Made by a program: the position numbers and the translations under genes | Part shown: positions 1 through 64,000 of the stretch, piece by piece | How the letters are laid out: every line of letters begins with the position of its first letter | Position numbering within the stretch: the first letter of the stretch is position 1 | The notes under the pieces: model-generated | The model's input: only the letters and a program-made list of their open reading frames with translations | The model's database searches: none | What the model was told of the DNA's origin: nothing | From: Convolutriloba macropyga | Taxonomy: Eukaryota | Reading direction: 5' to 3' | Assembly: GCF_964194025.1 (NCBI RefSeq) | Contig: NC_134475.1 | Location: 6,820,001 to 6,884,000, forward strand | Length of the DNA stretch: 64,000 bases

Positions 1-1300
1 AAAAGAATCATTTTTTGTTTTCTCTGCTCCTCAAATATTTTATACCGCGCTGAAACACAATAAACACAATACCAAGTAGACTATTTCAGATCTTAGAACA
101 GGAATTAAGTAAAAATAAAAGTTTCCGACTAATTCAAAATTTGAAAATTTAACACAATTTTTAAATTTACAGTGCAGGTGGGAAACCAACAGACATCTTA
201 TCATTTCCAATTGTGACTTTGTGTACGTTATGCGTCAACAGTTAGTTTACAGATCACGTGCCATGGCATAGTAAATCATTATCTAGAAACAAGCAATATG
301 AGCTCGAGGTGCTGAGTAGCAAATAATATGCACCCTCTAGGCATAAGGGCACAGAGGAAAATGATCCCAAACATCATATTTACAACCATATTAGTTGAAC
401 TCAACTTCCCATTTGCTCTAACAACGGCAGTTTAAATGTATAGACTTGTGATTATTTTTCCTTATTTCAAAATGACTTTAGGTTTGGTGGTTGTTCATTG
501 CTCCATCTTTCAAAAATGCTGTGGGCCTATAACCGAACTCTACAAGAAAACATATCAGCTGCGAGTGTCGAAAACAGAAAAAAATTCTGGCGATGAAGGA
601 ATTCAGAAATTAACCAAAAACATAACTCATTTGATCACGTTTCGGTTAATATTTTTTTTTGAAACTATATTACCAAATTTCGCAAGCATAGAGATGATCA
701 CAGACTTCGCAAAATTGTTTTATGAATCAGTAACCAGATCGCGGTCAAGAAAACTCGACATAAAGACAACTTCATATTAACAGAAATGATTTGAAAAGCA
801 TCTTAAAAAATCTAACTTCCACTTTGACTACCCCATACATTTTTACAATGTAAAAACTGTCTTCAAGTCTATTTTCAGGGAATATTTTTTTCAGAGCGGA
901 TACCCTTACTATGAAATTGGTATGAATTTTGCGGAGCGGATCAACTTAATTTTGTATATTTTAGTAAGAAAAACAAACTAATGCAAAGTTGGAGCAAACA
1001 AACAAATTAAATGTGTAAAATTATACAAGCGAAGTAAAATTAAGAGATTGAAGAGTTTCAGCAGCAAACTAAAACAAGAGCTATTTCATGCAGAAAATAC
1101 CAAGAGATGCAAAAGTATGAAATAAAGAATTAATCAGGAACATAAATAAGCGGATATATGCTTGAAGTTAAATAAAAGTTCTGAGTATTAATTTTACTGC
1201 ATCAACCTAATAAGTATAAATTTCATGAGTGGCAAACTGCTACATAAAATCCGAAAAAAATAAAAAGCTACAAATGTTCGTCTGAAAACTTTCCGGACTC

Positions 1301-1432
1301 TAATTTTCCGAATTTCTGATAAATATTAGCAATACATTTAGGATTGTTAGAAAAAATGTATTGCAGAAAAAAATTTGTTGCTAGTAATAAGAAAAATTGT
1401 ATTGCTAAATTTTATCAGAATTTCGGAAATTA
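1301..1432. repeat. Inverted repeat with arms of about 35 bp (hairpin or MITE remnant)
   Basis: aattttccgaatttctgataaatattagcaataca (1302-1336) is the near reverse complement of tgtattgctaaattttatcagaatttcggaaatt (1398-1431). Confidence 0.75.
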
Positions 1433-1828
1433 AAATTTTTCCTGTTTATTACTTTTATTCGATAGAAAAACCGAATTATTGAATAAAGTTTTGTTCGCTC
1501 AAGTATTACATATACTTGTCTCGATTCCTTGCAATCACTTTTTTTTGGTGCCCTTCAAAATTTTTCACTAGACAAATTTCTCAAATCACTGGTCTTTCGT
1601 TTTTTTTTGGTTCCCATCAGATATGGAAAAACCGCAAAAACTGCCAACCCTTTCAGCAGGATAACTTGTCGAAAAAGCATTGCTGCAATACAATATCAAG
1701 CTATCAATAACAAGCAATAAAAATGAAACATACCAATTTTTTGGACTGAACTGTTTAAGGTGTCACCAAAAAAACATCTTCGTAAAAGTGCTGGTAAAAA
1801 AGCATCTTCTCTTCGTGTGCCTGCGGTC

Positions 1829-2567
1829 AATAATCAATTTCATTACTGTTTACTTTTGAATTATTTTTCAAATTAATCGCCTTTTGCACGTGTTGGAACA
1901 GACTGAATACCACGTTTGTAGGCTGTCAATTTTTTCCGTTTGTTCTGATTGTCCAGCGTGACATGTCCATCTAATCTCTGTCCAACCAAGCATGAAATCA
2001 ACTAGCATTCCTTGTTCAACACTGTCAAGAAACTGTAAAAACTCCTTACATTGTTTGCAGCAGTCTTGTCGTGTCTGTAGATTCTTTTTAGCAATTCTCT
2101 TTTGCACTTTTTTGTGCTCCTGCGAAACTTTATTCAACATTTCCACAATTTGAGTAAAAATTTGTAGGAGCACATTTTTTTCTAGTCCTTCACATGACAA
2201 AAAGAAATGCAAAATAGAATTCTTAACAAAATCTCTGCAGACATGAGACAATTGCAGCCTAAGTAGGAAATTTTCTTTAACACTTTCTTGTCTCGTAGAA
2301 GTCAATTTATGCTTTCTATTTAGCTTGGATTTTTGTCTGATATGAACAAGTAATATTGTAAAAATGTTGGTCAGGGACAGTTTGTTTTTTGCATGTTTAG
2401 TTGGTCAGAGATTAGATGGAGATGTCACGCTGGACATTCAGAAGAAACGAGAGACGAAATTAACAAACTTTGGATTTAGTCTAATTATTTTTTGTTTCAA
2501 CAGGTGAAACTCACAAATAATCCTTCCAAAAACAGTTCAAAGAATTAGATAATAAAGAACTGATTAT
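1829..2567. mobile_element. Fold-back element with degenerate inverted arms of about 200 bp
   Basis: tgtccagcgtgacatgtccatctaatctctgtccaac (about 1950-1986) mirrors gttggtcagagattagatggagatgtcacgctggaca (about 2400-2436); weaker similarity extends out to aataatca / tgattatt. Confidence 0.7.
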
Positions 2568-3780
2568 TTATCGAAGGCAGAGGAAGAAAGGATGCTTTTT
2601 GCCAGAAGCACTTTTTGACAAAGAAATTTTTTATTGTGGCACCGTGGACAAATTGGAAAACTTCTAGCAAAAAAACCGTTCCAACACAAGTGATCTCTAT
2701 TTAATCCGATGGTCATATACCTTACCCAATTGTAGAAATAACTAACATATTTACTATTTGAAGTTTTAATATTGCTACCTCGCGCTTTCTTCACTTCAGG
2801 GTATCAAATCAAATTCTCCCTCGACGGAAGGTCAACACTTTTTAATATACATACGTATTAAGTCTCATTAAACTTGCTTAGTCCAATTCACTGTTACAAA
2901 TTTCTTTCTAAGAGTTGTTGTTCTGCTTTTTCTTGCTTATGTATGTTGCGCTTTACAGCTGCATCAAACAAACAAAATTACTTAAAACAACTTTTACTTG
3001 CTTTTAATTGACATATTCCTCCGGATTGAATGAATAACAAACAAAACCATAATCGTTTGGTTTAGGTTTTGCAGATTGTTACGAAAATTTTCTCACTCCA
3101 TAAAAATTTAACCGATATCGATTTAATCTATCTCAAAAAACCAGCTATATTCCCAATCCCTTTACTAAAAAGTTGCCCTAGTCTCAGCTTAATAAGATTT
3201 TATTAGTGGTGTCAGTGCGGTGTTGTTCACAAACATAGTCAATTGACCTCAGTTGTTTGAACAAAAGCTAATTTAACAACAAATCAGGCATAATCTTAAC
3301 AGAAACAGTCTGAGTCTAAATCAAATCACGCAAATCACGCAAAAATGTAGCTACAGAAAGTGAGAATTGACGTCACGCGCGCGCAAACGCCGTTAGTGAG
3401 AGGAAAATTAGTTCAGAAAATGTGACTTGTTCAGCTTTGCTGTGTGAACAATTGTATAAGGACAGAAGGACCTCAGATGACAATACAAAAACAACTACGA
3501 ACACCATAACATATACTGAAGTAAGTTAGCACCCCCATTTTCACAAAATAAAAATTCAATTTTTGAGGCAACATTACTCCAACTTAAAATCACATTTTGA
3601 AAAAATTGAGAAAGGGTAAACAAAACTGGTGAAAATCACAAAGTTTCGCAGACCCCCAGATCTTCACAAAAACAGTTAACAAAACGGATGTCAAAGTTCG
3701 CTATCTCCTAAACACCAAAAATCAAAAAATCCTTAAAATATTACACTCTTGGCGGATTTTGTAATCATACTGTAATCATA

Positions 3781-3820
3781 TTTTTATTCAATTAATTTTG
3801 CAAAATTAATTGAATAAAAA
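3781..3820. repeat. Perfect 40-bp palindrome with AATAAA on both strands; candidate TMEM94 poly(A) signal
   Basis: tttttattcaattaattttgcaaaattaattgaataaaaa equals its own reverse complement; about 540 nt downstream of the stop codon. Confidence 0.8.
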
Positions 3821-4359
3821 ACCCAGTTAAGCATGTAGTTACTCCTCCACTAAAACGGGTTGGATCAGAAGTTATTACGAATTGATAATTTATTTAAATC
3901 ATTGAATGAGAACTAAAATATGAAGTTACAAAAATTTAAGATCCAAATGTCAAATTGCAATTACAATTGATAGATTCTCGGTTATGAAGACTTTTGACAA
4001 ATCAAGTATCAACGCCTCGCCATTTGCTATTTTAATACATTTTATAATAACGGTATCTAAAGTCGATGCAAACACAAACGCAAGTGACAATATTTTTTTA
4101 ACTTCGCGATCTATTCTGGGTCGGAAGCTTGTGGGGGGGGGGGGGGGGGGGTGAACTATACAAACCCACGCCAACTTGCCATTGACGCATCATATAACAC
4201 ATTTAACGCGTCATATATCACAAATTGCAAATAGAAGTCTGCGCACTGCATATTGCAAACAACACCGGAACGCGGGGGCGGGGGTGTGAAATTAAAGAAA
4301 AAATGGCAGGCAATGATACTCGACCAAGACGGGCTAGAATGACAAGGCAATGTCAACAA

Positions 4360-4926
4360 TCAAAAGGGCGAATTCATTCCCAGTTTTGTTCCAAACTGAA
4401 GTTTGCTCCTTCTGTGCTGTCTGTATGCTTTCCTCACTTGATAAACTTTCACCATTTCGCTTATGAAAAGAGCCACGAAGGACCATGCCGCCCCCATCAC
4501 CCAAACATGACCAGGTGTGTTCGGAATCGAGAAGGGGGTGGATCTGTATGTCTGCACGTCTGAGTAGAAATAAAACAACTGCAGCCCAATTATTAACGGG
4601 CACATTATAGCCCACACAACATTTCGAAAAGGTGCCTTCCGCCAAATGTATGTCCTGGGGAAGACGAAACTGGCTGATATGAAACAGAAGTGAACAACAA
4701 GAAGCCACGTGACCAAGTTCTGGGCAACGACCAGGGCGCCTCTGTAACTGCCGCGGTACCCGTTCCACACCTCGGTGGAGTTGGTGTTGCCGTGACTGAG
4801 GAGACAGTGTTCCTCGGCAGTGACAAATATACACATGGTGTAGAGGATTGTCATTTCGAGGAGAGGTAACAGAATGCAAGTGGGAAGAAATCGCATGGCA
4901 AACACAGTGATGAAGTCACGAACGTC
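4360..4926 (-). CDS. TMEM94: TMEM94 last coding exon, ending KLQFGTKLGMNSPF*
   Basis: ORF 4360..4905 extended to acceptor gcattttag; TGA at 4362-4360; the C-terminus matches the conserved TMEM94 ending with its GMN motif. Confidence 0.96.
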   Translation of the reverse strand, partial: DVRDFITVFAMRFLPTCILLPLLEMTILYTMCIFVTAEEHCLLSHGNTNSTEVWNGYRGSYRGALVVAQNLVTWLLVVHFCFISASFVFPRTYIWRKAPFRNVVWAIMCPLIIGLQLFYFYSDVQTYRSTPFSIPNTPGHVWVMGAAWSFVALFISEMVKVYQVRKAYRQHRRSKLQFGTKLGMNSPF

Positions 4927-5174
4927 CTAAAATGCACAAAGTCTACAACAGCTACGCTTAATCCCGTCCAACTCTTTCCTTTTCTCCGTGACTAAACTTT
5001 TTGTGTGACAAAACTAAAGAGCTTTTTTTAACTGATATACTTGATTTTTTGCATCCGGTAACAGCAGTAAGAGCAAAAACTTACGGTAATGTTGACCAAA
5101 AACTCACGAGTCAAAAAAGTATCCTTAAATGCGTAATAAGAAATAGAATCAGGAATCCCAATCACAAACCAATG

Positions 5175-5325
5175 GGATCTATTCCATTTTACCCCCCTCC
5201 CCCCGCCGTGTTTTTATGCCCCCAGTTTCAAACTATGTATTCTAATATAGCCCGTTACTATGTACAAAATAGCATGTGCGCCTGGGGGCGTAAAAGATAT
5301 GTGCCTACTAAGCTGGGGGAGGGCA
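5175..5325 (+). mobile_element. GGATCT-MITE family copy with degenerate right end
   Basis: ggatctattc...C-run...tatagcccgttactatgtacaaaatagcatgtgcgcctggggg...taagctggggg, the same body as the intact copies. Confidence 0.85.
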
Positions 5326-5578
5326 TGAATTTCCAAGTTAAACCTACTTTGATCAACTTTTAACGGACAGTCTGTCTGACATTCGCGTAATTTAATTGCG
5401 GTACAATTTTAGTCCGTTGAGTTATTGTATAATTTTGTCATGTACGTAAGTAAGTCAGAAATGTATGTATATTAGACTAGTACATTTCCACATATCGTCT
5501 TATTAATAGATTGATACGAGGCCAGAAAGACACCGAGTGTCAAACTCAAGTAGATGAGATTCGATGTGAGTGGTGTAC

Positions 5579-5827
5579 CGTTTTGAGTATCTTTTTGAAG
5601 TTTTTGCTGGCTGTGGTCCACTGGAGACTGTTGTCACAGATGGGATTGGCAAGGAGGGAGGTGGCGAGCAGGGGCAGGATGAAGCCAACTAGCCAGAGGA
5701 TGAGGGAGCCGGAGAAGGGAGGGGGCTGGAAGCAGACGGCAGAGAGCACCTGGGTGAGAATGAGGGCCAAGTGACAGGAGAGGAGGAAGAGAAGGGCCGT
5801 CTTCAGGTTCTCGCTCAGTCTACTCGC
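5579..5827 (-). CDS. TMEM94: TMEM94 exon (ASRLSENLKTALLFLLSCHL...PPPF...ILWL...TASKNFKKILKT), transmembrane segments
   Basis: ORF 5546..5770 extended to acceptor gttgttgtag; donor ACG|gtacac; phase 0-0. Confidence 0.9.
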
Positions 5828-6503
5828 CTACAACAACATCCGACATAAGTCCACAAATCCAGATCAAGGAAGTAATGGAAATAAAATTTGAATTACAGCC
5901 CAACGGATACTCGGAGCTAGTGCGAAAGGAAGTCTAAAATATTTAGAATTAATAATGGATAATTCAAAATATTGGACGATAACTCTGTTTTTTAAATAGT
6001 TAGTTCGCCGTTTGACTTTTGCATAATAATGGCATTTTCGTTCTCAGAAAGCGAGTTTACAATTTGGGTACATAATTCCATTGTCGGCAAGTAATTTATG
6101 GATAATGACTTTCTAAAAGTAACATACTATTCAATTCGATGTAAAGCTTCCAGTAAATTGTCATATTCTAATTTTAGATTTGTGTGAGGTGATCACATTT
6201 TCGTCGGTTGAAGCATGATTTTATCATCGCCCAACTCAACTGCTTTTCTAAGGATATTTTTAGATAGTCAGTTTCACATAAAAGGCCCGAAAAAGCGTTC
6301 TTGAAAAGATCACGCCTGTTCCATAGTTTGATTTACTACCCACACAATAGGTTCTTCAAGTTTGAGCTTTAAATAAAGCCTCCTTTTTCAGGTGTGAGAT
6401 TCATTTGCAGCAGTCAACTTCCCATTTTAGAACTTTTAATTCCCAGTCACAATTCTTTATTTCTTACTATGAGCAAAACAGTGGTTTTATGTTGGTGTCT
6501 TAC

Positions 6504-6678
6504 TGAATGGAATATGTTGGTAAGAGAGACATTTCGGAGTGTCTGGAGAGAGCATGGAAGGGAACCGAGAGCAGAGGCCAGACCCAGGGGAGAGAGGTGT
6601 CGCCCGTCGGGTAGGAAGGGCTCGAAGCACACCGGCTGTCGCACACACGGCTGAGGCACGTAAGGCATCACTCCGATA
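6504..6678 (-). CDS. TMEM94: TMEM94 exon (IGVMPYVPQPC...LSPLGLASALGSLPCSL...IFHS)
   Basis: Inside ORF 6447..6920; acceptor tatattttag, donor TCA|gtaaga; phase 2-0. Confidence 0.92.
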
Positions 6679-7061
6679 CTAAAATATAAAAAAAACACTA
6701 CCAATGTATTATACTGGTAAGAAATTAAAATAAACATTTTTGTTTCATAACCACATGTAAACAAACTAATGCACTGATATGTGGCCTGATATCTGAGGTG
6801 TGTCAGTCGCTGACTAAGAGGGGTCTTATGGGGCGGGGGTCGAGCAAGCGTGGTAAGGGATTGATGGGGGAGAGGACAAAGGAGGGTGTCCAAACCGCCC
6901 AAAATTTCTCTCTGCGCCACACACTATGATTTTGTCCTATCAGCTTAGATGAATTGTACACTTAGAGACTAGCAAGCTCTAAGAAAGCTACTGCTCAGCC
7001 ACTTCATATCCTCCAGCTCCAGGCTTCACCTGTTTATCCGGTTTTTGAAGACGAAAAGTTG

Positions 7062-7378
7062 ACATAAACCGACCAACGTCAAACAAATGCTCTCGAACAA
7101 CAGGCATGGCAAAATGAAATGGGACTGTAGCCTAGATAAAATTTTATTGGTGCAAGAAATTCTTTCCTCCCCTTACAATAGTTTTCTTTATAGCAGCGAC
7201 GTAATTTCCGAGTAAGCAATTTAGGTCAAGAAAAATCTAGAAGTCAAGCGTGAAAACGTCACTCGAGAAATGAAATTGGAAGACTGTTCTAGAACAAACC
7301 AGTTAAGCAAAAATTTTGCGTAAAAAAGAAACAAACACATTTACATTAATTGCTTCAAACTTTGTTCCAGAGTAATTA
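7062..7378 (-). mobile_element. HINE-like family H2 copy without tRNA-like cargo, nested in a related repeat (about 6975-7465)
   Basis: acataaaccgaccaacgtc...atgctctcgaaca start and taattgcttcaaactttgttccagagtaatta end. It interrupts gacgaaaagtt|aaaagcgtcaga, which is uninterrupted at about 42083 and 44078. Confidence 0.7.
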
Positions 7379-7516
7379 AAAAGCGTCAGAAGAAAATTTG
7401 GTCAAGCGAGAAATCGCATAAAAAAATACAGTAGGAGTTATATAATTGCTTATAAACTTCGTCTTTAAATCTGTTAGAGCTCTAGTTTCAGAGAAGATTG
7501 TTTAGTAAAACCCCAC

Positions 7517-7625
7517 CTGACATCGGCCTGTAGAAATATGTCGATGTTTGTGACATTGAGAGAGCTTCCATAAACACAGACAACCTCCGAGTTCTCCTGC
7601 ATTATTGTCATCATCTCCTTCGTCG
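7517..7625 (-). CDS. TMEM94: TMEM94 exon (ATKEMMTIMQENSEVVCVYGSSLNVTNIDIFLQADVS)
   Basis: Acceptor ttgttttag, donor AG|gtgggg; matches the TMEM94 EMI.IMQE.GEV.C..GSS.N...F.Q.D.S motif. Not in the ORF track. Confidence 0.93.
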
Positions 7626-8024
7626 CTAAAACAAACAATCACTCAATCAGTGTGAAAAATTGAATCATCTGGATAGGTAACCCCCCCCCCCCCCCCAAAA
7701 AAAATCAAGAACTGCCATTCGCACCATTAAATTATGTCTCCTCAGATTTTTGGTGAATAGCATAATTCAAGACTATTACGGATCTTAGAGATCTGCTCAG
7801 GGATTTAATGTCCTCGGGATCTACCAGTTTATCCCGTTTGTCACTACGATAAGTCAAATTTTCAGACGAAAAATCAGTCCTAGGAAAAATGGCATAAAAA
7901 GAACAGGACAAAAAAAACAATTGCTTTGAAACTTTTTTGAAAGCAAATGAAAATGCCGTACGACAGTTAATTAAATAAAAACTGATCCATTTCAAGGTGG
8001 TCACGCCAGGAAACACTATCTCAC

Positions 8025-9543
8025 CTTCGGGCGTGCAATCCGTAAACAGTGGCACCAAAAGAGGAACATTATCCACATGTTCCAAATGAGGTCTGATGTT
8101 CTCTACGCCCCTTGGCAATTTCGCTCGATTCGAGAGGTCATAGAGGTCATCAAACATGACGCCTTCTGTGCCTGCCAAACTGTTTAGCCCGAATGACTGT
8201 TCAGATGTCCTTGAAATTGCGTCATCTTGAACATGGGTAATCTGTGAATTGATGGAGCCAGTCCGACTCAAGCCAGGTGCTCTGGTTTTGAAACCAGTTC
8301 CCGAACTGTTAACTTGGTTGCCAGGATAGCCCGAGTTATGTACGTTATTACTAAACTGTTGGTTATGATTGCTATACTGAGTTTGGTTAGAGTAAGTAGT
8401 ATTGAGTAAAGCTTCTGAGGCGTCTGTGGTATGATCTGCGTATTGGTTTTCGGTTCCACTGAGAGTTGCATAGCGCCTGATCGGAACTGGGGGGCCACTT
8501 CTGCGACTTGGGTTCGATCGAATTGACGAGGAGTTTTGTACAACCCCTCTCTGCTGCTCCAGGGTTGTATCCAGCGGGCTTTTAGCACGATTTGAAAGCA
8601 AAGTATTGTTTGAGCCATGATGACTTATGTTTAAGCCTTGATTGTTGGCATTATGGTTACACTGTGTGCAATAATTGTTATCGGGTGCTATATTTTGTTG
8701 TGCATGACTGTTGCAAGTGTTGGGTGCTGAGTAACAGCAAGGTTGTGGGCACGGTCGTTCCGAAACCTTCTGAAGATGATTCACTCCAGATCCTGGCATT
8801 GCATTTTGATGGGGATAATTCATGCATGTGCTCTCTATACTACTACATTGACTCTCAATTCCACCTCCGGGCACTACTCGATTTTGATTGGCTGACAACA
8901 CGTTCGAGTTGTTCAAAGTTGAACATTGGTAGCAGAACTCGACTGGGGAATTTCCACTTCCGCTTAAGTCGCACGAGGGGGTATCATTCACAGTTCCCCT
9001 GGAAGTGAGATGTTTCTGGGTATGCATACTTTGACTGGGTGCCATCATGGGGGGTTGTGGCGACACCGAATTTGTATGTGAGAGGCAAGGAGCTCCTTGG
9101 GGGTTCCGGACGTTTGATGTCAGGGATCCGGGGAAGTTATGAGAATGGTTAACATGACTACTGTTATGATCTCGAGGGTTTGGGAGGGGCGAAACTGCAC
9201 CCGACGATGATTCTGAAATTGACCCTGGACTCATAGGAGGCAACGATATGAATTCATCCTGTTCAGCGATAGCGTCCCGCGTATCGACACCAATTGAGGA
9301 CATGTTGTTCTCCCAGACACCTCCCGGACGCAAATTGTGATTGGCTGATTTGTTGGTGTGGATGGCGTTCATTCCTGAGACTAAATTCACTTCTTCTTGC
9401 GACTGGCGTTTGAGCTGTTCCAGCTTTTCCAGGCGGAGAAACATCTCATCCAAACCCGCCTCTTCGTGACCTTTGAGACTGATGGAGTCCTCTTGTTTTT
9501 CGCCGGCGGTCTGGACGCCAATCTCAACGTACTTCCGAGATGG
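8025..9543 (-). CDS. TMEM94: TMEM94 1.5-kb exon (low-complexity insert, then SNRAKLPRG...VPLLVPLFTDCTPE)
   Basis: ORF 7732..9453 extended to acceptor ttcatttcag; donor G|gtgaga; phase 0-1. Confidence 0.93.
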
Positions 9544-11626
9544 CTGAAATGAAATTCAAAATCAAGAAACAAGATCAAAAATGATTCCAGCTTTTTCATA
9601 TTTAACATAATGTGGTATAAAGGAATTTGTCCCGAACTGAAATCAACCAAACTTAGTTAAATAATGGTTTATTATTTAACGCAGCAAAGAACAAATTTAC
9701 TGCCAATTTTATAACAATTCATAAAGAATTTTATTTTTAAAAATAAATTCCCAAGATATCGCCGAAAGACAGCAACGTCTCATATAGGCTCTAATTTACT
9801 TTAAATGGATATCAAAATTTGCTTGATTAAATGTCCCATGAAAAGTGCCCAAACGCGTTAAAATGAATTTAAATATCGAAAACGCTTGAATTAGTAAACA
9901 CAGATAGGCTTTAAGTGGAATATAAGCTTTGATTGATGAGAATGATTTTTGAAGGAAAAAAAACATAGCTGGCAGAGTGCTAGCAAATGCCTGGTATTTC
10001 ATAGTTTTATTCCGTTCTCTTTTAATTTCGCTTCTTGATTTTAAATGTATTCGCGTAAATTTTCTGAATGAATTCTAATTTCAATTCAGTTAAAAAAGTG
10101 AGTGGGGTAAGTCAGAAATCAAACAAGAAAGAGCTGACTTACTTATGTAGAGCAAAAACACGTGATCGAAAAATAAAACGAATTAAAACCTATACCTGGA
10201 CAGTCTTGAACTACAATCCAAAGAGTTGAACTAACTAATGACCTGACATCTAAAAATTTTTCAGCAACGTCAAACTAGGACAGCCAACAAAGCCTATGAC
10301 CCTATATGCACAAAAATGGTAAAACAATTAGAAAAATCCGTTTTACAAGATTGTGTTTTAATAATCACTGAAAAAACATACTTCAAGAAAATAGTGATTC
10401 GAAAAATCCTTTAGAAGAGTATACAATTCAACAACCTTGTGGGAATCAATGACAGACAAAGCAAAAAAGAGGCAAAACCTAAAAAATTTGGCAATAATAA
10501 GAAAATCGTTGGAGTCCAGTGGCGTCAGACTATGAAAACCTCAAAACTGCATGCCAAAATCCATAATCACAACATATGATAAAGCTTTATGAGTCAAAAA
10601 AAACTTTCAGCAGTTGTAATGCCTGAGAACGGAACAACATAATTACATATGAAGTCAAGATTCAAAAACTCACTTTAACATTTCGAAAGCAAAACTATCA
10701 ATAAAAACAATAGCAAAAACTTGAAGCCAATATACTGACCAAAATGACGCCAACAAGGAATGTTTTTTTTGCAATGAAGAGATAAGACCACAAAAAACAA
10801 CAAAAGCAACAAAATCAAAAGAAGGAGTCAAAATAATAAAAACGACTGCTTTTACCTCCAGCGACCAATTAATTATATTCACCTTTTCCTCAGTAGCAAC
10901 CAATGAAATCTGTCATTAATGAGATTAAGTGATAAGACAGCAACAAGTACAACAAATACTATTATAAGTCGAAATTCCACTGAAATTTTTTGGAAATAAT
11001 TAACGTATAAAACATAAAGGCAATAGCTCTTAATTGAAACAATATATTCGAACAACTTAGGCATCTTCAGCAACAGATGAGACCTTTAATTAATTAGATT
11101 ATGACCTTTAATCAATTTTTGCAAACAACAAAAATTGAATAGTATTTCTCGATATCAACAAAGTCAGTCATAGAAAATATCAAATAAATCTAATGCTTTA
11201 CGAGATCCTGATGAGATTAAATGAGTTTGCTTTGTTGAGATTAAATGGTGAGATTCCAGGTGAGTTTAAAAGATAACAACACAAAATTTCAAACATATTA
11301 CTCGCAAAACTCAAAATTCATTAAAAATGTCCGAGAAGAAACAGTATCAAAGTCGTGAAAAACCAAGAACTCGAACCATTAAGTAGGTTCATTTATGCCC
11401 CATTAGCAAGCAATGAGACCAGTCAAAAAAGGTATTAAAAGATAACAACAAACCAAAATAATAAAAGATAGCAAAAATCAAATATTCGCTAAATTTTTAA
11501 TGACAACATATAGTGTCAAAGTCATAAAAAAGCATTAGCTGCCCGTTGACAAAATAAAGCAATGGCAAAAAGGTGCAATTAGAACAGATACGTATCATAT
11601 TAACAGCAATCAAGAGAAGAAACACT

Positions 11627-12536
11627 AAACACACCCAGCAGACTGCCGGAAAACAGCCGCCGTTGATTCCCATGACCAAGATTAGGATTGAAAGAAGAGA
11701 ACAACTTGGAAGTAAATGAAAAAAATGACTTTTTTACACAGAGAATTTTTGAGAGCATTTTGGAGCCGAACATATTCCTGTTTCGTTGTGAAACGACACA
11801 AGGGCTAGTATCAAAACCAATAAGCATTAGAGATGGAAACTAAGAACAAAGTTCGAGTAACGAGCATCTAAAAATTGTGCTTTATGGGTTTATCCCGTTT
11901 CTATTTCTGATTTCGTTTTTTGAATACTGACTCTGTTCATTTTAAATTGCTTTGCCGAGCAAATACTGTCAATAGACACTTTTAGCAGAATGAAAGAAGA
12001 GTGAAACTAGCCCAGAGAAGTCAAAAAGATTTCACTCAAAATGTTGAACAAGCAATGAACTAAGGTGAAGCGAAAAAAATTCTATTCGACGAAATAAAAA
12101 AACAGCAGGACAAGTCCTGACGTACAATTCAAAGAATTTTATTGACTAAACAGAAAACTAGACCTAGAACGGATTCTGAATGGCTTGGGAAAACCATTTA
12201 TAAAAAAATCCGATCCAAAAAATAAAAAAAACAGTAAAAATCATAGTGAAATTGCCGCATGTGAACAAAAAACCACTAGCGAGAAACCGAATTTTTGTTC
12301 AAACACCGTTTTCTCACTCTACTTTAAATTTAGATCAAAAAAATTTCACGGCGCAAAACCACTCGCTCCACTTGCTGTTTCGGCGTGACCAAAATCACTA
12401 CTCCAATTTGACTTCAAAAATCATGAAAATGTGTGAACAGATCTTAAAAAAAGACAGCGCCCCAATACAATTCAAATTCGTTGAATTATAATAGGAGCGC
12501 TATAATAGCCGGCTGAGAAGCTGAGGCGGCTATTAA
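11627..12536 (-). mobile_element. Helentron/HINE-like non-autonomous element, family H1 (about 900 bp)
   Basis: On the plus strand it starts aaacac + hairpin (family consensus ccggcagattgccgg) + acagccgcc and ends taatagcc...ggcggctattaaaaa (asymmetric inverted repeat, end hairpin, A/T run). Colinear with 29029-29995. Confidence 0.75.
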
Positions 12537-13741
12537 AAAGAACTCAAATTTCACGAGAAAAATATCGCTTTCAAAGACTGAAAATTCGTCAAACACTAAT
12601 TTCTCATTGCACTTCAAACGTAATTTGAAACCTTCTATAATTTGAACACTTCTATAATTTGAACTATTAATTTGAACTCCACGCTTCAAATCTATTCTTC
12701 TTTTCACTCCCTTTATTACTCCCGCGTGATTAAAATTACCACTCTAATTTGACTTCTCACTGACGTGAAAAAGTCGAAAAAAGTGTGAGCAAGTCTTAAA
12801 GAGAGCGCACCAATAGAACCAAAATACTTTGGATTGTAAAAATGAGATTGACCAAAGAATAGCCCTTGAGAAGCTGACTGTGACCATAAAATTTCAGACC
12901 AAAAGCAAAAAAAATCCCTTCTTTTATTAATTGCTGAGATGTTATATTTTGATTATACTTATTGCTGCTTCTGTCAGCTGCTCTCAAAAATCTTAAATTA
13001 GAGTGACACAATGCTAACTTGATCTCATCCGATGACAGTAAAGGAAAAATATATTGGTAGTGGGTGACGTATAACCAAAAATTTGATCACAAGGATGAAC
13101 AAAAAATTTACTCCACTAAATATGAAAAATGCACGCGAGCAATTAAGTCGAAATTCAAAGAATGGGCAAAAAGCTGATTGGAAGTGATGATCATGATGTC
13201 ACTTCATCGTAACAAAAATCTTGAAGAAGAAACAAGGAACAAAAAATATAAATCCTGAACTACAATCCAAGGAATTATATTATCTATTAACCTGACAACC
13301 TATATTAAAGCAGCAACGTAAAACCATGACGGTCAACAAAGTACATGTTTCTATATGCTCACAAATGAACTATACCAAAAAACACCCAAAAAAACACTTT
13401 AAAATTTTCATTTCCAAGAACTGGAATATTAAAAACAATTAGAACAACGAATTATAAAAAATACCCACCTTCCAAATGAGTACAAAATACAATAAAATTG
13501 GGGAAATCGATACCAGACAAAGCATAAAACTGAGAAAATCGGTGAAAATTAGACTTATTTTGAAAAGTTGCCTCAAGTAAACAAAAAAGAACTACATAAT
13601 ATTTTTAATGAGCGCATGAATAACGAATTTAGTAGTCACCGAAAGTCAACGGCCCTGCTAGGTAAAAAATGACAAAAAAGAATTAACGATGGCAGGATTT
13701 AAAATTTCCAAAAACATCTCAGAAACAAATGTATCTAAGTC

Positions 13742-14268
13742 AAACAAAGCCGGCAAATTGCCGGAAAATAGCCACTGTTGACCTGCTTGACCCACATTGG
13801 CGTTGAAACAGAAAAAAAATTAAGAGATAGAAATTGACAGAATTATTCTAAGTGTCAAATAGTTCTTATTTGGTGTGTAAATTCAACACATTCGGTTAGA
13901 TTCTAAATTAAACTTAATTCAGCTTCTAAGCTCAACGCTATCAAGCATAATACTAATGTCAGCTAGCAATCGCTTCAATGAACTTTGATAACCTAATGCA
14001 TTATGACTTAATGACCAGGCTTTATATGTTTATCCCGTTTCTTTTGATTTTGCTCTTTTGACATTGACCTTATTCAACAAATTGCTTAACTCAATGCTCA
14101 AAAGAATTTAAAATCCATTCACTTGAAACAATGAGTGAGGTAAGTCAGATGTCAAGCGTGAAAGTCGTGACTGATGTAAAACGAAAAACGTGATCAAAAG
14201 GTAACGCGAATTTAAAAAAAAGAAGAGCGCCTAATTAAAAGCCGTTGAGAGGCTAACAGTGGCTATTA
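13742..14268 (-). mobile_element. HINE-like family H1, variant copy
   Basis: aaacaaagccggcaaattgccggaaaatagccact ... gtggctattaataaaaa; body similar to 31358-31610. Confidence 0.65.
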
Positions 14269-15573
14269 ATAAAAACGATAGCTAAAATCGTAAGCCGACA
14301 AACTGAAGACAATTAGACCGCAATAGAAGACCAATGCAGTTTGAGACTAGCGAACTGCAGTTTTTGAGACTAGGCGAAAAGACCAAACAAAAAGCAACCA
14401 AACAAGCAAAAATTTTGGAAAATAGATAAGAAGTCATAAAAAACCACTTCAATGGAATCAAATAACTTATTAAGTTTATCTATACCTCATTATTAACCGA
14501 TAAAACTATCATTAATGAGAATGTAATTACACAGCTAAATGAACAAAACAAGGTCTTAAGTTCAAAAATTGAACAATTTTGAAAAATACTTTGTGTCAAA
14601 GTCATAGAAAGCATTAGTTGACCCCAACAACGTACAGCAAATACAGGAAAAAAATATCTCGAAAAATTTTTGAAAACAAATGGTGTCAAACTTAAAAAAA
14701 ACTATTATTTAATTAGATTTACTTATGCCTCATTAGCTTGCGATAAGAACTGCCATCAACGAGATTTAAGGATAAGAAAGACATAGGAGATTTATTCTAT
14801 TGCACCTCGATAGATAGCCAATAAAACTAGTCAAAAATAAACTAAGAAACAGTACAACAAAAATTACTATAAAACGGGTATAAGCGAAAAAATGACTCAG
14901 TATTATAAACTGCCAATTGATTGATTAAAAAAGACAACTATGCATTATTTGAACAAATGTTCACCTTTTCAAAAATAGTTAGGAATATCATGAATTTTTT
15001 TTTAAAAATGGAAGTCAAATGACCGCATGTGAAAAAATTTAGCTTCTCCCAAAAATTTCAAACTAATTCCATTTGAATAAAAATGATAAGTAAACAAAAC
15101 TTATTCATTCTGGAAACGAGCTAAAAATCAAAACACTACCTCTGAAAAATATCATTTGAACGTAGATAAGTGTAGATCAAAGCAGTTGATCAGTATCAAA
15201 GAAGATTAGCACAAAAGAAATATTTTTACTTTTCAAGAACAAACCACGTGCAAAAAAATCAGTTGATTTAGCAACCGGACATAAATAGAAAAAATGAAGA
15301 AACGTAGCAAATTCTAAAGAGCACAACTCATTTATTTAAAAAGAGCAAAAAAATTTGAAGTGCTGAACCTCGACCTAAACATGCTATTTATCAACCACTT
15401 AGAACTGAAAAATTGAGAAAATACAACAACAATGAGAAGTGCCAAAAGATACCACAAAGCAAAAAAAAAACAAGCAACAGCAAAAAAAATGATTTGATTT
15501 AAAAATTTCAGCACAAAAAACTATTTTGCCTTCAGAACTATACGCTAACTTGAGAACTCCTATTTTCAATCAG

Positions 15574-16151
15574 AATATATATATCGACTAACTTCGGACG
15601 AATTTCTCTAGAACGACTGATGAGGCAAACAACTCAGAAGGGGACATAGACTAGAGAAACGCTTATGGTGCAAAATCTTGTTACTAGGGAGGAGTTCGAA
15701 CCTCCGACGTCTAGGTTGATAATCCAGTAGATTAATCACTACGCTATTCGAGCTCTCTATAGTGTTCGCGCAATCATAGACAAATAGACGTCCCAAAAAT
15801 AGAATTTTCAAAGAACCTGATTGGTTGAGAACTTTGAAAAACTAATTTTATGCGCTCAATTAACCTAAATTGGACATACCCTAATTATAGACTATATAAT
15901 TACCCGCATCTGGCCATGTATCACCGGCCGGTGGGACTTGATATGAACCTATCACAACCATTTTCCCTAGCACCTTCGCTTACAATCTTTATTTTAAGCA
16001 AAACTTCATTTCTGAATGCGCGAATTCAGACCACTAAAAATTAAAAAGCCAAGCGTGAAAAAGTCACTCGAGAATTCGTATCGAAAGCATGTTCCAGAAG
16101 AAACGGTCAAGCAAAAAAATTGCATGAAAATGATAGGTTCGAGAGCAATTA
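15574..16151 (-). mobile_element. HINE-like family H2 copy with tRNA-like insert at 15683-15754
   Basis: cgactaacttcggacgaatttctctagaacga start, aagcgtgaaaaagtcactcgag module and gttcgagagcaatta end; A-box TAGCGTAGTG and B-box GGTTCGAACTC on the minus strand. Confidence 0.65.
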
Positions 16152-19044
16152 ATGAAAAGATTAAAAAAGAGAATAACATTTGGACCGTTCCATGAAACTT
16201 TTCTTAATATACTTACGGGCTTTATGACGTCGGCATTACAATTAAACTTTGCAATGTGATAATCTTTTTCATATTTATAAAGCTTCAAAGACACGCAGAG
16301 ACTATGAAACAGTTCAAAAGCAGAATAAAACAAAAGCGTGTAAGATTGAAACCAAACCGCCAAAAATACGTTAAATTAGCAGTCGAAAAGTCCAGCTTTT
16401 AACATGATTCACTAATGAACTTGTAGATCACCAGAATTTGTTTCAGGGTCAACAAAAAAGTCTCAATTAGGTTTGTTGAAAAATCAGTCATGATATAAAA
16501 AGCAAAGAGTCCATAAAAAGAGTCCGAATACAAACAAATGGGCAGAAATTTGTCGAAATCATAATTGCTAAGAATCCTGATTTCCATGCCATTTTAAAAT
16601 CAAATATGCAAAAAGAAAATTTGGCTTTAACCACAGATTTAATCGATGTGAAAAATAGCTTTTAAACGAGCGAAACGGCTACCAAAATGAAATTTCAAGA
16701 AAAACAACTATCGGAGTTGCAGATCTTTTGCTCTGACTTCGTAAATTTCTGTCCAATAAAAGTGGAGCTGAGAAAATTGTCCTAATTTGTAGAAATTGAA
16801 CTGCCATATAAATTTGAAAACCTAAATTGGCTGAAAATGATGCTGAGATGAGTTAAAATTAGGCCACATGTCTCCCAAAATTTATCTAAACTTCAAGGTG
16901 TGAGATAGTGACAAAGGCAAAATGCAAAACAAAAAACAACAAGGGTTGGTCTAATTGCTCTCAAATGACGAGAGGAAGCAAAACCCCTCGCCGTACTTCA
17001 GCCGGGGAGGGGATATAATATCCCTAAGGGCTAACAATGATAGTATTAGAGCTGATTGTAGACCACTACTAAGATTTAAAATAAAAAGAAACCAATTTTG
17101 ACGCGCTTTGGCTTGACTTTTAATAGTATACGCCAGAAGTTGAGTTTGCGGCTTAAATTCTGAATGAGAGCAATATATATCACGCAGAAATCGAGAGTCA
17201 CGCGTGAAAAAGTCACCCCAAAAGTCAGAGCCTTAGACAACCGGTCGTATAAAGATCAACAGGGCCAAAATAGTTGCTGAAAACTTTGTTTGAGAGCTAT
17301 TAACAACAGAGCTCTGTATTAATAGGATTTTAAATGATTTTTAATGGCACATATTTTTCTATGTGAAGTACGACCACAAATTTGAGAGAACGCAAAAACA
17401 GTCGAGTAGATAATTCCGCCCTCCGCAACGGTGAAGTCACGAAAAGTGAATGTACATTTTTGCGATGAAAGGTCAAGTCTTTAAACGCGAGGGAGTACAA
17501 TTACACGTGCAATGCAATTTGCCACAATGGAATTATGAACCTCGCTTTACTCTGATATCGAAGTCGATGTTGATTAAGGCTAAAAGCTTAATTCGAACCA
17601 AGTTGCCAAATTGTTTTGTAGAAATATACAGTCATGCACTTCACACAAAAACACGTACTGGCAGTCATGTGCGACAAAAGGATGCCACGCTAAAGACACA
17701 CGTGATCGAAAGAGCCGCTAAAACTATTTTAAAATTGCAACTGTTTCATTCCCCAGTGATCCAAAATTTGCATTTTATAAGCTTGTTGACAAACTAATAC
17801 CAGCTTGTAGAGGTATCAGTAAAAATTTTTAAAGCCAAATTGGTTAAAGCTTTTTACAGCTTAATGGGACGTTCGAAAAAGGTCTAAAAGTATCAATTAT
17901 ATACGTCCAAACTCTGCCGGGGAATGGAAGCAGTTGCAAAGTACGTTTTATACAACAGCTGGAACAATCAACTAAGAAAATACGTTTCTATGAATTAATC
18001 TTTAGCAAACAGAGGACTTTATGTTACTACATTCTAACAAACATAGACGGCAGATTGCCACGTAATAGCCGCGAAATAGACTTGCGTAACGTAGAATGCA
18101 GATAGAAACAGACACTGAAATAAGTAGCAAAGTTGTCGACGCCGCCTATAAAAGTCAATCGATAAATTATTAAGGCTTGTTAAAATTCACTCCGACGAAG
18201 CCTTTTGATTATGGTTAGTGAGAGGAAAAATTCATTCAGAAAAATTGAATTTTTCAGCTTTGTTGTGTAAGCAAATGTAATACGAAAAAAGAGGGTTAGA
18301 TGACGAAACAAAAAACATAGCCGATAGAAATCTGGAAACGACTCGAAGCGTCGGATCTATTCAAATAACAAAAAGCCATAAAAGTTGCAGCCTCTTTCTG
18401 TCTCGGAACAGTTATCCTTTACAGCAACAAAGTTGACTATAATATTTGAAAAAACTGTAAACCGTCACAACGAAAACAATTCAGCATTGACACCACTGAA
18501 GATTTTAGAAGCCATACGAAGAGACACTCCGAACAAGACCTTAACGACAAAAAACTTTACAGTTGAGCTTTTGCAATCGCAAAATTTGTACTAATAAAAG
18601 CAGACCGGGTAACGTTGAAAAATAGCCAAAACTTTTTACATGGAAAAAACTAATAGAAATTAATAACTTCAAAATCTTGGATTAATAATTGTCATGAAAT
18701 AAGCTGTCTCAAAATTCATAACTCTGCAACTACCAAGACAAATGTAAGACAAAAACATTTTTTGAAACAACTCATTAAAAAAACTAAAACTAAAATTTAG
18801 GTAATTTCTCGGTTTTCCTTTCACAGAAAATCAAACTCAACAATAAATACTCTCGGGCAGAAGAAATTGTTGAAAAAAAGTTCAATCTGTATTCAAATAA
18901 AAAATTATCAGACAGAAAAAGGCAACAGATTAAGGATAAAAAGCATAAAGATGATTTATAATTAAGACCTAGTGCTAAGAAATTTCTCACAGAACAAACT
19001 GCAGAACACTCAATCTGAAAATAAGTCAGATAATCTTAATGAAA

Positions 19045-19443
19045 AAACATAAGACGATTAACGTCGGATGAACTGCCCTCGAATGACAGTCAGGGGCAAT
19101 TTAATTTAGGGGTAGAGATTGAAAAATTTTTTGGGTGAAAAACTCGGACCTGATAGGGGTTCGAACCCGCAATCTCCAGAATAGCAAACAGACATCTCAA
19201 CCAGAGCTACAACCGCGTTGTTTCTCAACCGCTAACAATCACTTTCATATTAGCAACACAACTCAGTTCAGAATGAAAGTAATTGAAATCAATCAAAGTG
19301 AAGAAGTGATGATTGAAAAAGTCACTCAAGAAGTCAATGAATGTTCTAGAACAAAAGCGCAAAAAAGTTCAAGAAAATATTTTGCATAAAAAAGACCAAC
19401 ACGTTTAAAATAATTGCCTCAAACTTCATTCAAGAGCAATTAA
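19045..19443 (-). mobile_element. HINE-like family H2 copy with tRNA-like insert at 19147-19216
   Basis: aaacataagacgattaacgtcggatgaactgccctcgaatga start and ttcattcaagagcaattaa end; minus-strand TAGCTCTGG...GGTTCGAACCC...TTTTT. Confidence 0.7.
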
Positions 19444-20275
19444 TCAATTTTAATTTTAGATAAACGAAAATTTAGATCCATGGGGGTGCATAGAAAGGCC
19501 CAATCTAGCAAATGAAACAAAAATCCAAATCAAACCAAAAATTCACGAAAAAATGGACAAAAAACCGTTTCTATAAATGCAAATTCGTATAAAACACGTT
19601 AGGTTAACAACTGAGAAATACAATACCTGGTTTTTTTTAAAAAATGTTACTATATACACTGAGGACAAAAAATTCCTGACAAAGATCCAAAAAAAAACAA
19701 TAAATAAAAATTTGAGAAATAGGAGCTGATTTTGCCCCTAAAACGCATCATCGGGCTCTCACAAACGCTGTTATATCAAATTCGGATGGTTAAATATTAC
19801 TGCAGTTTCGGTCAAACAAATTTCGCAAAAAATCTTAATACAAGCAAAAAATGAGCCAAATCGACGAAAAAACAGGTTAAAATTGGTGAACTATACTTAA
19901 CATTCTGTCGAAAAAAGCTTCAAAGGCAAAAGGTCAACAATGCAGTGCATAATCAATACCTTTCTCTCACTCAGTAAAAATCATTCCACATGACAATTTT
20001 ACTCATTTTTGCTTGTAGGTCAAAACGCCGCATGAACACAGTACTTTCGGTTATAAGAACCTCAAGAAAGTCAATATTCCTCTTCGAGTCGTCAAAAACA
20101 GAACACTGCAATATAGTTACGCTCATCCTAAAGTTTCGCAGCTATGACGAGACAATTCAAAACACTTTGAAAAGTACAAACTACGATGCTATCGTTATCA
20201 GACGTAATTAGTTAGAAGTAATATCTTATATTGAGTGTTCCGGCCGGACAGATTGAAAGAAAGAACACTGCTAAC

Positions 20276-20902
20276 TATAGAAGAACTAGGTTGGTGGTGG
20301 TGCTGTTGCTGAATGCTTGAATTCTGTCGTACTTGGACACTGTAATTGGCATCCGAATAGTTTTGAGTGCTTCCCGGAAATCCACTGGTACATGTGGTCA
20401 CAGCCAGCAAGCCTTCGTCACTCGAAAGTGAACAAATTCCTGACGTCACACTATCGCATGCTGCACCTCCTGACGCTCCAACTGGCGAGGAAACTCCGGT
20501 CGTACCGGTACCATGCAGCGTTTCTGGAACCCGGAGGAACCTATCAGAGCAGTTTGTGTTCGCACAACTGGGATTTGAACAACGCTGCGACATTCCAGTT
20601 CCCTGAACGTCAACGAAGTCCATCTGTTTCAGACTAGAGGGATTAAATTCTGCTCTGTGTCGTGATCCACGCGAACTTGGACTTCCAAAAGGCATGTGGC
20701 CGGACATGAGGGTCCCGGGTTGACTCCAATTTTGGGCTCCGAAATTAGCTGAGACGTTTATGGGAGCCGAACAGCATTGGCACTGGATTTGGTTACTGGG
20801 ATTGTGTTGCAACGTGGAATTAGGCCTGGTCGGATTTCGGCTAATGGGCATTGTATTATTGTTGCTGTGAGAAGGTTGTTGACCTGAGCTCATTTGTTGG
20901 TC
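20276..20902 (-). CDS. TMEM94: TMEM94 exon encoding S/N/Q/C-rich low-complexity insert (boundaries uncertain)
   Basis: ORF 20198..20893 has exon-like GC content against AT-rich flanks. In-frame acceptors end the exon at 20902 or 20950; phase-0 donors start it at 20276 (gttagc) or 20333 (gtacga). Confidence 0.75.
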
Positions 20903-21016
20903 CTGAGTAGAATTGAATGATTGGAAAAATGGAAAGATTTGGTGAGTATCCTAGGCGGACAACACATGATCTAATCTATCAACAGTGAAAAGTTACACAA
21001 CACTAAAATCATACCC

Positions 21017-21183
21017 GAATCTTTTCTGTCCCCCCCCCCCCCCTCCAGTGTTTTTATAACCCCCAGTTACAATTTCTATGTTGTTATATAGCACGTTACT
21101 ATGTAATAAAATAGCACGTGCGCCTGGGGGTCATAAAAAATTATGCTCACTAAGCTTGGGGGGGGGGGGAGCAGAATAGATCC
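21017..21183 (+). mobile_element. GGATCT-MITE with 8-bp TSD tcataccc
   Basis: TIRs gaatcttttctg / cagaatagatcc; tcataccc on both flanks. Confidence 0.92.
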
Positions 21184-21302
21184 TCATACCCCACCGATTC
21201 AACACTTTACTTTTTGTCAATCATCTAACAAGCTTCTCGCAAAATTTCTCATCACAAATTATCACATTGTCCATTGCATCATTACTCGCTCTGAACAATA
21301 AA

Positions 21303-21460
21303 AATCTTTTCCGTCTGTACCCCCCCGCCAGCGTTCCCCCAATTACAGAGAACGTGCCACTACATAGTAAAAAATATGTAAAAATACGACACGTGCATCT
21401 GGGGTGCAAATAATATTTACCCACTACGCTTGGGGGGGGGGGGTGCACAATCGGAAGATC
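21303..21460 (+). mobile_element. Degenerate GGATCT-MITE copy
   Basis: C-run, cacgtgcatctgggg, acgcttgggg G-run and gaagatc end in the family order. Confidence 0.6.
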
Positions 21461-21740
21461 TGAAAATTCTTAGAAGATCTCTCGCGATAAAAGTTCTGGA
21501 ATCATTGGGGTAGTAACTACATACACTCATAAATCTACTCTTGCAACTGTCGATGCTCAAAATTTTTCGCTGTCAAAAATTTCTTTTCTTAATCAATGCT
21601 CGCTGCAATGACTTGTTATTGGTAGAAGCTGCATTTTTTGCAACATGTTTTGATAGTTGGCTGGGTAAATAATATGGAAGTAAAACTAGCAGTGCAAACA
21701 TTAAGCATGCAGAAAATTATTGTTCACGCTAGCACACGTG

Positions 21741-21901
21741 TGATATATTCTCTCCCCCTCCACTCTCCGGTGTTTTCTACGCCCCATTTACAATTTATGT
21801 TTTGTTCTATAACACGTTACTATGTAAAATAGCACGCGCGCCTGTAGGAGGGCGAAAGATTTATATGCTCGCTAAGCTGGGGGGGGGGGCAGAATAGATC
21901 C
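21741..21901 (+). mobile_element. GGATCT-MITE with degraded TSD
   Basis: Family body and cagaatagatcc end; flanks cacacgtg / ctcacatg (6 of 8 match). Confidence 0.85.
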
Positions 21902-22268
21902 CTCACATGTTACAAAACTCAGAAACAATACGAAGGAATCATGAACAACGGACAGAATGATTTTGATCAAAGTTCCCGATCAACGTCCGATCCCAGTTCT
22001 AAAACTCTGTCCACAAAGAGTAAAAAACGTTTGGTCGAATATAATGGAACAGATATGTTAGTATTAGCAAACCACTTTTAGGCTTATTTTCTCCAAACAA
22101 GTTCGATCATGCGCACTTATGGAAAGTTCTTGGCAATTTTTCCTTCACAACTGGTAGCCTGTAAGTCTTTCAAATAGCCAGGGAACAGAACAATTCTGAG
22201 TCAAAGGGAGAATAATTATGTCAGTTTATTTAGTGTGGTGGTTTTTTGAGCTGTTAATGTTGACAAAC

Positions 22269-23106
22269 CTTCAGATGACTATGGACCGAGTTCTCCCTGG
22301 AGATAGCCGTACTTCCTGTGTTCATGCCAGAGTACTGTTGTTGATGTTGCCCAATTGCATTCTGATGCTGCAGATGATGATGCTGATGATGAGATGCGAA
22401 CTGTTTCCGGTCACTGACCTCTGCTGTTGACGTCATTTGGTTATTAAAGCTTGTTTCCTGATTAACTGGATGGGATGTTTGTTGCATCGAGCTTGGTCCT
22501 GTCGTTGCGTTTGGTCCCTGGTCCAAATTTTGCGACCGGGCAAGAGAACGGTGGCTTTGATGTCTGGACATTGATGATGCTCCGTCGTGGAATTCCCTGC
22601 CACGATGTGACACGCCTCGCTCCATTGTCGGGCCCAATGAATGCGAAATGCGATTGGACATGGAATTCAAAGCGGGCGATGCTGGAGTTGATACCGATTC
22701 GTTCATGTCCTTCACTCCATCTCTGGTTATCCTGTTCTCATCGACATTTGAGGGGGCCGAATTGATATCAATATTATTCTGACTTTGAAGAGTTTTCAGC
22801 TTCTCGTTGGCTTGGATGACGTTTTGGGCAAAAGATCGCAAAGTTGTCAAACTGGCCGCTTTTGATGAGTGCTCACTGGATTGATGTTCGTTTCCGCTGG
22901 AATTAGCAAATAAAGACACGTGACAGTTCCATCCAGTTTCGAGGCCCAGCTTCTCGGCAAATATCCGGGAGCGAAGTTCATTCTCGTGTGAGAAATGGAC
23001 AAATCGAATACAACGTGACTCAAAATCTTCAATGAGATCAAGTACATCGGGCATGGCTTTGTATTGCATCACAACCATCCCCAAGAAAATTTGACCAGAT
23101 TGAGCT
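22269..23106 (-). CDS. TMEM94: TMEM94 exon (AQSGQIFLGMVVMQY...GLETGWNCHVSL, then start of the low-complexity insert)
   Basis: ORF 22254..23084; acceptor actgtttcag, donor AAG|gtttgt; phase 2-0. Confidence 0.93.
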
Positions 23107-23353
23107 CTGAAACAGTAAAATTATTTATCTCCTTTACACAAAAAACGGCGCATTCAAATCTTTGATAATCGATTAGTTTCCAAAGCAACAAAAACAAAGT
23201 TCATGGCACAAGTTTAACGAGTTTCGTGAGCGCACTCAACCAAAAACAAGTTTGATTTTAAAAACAACAATCAATTTATGTTCAATACATCGTTCTACCA
23301 TTTGAACCGCTGATCAATTTCAAGTTTTTCGGTTAATTGATGGTACTATGAAC

Positions 23354-23694
23354 AGATCTTTTGAACAATTCCTCCCCTGCAAAAGGTGTGCTATTCCTGA
23401 ATAGAATTTAAGTGAGCGATTTATTAACTAATCAGAGACTACTATTAACTTTTCATGGATGCGCATGCATAGATAACGATACGCCATGCTATGTTGATTA
23501 GCCGATTTGGAATACAAAGCGAAAAACCTTTCCGACTGGTGGGTCAGTGAGCATACTTCGCGAGCGTCTCAATTGCACTTAAACTGATATTACGCTATCT
23601 AAACTGTCGACCAGGTAATATTGCGGTAAAGTATATCATAGAAGGGGCAATTCTCTGCTAGTTACACAAGGGGAGACAATTGTTGAAAAGATCC
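23354..23694. mobile_element. Second GGATCT-terminated TIR element (about 340 bp, different body) with 8-bp TSD
   Basis: agatcttttgaacaattcctcccct versus aggggagacaattgttgaaaagatcc; flanks ctatgaac / ctatgaaa (7 of 8 match). Confidence 0.8.
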
Positions 23695-25684
23695 CTATGA
23701 AATTTTAGCTAGTACATTATGTATAGTTTCTTTCTTATCACATGACATTTTTCCCAAGCAATTTCACTGGCTTAACACAAAGACGGTTACAAGCCCAAAA
23801 ACAAATTGGTTCTGGCTATTAGTAGAAAAAATGTAGCAGCTATGCTTTCAGAGAAGCAAACTTAAACAAAGGTTTTAGACTTCTAGCGCGCTGCAAACGG
23901 CATTTTTACAACTGCCAAGCTATCAGCATTTCAGTCACATGGAAAAATGTTTCAAACACGTTACGGGCGTGGAGATCTGAATAAAGAAAAAACCAGAAAA
24001 AGACGAAATAGATGACATCGAACACAATTTTAAAACAACACAACAACTTAAAAATCAAACTCAATGAAAATCAACCTTTTCACCGCTCAAAAAGTGCTTT
24101 TCGATCTGTGTTTTGCGATCTAGAATGAAGGCTCTCAATTTCTTTTCCATCCCACTAAAAGGGACGGTCAAACTGTAATAACTGTTTGTTTATTCACACA
24201 AATAAAGAAAACAAAAACACGTTCAAGAAACTCTTTCCAGCCTAAATAAAAAGAAAACGGTAAGGTTTACATTTCTCAACGCGATTCGAAAATTATTTTA
24301 ATCGGAAGTTTTAAACAGGGCCCTACAATTGTATCAAGCGATGTAGGGGCTTGGGAGGGAGACAGGGGTATTCAAATCTCCATGTGCAGGAGGGTGGACA
24401 AAGAGTGTTGGGAATAAGTTCAAGCTAAGAACAAAATTCTTTCAACTAATAAGATAGCCAGCAGAATACTAGAAACGACTCGAAGAGCAGTACAATCTCT
24501 AAAATTACTTCACCTTAAGATGAAAAAAACATGAAAAAAGAAAGAAACAATTTAAAAAATTAACTGCCTAATAAAACTTTTGAAAATGTTTTGAAAAACT
24601 GATAACTCAATTTTAAGTTCAGGGAGTTAGTGTCGGGCAGGAGGTATGTAGGTGGAGTGAAAGGCAGGTTTGGGGAGGGGTACTTAGGTGTGGGGATAGC
24701 TAATTGGTAACGGGATAGCTAGGTCGGTGGGAGAGGGAGGAGTGGCGGTGAGGGGAAGTGTCTGTAGTTTGGAAAGGGACCGAGACCGTTATGGTAAAAC
24801 TGCTTTAAAAAATTTTTCGACATGAAGTTTTACAATCAATTCCTAATTTCTATGTATCACTAAGTAAGCAACTAATACAGAAGTCAATGTTCAAAAACAA
24901 AAGTCGAAACTTCAAGTCATGAACAAATTTCCATAAGCTATAAAAATCTGTTTACCAATTCTCTTCTCCGAGTCATAAAAACCTGTCGAGTACCAATACT
25001 TCTTTTCAATTCGTAAAAAAGCCAGAAGCGCGCTCAGCTTACAGCTTCAAAGCTATTAAAAGGAAAGATGAATCTCATGCAAAATGGGACCTATATTGTA
25101 AGAGACTTTACCAGAGATTAATCAACAATATCAAGAATAATGGTTGTTGTGGAAATGTTCAAAATTTTGTTTGACTTTTTAAAGGTTGATTTCGTCTATT
25201 TATTCGAACTGTCCGTTAAAATTGTCAAAAAATTAAATGCAATTGGTCACACATAGACCAAAACGAGCTAATAATTTTCAAATATGATCGACGAACGTAA
25301 GCCCAATTGATCTGAAACGTATGGCGTGGGGCTAGCTTTGGTTCCATCTAGCTTAAGCCTAGGGAAGCTAGCTTCACTGATTGAGGGTAAGAAAAAATTA
25401 TGAGGGGTGGGCGGAAAATCTTGCAAAATTGTCATGAAATTACGACTACCGAGAAGTTTCAGTGGAAACATAAATAGTATTAACGCTGAACGACTACTAG
25501 AAAAAACTTAGCGCTTTCGGGCTTTAGCAGTTTATGTTGCTTCTCTCAAAGAAAAGTCAAATTAGTCAGAAGAAAAAGAAACAAGCGAAAAAATGCAGGA
25601 AAAAACAACAGTGCCCAAATACTTGCTACAAACTTTGCATTAATCTATAAATAGTTAATTGTTTAAAATTAATATAACACTAAC

Positions 25685-25750
25685 TTGGCCAGTCCCTTGG
25701 CGTCACTCACGAAGTCGGTCGAATGAACATTCTCCATATCTGCCAGAACA
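25685..25750 (-). CDS. TMEM94: TMEM94 66-nt exon (VLADMENVHSTDFVSDAKGLAK)
   Basis: Strong acceptor ttttctttttcag, donor AA|gttagt; phase 2-2, reads directly into AQSGQIFLGMV. Its coding frame is not in the ORF track. Confidence 0.78.
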
Positions 25751-26277
25751 CTGAAAAAGAAAACAACATCTGAATCAAGAAGACAAACAAAAACCAGCTG
25801 TTTACTCACATAATTCCTGAAAGTCCAAAAGGTTTCACATCATCTAAGTCAATTTGTTACAATTGTCAACGCTCAGAGCAAGTGAAAAATCTCGTGCGTC
25901 ATTGTGGTCATAATTCAGCCAGAAATATCCTTATAGATTTCACAGATACCTTTATACCTTATTTAAACAGCGCGATTGAAGTAGAAAGAATAAAACCACA
26001 GTTGAAATTCAGTCGAATGAAAAGCATCACAGTGAGAAATCAATTCCGACGCTTCATTGCGACGTTTAGAAACTTTTTTAACGCCAACAACAGATTTGGT
26101 AATTTCTTATCAAAAGAAATAGATACAGAGCCCAAAAACATGTAAGAAAAGCAATATTTAAAGAAAAAATAGCCAATCCCAAAACTAGAAAAGGTTGTTT
26201 GAGCCTAAACGTGTAATAAACGTGTAAAGAAATGAATAAAAGAGGCAAAGAAGAAGACGATAGAACAAACGACTGAC

Positions 26278-26298
26278 CTGGTAGGGTTAGGCTGAAAC
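26278..26298 (-). CDS. TMEM94: Candidate 21-nt TMEM94 microexon (K-FQPNPT-S)
   Basis: tctgtgcaattttacag|GTTTCAGCCTAACCCTACCAG|gtcagt; symmetric phase 2-2 and stop-free between the flanking exons. No homology support. Confidence 0.55.
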
Positions 26299-26599
26299 CT
26301 GTAAAATTGCACAGACATGACAAATATATTCACATTGCAAGAATACAAGCTAAAAACTGACGGCTGCGAACTGCAATAGTACTCTTTGACAAAGGTGAAC
26401 CCTCAATTTGCATTTTTACATAGCAAACTGTTTTTTAAGATTAAAATCAGTGCTCTCCGAATTCGTTCGATTTAAACTTTACGTGATTTGACTCAAAAAT
26501 GATAGAATTAATAAATTCCAAGAACATTTCAGCAGGCGATATAAGATTGTCACTTTTCAGATAGCAGAACTAGACTTCCATATGAGAGCCGTTCAATTT

Positions 26600-27800
26600 G
26601 ATCGTGGCTCCATTATTTCAAGTGAAACTTTCGCTTTGTGAATTCAAAGATTTATTATCCAGATGAAGAGATTTAACGTCCAACTCAATTTATTGGTGCT
26701 TACTCAAAACTGGCAAACTTCTACCAAAATTTTCTTCATCAGTACTTTTGACATTTTTCAGAACCGACATTACGTGGCAAAAGTCCACTTGTTCGAGTAA
26801 GTTTACTTGAGTTTGTCACTATTTAACACGACCATATAAGATCCCAACTCCTCGTAACAGTTGTCTACGCCGTTATAGTTGCCTGGGATTACTAGCCGCA
26901 ATCAGTGACAGCTTGTCATTTGGTCCGAAAGGGAAGAAAGCCTTATAGGTAAATAAATTCAAAGAAGTACCTCACAAAACTAATCGTGGATTAAAAAAAC
27001 AATTAGCCGTTGCAGCTACCAATAAATGGTGACTAATCAAGAAATGTCTTGTGTTCGAAATGTTTTGTAATTACCAATATCAATGCTTATAAAAATAATT
27101 AAGTCTCGGAATTGAGTCTCAAGCAATTAATAAAACTCTATCAAAAAACTTCTATCAAAGGCTAACCGAAAACTCAAAATCGTGATTATGGAATACAATT
27201 ATCCTTGAAGAGAGTGACAAAATCCTGTTTTTCCGCCACTCATGTCCAAGAACAACGCAATTATTTTTTCATTGTAAATAGCAACTTGGATTTTTGCCAC
27301 GTAATGGAGTGCTATTAAAATGCCATCAATTTTTCAGTTGAATAACATAAAAACTGAAACAATGGGAATTTAGAATGGTTATAAACTTACTCCTCAAAAA
27401 CATGCAGTTTTGTATTAAAAATCGCAATTTGAGCGTTAGCTAATTTATTAAAAAATATTCACAGAATTTGTATCTTTCTCAACATTTCTTTGTACGAAAA
27501 GAACAGGCAACACATTTCCAACCAAAACAAACATAATAATGATAATGTCTTTATTGTATCACTTCGGCATAGAAACAGGTTGCATGCTTAGTTTTAAAAA
27601 GCAGGAAACCATATTTGCAACAAAAAGTATTGTGGATAGTTTCAAATGAAAGCTGAAATATACAAAAAAAAATTGAACAATGTACAAATTGTTCTTAGTT
27701 TTTGATGCAGCTACATTAGAATAAATAAGTTAAATTTGCTAATAATGAGATGTTTTTGCCCTTCCGTGGCCAAAAGTCACAAAAATTTGTCACATATTCC
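26600..27800 (-). mobile_element. Possible highly decayed LINE reverse transcriptase remnant
   Basis: Minus-strand peptide DGILIALHYVAKIQVAIYNEKIIALFLDMS (about 27235-27327) resembles the RT A.FLD.S.AFD region; other motifs are barely recognisable and the boundaries are guesses. Confidence 0.3.
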
Positions 27801-29028
27801 AGTTTAATGTCCCTGTTATCCACAATGAAAAAACTACTCCTTCAGCGTGCAGCTATGATGTGACAGGAAAAGCATAAGTATGTCACTTGTATCGGTTGAG
27901 TAAAAAACCATTGTCCAGTATTTGGTGCATTCAGTTAGCCTAATGTATTATTGCACGAAGTTAGTTTGTAATTGATTGAGACCCAATTCAGAGGCTAAAT
28001 TGTTCTTATGAAAAGTGATATATGCAGTCGCAAAAAACTGCTAGTTGTCTTCTTAATCAACAACGAGTATTGGGATGGACATTTCTGTAGTTAATCATCA
28101 ATAAGGATATCTTTCATTTTGTTCTAATTGAGATGATGTTGTTAGCTATAGCGGTTATTATATGCTGTAACCATGGACATCAACGCTGGCTAAAACAGGC
28201 CAGGCCAGACAAATTACGCGGATAGTTTCAAACTAAGCAAACTAAATTCATTCACCATCTCAAATATCCAGATACGCGTGCAGTCCTAATCTTAAAACAT
28301 GGTCGTTAATAACATTGTATTTTCACGTATGCACCAGATATAGCAAAAAAATTACAAGAAGAGTAGGACACGAAACTTGTTATTCGTTTAACATTCATAA
28401 TTTCACATTAAATTACAGAAAAAGATCCCAGAAGGATATAAGAACTCTTATCCTCAGTTAAAGCGAAACGAATGAGAGCAAAAAGTTACTTTTTCAAATG
28501 CGATAATCGAGACGATCGGAAACCTTACAACAGAATTGACATAAAAACCAACGACAACGATTATCATAAATGTCGCCATGAAAGCAAATTTAGTTGTTTT
28601 CAGTTGTTCAATTGAAAAAATATAACTGGCAGATTGCCAGAAAATAACCGCAATCGTAGACCTGCATTCTCAAAAAGATGCTGAGATGATATATTTTGAT
28701 TCAGAATCTGTATAACTTTTTGCTGCTTCTATTAGCTGCTCTCAAATAGCCTTCAATTAGAATGACACACATTCACTTGACCTCATCTCTTTGAATTTAA
28801 GTGAAAAAAGTCTTTTTGAATTTCAAAGTGAGGAAGTCATTTTTAAGAGTGAGGTAAGCCAAGTGTGACCAAAAACTAAACCACGCGAATGTACAAAAAA
28901 TTGGTTCCACTAAGACTGCAAAATGACGTTGAAAATCACGTAATTCAGTTGAAATTTCATGAACGATTGAACAAAAAGCAGATTTGAAGTGGTCGTATGA
29001 TCGTAACAAAAATCTTGACGACGAAGTA

Positions 29029-29995
29029 AAAACATACCCGGCAAGTAAAAATATACGAAGTAAAAACATTGCCGGAAAATAGCCGCCGTTGATTCCAATA
29101 AGCATGATTGGGATTGAAATAACAGAAGATATTGAAAAAGAAAGATTTTTGTACAAAAATATTTTTTTAAGTCCGATTTATTTTGAAGGCGTTTCGTAGT
29201 TGAACATACTTCTGTTTTAGAGAGGGGCTACAGGGGCTACCATCAACAACAATAAGCATTAGAGATGGTAAATAAGACTTATAGGAACAACGTTCAAATA
29301 GCGGGCATCTAAAATTGGGCTTTATGGGTTTATCCCGTTTCTATTTCTGACATCCATTTTTGTACTAACTCTGTTCATTTTGAATTGCTTTGCTGAGCAA
29401 CTGATGTTCAAAATCACTTTTAGCAGAATGAAAGAAGAGAGAAACTAGCCTAGAGAAGTCAAAAAGATTTCACGCAAAATGTTGAAAAGGCGGCAAAATG
29501 AGTTAAAGCGAAACATTTTTTTATTCGACGAAGTAAAAAAACATAGCAGGACGAGTCCTGACGTACAATTCAAAGAATTTTCATTGACTAAACAGAAAAC
29601 TAGACCTAGAACGGACTATGAGTGGATTGGTTAAACCATTTAGAAAAAAATCCGATCCAAAAAAACGATAAAACAGTAAAAATCAAAGTCAAATTGCCGC
29701 ATGTGAACAAAAAACCACTAGCGAGAAAGCGAATTTTTGTTCAAACACCATTTTCTCACTCTACTTTAAATTTGGAGCGTAAAAAATTCACGCCGCAAAA
29801 CCACTCGCTTTTTCGCTCCACTTCCTGTTTCGACGTGACCAAAATCACTACTCCAATTTGACTTCAAAAATCATGAAAATGTGTGAACAGATCTTAAAAA
29901 AAAAAAGACAGCGCCCCAATACAATTCAAATTCTTTGAATTGTAAAAAATAGGAGCGCTATAATAGCCGGCTGAGAAGATGAGGGCGGCTATTAA
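29029..29995 (-). mobile_element. HINE-like family H1 copy
   Basis: Same termini and long shared body (gggcatctaaaattgggctttatgggtttatcccgtttc, gtcctgacgtacaattcaaag) as 11627-12536. Confidence 0.78.
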
Positions 29996-30250
29996 AAAAC
30001 AAAGAGAAGGTCAATAATAGCGCCAGCTATCGCTAAGCGGCTAATAAAAAATAATGTCACAGGACAATTTGACGTAGGGAACTCTACCCATAATAAGTTT
30101 GGATGGTTGGAACACTAAAAGTCTAACATTTTGAACAAAAAAAAGGTTAAAACAGCAAGAAGCGAATTTTTTAGCAGACCGATTGATAAGTGTTGGATCA
30201 AATGCCGCAGTCATTATGAAAAAAAACTTGCTTTGATCAATTTAACTAAC

Positions 30251-30691
30251 TTTTTGCCACCAGGTAGCTCCAAGTAGAAATTGTCGAGCACTTTTGAGAA
30301 GTCAGAGAAGACAGGTCGATATGCAAATGCAGTGCAGTAAGCCGAAAGCGAAGCTCTTGTGTAGAAATCGTGGATCTTTTTCCTCAATTCAGGACTCAGA
30401 GGGTGAATTCCCTTTCCGTCCCAAAAATCAGGACAAACGTCACATAGCATGTCAGCTGTTCCCTGTGTGAACAACTGTTGCAGCCCAGTTGAGGTATCGT
30501 GAACAACCACAGAACATAAAAAGGGGAATGGAGTCTTCTTCCTCAGAATCGCTTTGATTCTCCTCATTTTAAACGTGTCACTCGGATCAAATGGTTGAGA
30601 CTCGCGGAAAGATTGGATGTAGTTTTTCACTTCGTAACTTTCGGTGGCGTTTTTGGCAAACCCTATTGCCTCGGACAACTCGCAAGCGCAT
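30251..30691 (-). CDS. TMEM94: TMEM94 exon (CACELSEAIGF...DFWDG...AYCTAFAYRP...LELPGGK)
   Basis: ORF 30214..30699; acceptor atgtttag, donor AA|gttagt; phase 2-2. Confidence 0.93.
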
Positions 30692-31220
30692 CTAAACATA
30701 TTTCCATTTAAGGAACTTTTCTTTCATAATCAATATATATCGTAGATGCACAGGCTAAAACAATTTTTCACTATAAAACCTGTAGAATCTTTCCAACATC
30801 ACTTCAGCATTTGCTAACTGGAATTGTAAATAAAAAGTTTTTGAGAAATTGATTAAAATCGGATCTTTTTCGTTATCAAATGGCAATAAACAGAAGAGGT
30901 TCGCTTAGATTAAAAATTCCAATTACATGCGGAATCATGAAACAAGGTGAATCGTTGTTTGCTGTGCGAATCATAGTAAATGTTCCAACCCAGACTTTTG
31001 CTTCAATAACGGAGGAACAAGAGCCAAACAGAGGCAGGGGAAGAACTCAGAAATTTAGCCGGTAGATCGCCACAAAAACAGCTGCGGTTGCTAGACATGT
31101 AGGCCCAAAATACCAAAAAAACTACTGATACGAGGAAAAACCTTTAAAAAATGTCAATTTTTTTGATTAAAATCAATAGTTTCTGAAAATTTCCCTCAAA
31201 AAGCTTCAATTATTCAGAAA

Positions 31221-31310
31221 CACCGCACCACACCACACCAGACCTACCTCACCATACCACACCAGACCACACCACACCACACCACAGAAGACCACGCCAC
31301 ACCACATACA
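31221..31310. repeat. Degenerate (CACCA)n simple repeat
   Basis: caccacaccacaccagacc... read directly. Confidence 0.9.
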
Positions 31311-31357
31311 CACGCATAATTAACTTGTTGTTAAATAAATTTTCTGCGGGAAAAATC

Positions 31358-31610
31358 AAAACATAGCCGGCAGATTGCTGGAAAATAGCCACCGTTGACC
31401 CGCTTGACGCACATTGGGATTGAAACAGAAAAATAAAAAAAATAAGAAAGAGAAGCTGACAGAATTTTTTTAATTGTCAAAGTGTCAAAGTTATGCATAT
31501 TCGGTTAGATTCTAAAAGTAAACTTAATTCAGCTTCTAAACTGAAGTCTATTAAGAATAGTAATAATGCTAGCTAGCAATCACTTTAATGAACTCTGATA
31601 ACCTAATTGT
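31358..31610 (-). mobile_element. HINE-like family H1, 3' portion (a matching other end may be at about 32761-32799)
   Basis: aaacatagccggcagattgctggaaaatagccaccgttgac..., similar to the 13742 copy. Confidence 0.6.
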
Positions 31611-33206
31611 CAGTCAAATAAAAAAAACGGCATTTCAAGCAAACTCTCAGTGCTGCACTATGTCAAATGAAATCAATTGCGAACAAAATGAATATCGAAG
31701 GAAAAGACTAAAATAATTATTTTTAACAACTGATAAAAACAGAGCTATTTAGAATTATAATTCTCACTAAAAGGAAAGACTGATACATGTTAGAATGCGG
31801 AGAATAAGGACAGAAACAAAAACACATCGAAAAACAAACAGACTAAAACTTTAAGACTAAAGACTTTCGAAAGTTTAAAATCAAATTTAAAAAAATTCCT
31901 TATTTAGCATAAAAGTACATAACTATCCTCCTGTATAAATTAGAATGTAACATGAAAACAAGTGAAACATGGTTCACAGATTGGAAACAATAAAAAAATT
32001 TTGAATAAATTTGTCCAAAAGATTTTCAAAATTGCACTCACGAAAAATTTTAGCCACAACATTTTCAATTATCCGTAAAAAAAGTTAGTATCACTGACAG
32101 AAAAAAAGAACTTCTCTGTTAGCATATCAAAAAAAAACAAAAAACCAGTAAAACTCGACAAAGAAATGCCAAAATCGGGCATTCATGTGAACAATTCTAT
32201 AAAATAAAACAAAAACACCTCACGTTATAAAAAGGCACTCAAATCACGAAATATCAAAGGTAAATTGCCATGTGCACTGAGCTGATTCTTGAAAGAACAT
32301 CCTCTTTAAGATCCAAAAAAAAGCAAATTAAATGAAAAAGCCAAAAATGAATTTGAAAATTGGAAATTTGGAAATGAATTTGAATTCATTTGAAAATGAA
32401 TTGAAAAACCCTGTGATATCAATTTGAGAGGTTCACATATCAAAACAGCTTCTATTAAAAATTATTTCCTAAAAAATTAAAATATAGGCGAAAAAGCTGG
32501 GCCAATGGGACGGAAGAACGGCTAAAAATGGTTATCTATATAAAGCATTCTCTCAAAAAACACCTTTCAAATCCGAAAATTCATCAATGATCGAAGCGCA
32601 TGATCGAATACACTTCTCTCGCTCATACAAAATAAGTCCACACGTCAATTTTACCCTTTCGCTTCTTGGTCAAAACGCCGTCTGAACGAATAGTACTTCC
32701 GCTAAAAAAACTTAAGAAAACAAATACTCATCTTCGAGTCGCAAAAAAGGAGAGCACCCAAATAATAGCCCTTGAGAGGCTGGCGGCGGCCATTAAAAAG
32801 AATAATAGACCTAGTTTTCTTTTACATCACCCGATCTACTCGGTTCTATGAGCTTTCGAAAGATACCACTTTCAATTCTCTACTCAAAAGATAAAAATGG
32901 ACCGTAGGCGCCTTTTCAAAAAAGTTCCCCGGCACAAAGTTCCACCCCAAGGCTTTCGGGTCTTATAATTTCAAATGATAAAGCGCACGACTCAAACGGT
33001 TGCCGCATATTTGCCTAAAAATTTTGATAAAACGCTAGTTTCATTTCGCTGTCAAATTTAGACTACATTTGTCTTCCGCTGACGTGGCATGATGGCGTTG
33101 TACTAATTTTGGGCTTTAGAATCGGTTGGAAAGATGCGACAGTTGAAAAGTTAACTTGACACATTTAAGAGAACAGAAAATGATATCAAATTCCAACTGG
33201 TTGCTG

Positions 33207-35220
33207 CAATTATATGAGTTCATTGTCGCTTGAAGCATCTGTCAAAACAATCTGTCTATTGGACAAAAATAAAAATAACTTTAGATCTGTTTCCTTTTTC
33301 TTTATCAACAAAGTTTTCATTAGGCTACGTGAACAAACTGATGCGTTCTTTTTCATTAGCCTTGAGAAATCCCCATAACAATAATATTAACGGTTACAAG
33401 GTTGAAAATTACTAATTACGGGTGGTCGTTAATTTATCAGTGAGATGATGGAGGGTCGAGACGTTGGGGGTGGGGTTGGAAACAGTTCCAAAACATTGAA
33501 AGCGATGACAACGTTAAGTTTATTTTCCACATCATCGATATTGTCTTCACTTCTTTAGGCGTGCAGAACAACATATTAACAAGGAGGCCACTATATATTG
33601 ATTGTAATTGAAATCTATATATCCAATATTTAACACATCATATTAAGGTCTTAATTGTTTCGTCCATGAAATTTATTGAGAAGAAATTAAAGAGGTTGAT
33701 AGGCGTATGTTCCAAATTTCCATTCTGTGTATTGCTTCATGTTGCCAGATTCCATAACGCATATGAACAGAACCAGCAAATTGCCAGAAAACAGCCGCAA
33801 GAGGCCCACTTGAAATATCTTAAATTTTTCCAAAAAGTGGAGGAAAACCAGAAAATAACTATTTTGATGGCGGTGGTTGGCGTTGGTGTCAGAAAAATAC
33901 GTAATGAGAAAAAATACCCAAAAATATACCCAATAATTTATCCTAATGTTGATACTACCAGAACGACTATTTAGCATAATATTATCTAAATGAGATAACT
34001 TAGAATGCAATCAAGTATATTTATCAAGTCTTAAATGTGAGACTAGTACATTTCTCCATGTCTCAGTGGCCCATGGAACTTGACATATTTTGTTACATTT
34101 TGTTGATACATTTTGTTCTAAAAACTTGATACATTTTGTTCTAAAAAAGCACACATGGACTGCAAAAAGGGACAACAAAGATTGTAAAGACAATGAGTCA
34201 CGGTCAAAATTGACGATCAATTATATGAGTTCATTGTCGCTTGAAGCATCTGTCAAAACAATCTGTCTATTGGACAAAAATAAAAATAACTTTAGATCTG
34301 TTTCCTTTATCTTTAAGTTTTCATTAGGCTACGTGAACAAACTGATGCGTTCTTTTTCATTAGCCTTGAGAATTTCCCATAACAATAATATTAACGGATA
34401 CAAGGTTGAAAATTACTAATTACGGGTGGTCGTTAATTTATCAGTGAGATGATGGAGGGTCGAGACGTGGGGGGTGGGGTTGGAAACAGTTCCAAAACAT
34501 TGAAAGCGATGACAACGTTAAGTCTATTTTCCACATCATCGATATTGTCTTCACTTCTTTAGGCGTGCAGAACAACAAATTAACAAGGAGGCCACTATAT
34601 ATTAATTGTAATTGAAACCTATATATCCAATATTTAACACATCATATTAAGGTCTTAATTGTTTCGCCCATGAAATTTATTGAGAAATTAAAGAGGTCGA
34701 TAAGCGTATGTTCCAAATTTCCATTCTGTGTATTGCTTCATGTTGTCAGATTCCATAACGCATATGAACAAAACCAGCAAATTGCCAGAAAACAGCCGCA
34801 ACAGGCCCACTTGAAATATCTTTAATTGTTCCAAAAAGTGGAGGAAAACCAGAAAATAACTATTTTGATGGCGGTGGTTGGCGGCGGTGTCAGAAAAAAT
34901 AAGTAATGAGAAAAAATACCCAAAATATACCCAATATTTTATCCTAATGTTGATACTACCAGAACGACTATTTAGCATAATATTATCTAAATGAGATAAC
35001 TTAGAATGCAATCAAGTATATTTATCAAGTCTTAAATGTGAGACTAGTACATTTCTCCATGTCTCAGTGGCCCATGGAACTTGATATATTTTGTTACATT
35101 TTGTTGATACATTTTGTTCTAAAAACTTGATACATTTTGTTCTAAAAAAGCACACATGGACTGCAAAAAGGGACAACAAAGATTGTAAAGACAATGAGTC
35201 AAGGTCACAATTGACAATCA
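33207..35220. repeat. Direct tandem duplication of about 1.0 kb (33207-34217 and 34218-35220)
   Basis: Both units start caattatatgagttcattgtcgcttgaagc and are near-identical, with scattered substitutions and small indels; duplicated ORFs appear in the track. Confidence 0.95.
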
Positions 35221-38041
35221 AAATTGAAGATCATTTTAAGAGAAAAAAGTGAGAGAGAGAGAGAGATCTTGTTATAGAGCATTGCTAAATAAAACACTGA
35301 TCCAGGTACGACATGATTCATTTTAAAATTAACGTTGATGATAAACAGCTCCTGATAAATACTCGAAGAAAACTTCTATGCACTAAGCTTTGAACATATA
35401 AAAACAAACCAATGGTAAAAAGCAATTGCACATAAGGTTTGTATATCGATTCAACCTGAACTCATCGAGTAAAACATGAAGTCACAGGACGCATACTAAT
35501 AGTTTACAATTTAATGGTTCATTATCTTACCTGATAACGAATAACAAATGAAACACGAATAGCAAAAACCGCAAAAAAATATCACGTAAACAAAAATCAC
35601 GTTAACAAATGTACCCGTCATATTACCGAAAAATAGTCGCCATACATTCACATAACCACGATTGGGATTGAAAGAACAGAAAAAAATCATTTTTTCACAA
35701 AAGATTTTTAAAGTACGTTCTATTTTGATTGGGTAATGTAGTTAGATATACTCCTGTTTCTTCATGAGAAGATACAGGGACTAGTATCCATATAAATAAA
35801 AATGAGACCTGTTATCTCAGCCTGATTACAACAGAGCTTAAATACCGGGCATCTAAAACTGGGCTTCATCCCGTTTGTATTTTCCTCTGTCATTTTTGTT
35901 CGCTTTGCCGAATACCTGTTCCTTAAAATCACTTTGAGAAAACACGAGAGCAGTACAACTAGCCTAGAGAAGTTAAAAGCCATTTCATGCAAAATCTTGA
36001 ACAAGCTATGGCCTAAGATAAAGCAATAAAATTTTTCTTTTGTTCGACTAAGTTAAAAACAAAGCAGATCAAATCCTGAATTACAATCCAAAGAATTGGA
36101 AAATTTAATAAACTGACAATCAAAATTTTTACAGAAAAGAAACTAGAACAATCAACACAGCCCGTGACACAATAGACATAGGCAAAAACCAAAAAATCTA
36201 AAACAATGCCACACTAAATAGGGGCGATAACAACCGTTATTTTTGAGACTAAGCGATAAGACCGCCAGAAAAACAACAAAAACATGCGAGACTAACTTTC
36301 ATTTTTCGAAAAGAGCGTGTCAAAATCATATAACGGAGTGCAAAGGCAGAAACGAGTATTTGATCCTATTAAATTTCAAAAAAACCAATGACACTAGTTA
36401 TTATTGAGACTAATTCCTAAAACAAAAATACATCCAATTTTCGAAGAACTCAATAAATCGCAAATACTTTCTGAAAACACATAGAAAAGTCAAAGAAGAC
36501 AATAACTACGGACAAAAAACAAGTATTGCAAGCAACTTAACGCTCAATATCAACCGATGAGACCTGTCAACAACGAGACTGAAATATAAGATAGCAATAA
36601 GTAAAAGATATGCAGGCAAAACTAAAAACCTCACTAATTTTTATTTTGAAAAACAAGCCGCGTATTAGTCAGGGAAAGCGATAACTCTGAATTGAAAACG
36701 AAATGAACAGCAAAAACTTGCAAAACTCAAAAATTCGATATTATTTCCTGAAGACAATGTGTCAAATGAGAATTGACAAAAGCAAACTATTCTCAAAAGC
36801 AAACTATGAGAAATGTCCATAATGATATTTATTGATAAGACAACAGCAAGTAAAACAAATACTCGCAAAGCCCAACAGACGATACTCACAAAACTCAAAA
36901 ACATTTTCTTAAAACATGTATTTTATTGTAATATCTGTATTGTATATAAAGCAAACGTTATGAACTGAAAGACATCAGGAATGTCAATTGTCCTTTCCCT
37001 AACTATAATGCCGAACTGACTTGTCTTTAATGATAGTTAAAGATAAGACAACAAATACGACAACAGATAGGGGCAAAACTCAAAAACAAAGTGAAATTTC
37101 AGGCAACCAAATAGAGTTAAAGTCATCGAAATTATACGCTGCCCATTGCAAATGGTAACAATTGCATATATTAAACATTATTTGAACAAATATATAAACA
37201 TTTGTACCATTCGAGGATAAATATTATTGAAAACATAAGTGAAATTGCCGCACGTGAAAAGAGAATATTTGTTCAAACATCAACTTCTCATTCCACTTTT
37301 AAAGCAGTTTGGCCCTTGAACTTTACGCCCTTGAACTACTCACCTTTTAACTACACTTTAAAATCAAGTGTGATTAAAATCACTACTCGAAAGGTGACTT
37401 CTCATTGGCAACAAAAAGTAACAGACTTTCGAAAAATACCGGACCAATAAAATCGAAACAATTTGGTTAGTTAAAAATAGCAGCACAATTCCTGGGAAAC
37501 AATCAGAAGGGTTGAATGAAAAACGTAAAAATCCTTGACTCGACCAACAGTCCAATTGAATATTACGGCCCAAGCAGGCAGAAGAAGAGTCACCATAACT
37601 CAGAAAATCAAAAAAATAGCATTTAAATTGGCATTAAGAGAACATCTACCTCAAAAACCAACATAAAAATATTGCTCGCACGAGACCTTTCTGAACGCTG
37701 ACATATGTCAATTTAGATGAAACTAGCATTAAAAACACTGCTGCGCACTTTTGTCCTTGAGACCAAAACAAATATATTCAGTTCATTACATGAAAAAATA
37801 TTTTGCAGCAATCGCTTACAATCGATAAGAAGTTGGGTTAAAATTCTCAAAAAGATAGCTGGTCTACTTTTGTTGTTACTGTCATTACTATAAACAACTT
37901 GGGACCAAAGAAACGAATACGTACTAAGATATTAACAGGAAATCAAAAATTAAAAAAAGTTAGAATCCGAAATGTTTTTTTTTTAATTTGTGAACATTCA
38001 CACTTATTTGTCTGAAATTACAACTAATCGTAATGAAGCAG

Positions 38042-38259
38042 AAACATAAACCAACCAACGTCGGACAAAATAGCTCTAGAACGACAGGCGGGGCGATTTA
38101 ATCAGGGGCTCCAACCTGAACAATTTTTTTATGGGTGCAAAAAATTCTGGGACGAAGAGTCAAAACAAACAAAAAAGTGAGAGGAAATTGGTCCAAAAAA
38201 TGACACTTTGAAAAAGACTATCAGAATAATTACTACAAACTTTGTTTAAGGGGCAATGA
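38042..38259 (-). mobile_element. HINE-like family H2, short deleted copy
   Basis: aaacataaaccaaccaacgtcggacaaaatagctctagaacgacagg ... taattactacaaactttgtttaaggggcaat. Confidence 0.6.
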
Positions 38260-38872
38260 AAAACCAAGACAAGCGCAGTAACTGTCGCTACTAGATTATG
38301 CGGCTGTTGAAAGAAGTAAACTGAATTATTACTCTTAACAGATTCATGGTGTATACAAACCTGCTTTGAAGAGCACGCGTCCAGCTATACAAAGTGACAA
38401 ATATGAACATGATAATTTCAATTACTTGTACCTGATATAAATCCTAATTCTGCTTTATCTAACAAGCTCAGTTACTCTTTCTTCAGTTACCACAATAATT
38501 TTCAAGAAAACTTTGAACTTTTGGAAATTGCAGCGCGTTTCGGACAAAACACAATTTTTCTAACTTATTGTGTGTTGTGTCACATATACACCCAGATTGA
38601 AGTAGCTGGGCATATGCCTCATGTTTAGTACCAGAAGCCAAGGAATCGGTATTGTAATATTGAAGGAAAATATGGCGTTAATTCACGAACCAAGTTAAAA
38701 ATTTTTGGAATTAGCATTAAATGTCCCCTTTTTGATCATTTGCTGTAAAAAATCCCTCTTTATCTTGGGTCATTTTTTGCATCATTGATTCCCGTTGAGG
38801 TTTTAGTCAGCTTTTATTGCTACTTTTGATATGCTTTTACAGAAACCCTTTTTTGTAGCTAAGATCACGTAC

Positions 38873-39255
38873 CTTCTATTGACGACCGCAATCGAGTGGT
38901 TCTCAAGAGAGCTCACACAGAGCAAGTGATCTGCAAACTTGGTGTAAGAATCCTCAACATATTCATTGCATGTATTCAGGAGTATGTTGAGTCCCAGAGG
39001 CTTCAAAGATGGCAGATGCTGTTGCCATCTCTCGTCATCGAAGTGGACAAAAAAGCTCTCGTTATGATCGCACGAGAGATCCATCACTTCTGGAACGTAG
39101 ACAGCGTTCATGCTTCCAGTGTCCGAGTCGTTGCCTCCATCTCCACCCCCACCTCCCCGGTCGTCCGAGTTCGGAGGTCTTCCCGAGGTCGACTCGGCAG
39201 GGGACACAGTGTCGTCCGGTTGTTCCACTGGTCGGATAAAAAAGACGCGTTCGAC
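38873..39255 (-). CDS. TMEM94: TMEM94 exon (VERVFF...HLPSLKPLGLNILL...AVVNR)
   Basis: ORF 38803..39279; acceptor gttttccag, donor AG|gtacgt; phase 0-2. Confidence 0.93.
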
Positions 39256-39497
39256 CTGGAAAACAGATTTTTTTTCCATGTTTTAGCTCTTCCTATTAAG
39301 TGACAGGGAAGATTAAGGGGTTTCTGGGCGCTGATCGGAATGTAGTAGGCTGGCGGAGAAGTTTTTTCTCATTATAGCCCATTTCAACCACTTCCGTTAG
39401 GTGAAGGGGTTGAAGTCAATAATCTATAATCTATATACACGAAGTCAATAATCTATTCATATTCGACCACACCCTCAAACAAAATATACGAATTCTT

Positions 39498-39657
39498 GGA
39501 TCTATTCTGTCCCCCCCCAAGTGTTTTTTATGACCCCCCGTTACAAATTATATGATGTTATATAGCACATTACTATGTAAGAAAATAGCACGTGCGTCTG
39601 GGGGTCATAAAAAATTTATGCTTACTAAGCTGGGGGGGGGGGGGGGGGAATAGATCC
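39498..39657 (+). mobile_element. GGATCT-MITE with perfect 8-bp TSD gaattctt
   Basis: ggatctattc...gaatagatcc flanked by gaattctt on both sides. Confidence 0.93.
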
Positions 39658-39964
39658 GAATTCTTGCTAGGGCGTGTAAACCTTGCTAGGGCACTTGAGA
39701 AAACATTTCATCTATTTCGCATCTATTCTGCTTCAATAACTCCCCGGTTTAGTGGGCATACAACTTATACGCTCCTCAGTCGCAAGTGCTGTTTTTTAAA
39801 TAGTAACATGCTGTATGGCAACACAACACATAATGCGTAAGTGGACAGAAAAAGCAAAAGGCAAAAGGAGGAGGGGGGGGGGGCGAAACCGTTTAGATTC
39901 GATTTTTCGAATGATCACGTTCGAAATTCTTAAAATAGATTGTGAGAGCTCTGAAATAAAATAG

Positions 39965-40138
39965 GGATCTACTCTGTTTTGCCCCCCTCCCCTCCCCCGT
40001 GTTTTTTACGCCCCAGTTGCAAATTATATGTTGCTATATAACACGTTACTATGTAAAAAAAATAGCACGTGCGCCTGGGGGGGGGGCTAAAAGATATAAG
40101 CCAACTAAGCCACTGGGGAGCCAAAACAGAATAGATCC
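39965..40138 (+). mobile_element. GGATCT-MITE
   Basis: TIRs ggatctactctgtttt / aaaacagaatagatcc; flanks taaaatag / ggaaatag. Confidence 0.9.
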
Positions 40139-40181
40139 GGAAATAGTTTGTATGAGAGAATGATCATTTTGGGTGACTGAC

Positions 40182-40376
40182 CTTTGGGTTGGGCCAGGAG
40201 AGGACTCCCCTCTTGTCTACTACACTGAATATTGTGGTGGATCCCAGTCCATAGAGTAGGTTGGATGTCCTTGAGAGACTGGGGGACATTCCACTGATGA
40301 TAGAGATGAAGTGTCGCCAGGAGAACTTGAAGTGGTACCAACTACCGGACACTGCTTCTCCACGCGACACAGAACC
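40182..40376 (-). CDS. TMEM94: TMEM94 exon with the DKRGVLS motif (position of the P-type ATPase DKTGTLT phosphorylation motif)
   Basis: ORF 40164..40370 frame; acceptor ttccctatag, donor AAG|gtcagt; 195 nt, phase 0-0. Confidence 0.92.
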
Positions 40377-40457
40377 CTATAGGGAACAACAATGCAACCC
40401 ATTACGTCAACTCAACACAACCACTAAAATTGATCTACAAAAGTGATTTAAAATGTA

Positions 40458-40632
40458 GGATCTATCCTGTTCCCCCCCCCCCCCCCCCCGCGCAGCTTAA
40501 TGGGCATTTATCTTTTACGCCCCGGCCGATTTTGGCACGTGCCAATTTTTTACATAGTAAACCTGCTATAGAACAATGCATAATTTGTAACTGTGGTCCA
40601 TAAAAACACTGGGGGGGGGGCAGAGCAGATCC
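40458..40632 (-). mobile_element. GGATCT-MITE in reverse orientation
   Basis: Body is the reverse complement of the 39965 copy; flanks aaaatgta / aaaatgag. Confidence 0.9.
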
Positions 40633-42009
40633 AAAATGAGTTTCCATAAGCACATTACTATCACAACAGTTCTTACAACTGGCAGGTCGTGAGAATGCAG
40701 TTTTTCAATTTTAGGAATCAAAATAGAGTTTTCGTATCCATCGAATTTTTCATATTAGATAGTCAGGATTTTAAATTTAACCGCATTTTTGGGGGGTCAT
40801 ATTTTCAATAACTCTATCTAAATTCAAAGCTGAGTTGATTCGCATTCATCTCGACATTCCATGTTTTCATTAAAAATAGTCAATACTATAGCATCGTCCG
40901 ATTATATTTTCATACAGTTTCCACAATTTCAACTTTGTTCTGGTCCGACTCAGAAATTCAGTTATATGCACTTCAGAAACATTCTGTACACATTAGGTAG
41001 CATCGGTGGAATACGGAATGCTCTCACTACAAAAGCTATAGATTTCGATTTGGACAACAATTCTACTGTTAAAGTATGAAAAATATTCGTGTTCAATGTC
41101 AAGTGTGCAGTGCAAACGCTCTTTAGGCGATGTTCAAAATAACTTTTGCAACATGTGTTATCAAGGGTACGTCTTCAACATTTGAACAATTGAAAGCTAA
41201 CTATGTCTCAAAAATGACATGTGTTCTTTAATCAAAAATATTATCTTGTGCTGGTCAAAATCAATTTATTTTTAATCAACTTTTTGAAAGACTTGTATCT
41301 CAAAACTTTCCGACAATGATAAACGAGTGAAAAGTTTTCAAGACGGCGAAACTTTGAACACCTTAACTACAAAAGGTTAAAGAACAACCTAAATAAATTC
41401 ATAGACCAGACGATTTAAAAAAACATAGCCAGTAGGACTGAGAAAATAAACCCAAAACAAAATCTCATCGTAAGAAAACCTCAAACACCAAATTGTACAA
41501 AAAAACCTCAAAAACCTAGTTGTAAAAAATCTCAAAAACTAATTGCAGAAAAGCTCAAAGACCTAAGCCATCTTCAAAAATAAAAAAGCTTCCACAATAA
41601 TGAGAAAAAGTAAGTCCCTGAAAACAGAGCAAACAGAAGCCTCTAACACAGATGAAATAGTTTCCAAAAAACTCGATCCTGCCATGGAAAAGGGATCACT
41701 TAACTTCTTTTCAATAAGGTACCTCAAGGCTCCATACCTAGCTTTACAAAAAACTTTAATCTAGAAATTGCAAACTCACAAAATATTCGAATTTGAAAGT
41801 AAAGAGTAACTCACAGACAAAATAACCCTTTTCTTATAATTGGTTCAAAAAATCTCCTATAATATTAAGAACCTACAGATGTAACCTACAGTAGTAACCT
41901 ACAGATCTTACTATAAGTGTTAAGTCATCAAGATCAAGAACCACCCTTCGCTCCAAAAAATTGTCTCCTCAACAGTTTCGATGAATTGCAGAGATAGAGA
42001 CCAGTAAGG

Positions 42010-42900
42010 CGTACGGCTCTAAAAGACCTGATCAGCCACTTAATGCTCTCAACGATTTGCCTGCTGTTTATTCTGTTTTTGAAGACGAAAAGTTAAAAGG
42101 ATCAAACAAAAAATCTGTCAAGCAACAAATCTCATTGAAAAAGACCACATGTCTGATATAATTGCCACAAATTTCGTTTGAGGGTAATTTTAAAATAAGA
42201 AAAATAATTAAAAACTGTTCTGACAAAATTAAGTGATTAAAAACTAAGCTTCAATTGCCTAGGTAGTGACAAAAAGATGCGACACGTGAACGAAAATTCT
42301 CGCTCCAAATCAAAAACTTGCTCATACAACATTTTGTCACTAGATTTCAAACGCAGTTTCAAAAAATCAAACTTAAAAACTGGCTGTTTCTTTTGCTTTA
42401 CATTTAAGCGTACCAAAAACCTAATACAATTTGATTTTCATTGACATAAATTTCTTTTTAAAATGTGAGAGCAGATTTGTCTTTTTTTTGAGAAAAACAT
42501 AATAGAATTGTAATGAAGATAACCACGAGTACCGCAATATAACTTCGCTTACCTTACAGCTTATAAAAATCAAAGTAAATTTAAAGTTTGATTCTCAAAA
42601 GAAAGACGGAGGAGGGATAGGAGAAAGACGTAGGATGAGGTTTTACATTAAGAACCGCCCTTCACACCATCAAATTTGTCCTTAATACAGATTTGGTGGA
42701 TCGCATACTTAAGTACTAGAAAGACTCTAGCTGCTCCGCCACTTAATGAAGTCCGGGATTTACCTGTTTATCCTGTTTTAAAGGAAGAAAAGATTAAAAG
42801 ATCAGACTAAAAATAGGTCAAGCAAAAATCTCATTAACAAACCACAACCACAGGACTAATATAATTGCTACAAATTACGTTTGAGACTAATGAAAAAAAT
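42010..42900. repeat. Two copies (about 42010-42190 and 42720-42890) of the cagccacttaatg subfamily sharing the H2 terminal hairpin; other copies at about 6975 and 44013
   Basis: Shared ctcagccacttaatg...ctgtttat.c.gtttt.gaaga.gaaaag...gtcaagc...taattgc.acaaatt.cgtttgag. Confidence 0.6.
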
Positions 42901-43507
42901 TACGTTTGAGACTACCAAACAAACAGTTTCAGTGAGTCTTATGGCCAACAATTGTTGTCCATCTTGGAAGTACAGCGTTGAATTGAGCACTTTGAGCGCC
43001 TTGCTCTAAAAATCTCAATAATTGAAATAAACATTTGAATATTGCAATTCTTCATATTTTTTACACTGGAGAGCAATAAACTTATCTTTACAATATAAGC
43101 TTGACAGAACAGGTTCAAAGCTATACTTTGAAACATTGTACCTTTATGTCCGATTAGCCATTCGACAAAAAACCATAAACACGCCAACGACGAAGAATTT
43201 ATATGTAACTTTTAACAGGGGAGTGAATAGTAGCCTGGATAATTTCACAGAAGCCTCAAAAAGATGTTAATGGAGCTAATTTTAGACGACTAACAAGACT
43301 TTGATTGAACAAATGAAATCAATTTTGCTACTCTTTTCACTTAACTTTTAGTAGTTGACTTCCACCAATTCAGTGCAACTGCCTAGTATTGCGAATGAGG
43401 GAGAAATTTAGATTACAAGAGTAAGAAGTTAAAACGTCTTGAGTGAAAGCGTCACTCGGAAAACTGCTCAAATTTTTTTGCTAAGACACATACGATTACA
43501 ATAATTG

Positions 43508-43668
43508 GGATCTATTCTGTTCCCCCCATCAGTGTTTTTATGCCCCCAATTAAAATTTCTGCGTTGTTATATAACATGTTAGTAAGCAAAATTTAGCACG
43601 TGTACTTGGAGGGCGCAAAACTGATATGCCAATTAAGCTGTGGGGGGGGGGGGGGGCAAAATAGATCC
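43508..43668 (+). mobile_element. GGATCT-MITE
   Basis: ggatctattctg...aatagatcc; flanks aataattg / aataatta. Confidence 0.9.
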
Positions 43669-44368
43669 AATAATTAATTCAAATAAATATAAATTTTTCA
43701 AGATATTTATATTACCATTTTGAAAACCTACCATCTTCATGAGTCTTGCTGGAGTTAAAAATGGGAGTACCCAGATGGAGCTGACGGATGCTAGCATTAG
43801 GGGGTGGGTGTGAGCGGATTTGGGCTCTTGGGGGGGGGGGGGTAAAAGGTCAAGTGGGCGGGGTTAGGGGTTGAATGCGAGGGAGGGGCGGGAGTACTGG
43901 TGCAGGACAAGCAGGTGGGCTCAAATCGCCAGGTGGAGGAGAGTAGGGGTTGAGGGGCGTCAGACTTCAACTAAGAGATTGGGGCTCAATGTGATTCCCT
44001 ACTTCGAGTAAGGCTCTATGAGAGCTACTCAGCCACTTAATGCCCTCCGGGCTTTACTTGTTCATGCCTTTTTTGAGGATAAAATGTTAAATGCGTCAGA
44101 TAAAAAAATCAATTTGAGAACAATTAAAAAAAGAAGCTAGAAGAAGATAATTTCTGATAAAAAAAAATCAAAACAGTTTTAGACGTTTTCAAAAAAATAT
44201 TCAAGGAAAGCATTCTTAAATTGACCAAAAAGCAATCAAAACAGAATAAAATGAAATTTGAAGTGTGAAAACTTCAGATTTTCACCAAAGGTTAAAACTA
44301 TTGGCGTCAAAAGCGAACAAGATGCAACTTTTAAAATGCCAAAAATATTTGAGTGTTGACCGACTAAC

Positions 44369-44470
44369 CTGTTGTTGGCAAGAGGCCAGAAGTGATGCAG
44401 TAGTGAGGCCAGTCCACATTAGCCAGAGGACGGGAAAGAGGAGAGGAACCAGAGGTATCAAAATGTAGAT
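44369..44470 (-). CDS. TMEM94: TMEM94 exon (IYILIPLVPLLFPVLWLMWTGLTTASLLASCQQQ), transmembrane segment
   Basis: Inside ORF 44282..44515; acceptor tgtttgcag, donor CAG|gttagt; PLLFPVLW motif. Confidence 0.92.
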
Positions 44471-47149
44471 CTGCAAACAGTCAACATCATCAATATCAAC
44501 AAAGTCACAACTCAATAAAATTACATACAGTTTACAGGCAAGTAAATAGCGAGCGAATTGAAAACATTCTCCATCAGCTTAAAAAAATTGATAAAAAACA
44601 TAATTTTTAAGATTTTTCAGGATTAGCTTCAATTAATGACAAACTGCTTTAATTCCAGTTTATGTCACAAATATCCATCTATCTTTCTGATAACATAACT
44701 ATGCGTAAGTATCACTGATTTCGTTAATATAAAAATTGAAATAAACATCACTTTATCAAACAAAATAGTCCTTTACTTCTGTCACATGACTCAAGTCGGA
44801 AAACAGTGCTTACTTTTTGAAAGAAACTTTTAAAAATCATTAAATACGCATATCATAGTTAAAAAATATAAACAATATCTCGGTCTAGTTAGCTACATTT
44901 TTGCACCAGCACCAAAGCAATCTTTCAAACCGAAAACGAAAATTGACCCCAAAAACCAGAACCGAAAAACACCCCTAAATAATCAAATTCGCATATTAAA
45001 CAACCGATTCATTCTCAAATTAAATGCTAACAAAACTCACGTATGCGCGTGAAATCATTTTTTAAAATGAAAACCAGCACGTATATCACTGCTTATTGTT
45101 TTGTGAACAGAATAAAATTGTGCCAAAATTGATCAAATGTCAATCAGCATCAAATTGTGAACAAAAAGAGCAACAGACAATATTAAATGTCTAGACAGTT
45201 TAAGTGCATTATGATAATCAGAATAATCGCTTGTTTATGCCCACAATAACAAAACATAGAACCACTTCACAATAAACAATAACAGCCATCAAGTGTGATC
45301 AAATTGAAGGTCTCTTATTTTTTTCGTATGCCATTATCTCACATTCAGTAACTCTTAAAAGCAGAACTGCACCAAAAAAAAGAAAAACTCATTTTCATTT
45401 ATAAGCTACAAATATAATTTTATTTCCGTGGGGGCTTATTTTCTATCTAAAATTAAGTCAGGGCTTTCTGTAGGTTTTTTTCCGAAACCCAACTACAAGT
45501 AACTGGCGAATGTGATCAAATGCGATCTCACATTCTTTTATCCCCATTTGACCAAATTGCATTCCCTTACATTCGGTATTTAATGGTGTTCCTTAAAAAT
45601 TCCAAATTTTTTAAGCAAAAATAAGGAAAAAGACAAAAGAAATTTCTGATTGTTTTTTTACTAAAGTTCTAATAAAAATTAAATTATAAAGTTTGAAAAA
45701 CTACAAATAACTTGAAATATTCAAATATTACAGTCAGCTGCCTAGTTATATAAACTGAATAGATAAATACATCATAGAGCTCGATATTTTGTTTAATACG
45801 TTTCAAAATGAGTTCAAAAAGGGGACTTAAAAACTCTACTCAATAAAGTCAATTTATAACCTTGGAAAGGATCATTTCGAAGAAAATTCATTAAAACATT
45901 TTGTTTGAAGACAAATACAGGAAGCATTTAACATGATCCGATTTGAAATTTTTAACCAACTTATAGCGACAGAACTTGTTCATATGACTAATCTCCAATT
46001 ATTACAAACCATTTTTAAACTTAGGTCCAATCAAGATTGAATAAGTTCAGACGTTGAGTAAGCAAAATTCAAAAGCAGAGATCAAGGCCTAGTGCAACAG
46101 TGAAGAGCAATTAATAACTCGCGACAAATTCACATCTGTTATAGATTCACACGTGCTCTACTTCAATTAGTAAACATAGCCGATAGATTGCCCGCAAATA
46201 GCCGCCGTTGACTCCAACAGACCGACTTCGGGATTGGAGCAGTTGGAAAAAAATAGAAAAATTGACGACAGCCTATTTTTTTCTAGATGTCAAAAAGTTT
46301 TATAATTTGGCCAGCAGGTCAATTCAATTCGATAAATATGGTGAACTCAGCCTCTAAACTGGAAGACAATAGGCTTACTAATTCCGATTATCCAAATACT
46401 CTATGGAACGTTGATAACTTAATTCAAACAATACGTCTTAGCTCAGGGCGTTACTGCATTATCACGCTTTCTTTTATTTCGTTTTTTTTTACTTTGAGCG
46501 TACTCGTGTAAAATGAACTCTAAATGACATTCGGTTGTAACATTGAGTAAGGTGAGTTAGAAGTCGACACTAAAGAAGTCGAGTTAGAAGTCGAGGTAAA
46601 ACAAAAAAAAACTGATAGAAAGAAAGAATGAACTAAAAACAAATCAGGACAAATCTTGAATTACAATCCAAAAACTGAACCAACTAAACTCGACTGTCAG
46701 CCTCCGTAGCAGCTCAAAATTTCATAGACTAAGTAACTTAGAACAAAAACACGAAAACAAAAAACAAGTACAACCTCACGTATCAGTTTTTTTTTAAAAA
46801 AGATACTATTAAGTCATTGAAACCAATGACAAGATATTAAGTAAACGTTTACACAATGAGAACCAATATGGCAAACAACAATATAGTAGAAAAAAAATGA
46901 GAGACAAAGTATGAAGGACAAGTAGAGAATTGAGAGAAACTCAAATTGAACCAAACTCTGTGACATAAATTGCATATAGTTGCATATAAATGAAATGAGT
47001 ACCAAAAACTTCCAATCTGTAGACCATAAAACAGCTATTTAGCCAAAAAAAACTCAATCGGCAAAAAACACAGCATTTTTTTAGCGAAACAACCAAGGGA
47101 TGTAACAGAACTAATAACAAACGCAGCCAACAATGAGCAGGCACACATT

Positions 47150-48360
47150 TTTTTTATCATCTAGACGACAATGTCTTAAATTAGATGCTTTTACGTCAGA
47201 TAGCCTCCCAGTTGATAGTGGTTTTTTCTCAAAGAAGTGTGTTAGGACCGGTTTTATTTTATTCTCTTTGATGACATGATCAACATACCCGAAGTATCGA
47301 ACTTTTTCTGCTACGCTGACGACACAACATTCCTCTGCCAATGCGACTTCTGCTTGAAGAGTGCTCAAATTGATAAACACTCGTTACGATTATGCGCTTA
47401 TTGTAACTATTTGCCTTTAAATACATCTAAAAGCCGATATTTACATCTGGGTAGAATGTCATTGGAAAATATATTTCTCGGTGATGTCGAGATATCTTCG
47501 CTTTATAATATTACGGATCGTGGAATTAAGGTATCCAAAACCTTGAAGTGGAGTCTTCATAATCAAATAAAAATAATCAAACAAAGCTAGTCAATCAATC
47601 AATTACCTAACGCACAGTATTCGTGTTAATCGCCAATCAGCAGTTAAATTTAGATTTTTCAAGTCATGTATTTTGTCGGTTCTACTATATAGATACCACG
47701 CTTGGTTTCCTGAAAACTTGGATCTACGAAGATTAGAACAGTTCAATATCCATGGCTGGTGCTTTGGTTAAAATGTGACTACTCCTCCTTACTAAAAACA
47801 TCAAACTCTGCCAAAATACTCTTAACTAGCGAGTATAACCGAGCGTGATATACGTGTTTTAAAGGAAATCTTAAACAATGAGAAGTGCATACATTTTGAC
47901 AGATTTTTCAAGTTGGAGTCCAAGGTCTTAAACCTATGAACTATTGTTCGTGAACAGCTGACAATCACACGAGCCGAGAAAAAAATAGAGGAAATCAATT
48001 TTCTTTCAGTTGAACGTTTTATAAGTGAGGCCGCGGATTTACTCAATTTCAGCATCATTTCAAGGATATTTATAAATCCAATAAAGCATCTCAGAATCTA
48101 ATAATGGCAATGGGAAACGATAAACATGATTATGACGTATCTTGCACATGGTACCTTAGTTAGGCGTATATGTTAGCATGATAGCATGATTTTTTGATCA
48201 ATTGTGCTTCCAATTTTCTAGCTCTTTTACCTAATTTGTATCATTTTTCTCTTTATGCTACCATTTTATCAAAATACTTTATACCCTCAGAAGACATACT
48301 TACTACAACTACAACTAGTGCTACTGCTATTACTAATGGGTACTACTATTACAACCACTA
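47150..48360 (+). mobile_element. 5'-truncated, decayed CR1/L2-type LINE (reverse transcriptase C-terminal half with (TAC)n-like tail)
   Basis: SG..Q.SVLGPVLFILF, then CYADDT, LPLNTSKS..LHLG and D.GI.VS..LKW..H (ORF 47276..47590); frameshifts and stops; degenerate tactac/tacaac tail at about 48296-48360. Confidence 0.85.
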
Positions 48361-48579
48361 AAAAATTCAAGTCTGATAGTCATTTTATTTTAATACAAGG
48401 CTAAATTGTTTTGTTTTTTAGCCTAAATACTGCGCTCAAAAGATATGCATTATTTCATTCGACTACAGTCAATTCAATGACAATTGAGAAACTAGAAAAC
48501 GGCAGCTTGCCTGTAGAAAAGTTCGAAAGCTGGATAATTAATTAAAAATTTTGACCTTACAGCCTCCAATCTATTTTTC

Positions 48580-49700
48580 TTACCCAACACTGTTGGTAAC
48601 TTAACGATGGTATTATTGCTGGAACAGAACCCGAACTGAACGAGGCTTTAGACACATTGACTGTATCGGGCAAAACTTGCGGCCTAGAACTCAGAAGAGA
48701 CAAATGTGAGGTCTGGTCAAAAGGAGCTCTGAACACGATCGATAGCAGAATTAAAAGAAACAGTAGAGAAGGACTTGAAAAACTGGGTGCTGCTGTTGGA
48801 TCCCCCCGATTCGTTGCTTCCTCGATACAGAAGCGTTACTGGAAAACCTCGAGTACATAAACGACCCACAGTGTGCTCTTGGCATTCTACGTAGTTGCCT
48901 GGGTGCACCACAAGTGGTGTATTCACTGCGCTGCAATACACCATCAGAGGAAAATATAAATATTTTCGAGGAACTTGACTCGCTTCAAAGCACAACCTTT
49001 TAGAATATACTGGGAACAGTCTTGTCCAATGAATCATGGCATCAAGCATGTTTGCCTATCAATGAGACTGGATTTGGAATCCGACGAGCGTCTGATCAGA
49101 TAAAAGCAGCCTATATTGGTACGGTATCGCAGTCTGCTACATTAGTAGAGCTTATAACTGGCCAACGTCCGACAGCAGATCACACTTTTTCCAAAATGAT
49201 TGACGAAAAAAATGGTTTGTCAATATTGGAGCTTACTCAAAGCAAAATACAGGAAGTCCTCGACGAAGTTGCTCTCAATAAAATAATTGAAAATCAAACG
49301 TCCGAAAGAGAAAAAGCTCGTTTATTGTCACTCTCTCTGCCACAATAAGGAGCATGGTTATCGGCAGCTCCCATACCGGCTCAATTTATTCCCATGGCTT
49401 TTGAATCATTTGGAGAAATTGAAGCGAATAGCTCTGCTCACTGACAACAGAAGTTTGTACTCAGCTGGTTTGTCAGTTGCTTTCAGCAGGCTTACGCAAT
49501 CGGTTTCAGTCAAACTAATGCGAGGAAACGCTATAATGTTGATAGCAAGAAGCGCAGAACTGTGAGCCAGCTGCAGGCAAAAAAGGCTCCTTAATGTCTC
49601 ATGACTTTCGATTGTGCGGGTTTCAGTATCCCAATTGCAAACCAGATATTGTGGGTTCCACTATCCTAGTAGAAAACCGATTGTATGAATCCAAATGAAA
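48580..49700 (+). mobile_element. Decayed CRE-clade-like non-LTR retrotransposon fragment (RT 3' part and restriction-like endonuclease end, internal deletion)
   Basis: W*LNDG (WYLDDG-like), GLEL..DKCEVW, LGAAVGS, ILRSCLGAP.VVYSLR, WHQACLP....GFGIR, KARLLS...GAWLSA.P, PMAFESFG and QSVSV.LMRGNA across several frames. Confidence 0.75.
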
Positions 49701-52700
49701 ACATGATTGATTAAGTTTAATTAATTATGAGTTTTTATTCTTACCTGACCAAAGTGCGGAGAATAGAAAAATATATTTCATATCTGGAAAACTTATATGA
49801 ACTGCTGAAAACTGATTTGTTGAACTGGTGATCTGCTGTTTTATAAACCTAGTCATGGTAACCAAGTTAATTGATAATACAAATTTATTCTTTAAAATTA
49901 AGATTATTCAAATCTATTTTTAATCCGTTCTGATAGCTTGACGGTAATAAGATCGACTTTAAAGCGAAATTCGGGTTATTACACATGCTTTATTTGTTCT
50001 CAAGGTTGTTTATTTTAAAAAACTAAAATTTGAAAACCTAAACTGACTAAAGCCTAAACTTGATTTCACTTTGCTAGAACTATTTTTTTCAGATTAAAAT
50101 AAAATCGTAAAATGTTGCCCAGAAGAGTAAAATTTGAGCAATTTTTGAAAAAAAACTAGACATTCAAATTAAATTTAATTATTTAAAATAAGAGAATAGA
50201 TCGAACGATTCTAAAGTCGGCTAATATTTTAGATTATTCGTTCTAACTATAACATTGGAAGTAGCGCTGTTTTCAACTATTGAGCATACCATTACCACTA
50301 AAAATTGCTGGATACGAAACTAAAAATACGAAACTAAATTGCTGGATGAATAAAAAGTTGAAAATGGAATTTTTCCGCTTAGCTCATTTGAATCACACTT
50401 ACTGAATCTGTTTCACTCTATTTGGGGCTTTGATTAACTATTTTACTCTATCCAGTAGATTTCTAATTTAAATTTTGACCTAAAATTCTATATCACGTGC
50501 CTCTATTTCGCAGCGTAATTTGTATCGTGAAAAAGTGAAAGATTTTTGAGAACTTTACTTCCATAGCAAATATCGGTAGTATAAAGATTTGTATAAAGAT
50601 CAAATACAATTTGAAAAAGCTGAAAAGGATCTTTTAAATATCTTCCAGCTGACTAACAAAAGTTTTTGACAAAAAGACGATCATTTTCTTTCTCACACCA
50701 GGCTGTTTCAATTCAGTCAATAAGTGCTGTTGTTACAGAGAACAAAGTGACTAAACTCTCAGGCAGGTTAGAACGGGTGTGCTCCTAGGTAGCTACTTCC
50801 ATAAATGCACCAATTTAAAAATACTTTTCATTCGATCAATCTATAATATGATAAGAATACATGCATCAAATACTGATAAAACTTTTTTCATTAGGTATTA
50901 CGAAACTATGCCCTTGAGTTCTTAAAACACGAAATACTATTTTCCATTTTATTAACGTAGCTTTACACTGACGAAGAACAAGCAATTTTTTATTTGTGGA
51001 GTAGCATAGGAAAACACGCCCCTGTTGTAAAAATAATTAAATTCAGTGGCCATTAAGTGGCAATAAAAGAGATTTGGAGGAAACTGAGCAGTCATAACTG
51101 AGCTGCAAAAACAATTTCTCCTCTTAATGAGGATAAACATAACTCAGACAGAACTTAAGTTCATTATCATGAAAAGAAATATACCCAGGTTAAATTTTTG
51201 TGATACAAAATTTGCCTTCAGCAAAGTAGGTAAACAATCAAGATTTCCATTGTTGCAATGTTTCTAATGACATTAAAATTTTGCAGACATTGCAAAAAAT
51301 AAATAAGGCGTTGAAGACCGCCAGTTGAAAAAAGATGTAAAAAAGGAGACAGGCTTAGTTACCAAAATAACAAAACTCTTTAATAGATGAAAAGGGATTG
51401 AAATGCAGCGTTAAAAGAAAACATAACATCAAACATAGCGGGCAGATTGCCCAAGAACGAAATTAGAAAGAAAAGTTTTATCACAAAGATAGCAACGGAT
51501 ACGGAATTTAGTTGAAGTTGTTGATGCAATCTTACATTCTCTGAAAAATTCTTTGAAACTATTTGAACCCAAGTTCTTCGACAATTCAAATAGTTGATGT
51601 CATTTTTGCCAGACTGTTTTATTACCAACCATCTTTAATTACATTAGAGTCTTTTACGCACCTTGAAGGGGATTACAGTAACCTCAAATGACGTTAAAAT
51701 TACTGAAAAAAGTTATTTGAATGTACATTTTTTTTCTGATAAAATAATAGTTACTCAATTTAACTTCAAAATTACTTGAAAAGAGTTTATCGCTGCCAGA
51801 AAGAAGTATAATAGCAGTGAAATAAAGACATGAGAAAAAAATCACTTTCCACTTTCGACACGTGAAAAAAAGTAAACCGAAAATGAGCGTCAAGCGGCTT
51901 GTTAAAAAAATGTGAAGAAAAAATTGAAAAGAAACATTGTGACACATATTGTGACACGTCATGTTACCCGTTCATTCACGTTGCACTGCATTAGAAAAAT
52001 AGCAGAGACGAACAGCAGAGTAGACAAAAAACCGAGGAGTCCATAGAAGAAATCATTTTATATTTTAATTTCCAGAGTTTGATTAAAAATTTCCTCTGCT
52101 TTTATACAAAATGTGCATAATAATAGTTGCCAGAATCCGAAATAAAAAAAACCAATCTGAGTTCCTATACAGCAGTTTGATAGTTGAAAAAACTTAAGTT
52201 TTAATTTTTTTATAAAAAAAACGCACCTTTTTATAAAATTTCCTCTTCACTTCTCTTTCTTTGAAACTAGAAACTCAAATCAACTGCTTGCTACTTCAGC
52301 TTCCCAAATGTTTACAACTGTTCTATAAAAAATCAAAAGCTCTAAGTCCTTTTGAATTTCTTATTGCTAATCAAGCCAGTTAACTTACTTACAAGCATAT
52401 CTCACCATCAATAACTCCATTCAGTTGAAAGTTTTCAAGCTAACTATATCACCGAAAAGAATTGCTTTTTTTGATCGTCTCACAAAATATTATTTAGAAA
52501 AAGACGGAGAATCTGAGCTAAAGCACAGAAGCGTGAAGCTCTTTATTGTTCCAACCCACCTTGCTCGACTGGCTTTCTTTTTGTTCAGGCAATTTTGGAC
52601 AATCGATATATTCATGGTGGAAAACTGAGTGATATCATTAAAAAGACCGCCCGGCGTATAATATAAATGGAAAACTTTTTTTGAATTTCGATTTCTCCAC

Positions 52701-55700
52701 GGAGTTATCGAGGTTTAAATTTTTGCAAAGATTTGTTTAATTTGTTAGTTTTGCTGACATTTGCCGTTTTAATGCTCAAGTTAGCATAAAAATATGTTTA
52801 AATCGTTAACAATAGTAGTATTGGTTCCACGTAAAAGACAAAGGAGTGTTGCTGAACTGCTTCGTTCGAAATTTATAGAAAATTGTGGCTAATAATTTCA
52901 AATTTCAAAAAGTCAGCGGTTTTACATTAAAAATGCACCAATTATGCTTCTTTAGCAAACTGATTAATTTTGCCGGAAGTACAAACCTGAAACTGCGGAA
53001 AAAATTCTCAACTTCCAAACAAGGCTTGGTTCACTTCCGCTTGCTATGAGAGTTCTGGAATTGAAAATTTGCCGGTACAATTCTAATTAAACTCGAAATT
53101 ATCCAAAATTCAACATTTATTTTTTATATATTGACTTTTTTGTCCAAAAAAAATAACAATTGGAACAAGAACTTTACTTAAAGGATGCGCAGAAAAACCA
53201 AGGCTAGTTTTATTCTAATCGTGGTTTTTACAATAAAAAACTAATCGAAAGGTATAGGGCGCTGTCTTTTTTATGAATTTTGCCTGATTTTCGGTTTCCT
53301 TCATTTTAATTACCGAGATTTTATACGACAGGATCGATTCAAAGTATTTTTAAAAGATCTAAGTAAGTATTAAAAGATCTAATTTACGTGCAAATGAGAC
53401 CCAATGAACATATATTATATTTTCGGTTAAAGGTTCGTGGAATTTAAGGCTTCAACCATTTATTTGAGAAAACTTGTTTTTGAGTTTTTAGTTTGAGTGA
53501 GTTTTTGTCTGCTACTATTTTGCAATTGTCTATGTCTTGTAAAAACAGTGAATTTTTGAACTTTTGCAACTTTTTTATCTCTTTTCTGTCAACTTGTAGC
53601 TTATTCTAAACCAAGAGCTGCCATTTTTTCAGGAAATTAAAAATTAGTCGTCACTGCCTTTTTCTTTTAAGAAATGTTTTTTTTGTTTGCTTTTTCATAA
53701 ATTTTTTGGAGGGTTGTCAATTTTAGAGGTCTTTGTCTTGTCACAATAATAATTCAATGAAAAGTCACTTTAAATAATAGCGTTGAAAGAAGACGCAATT
53801 GAACATATCTATTGTTCTCAAAGAATAGATTATGGGTTTTCGAGGGCTTCGACACCTTTTTCTCGCAAACTTGTAACGAAATTTAAATTTTTCATATTAC
53901 TTGTGGTTCTTTTTGTAGTCGTATGATATAATCTGAATAATTACAGATCTCAATGATTCCCTAGGGAGGTGTAATAGAACTGTTTTAAATGAGCATCTTT
54001 TTAAACTTCGCCCCCTTTTTAATCTTATTTTGTCATCTTATGTAGTTTATTCTCATTAATCACAGACCACGTTCTTCCATTAAATTAAAATTTTCATCTA
54101 AACCAGACTTTTATGCTCTACGTAATGGTTTTCTGGCTTTGGTTCTAATAGGTTTCAAAAAAGACTTTAATTTTTGTTGTCTGTCTTGTAACATTAACAA
54201 AATGAAGACACGTCGCATCGGCATTGAACGCAGGCCCGGTTATGCATAAGTACTTTTTCATCATTAATAGCGCATAGTTTTAATGGACTTGACACGTAAT
54301 TTTATCAATTTATTTTTTTATTGTTGACAGTATTTGTCGTCCTTTTGTTGGACGCAATACATGTTCTGGAAAATGAAAGATGTCAATGGCTTCATGTGAG
54401 TTATAAATGGACCTATGTAATGGTTTCAGCTGATAGCTTATGGTTTTCAAGATGTTGAAATTATTTGGGTTTTATGTGATGCTTTACGTGATTTTGATCT
54501 TGTTATTTTCAAAAAAAGACCTAGAGTTTTTGTCGTAATTAATATTTGTTTCTGCCATTTGCTTTTGTTGTTTGTCTTGTCTCGTAGTCTCGTTAATGTC
54601 ATATTTTATCGGCCCTCTAAAGCGGCATTATTTATTTCCTTTACTTGTTTGAGTTTAAAACAATTATTTTATTCAAACGCTATTTATTTTCGAAAAGTAG
54701 ATTTTTGAAAGTTTTCTATCTCTTCCGCGTTTGGAAAACAATTAAGTGAAAAAGGAGAACATTATGGGGAACAATACGGGGTCGTAACATTATGCGCGAA
54801 CGCACATTACCGAGCTTCCTTGTTGATGCAGAGTTTTTATTTGAGCACCACAGCGATTCGATGTCATTGAGTTAACTATTCACGCTAAAAAGCAATGCCA
54901 AAAAAGTTCTAAAGCAACGAAGCAACCAGAATACGAACGACAACAACTAGCTGCTTTTCGAACAGCAGTCGCTCTAAATACTGCCAAAGCTCACAATTAT
55001 TTTCAGTTTAAACACTGAATAAAATCACACAATAGCACATGTAAAAACGGAGATGAATTGAGCGCTTTAGGAGCTAACGGAACAAATAAACTTAAAGTAA
55101 ACAAAAATAAATTAAGGATAGCATACAAATAGACGAACGAAGAGCATAATCACATACTTAGTCGAAAATTAATATTGCCAACTTTGCCAAATAGATGATC
55201 TTACAGTCAGTCCTTCAAGATTCTTTTGCTAAGGTTTTTACCACAAGCTAAAAATAGCAGAATAACCGCCTTTTCACTTTCTCCCGAATCATAATTTTAA
55301 AAATTTTGGTGGCACTGGGCCCTTGCTTCTTAACGTAGAATTTTTCTTAAATTTGGAAAACCCATTTTTTAAGAATTTGAACGTCCAATTTTCTGGCCTT
55401 TTATCAGTTAGCTGGTTTTCTATCTTGATAAGACCAAATTGGGTCAGCCAAGGCATACACAAACCTTTACAAAAACAAGAAATTTGAAGTTTCATAACAT
55501 TTTGAAACTTGGAAATTGAAATGAGTTAAACGCAAAATGATTTCGTAGCCACACAGCGTTTGCTAGATTTTTTAATACCCACTCGGAAAGATATTTAACT
55601 CAATTGCTGGAAAAATAAGACAACAAAAGAGCTATGCTAGTAAAACAGGGTCATGGTTGTGAGAGAACCTAAAATAAGTGTATACAAAAGGAAAGAGGGT

Positions 55701-56713
55701 CAAATCAGTAAAATGGGGGAGAAAAACAATAAATGATTTTCGACATATCATTGTCGAAATATGAATATGTTTACAGAACCAAATGGTTTCAGTTGTCTCT
55801 ATATTGTATACTACAACAGCTACAAGATAAACACTCTTTAACGAATCAAAATTTTGATTTCAGTGCCTTCTCGCTTCTCTTGTCTGGTATCGTATCTTTC
55901 TTATTGAGCATATCCAGAGGATATTTTTTGCTTTCTCTTTTTCAAATAATTTTCTGTTCCAGTTATTATCAAGAATTGCATCCGCATCAATTTCCGAAAT
56001 ATTATGCTAAGCAATTTCTGACATCATTTGTGAACAAGTTGAAGTTCACTGACAAAAAATCTCCGATAAAGGAAGTGAAGTAGACGAGACAGTAATTAGA
56101 AATAAAATGAAACCAGCCGCGCCTCAGAAAAACAGAATAAAGGCAAACTGAATTTTTCTAAAGATAGCCCCTGCTTTCAATAATGGGTCCGAAAAGTATA
56201 GAATTAAAAACTAGCAAATACAAATGATAGCGGTAATAAAAATAACTTTGCAGTAATAAAAAGCTGCAAACTGATAACAGAATCTGGCGATTAAGAAAGC
56301 CACTTGAACTCACATACCCAACGCAACAAGCCATAGATTCACCCCCAGAAAAGTTCACTTTATTAGCATTGCTGTCAAAAATGAATGCTTGAATTTTTCA
56401 AATAAAAAATTCAACCAAAAGACGGATAAAAATTTTTAACAAAATTGATCATAGGTTTTTAATCCAAACTCAAATTAAGAAACTTAGTTAAAACATAAGT
56501 TCAACTGCTGACACTTGTGAATGAGAGAGCAATTTAGATCACGCAAAACGAAAAAGTAAAGTGCGTAAAAGTCACTCAAAAAGTCGAAACGGTCCAGCGA
56601 AAAGTGTGCATAGAAAGACCACCAAGCTTAAAATAACTGCTTCAAATTTCGTTCGAGAGCAAATAAAAAACAAATTTTTTTTTAAAAATACACAGTACAG
56701 TAATTGACAATTG

Positions 56714-57247
56714 AAAACATACCCGGCAGATTGCCAGAAAATAGCCGCCGTTGATTCCATTAAGCATGATTGGGATTGAACGAATGGAATACATTGAAAA
56801 AAAAAAGATTTTTGTACAAAAATAATTTTCAAGTCCAATTTATTTTGATGGCATTTCGTAGTTGAACATACTTCTGTTTCTTAGAGAGAGGCTACAGGGG
56901 CTACTATCAACACCAATAAGCATTAGAGGTGGTAACTAAGACTTATAGGAACGACGTTCAAATAGCGGGCATCTAAAATTGGGCTTTATGGGTTTATCCC
57001 GTTTCTATTTCTGACTTCAATTTTTTATACCGACTCTGTTCATTTTGAATTGCTTTGCTTAGCAACTGATGTTCAAATTCACTTTTAAGAGAATGAGAGA
57101 AGAGAGAAACTAGCCTAGAGAAGTCAAAAAGATTTCACGCAAAATGTCGAAAAAGCGGCAAAATGGTAAAGCGAAAAAAAGTTTGACGAAGTAAAAAAAA
57201 AATACGAGCGCAATAATAGCCGGCTGAGAAGATGAGGGCGGCTATTA
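56714..57247 (-). mobile_element. HINE-like family H1, internally deleted copy
   Basis: Close match to the 29029 copy up to gacgaagtaaaaaa, then jumps to the terminal gagcgcaataatagccggctgagaagatgagggcggctatt. Confidence 0.78.
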
Positions 57248-57874
57248 ATAACAGCTAATGTTCTAAAGCTAATGTTCTCCGCCCTTTCTTTAGGTAAGAA
57301 CAACACAAATCAATTCATGTACCAAACCTATAGTGCTCTTCCTACTGTCATCGGGCCGGTCTTTTGATGAAAGCATTTTTCTTTTTTTTTTGCATGAATT
57401 TCAGATTACGTTAGAAACAAAAAATCTGTTTATCGTAATTAGCTTGGCAGTGTTATACTAAATTTTATTTAAGACGCTTCTGCAACAAATTTTGTCAAAA
57501 ACAGGGAAAATTCTGTCTTTAACTGAACTCCACTTATCGGGGTTAAAAAATTCAGTCGCGAAAAATATCAAGATTCAGCTTCAAAAAAATTGTTTATTTT
57601 CCAGTTTTCGAGTTCAAATAGAGACTTGGACATCATGTCTACCAAATTATAAAAGATCATTTTACCGAATGGGGCTCTAATCTATAAATTTAAAACATTA
57701 CAAATCTCGTCAAAATGAGTTTTCTTGTTTCATATATGATAGTCAAGTTTTAACAAATGTACCAACTTTATTGTACTTTTATAAAATATTGGGATTGTAG
57801 AAATAATTTTCAACCTCAGGCAAAGAGAATAATTGTTTCTCGACTCTGAGGTCAACATTTATTCTATATACACA

Positions 57875-57892
57875 TGGGCGCTAGATGGCACT
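57875..57892 (+). promoter_or_regulatory. CTCF-like motif in the 16.7-kb intron
   Basis: tgggcgctagatggcact resembles the CTCF core CC(A/G)CTAGATGGC(A/G)C; motif match only. Confidence 0.3.
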
Positions 57893-58920
57893 GCATTATC
57901 AAAACTACCACTGCTCTCACAAAAAAGGTGAACAAAAAAATCTTGTACCTAAGTAGTTGAAAATTTTCAAATGAAATCTAGATTTTTTAACCATTTTAAT
58001 GAATTCTTTGCCATGAGAACAATCGCAATCATGCTGTTATTTGAGGTTACTAAGAGGCTAAGTAGCGACTATTTGAACTGAGTGATTAAAATCATTACTC
58101 ATAACTACCACCTCTTTTTTACTCAATCATTCGCTTTTCTCTAATTATTGTTTTATTTATTGTTTTATTTATTTCAAACTCTTTTCTGGAAATCAACGTT
58201 TTCAACCTTGTTACCAGATTTACAACAAATTTGAAAAAAAATCCACAGTTTTTGCTCTAGCTTAACAACAACATGTTTTGTGTTTAAATTTCACTAAATT
58301 TTACATGGACAATATCAAATGGATTGATAATCAAGAAAAGTAATCAAAATTTGATAGAAATGGGCGAAAATTAGGGTTTCAAAATATTTGTTTCACAAAT
58401 CTTGTCACATTGTTGAGAAAAAATTCAACACGCGTTCTGACGAAAATGAGACTAAGTCAAAACATAGTTAACGGTCAACATACTTGACTTGTATATGCAG
58501 CACAATCAGACAAACTTAGTAAAATTTGGAATTTAAAATGCTCATCTATGACACAAAATTTTAACTCCCTTTCATTCATCACGATGAATGCTTTGTTTGT
58601 TATTTGACGGCTAGAAGATTGTGCGTGAACGCATATTAGCGATGCTACTGGTTATAATCATTGTTTTTTATAATTCTTCCACGGTACTCTGAATGTTTTA
58701 CTTTAATACTTCCAAAACAAATAAATATGCAGCCAAGAAGCCATTTTATGTTACAAAGCTCTAAGTTGAAAACTTTTCACGCTAATAAAAGAGTTTATAC
58801 GATTTCGCTTCTTGAAAACCTTGGCAAAAACAACCATCTAAAAAAAACGAAATAAAAATCAGACACACATTAGGGATGGAAAAACATTTATGCGTTCATT
58901 TATGCATCACGAGACACTGA

Positions 58921-59061
58921 TTACCATACACGGAAAGATTAAAAGTCATTGCACAATTGGATAAATTTTACCATACACGGAAAGATTAAAAGTCATAGTA
59001 CAATTGGATAAATTTTACCATACACGGAAAGATTAAAAGTCATAGTACAATTGGATAAATT
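58921..59061. repeat. 47-bp tandem repeat, three copies
   Basis: ttaccatacacggaaagattaaaagtcat(tgc/agt)acaattggataaatt repeated three times. Confidence 0.95.
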
Positions 59062-59109
59062 AAAAAAAATGGTATGAAGTTTTGAATCAAGGTTTACAGC
59101 AACCCCAAT

Positions 59110-59466
59110 AAACATAAACCGACTAATGTCGGAAGAACTGCTTTCGAACGACAGGCGGCTAGAAAAACATTTGCCCCCGCCGCGATTCGACCCACTGACC
59201 TCCCGCTCCATAACTAGATGCAGTAACCGCTCGCCTATCAGGCCCTTACTTTTGCTTTGCTGTAGCCGACTCTATATTAGCAACTTTACTTCGGATTGAG
59301 AGCAATAGAGATCACCCGAAAATGAAGAACGAAAGCGTGAAAAAGTCACTTGAGAAGTCAAACAATATTCCCGAAGAAAAGAGCATAAAGGTCAAGCGAA
59401 AGATTTGCATAAAAAAGACACAAACATTTACAATAATTGCTATGAACTTCGTTCAAGAGCAATTAA
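59110..59466 (-). mobile_element. HINE-like family H2 copy with tRNA-like insert at 59173-59245
   Basis: aaacataaaccgactaatgtcggaagaactgctttcgaacga start and taattgctatgaacttcgttcaagagcaattaa end; minus-strand TAGGCGAGCGG...GGGTCGAATC...TTTTT. Confidence 0.72.
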
Positions 59467-61224
59467 AAATGCATACTACTGTATGCTACCACAGCAACTG
59501 AAATTATCCCAAAACCATATAGGCAAAACACTCAACTAATTGAATATCTCTATCTGAAAGAAAATTCAGCAAAAAAGGAACTTAGAAACAGCTCAAAGTT
59601 TTTATTGTTGTTCAAAAAAATCAAACTCAAAATCGTATTCAAGTGTTTTTATTCCAATTCACGTTTTAATTATTAGAACGAGTCTTAACTTTGTATAACC
59701 AGCCCACCAACTCCGTCACTTTGTAAATTTTGCTACTGCTTCAAGTCAATCACAAAAAAATCTCAAAAAGGAATGGAACGATTTGTCATTATCACGATAG
59801 TATTTGTCTGATGAAGTATGGCCTTTTGCGTGGGTATATTGTGAGTCAATATGGGGTATTTAATTTAACTATAGACACCAGACTGTTACATTTTGTTAAC
59901 ATAACACTATCACATCACGCCACTGCATACAATATTGCACCATTTACTATCTTTTGCCCACTTTTCTTTATAGTCTATTTCACCACATTGACCTTTTTTC
60001 ACGCAGCATTCATTTCATTCGGGGCTATCACATTAACGACATACAGATTAGAACACAGTCCAATTGTCAAATTGTCAGACAAAATGGCGATGTGCAAAGA
60101 GCGGTTTTGCCGTTTAAAGCTTACAACCCCCCCCCCCCCCCCCCCCCCCCATAATCTCATTTAGACATTTATTGGGACAAAGTTAGTCAATATGGAAATA
60201 TACTAAGATACGCATGTCCTAAATTATTTCTAAAATGTGACGCATCATTGTAATTCGAATCTGTTTATCGTTATAGTGTGAGCTTTATGATCATGAAATA
60301 TCTCATAATCTCCAAATGTTTGATTTGTCTCGGGCTATATTGTCGATTAACAACCGATCGGCTAATTTGTATGTCGGCTGACAATAGGCCCACCACGATT
60401 CCATTCTTTTCCATAATAGCAACAGACTAACCTCATCTCACTCATCCACTATACCGAGTATACTCAAACGCACCGTAACTTGGTCCTTTTGGTACAAAAT
60501 GACCAAATTTGGGGGTCTTCATCATCGATTGTAGCTTCTATTTAGAGAAGCAGTGGGGGGGGGGGGTGTAATAGTTATAGACCAGATACAAGAACTCACG
60601 ACAACTAAGAGTTTTTTCACGTTTTATGTTAGTATTAATTAAAATCTTCAGAAATCTGGATGGAGCCTATGTAAACTAATTCGCATAATCATTTTCATCA
60701 CTTGGAAAGGTAGTTGTGACCGTGTATTGCGCAATTAGCCAATTTTTTTTTAAAAAAAACAAAATCAATACTCCAAGTTGTCGTTGGCTCTTGTTCACAC
60801 TCGACGTAGCAAAAATGTCGTTATTTGGGGAGGCGTTATTGGGGGTGTGTTTTACAGTGCGCGGACAATTGATCGAAAGGACAGTAATATATTGAGGGTG
60901 ATAAAATTAGGACTGCAAATGAAAAACAACATACGTTCAATTTGAATCGGTTCAAATTTAATACTTAGTTACGAGGTCACTAAAGCTATAAATAACATTT
61001 TCATATAAGCTTAGTTAGTCGTATCTCCGACACAAGTGTTGCAGTGTTGCAAAACTATGATATGATGTTAAAATTATCATCACTTCTGTTCTAACTCTCA
61101 ATCATTTAACTATGTTGCAGTGGATTAACTGTCGTCTTTCGATCAGTAGCCCGAATAGCACCAAGATTTCTGAGTTGACTACTGCTTACGAAGTAGCCCT
61201 AACAGGGTTGTGTTGTTTTCTTAC

Positions 61225-61311
61225 CTGTAAGAGGCAATACATTTCGAGGGCTGAGCCCACGTGTGGGCCCATTAGTATAAAGAGTAAGCCTCTAGCGAAG
61301 AAAGAGGTGAG
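61225..61311 (-). CDS. TMEM94: TMEM94 exon variant A (87 nt, phase 0-0): LTSFFARGLLFILMGPHVGSALEMYCLLQ
   Basis: Acceptor tcctctattttcag, donor CAG|gtaaga. Joins in frame to IYILIPLVPLLFP and matches the TMEM94 segment just before PILPLLFP. Not in the ORF track. Confidence 0.87.
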
Positions 61312-61370
61312 CTGAAAATAGAGGACAAAAGGTGAACAACGGCGGTGTCAAGGTCACAAGTGTCACTGAC

Positions 61371-61457
61371 CTGATGTAGCAAGTACATCTCTATTTGGTG
61401 TCCGACGTAGTGTCCCAACTTTATGAAGAGGACGCCGTTGATAAACAGACCGGTCAG
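61371..61457 (-). CDS. TMEM94: TMEM94 exon variant B (87 nt, phase 0-0): LTGLFINGVLFIKLGHYVGHQIEMYLLHQ
   Basis: Acceptor tgtgctttttag, donor CAG|gtcagt, open frame of 29 codons, paralogous to exon 61225-61311. Not in the ORF track. Confidence 0.85.
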
Positions 61458-61498
61458 CTAAAAAGCACAGTCACAACAAAACCAATACGCTTTTGCTT

Positions 61499-61583
61499 CC
61501 TCCTCCCTCCCTCCCTCCCTCCCTCCCTCCCTCCCTCCCTCCCTCCCTCCCTCCCTCCCCCCTCCCCCCCCCGCTCCCCTCCC
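61499..61583 (-). repeat. (GGGA)n tract on the transcribed strand, just upstream of the exon B acceptor
   Basis: Plus strand (ccct)n run followed by further C-runs. Confidence 0.95.
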
Positions 61584-62039
61584 GATCTTGTCGGCAGTTT
61601 AAGGTTTCCTAACATTACTTCTGTTACAACGTCGGGCGAATCGCTCTCAAACAACTGGCCAGCGGTTGGTTTTGTCCGTAACTAGCTACGGTTTAGGGAG
61701 GCTAGCTTTAGCTCAATAAGGGGGGGGGGGGTGAGAGCAATTAATCAGAGCACTCACGCACAGAGACAGATCGCCATTCTTGAAAGACGCAAGAGCAGGT
61801 TTTAAAATGCCAGATCTCTGCAGTGCTAGATTTTCTTATATACAGCGCGAAGTTTTCAAGTTCGCGTTTCAATTACAAAGTTCATGTTCCGAGCAAAGTT
61901 ACGCGAGACTGCTGAAGTTGCTTAAAACACCCACGTGCACATTTTAAAATGCCGAAAGTCTGCAGTGCCAGAAGTTAAAATGCCAGAAGTTGCTACTTAG
62001 CCAGAAGTTGAATTTCGTTGACTTTCGTCATTTTAAAAC

Positions 62040-63740
62040 GTGCGCGTTTCGTGTTTTAAGCATGGTTAAGTGACTCTGCAGAAGTCACTTCGAAATTCTG
62101 ACTTAATATCTCGAACAGATTTGCGGTTCTCAATAAACTCCAGAAGTTCTCAGTGACTTCAAGCTGAGTCACTCAACCATTACTTCTAAATTGTGACTCA
62201 ACACCTTGATTGGCTACGCGGTTCTCAAAGAATACCACAATTTTTAAGTGACTTCATCACAGTCACATCGCCTAATCATAAAAGTCCATATCATAATTAT
62301 AAATCCATATCATAGTATCATTTGGATCTATTCTGTCCCCCCCCCCCCCCCCCCCCAGCTTAGTGAGCATAAATCTTTTATGACACCTACGCGCACGTGC
62401 TATTTTCTTACATAGTAACGTGCTATATAACAACATGTAATTTGTAACTGGGGGGTCATAAAAACACTTGGGTGGGGGGGGGGGCGAAACAGAATAGATC
62501 CTATCATTTAAAGATCATTCCCCCCAAGTGATTAATAACTCATTTTGGGGAGGGGTCAGGGATAGGAATGTTAGGTTTCATTGTGTAGATTGTCACTGAC
62601 TCAAATGTTGTCAAAATTCAAGCTTGAGTTTACAGAAGTCGTTTAAAAAATGATACTTGATATAAATAGCTTGTCCAACTTCTCTCTTTCTCAGTTCGTT
62701 AATTGACCTATATGATACTATAAGATACTAATACTTGGATACTATAATAAATATATTGACATTTGGCCATTATTGTTGAGCCTTTGAAAATATTGAAAAC
62801 GAAGTTTCATTCCTAATAACAGCTAACAACTCCGTTATGCATATTGGAGCAAATTATAGTTGAGTTTATACCTTTGCAGAGTTCTAACATTAACATCAAT
62901 ACCTGATAAAAAATGATAAGCCATCGCGACTGTGAAAAGAAAAATCCTGTTTCAATTTGAAAAAAAATTGACCCTTTCCCATGACCATCTATTATATTAC
63001 AAGACCCGACCCATCACCAACTTCAAAGACGAAACAAAGATAAGCCGCAATTTTTTTTTATCAAATTTCCTTTTCCTTCACGCCCCTATTGACTAGAACC
63101 TAACTTGGAGAGGCCCACCATTAATTATCGCACTTAGGTTGTCACAAAAAGGGGTCTGCCCTAAAAGAGCAACATTCTGCTATTTCCCCTACATCAAAGG
63201 AGTTCAACGGTCAACTCCGACGGGGTTTTCTGTATTATTCTCTTTTGGAGAAACAAAAGAGAACTAAAAATCATATACCAGAGTGTTATGATAATGTCAA
63301 CTGATCATTTTTTTCCACGGCATATAACGTGACCTGTATCTCTATTTGTTTCGCTCCTTACAATTTCTTGATGATTTCACTCCAATTTTAATTCATTGTA
63401 TAATTAACACTCGAACTAAGAGATCTGTAGCGATAGGGTTAGAGATTAATAAGATTAGAAACTTGTAGGGTTTGGAAAAAAAAATGGGTGAAAAGTTTGC
63501 AGGGTGAAAAGAGATACTGTTAAATATAAGAATATTACTATTATATTACTGTTACTAGGAATATTACTGTTACTAATATATGAATGTTCAAATCACTCGG
63601 AGTGAAAATAAGAAGAGCAAACTTGACCACGTTTTAAAATTCTATTTAGGTCACGAGACTCTCCTTCAAGTCACTGAAAACTTCTGGCCTTTATTCAAAA
63701 CCGGTTCAAAATATCAGTCAGAATTGGAAGACACTTCTGG
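62040..63740. repeat. Inverted pair of related segments (about 62075-62170 and 63655-63740)
   Basis: cagaagt...aattctgact.atat...ccagaagtt.tcagtgactt.aag appears on opposite strands at the two positions. Confidence 0.6.
62324..62501 (-). mobile_element. GGATCT-MITE in reverse orientation with perfect 8-bp TSD tatcattt
   Basis: ggatctattctgt / acagaatagatcc; tatcattt on both flanks. Confidence 0.93.
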
Positions 63741-63788
63741 GATCTACTGTTTCGCCCCACTGTTTTTGTTTGTTATATAGCAGGTTTT

Positions 63789-63951
63789 GGATCTATTCTG
63801 TTTTGCCCCCCCCCCCCCCCCGCTTAGTGGGTTCATATTCTTTACGCCCCCGGCGCACGTGCCATTTTTTACTTAGTAACGTACTATATAACAACATATA
63901 ACTTGTAACTGGGGGGCGTAAAAAACACTGGGGGGGGGACAGAATAGATCC
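63789..63951 (-). mobile_element. GGATCT-MITE with perfect TSD caggtttt, nested in an older opposite-orientation copy (about 63740 to beyond 64000)
   Basis: caggtttt on both flanks; removing the insert restores ggatct...ttatatagcaggtt...aaaatagcacgtgcacctg. Confidence 0.92.
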
Positions 63952-64000
63952 CAGGTTTTTAATCGAAAAAATAGCACGTGCACCTGCGGTGCGTAAAATA

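What the first reader, a model, noticed from the sequence alone, without database searches (positions are those of the whole stretch)
61225..61457. Hidden tandem-duplicated exon pair: probable mutually exclusive switch in a TMEM94 membrane segment
Seen: two 87-nt, phase 0-0, stop-free exons, each with canonical AG/GT signals, encoding ungapped paralogous peptides LTGLFINGVLFIKLGHYVGHQIEMYLLHQ (B) and LTSFFARGLLFILMGPHVGSALEMYCLLQ (A), sharing LT..F..G.LFI..G..VG...EMY.L.Q. They are separated by only 59 nt, whereas every other intron in this model is about 400 nt or longer. Neither appears in the ORF track. Established: equal length, paralogy and a very short donor-to-branch-point distance are the classic signature of mutually exclusive exons. 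Inference: both copies keep an open frame and splice sites despite about 50% amino-acid divergence, implying selection on both. The exon covers the end of a transmembrane helix and the loop leading into PLVPLLFP, which I infer corresponds to the M4 ion-binding helix of P-type ATPases. B has three His residues and A has one His plus a Cys, so the isoforms could differ in ion, pH or redox behaviour. I am not aware of such a pair in TMEM94, but could not search.
Basis: partly seen in the sequence, partly recalled or inferred. Interest (0 to 1): 0.82.

Follow-up and report, generated by a model that had tools for sequence, protein, structure and literature searches.

The report
Mutually exclusive exon pair in TMEM94
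A small exon of an invertebrate TMEM94/ERMA membrane-protein gene has been duplicated in tandem, and RNA from a close relative shows each transcript using one copy or the other, giving two versions of the segment beside the protein's disputed magnesium-binding site.

Summary
On the minus strand, exons B (61457-61371) and A (61311-61225) are each 87 nt and phase 0-0, with AG/GT signals. They lie 59 nt apart and encode paralogous 29-aa peptides (15/29 identical; in-window tblastn E 2.4e-6; no third copy). The gene is a TMEM94/ERMA homologue (E 1.8e-28 to human TMEM94 structures).

RNA contigs from four runs of a relative about 95% identical show upstream exon-A-downstream exon and upstream exon-B-downstream exon at similar depth. 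There is no B-A junction and no intron coverage.

The corresponding exon is a single 87-nt exon in a nemertean, a crinoid and an octopus, so the duplication is lineage-specific. It is also old: synonymous sites between A and B are saturated. The known differences between the two species are almost all synonymous, so both copies appear to be under purifying selection.

The exon encodes the end of TM3, the luminal loop and the start of TM4a. It ends five residues before the PxxP unwinding, which is the proposed Mg2+ site in human ERMA.

The 59-nt spacer makes steric exclusion the likely mechanism, but this is inferred. Functional differences between the isoforms are untested. This is a new member of a known kind.

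The parts
61371..61457 (-). Exon B, 87 nt, phase 0-0. Encodes LTGLFINGVLFIKLGHYVGHQIEMYLLHQ. It keeps the family-typical N7 and G19-H20.
   Evidence: RNA contigs in 4 runs cover 61371-61458, flanked by the upstream exon and the 44470 exon.
61312..61370 (-). 59-nt GT-AG spacer intron between B and A. The last ~21 nt are a pyrimidine tract. Candidate branch-point adenosines lie 17, 23 and 38 nt from the B donor.
   Evidence: and direct reading. RNA depth is zero and no B-to-A joint is seen.
61225..61311 (-). Exon A, 87 nt, phase 0-0. Encodes LTSFFARGLLFILMGPHVGSALEMYCLLQ.
   Evidence: RNA contigs in 4 runs cover 61225/61231-61312, flanked by the same upstream exon and the 44470 exon.
44369..44470 (-). 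Shared downstream exon, 102 nt. Encodes IYILIPLVPLLFPVLWLMWTGLTTASLLASCQQQ, which is TM4 with the PxxP unwinding motif.
   Evidence: tblastn with TMEM94 orthologues. The loose ends of both RNA contigs read ATCTACATTTTGATTCCTCTGGTTCCC.
4363..40388 (-). Remaining TMEM94/ERMA coding blocks: about 40388-40185 (contains VDKRGVLS), 39282-38821, 30693-30250, 23114-22257, 20950-20201, 9555-8026, 7632-7507, 6770-6495, 5854-5570, and 4926-4363 with the stop codon.
   Evidence: tblastn with ten orthologues. Matches to PDB human TMEM94 at E 1.8e-28 and 7e-19.
61502..61583 (-). G-rich (GAGG/GGGA)n tract of about 82 nt in the pre-mRNA, 45 nt upstream of the exon B acceptor. It may be a splicing regulatory element; this is inference only.

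Best explanation
A conserved 87-nt, phase 0-0 exon of a TMEM94/ERMA gene was duplicated in tandem in this animal's lineage. The two copies, B then A, are spliced in a mutually exclusive way: each mRNA joins the upstream exon to either B or A, and then to the TM4 exon 17 kb downstream. This gives two protein isoforms that differ only in 29 residues. Those residues form the luminal half of TM3, the TM3-TM4 luminal loop and the first turns of TM4a, and they end five residues before the PxxP unwinding of TM4.

Exclusivity is most likely enforced sterically. The intron between B and A is only 59 nt, so the B donor sits 17-38 nt from any plausible branch point of the A acceptor. That is too close for both to be occupied by spliceosomal complexes. 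NMD cannot enforce the choice, because double inclusion or double skipping would stay in frame.

Shown: the anatomy, the paralogy, the gene's identity, expression of both single-exon forms in a close relative, and a single-copy state in three other phyla. Inferred: the same splicing occurs in the window's own species, the mechanism is steric, and the isoforms differ in function.
For: Anatomy and paralogy:
- A and B find each other at E 2.4e-6 in the window, with no third copy.

RNA evidence:
- In runs X23-X26, 138-nt contigs carry [upstream exon ...ATGAAAGTTGTACCCATTGCTGT(G)]-A-[ATCTACATTTTGATTCCTCTGGTTCCC].
- Other 138-nt contigs carry the same flanks around B.
- Depths are 5.3/18/9.2/12.6 for A and 8.5/20.4/15.1/12.3 for B.
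- There is no joint between 61371 and 61311, and depth is zero in the spacer and introns.
- The B contigs run unbroken 27 nt into the downstream exon, and the A contigs run unbroken 24 nt into the upstream exon. A B-to-A junction of any abundance would have split these de Bruijn paths. This last point is my inference from k=31 graph logic.

Selection:
- Third codon positions match in only 9 of 29 codons, and pS is 0.79 (saturated) against pN 0.36.
- Between the two species, the four located changes in A are all synonymous: L10, L13, and TTA to CTG at L28.
- In B, one change is synonymous (V18) and one is conservative (Y17F).
- In the downstream exon, 2 of 2 changes are synonymous (and direct reading).

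Gene identity:
- Matches to human TMEM94 structures.
- Orthologues are named transmembrane protein 94 by their sources.

Position in the protein:
- Both isoform peptides align without gaps to human TMEM94.
- Human TM4 unwinds at 334-PILP-337 (PMC13322241), described as the PILPLL motif in PMC12134183.

Ancestral state:
- The same 29-codon exon is single-copy in Tubulanus (L001 3637-3723), Antedon (L003 6276-6362) and Octopus (L004 22976-23062).

Steric criterion:
- A donor-to-branch-point distance under 50 nt is the criterion for steric interference used in PMC5740500.
Against: - The RNA comes from a different organism label (about 95% identical in exons), not from the genome in the window.
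- Only assembled contigs were available. They drop rare variants, so a low level of B+A inclusion or double skipping cannot be excluded.
- The tissue and stage of the four samples are unknown. The A:B depth ratio varies only from about 0.6 to 1.0, so no switch-like regulation was seen.
- The minimum spliceable intron length in this organism is unknown. Some invertebrates splice introns of 50-60 nt, so the steric argument rests on vertebrate and fly rules.
- In one run (X23) a contig joins the end of exon A to an unidentified sequence, which is unexplained.
Confidence: 0.85

Rival explanations
1. The pair is still spliced mutually exclusively, but the choice is enforced by something other than steric hindrance. 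Candidates are trans-acting repressors or activators (for example proteins binding the (GGGA)n tract upstream of B) or competing RNA structures.
For: An 82-nt G-rich tract lies 45 nt upstream of the B acceptor. An 8-nt complement (CAACGGCG in exon B, CGCCGTTG in the spacer) pairs in the minimum-free-energy fold. Many mutually exclusive clusters have no simple mechanistic explanation (PMC5740500).
Against: The fold of the region is no more stable than shuffled sequence (z -0.95, 18 of 100 shuffles fold at least as well). There are no selector or docking-like repeats. The 59-nt spacer alone already meets the steric criterion. All four splice sites are U2-type GT-AG, so U2/U12 incompatibility is excluded.
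Confidence: 0.2
2. The two RNA forms in the relative do not come from alternative splicing of one gene. They come from two alleles or two paralogous gene copies, each carrying one of the exons.
For: De Bruijn contigs merge identical flanks, so a bubble alone cannot separate isoforms from paralogues. No genome of organism G was examined.
Against: In the window's genome both exons sit 59 nt apart inside one gene, each with intact splice sites. DNA runs of that species hold the arrangement at word share 1.00. The window contains a single set of TMEM94 blocks. A and B are only 54% identical in DNA, far beyond allelic divergence.
Confidence: 0.04
3. One copy is a decaying duplicate or a poison or noise exon without function, and only the other copy makes working protein.
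For: Neither copy keeps the family-conserved R10 or W21. A also lacks the conserved N7 and H20. Function was not tested.
Against: Both are expressed at similar depth in four samples. Both remain open with intact splice sites even though synonymous sites between them are saturated. The located changes between species are 4 of 4 synonymous in A and 1 synonymous plus Y-to-F in B. Each aligns without gaps to human TMEM94, and A scores slightly better (25.2 against 19.4 bits).
Confidence: 0.06

Closest known systems
Mutually exclusive exon pairs made by tandem exon duplication and enforced by donor/branch-point proximity (alpha-tropomyosin exons 2/3 is the textbook case, cited from memory; 57 human clusters meet the under-50-nt criterion in PMC5740500)
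   Same: Adjacent homologous exons of identical length and phase, with canonical splice sites. Each is joined singly to common flanking exons. The intervening intron is too short to place a branch point 50 nt or more from the upstream donor.
   Different: The host gene (TMEM94/ERMA) has no reported mutually exclusive cluster (0 papers). Both exons are multiples of 3 nt, so there is no NMD backstop. The steric mechanism is inferred here, not tested.
Mutually exclusive exons encoding alternative transmembrane segments of ion channels, e.g. CaV1.2 exons 8/8a encoding IS6 (PMC3060452)
   Same: The alternative exon swaps a membrane-embedded segment next to the permeation or ion-binding region while leaving the rest of the protein unchanged.
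   Different: The protein has a P-type-ATPase-like fold rather than being a channel. Tissue specificity and functional consequences are unknown. Regulation by PTB-like factors was not examined.
Human/mouse TMEM94 (ERMA), cryo-EM structures 9jjk, 9yyd, 9ywq
   Same: Homologous along the gene (E 1.8e-28 and 7e-19). TM4 has a PxxP unwinding motif (PLVP here, PILP in human). The alternative exon aligns without gaps to human residues about 300-328.
   Different: About 40-50% identity in conserved blocks. There are long Q/N/S/H-rich coding inserts. The TM3-TM4a exon is duplicated here, whereas three invertebrate orthologues examined have one copy. Vertebrate exon structure was not examined.

Membership tests
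Mutually exclusive exon cluster (criteria of Pillmann 2011 / Hatje 2017, PMC5740500) | Neighbouring exons of the same or similar length in the same reading frame, without in-frame stops | tested here: met
   Both are 87 nt, phase 0-0 and open, lying 59 nt apart.
Mutually exclusive exon cluster (criteria of Pillmann 2011 / Hatje 2017, PMC5740500) | Sequence homology between the exons | tested here: met
   15 of 29 residues identical without gaps. In-window tblastn E 2.4e-6 against a next best hit of 0.3.
Mutually exclusive exon cluster (criteria of Pillmann 2011 / Hatje 2017, PMC5740500) | Canonical splice sites on each exon | tested here: met
   B: tttttAG|...|GTcagt. A: attttcAG|...|GTaaga.
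Mutually exclusive exon cluster (criteria of Pillmann 2011 / Hatje 2017, PMC5740500) | Transcripts join each exon singly to the same upstream and downstream exons | tested here: met
   Up-A-down and up-B-down contigs in 4 of 4 RNA runs of a relative about 95% identical. Not tested in the window's own species.
Mutually exclusive exon cluster (criteria of Pillmann 2011 / Hatje 2017, PMC5740500) | No or rare transcripts containing both exons | tested here: met
   No joint from 61371 to 61311, and unbroken contig paths across B-to-down and up-to-A. Contigs cannot exclude rare forms.
Steric-hindrance type of mutually exclusive splicing | Distance from the upstream exon's donor to the downstream exon's branch point under about 50 nt | tested here: inconclusive
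   The whole intron is 59 nt. Candidate branch-point adenosines lie at +17, +23 and +38 (read). The branch point was not mapped and the size limit for this organism is unknown.
TMEM94 / ERMA family | Significant sequence homology to TMEM94 across cytosolic and C-terminal membrane domains | tested here: met
   PDB human TMEM94 at E 1.8e-28 and 7e-19. 369 homologues were found. The bilaterian animal representatives among the 20 looked up are mostly named transmembrane protein 94 by their sources. Ten colinear tblastn blocks.
TMEM94 / ERMA family | TM4 broken by a PxxP(LL) motif | tested here: met
   IPLVPLLFP at 44455-44429 aligns with human PILPLLFP (PMC12134183, PMC13322241).
TMEM94 / ERMA family | Conserved aspartate in a DK(T)G-like motif after TM4 (human D417/D427 in the two papers) | tested here: inconclusive
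   VDKRGVLS is encoded in the block 40367-40185. I did not align it residue by residue to the human aspartate.
TMEM94 / ERMA family | Mg2+ transport or ATPase activity | not testable with these tools
   The function is disputed even for the human protein (PMC12134183 against PMC13322241).

The most novel reading that the evidence does not exclude
The two isoforms are functionally distinct forms of TMEM94/ERMA. Swapping the luminal end of TM3, the luminal loop and TM4a changes substrate affinity, luminal gating, or pH/metal sensing at the exit of the proposed ion site. B carries three His residues, including H28 seven residues before the PxxP unwinding. A carries Leu there plus a Cys. The pair would then be a natural two-state experiment bearing on whether TMEM94 is a Mg2+ pump at all.
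Probability: 0.15. Interest if true: 0.75.

Novelty: new member of a known kind. Interest (0 to 1): 0.5.

Why it matters
TMEM94/ERMA is a human disease gene (a neurodevelopmental and cardiac syndrome). Its function is actively disputed: one group describes it as an ER Mg2+ P-type ATPase with an ion bound at the unwound TM4, and another finds no Mg2+ binding and no ATPase activity.

Here evolution has kept two alternative versions of exactly the TM3-loop-TM4a segment that leads into that site. They have persisted long enough for synonymous sites to saturate, and both are expressed. This marks the segment as functionally tunable. It also offers two natural sequence variants in an otherwise identical protein, which can be compared in transport, binding or structural assays.

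For splicing biology, it is a clean and compact example of an in-frame mutually exclusive pair with a 59-nt spacer outside the usual model organisms. It shows that such 'hidden' exons can be missed by ORF-based annotation.

Tried and rejected
- **Upstream exon.** I looked for it in 61800-64000 and found only repeats. Its last 24 nt are known only from the RNA contigs.
- **Runs search.** The first sequencing-run search included the (CCCT)n tract and mostly returned unrelated runs. The second search, on the exon pair only, found the useful RNA runs.
- **Protein fragments from relatives.** A 71-aa up+B+down query in the search for homologous proteins found nothing.
- **Contig look-up.** The look-up of encoding contigs failed for Tubulanus isoform X2 and worked with the longest isoform.
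- **Annotated isoforms.** Tubulanus, Octopus, Antedon, Diadema, Branchiostoma and Homalodisca were checked. The motif scan found the TM3-TM4 region only in Tubulanus, Octopus, Antedon and Homalodisca, and there all isoforms are identical.
- **Weak Tubulanus hit.** A tblastn hit upstream at L001 3108 is 8 residues directly after a stop codon and was rejected as chance.
- **Placing the organism.** MAFFT timed out. A query-anchored FastTree put the window protein on a weakly supported branch with long-branch nematodes and non-bilaterians. I draw no taxonomic conclusion.
- **Pfam.** Scans on single exons gave nothing useful.
- **RNA structure.** The fold of the pair region is not more stable than shuffles. 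Inverted repeats are unremarkable.
- **U12-type splice sites.** Rejected by reading the donors.
- **NMD as enforcer.** Rejected because 87 is a multiple of 3.

Full report
**1. Observation**

Read on the minus strand, the window shows the following layout:
- tttttAG | exon B (61457-61371) | GTcagt
- a spacer of 59 nt in total, ending in ...attttcAG
- exon A (61311-61225) | GTaaga

B translates to LTGLFINGVLFIKLGHYVGHQIEMYLLHQ. A translates to LTSFFARGLLFILMGPHVGSALEMYCLLQ. Both are 29 codons, open, and phase 0-0.

The peptides share 15 of 29 residues without a gap. Against all six frames of the 64-kb window, each finds the other at E 2.4e-6. The next best hit is E 0.3, and there is no third copy.

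The next coding exon on this strand starts at 44470, after ttgcAG. It encodes IYILIPLVPLLFPVLWLMWTGLTTASLLASCQQQ and ends at 44369 before GTtagt.

The upstream exon is not in the window.

**2. The gene**

Several lines identify the gene as a TMEM94/ERMA homologue:
- The exon at 30693-30250 matches human TMEM94 cryo-EM chains at E 1.8e-28.
- The last exon matches the same chains at 7e-19.
- An exhaustive HMMER search found 369 homologues.
- I looked up 20 representatives. The bilaterian animal ones (nemertean, amphioxus, octopus, sea urchins, crinoid, insects) are mostly named 'transmembrane protein 94' by their sources. Other homologues come from nematodes, a sponge, a glomeromycete fungus and a unicellular holozoan.
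- tblastn with ten orthologues gives ten colinear coding blocks from 44470 down to the stop codon at 4363.

The part of the gene encoding roughly the first 280 residues lies beyond the window's 3' end. No close relative of this protein (above about 50% identity) is in the protein libraries. A quick tree did not place it reliably, so I make no claim about the organism.

**3. RNA evidence**

Four runs labelled RNA, of a different organism code (G), hold words of the exon pair. Laid on 60300-62700, every run gives two separate contigs.

- The first covers 61225 (or 61231) to 61312.
- The second covers 61371 to 61458.
- Both carry the same loose end on the upstream side. In transcript sense it reads ...ATGAAAGTTGTACCCATTGCTGT(G), which encodes MKVVPIAV in frame.
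- Both carry the same loose end on the downstream side, ATCTACATTTTGATTCCTCTGGTTCCC. This is the start of the 44470 exon with two synonymous differences.

Depth is zero in the 59-nt spacer and in the flanking introns. No joint links 61371 to 61311. Depths are similar: A 5.3/18/9.2/12.6 and B 8.5/20.4/15.1/12.3.

The spliced junction to an exon 17 kb away shows that this is processed RNA.

The 138-nt length is what a k=31 graph bubble gives for two paths that share flanks. The B path continues unbroken 27 nt into the downstream exon, and the A path starts unbroken 24 nt inside the upstream exon. A B-to-A junction of appreciable abundance would have broken both paths. That last point is my inference, and contigs can still hide rare forms.

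**4. Age and selection**

A and B are 54% identical in DNA. Third codon positions agree in only 9 of 29 codons. The proportion of synonymous differences is 0.79 (saturated), against 0.36 for non-synonymous. The duplication is therefore old, yet both copies kept frame, splice sites and a shared motif (LT..F..G.LFI..G..VG...EMY.L.Q).

The differences between the window and organism G that I could locate are these:
- In A: L10 CTC to CTA, L13 CTA to CTC, and L28 TTA to CTG. All are synonymous.
- In B: V18 GTC to GTG (synonymous) and Y17F.
- In the downstream exon: ATA to ATT and CCT to CCC, both synonymous.

These come and direct reading of the loose ends. One or two further differences per exon lie near the ends of the aligned pieces and were not listed. 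The pattern fits purifying selection on both copies.

**5. Ancestral state**

I fetched the genomic loci of three orthologues. The same segment is a single 29-codon exon with the same boundaries in each:
- Tubulanus: MLMFFVNMMRYFFLKDNVGHWAEMAFVLQ (L001 3637-3723)
- Antedon: VISLFTNIGRYFVLTEDVGDWPDMVLVLP (L003 6276-6362)
- Octopus: FGVLIANVFRYIYIKGFMGHWTEMFLVLP (L004 22976-23062)

None has a second copy in the locus. None has an annotated isoform that differs in this region. The exon is therefore ancient, and the duplication is specific to the lineage of the window's organism and organism G.

Compared with 35 orthologous segments, B keeps the conserved N7 and G19-H20. A has R7 and S20 but keeps L28. 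Both lack the usual R10 and W21. Against human TMEM94, A scores slightly higher than B (25.2 against 19.4 bits). Neither copy looks like a decayed version.

**6. Position in the protein**

Both isoform peptides align without gaps to human TMEM94. This places the alternative exon at about human residues 300-328.

In the human structures, TM4 is broken by 334-PILP-337 (PMC13322241), described as the PILPLL motif in PMC12134183. One group models a Mg2+ ion at this unwinding. The other finds a lipid beside it and disputes Mg2+ transport.

By the P-type-ATPase topology described in those papers, the exon encodes three elements:
- the luminal half of TM3 (residues 1-12)
- the luminal TM3-TM4 loop (about residues 13-22; KLGHYVGHQI in B, LMGPHVGSAL in A)
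- the first turns of TM4a (EMYLLHQ in B, EMYCLLQ in A)

It ends five residues before the first proline of PLVP.

**7. Mechanism**

- All four splice sites are U2-type GT-AG, so spliceosome incompatibility is out.
- 87 is a multiple of 3, so neither double inclusion nor double skipping would shift the frame. NMD cannot enforce the choice.
- The local fold is no more stable than shuffled sequence (z -0.95), and there are no selector-like repeats.
- The spacer is 59 nt, and its last ~21 nt are a pyrimidine tract. Plausible branch adenosines (tgtgAc, cttgAc, gttcAc) lie 17, 23 and 38 nt from the B donor. This is under the 50-nt limit used as the criterion for steric interference (PMC5740500).

I therefore favour steric exclusion, at about 65% among the possible mechanisms. 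The caveat is that the size limit in this organism is unknown. The other gaps between coding blocks in this gene are about 390 nt or more.

An 82-nt G-rich tract 45 nt upstream of the B acceptor could modulate which exon is chosen. That is speculation.

**8. Comparison and novelty**

The structure is a textbook mutually exclusive pair born from tandem exon duplication. It meets all the sequence criteria used for such clusters. It also meets the transcript criteria, although only in a sister species.

What is new is the host gene and the position. No paper in the searched library combines TMEM94 with 'mutually exclusive'. The papers that combine TMEM94 with alternative splicing do not, by title and abstract, concern this region; I did not read them. 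I rate it a new member of a known kind.

Interest is moderate. The finding is solid, and it points at a segment next to the contested ion site of a disease-linked protein. However, the functional difference between isoforms is untested, and the organism is not a model.

**9. Loose end**

In run X23 only, a 568-nt contig starts with the last 30 nt of exon A and continues into a sequence that is absent from the window and unlike the intron. In that run the A contig stops exactly at the exon end, as expected for a real branch in the graph. It may be a junction to an exon outside the window, or a chimera.

Noticed in passing
window 61224-61254 (run X23): One RNA contig (568 nt, depth 4.7) joins the 3' end of exon A to GCATGCCTCGATTGCACTGTTCGCTGGTGT... 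instead of the 44470 exon. This sequence is not in the window within 6 edits and is not the downstream intron. It may be a junction to an exon outside the window (a back-splice or alternative exon) or an assembly chimera.
   Followed up: partly
window 61502-61583: A (CCTC)n microsatellite of about 20 copies. It is read as a G-rich (GAGG/GGGA)n tract in the TMEM94 pre-mRNA, 45 nt upstream of the exon B acceptor. A C12 run at 61720-61731 (transcript sense) could pair with it. It might influence exon B use.
   Followed up: partly
window 23120-22257, 20950-20201, 9555-7735 (minus strand): Very long open exons rich in Q, N, S, H and P (288, 250 and 607 codons) sit between the conserved TMEM94 blocks. 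Only their edges align to orthologues, so this TMEM94 carries large low-complexity inserts in its cytosolic domains.
   Followed up: partly
window 62270-62520, 63790-64000, 39970-40160, 40470-40700, 21100-21470: Repeated copies, in both orientations, of a short element with a poly-G/poly-C run next to the conserved text ...GTTACAA(G/A)TTA(T/C)ATGTTGTTATATAG(T/C)ACGTTACTA.... It looks like a dispersed SINE-like repeat in the introns.
   Followed up: no
window 33440-35230: Two near-identical tandem copies of about 1 kb within an intron. The stop-free stretches 35011-34691 and 34010-33690, and 34641-34444 and 33637-33440, are almost the same. This is a segmental tandem repeat of unknown nature.
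   Followed up: no
window 61413-61406 and 61345-61338 (minus strand; exon B and spacer): An exact 8-nt complement, CAACGGCG in exon B and CGCCGTTG in the 59-nt spacer, pairs in the minimum-free-energy fold. The fold as a whole is not more stable than shuffled sequence (z -0.95).
   Followed up: partly
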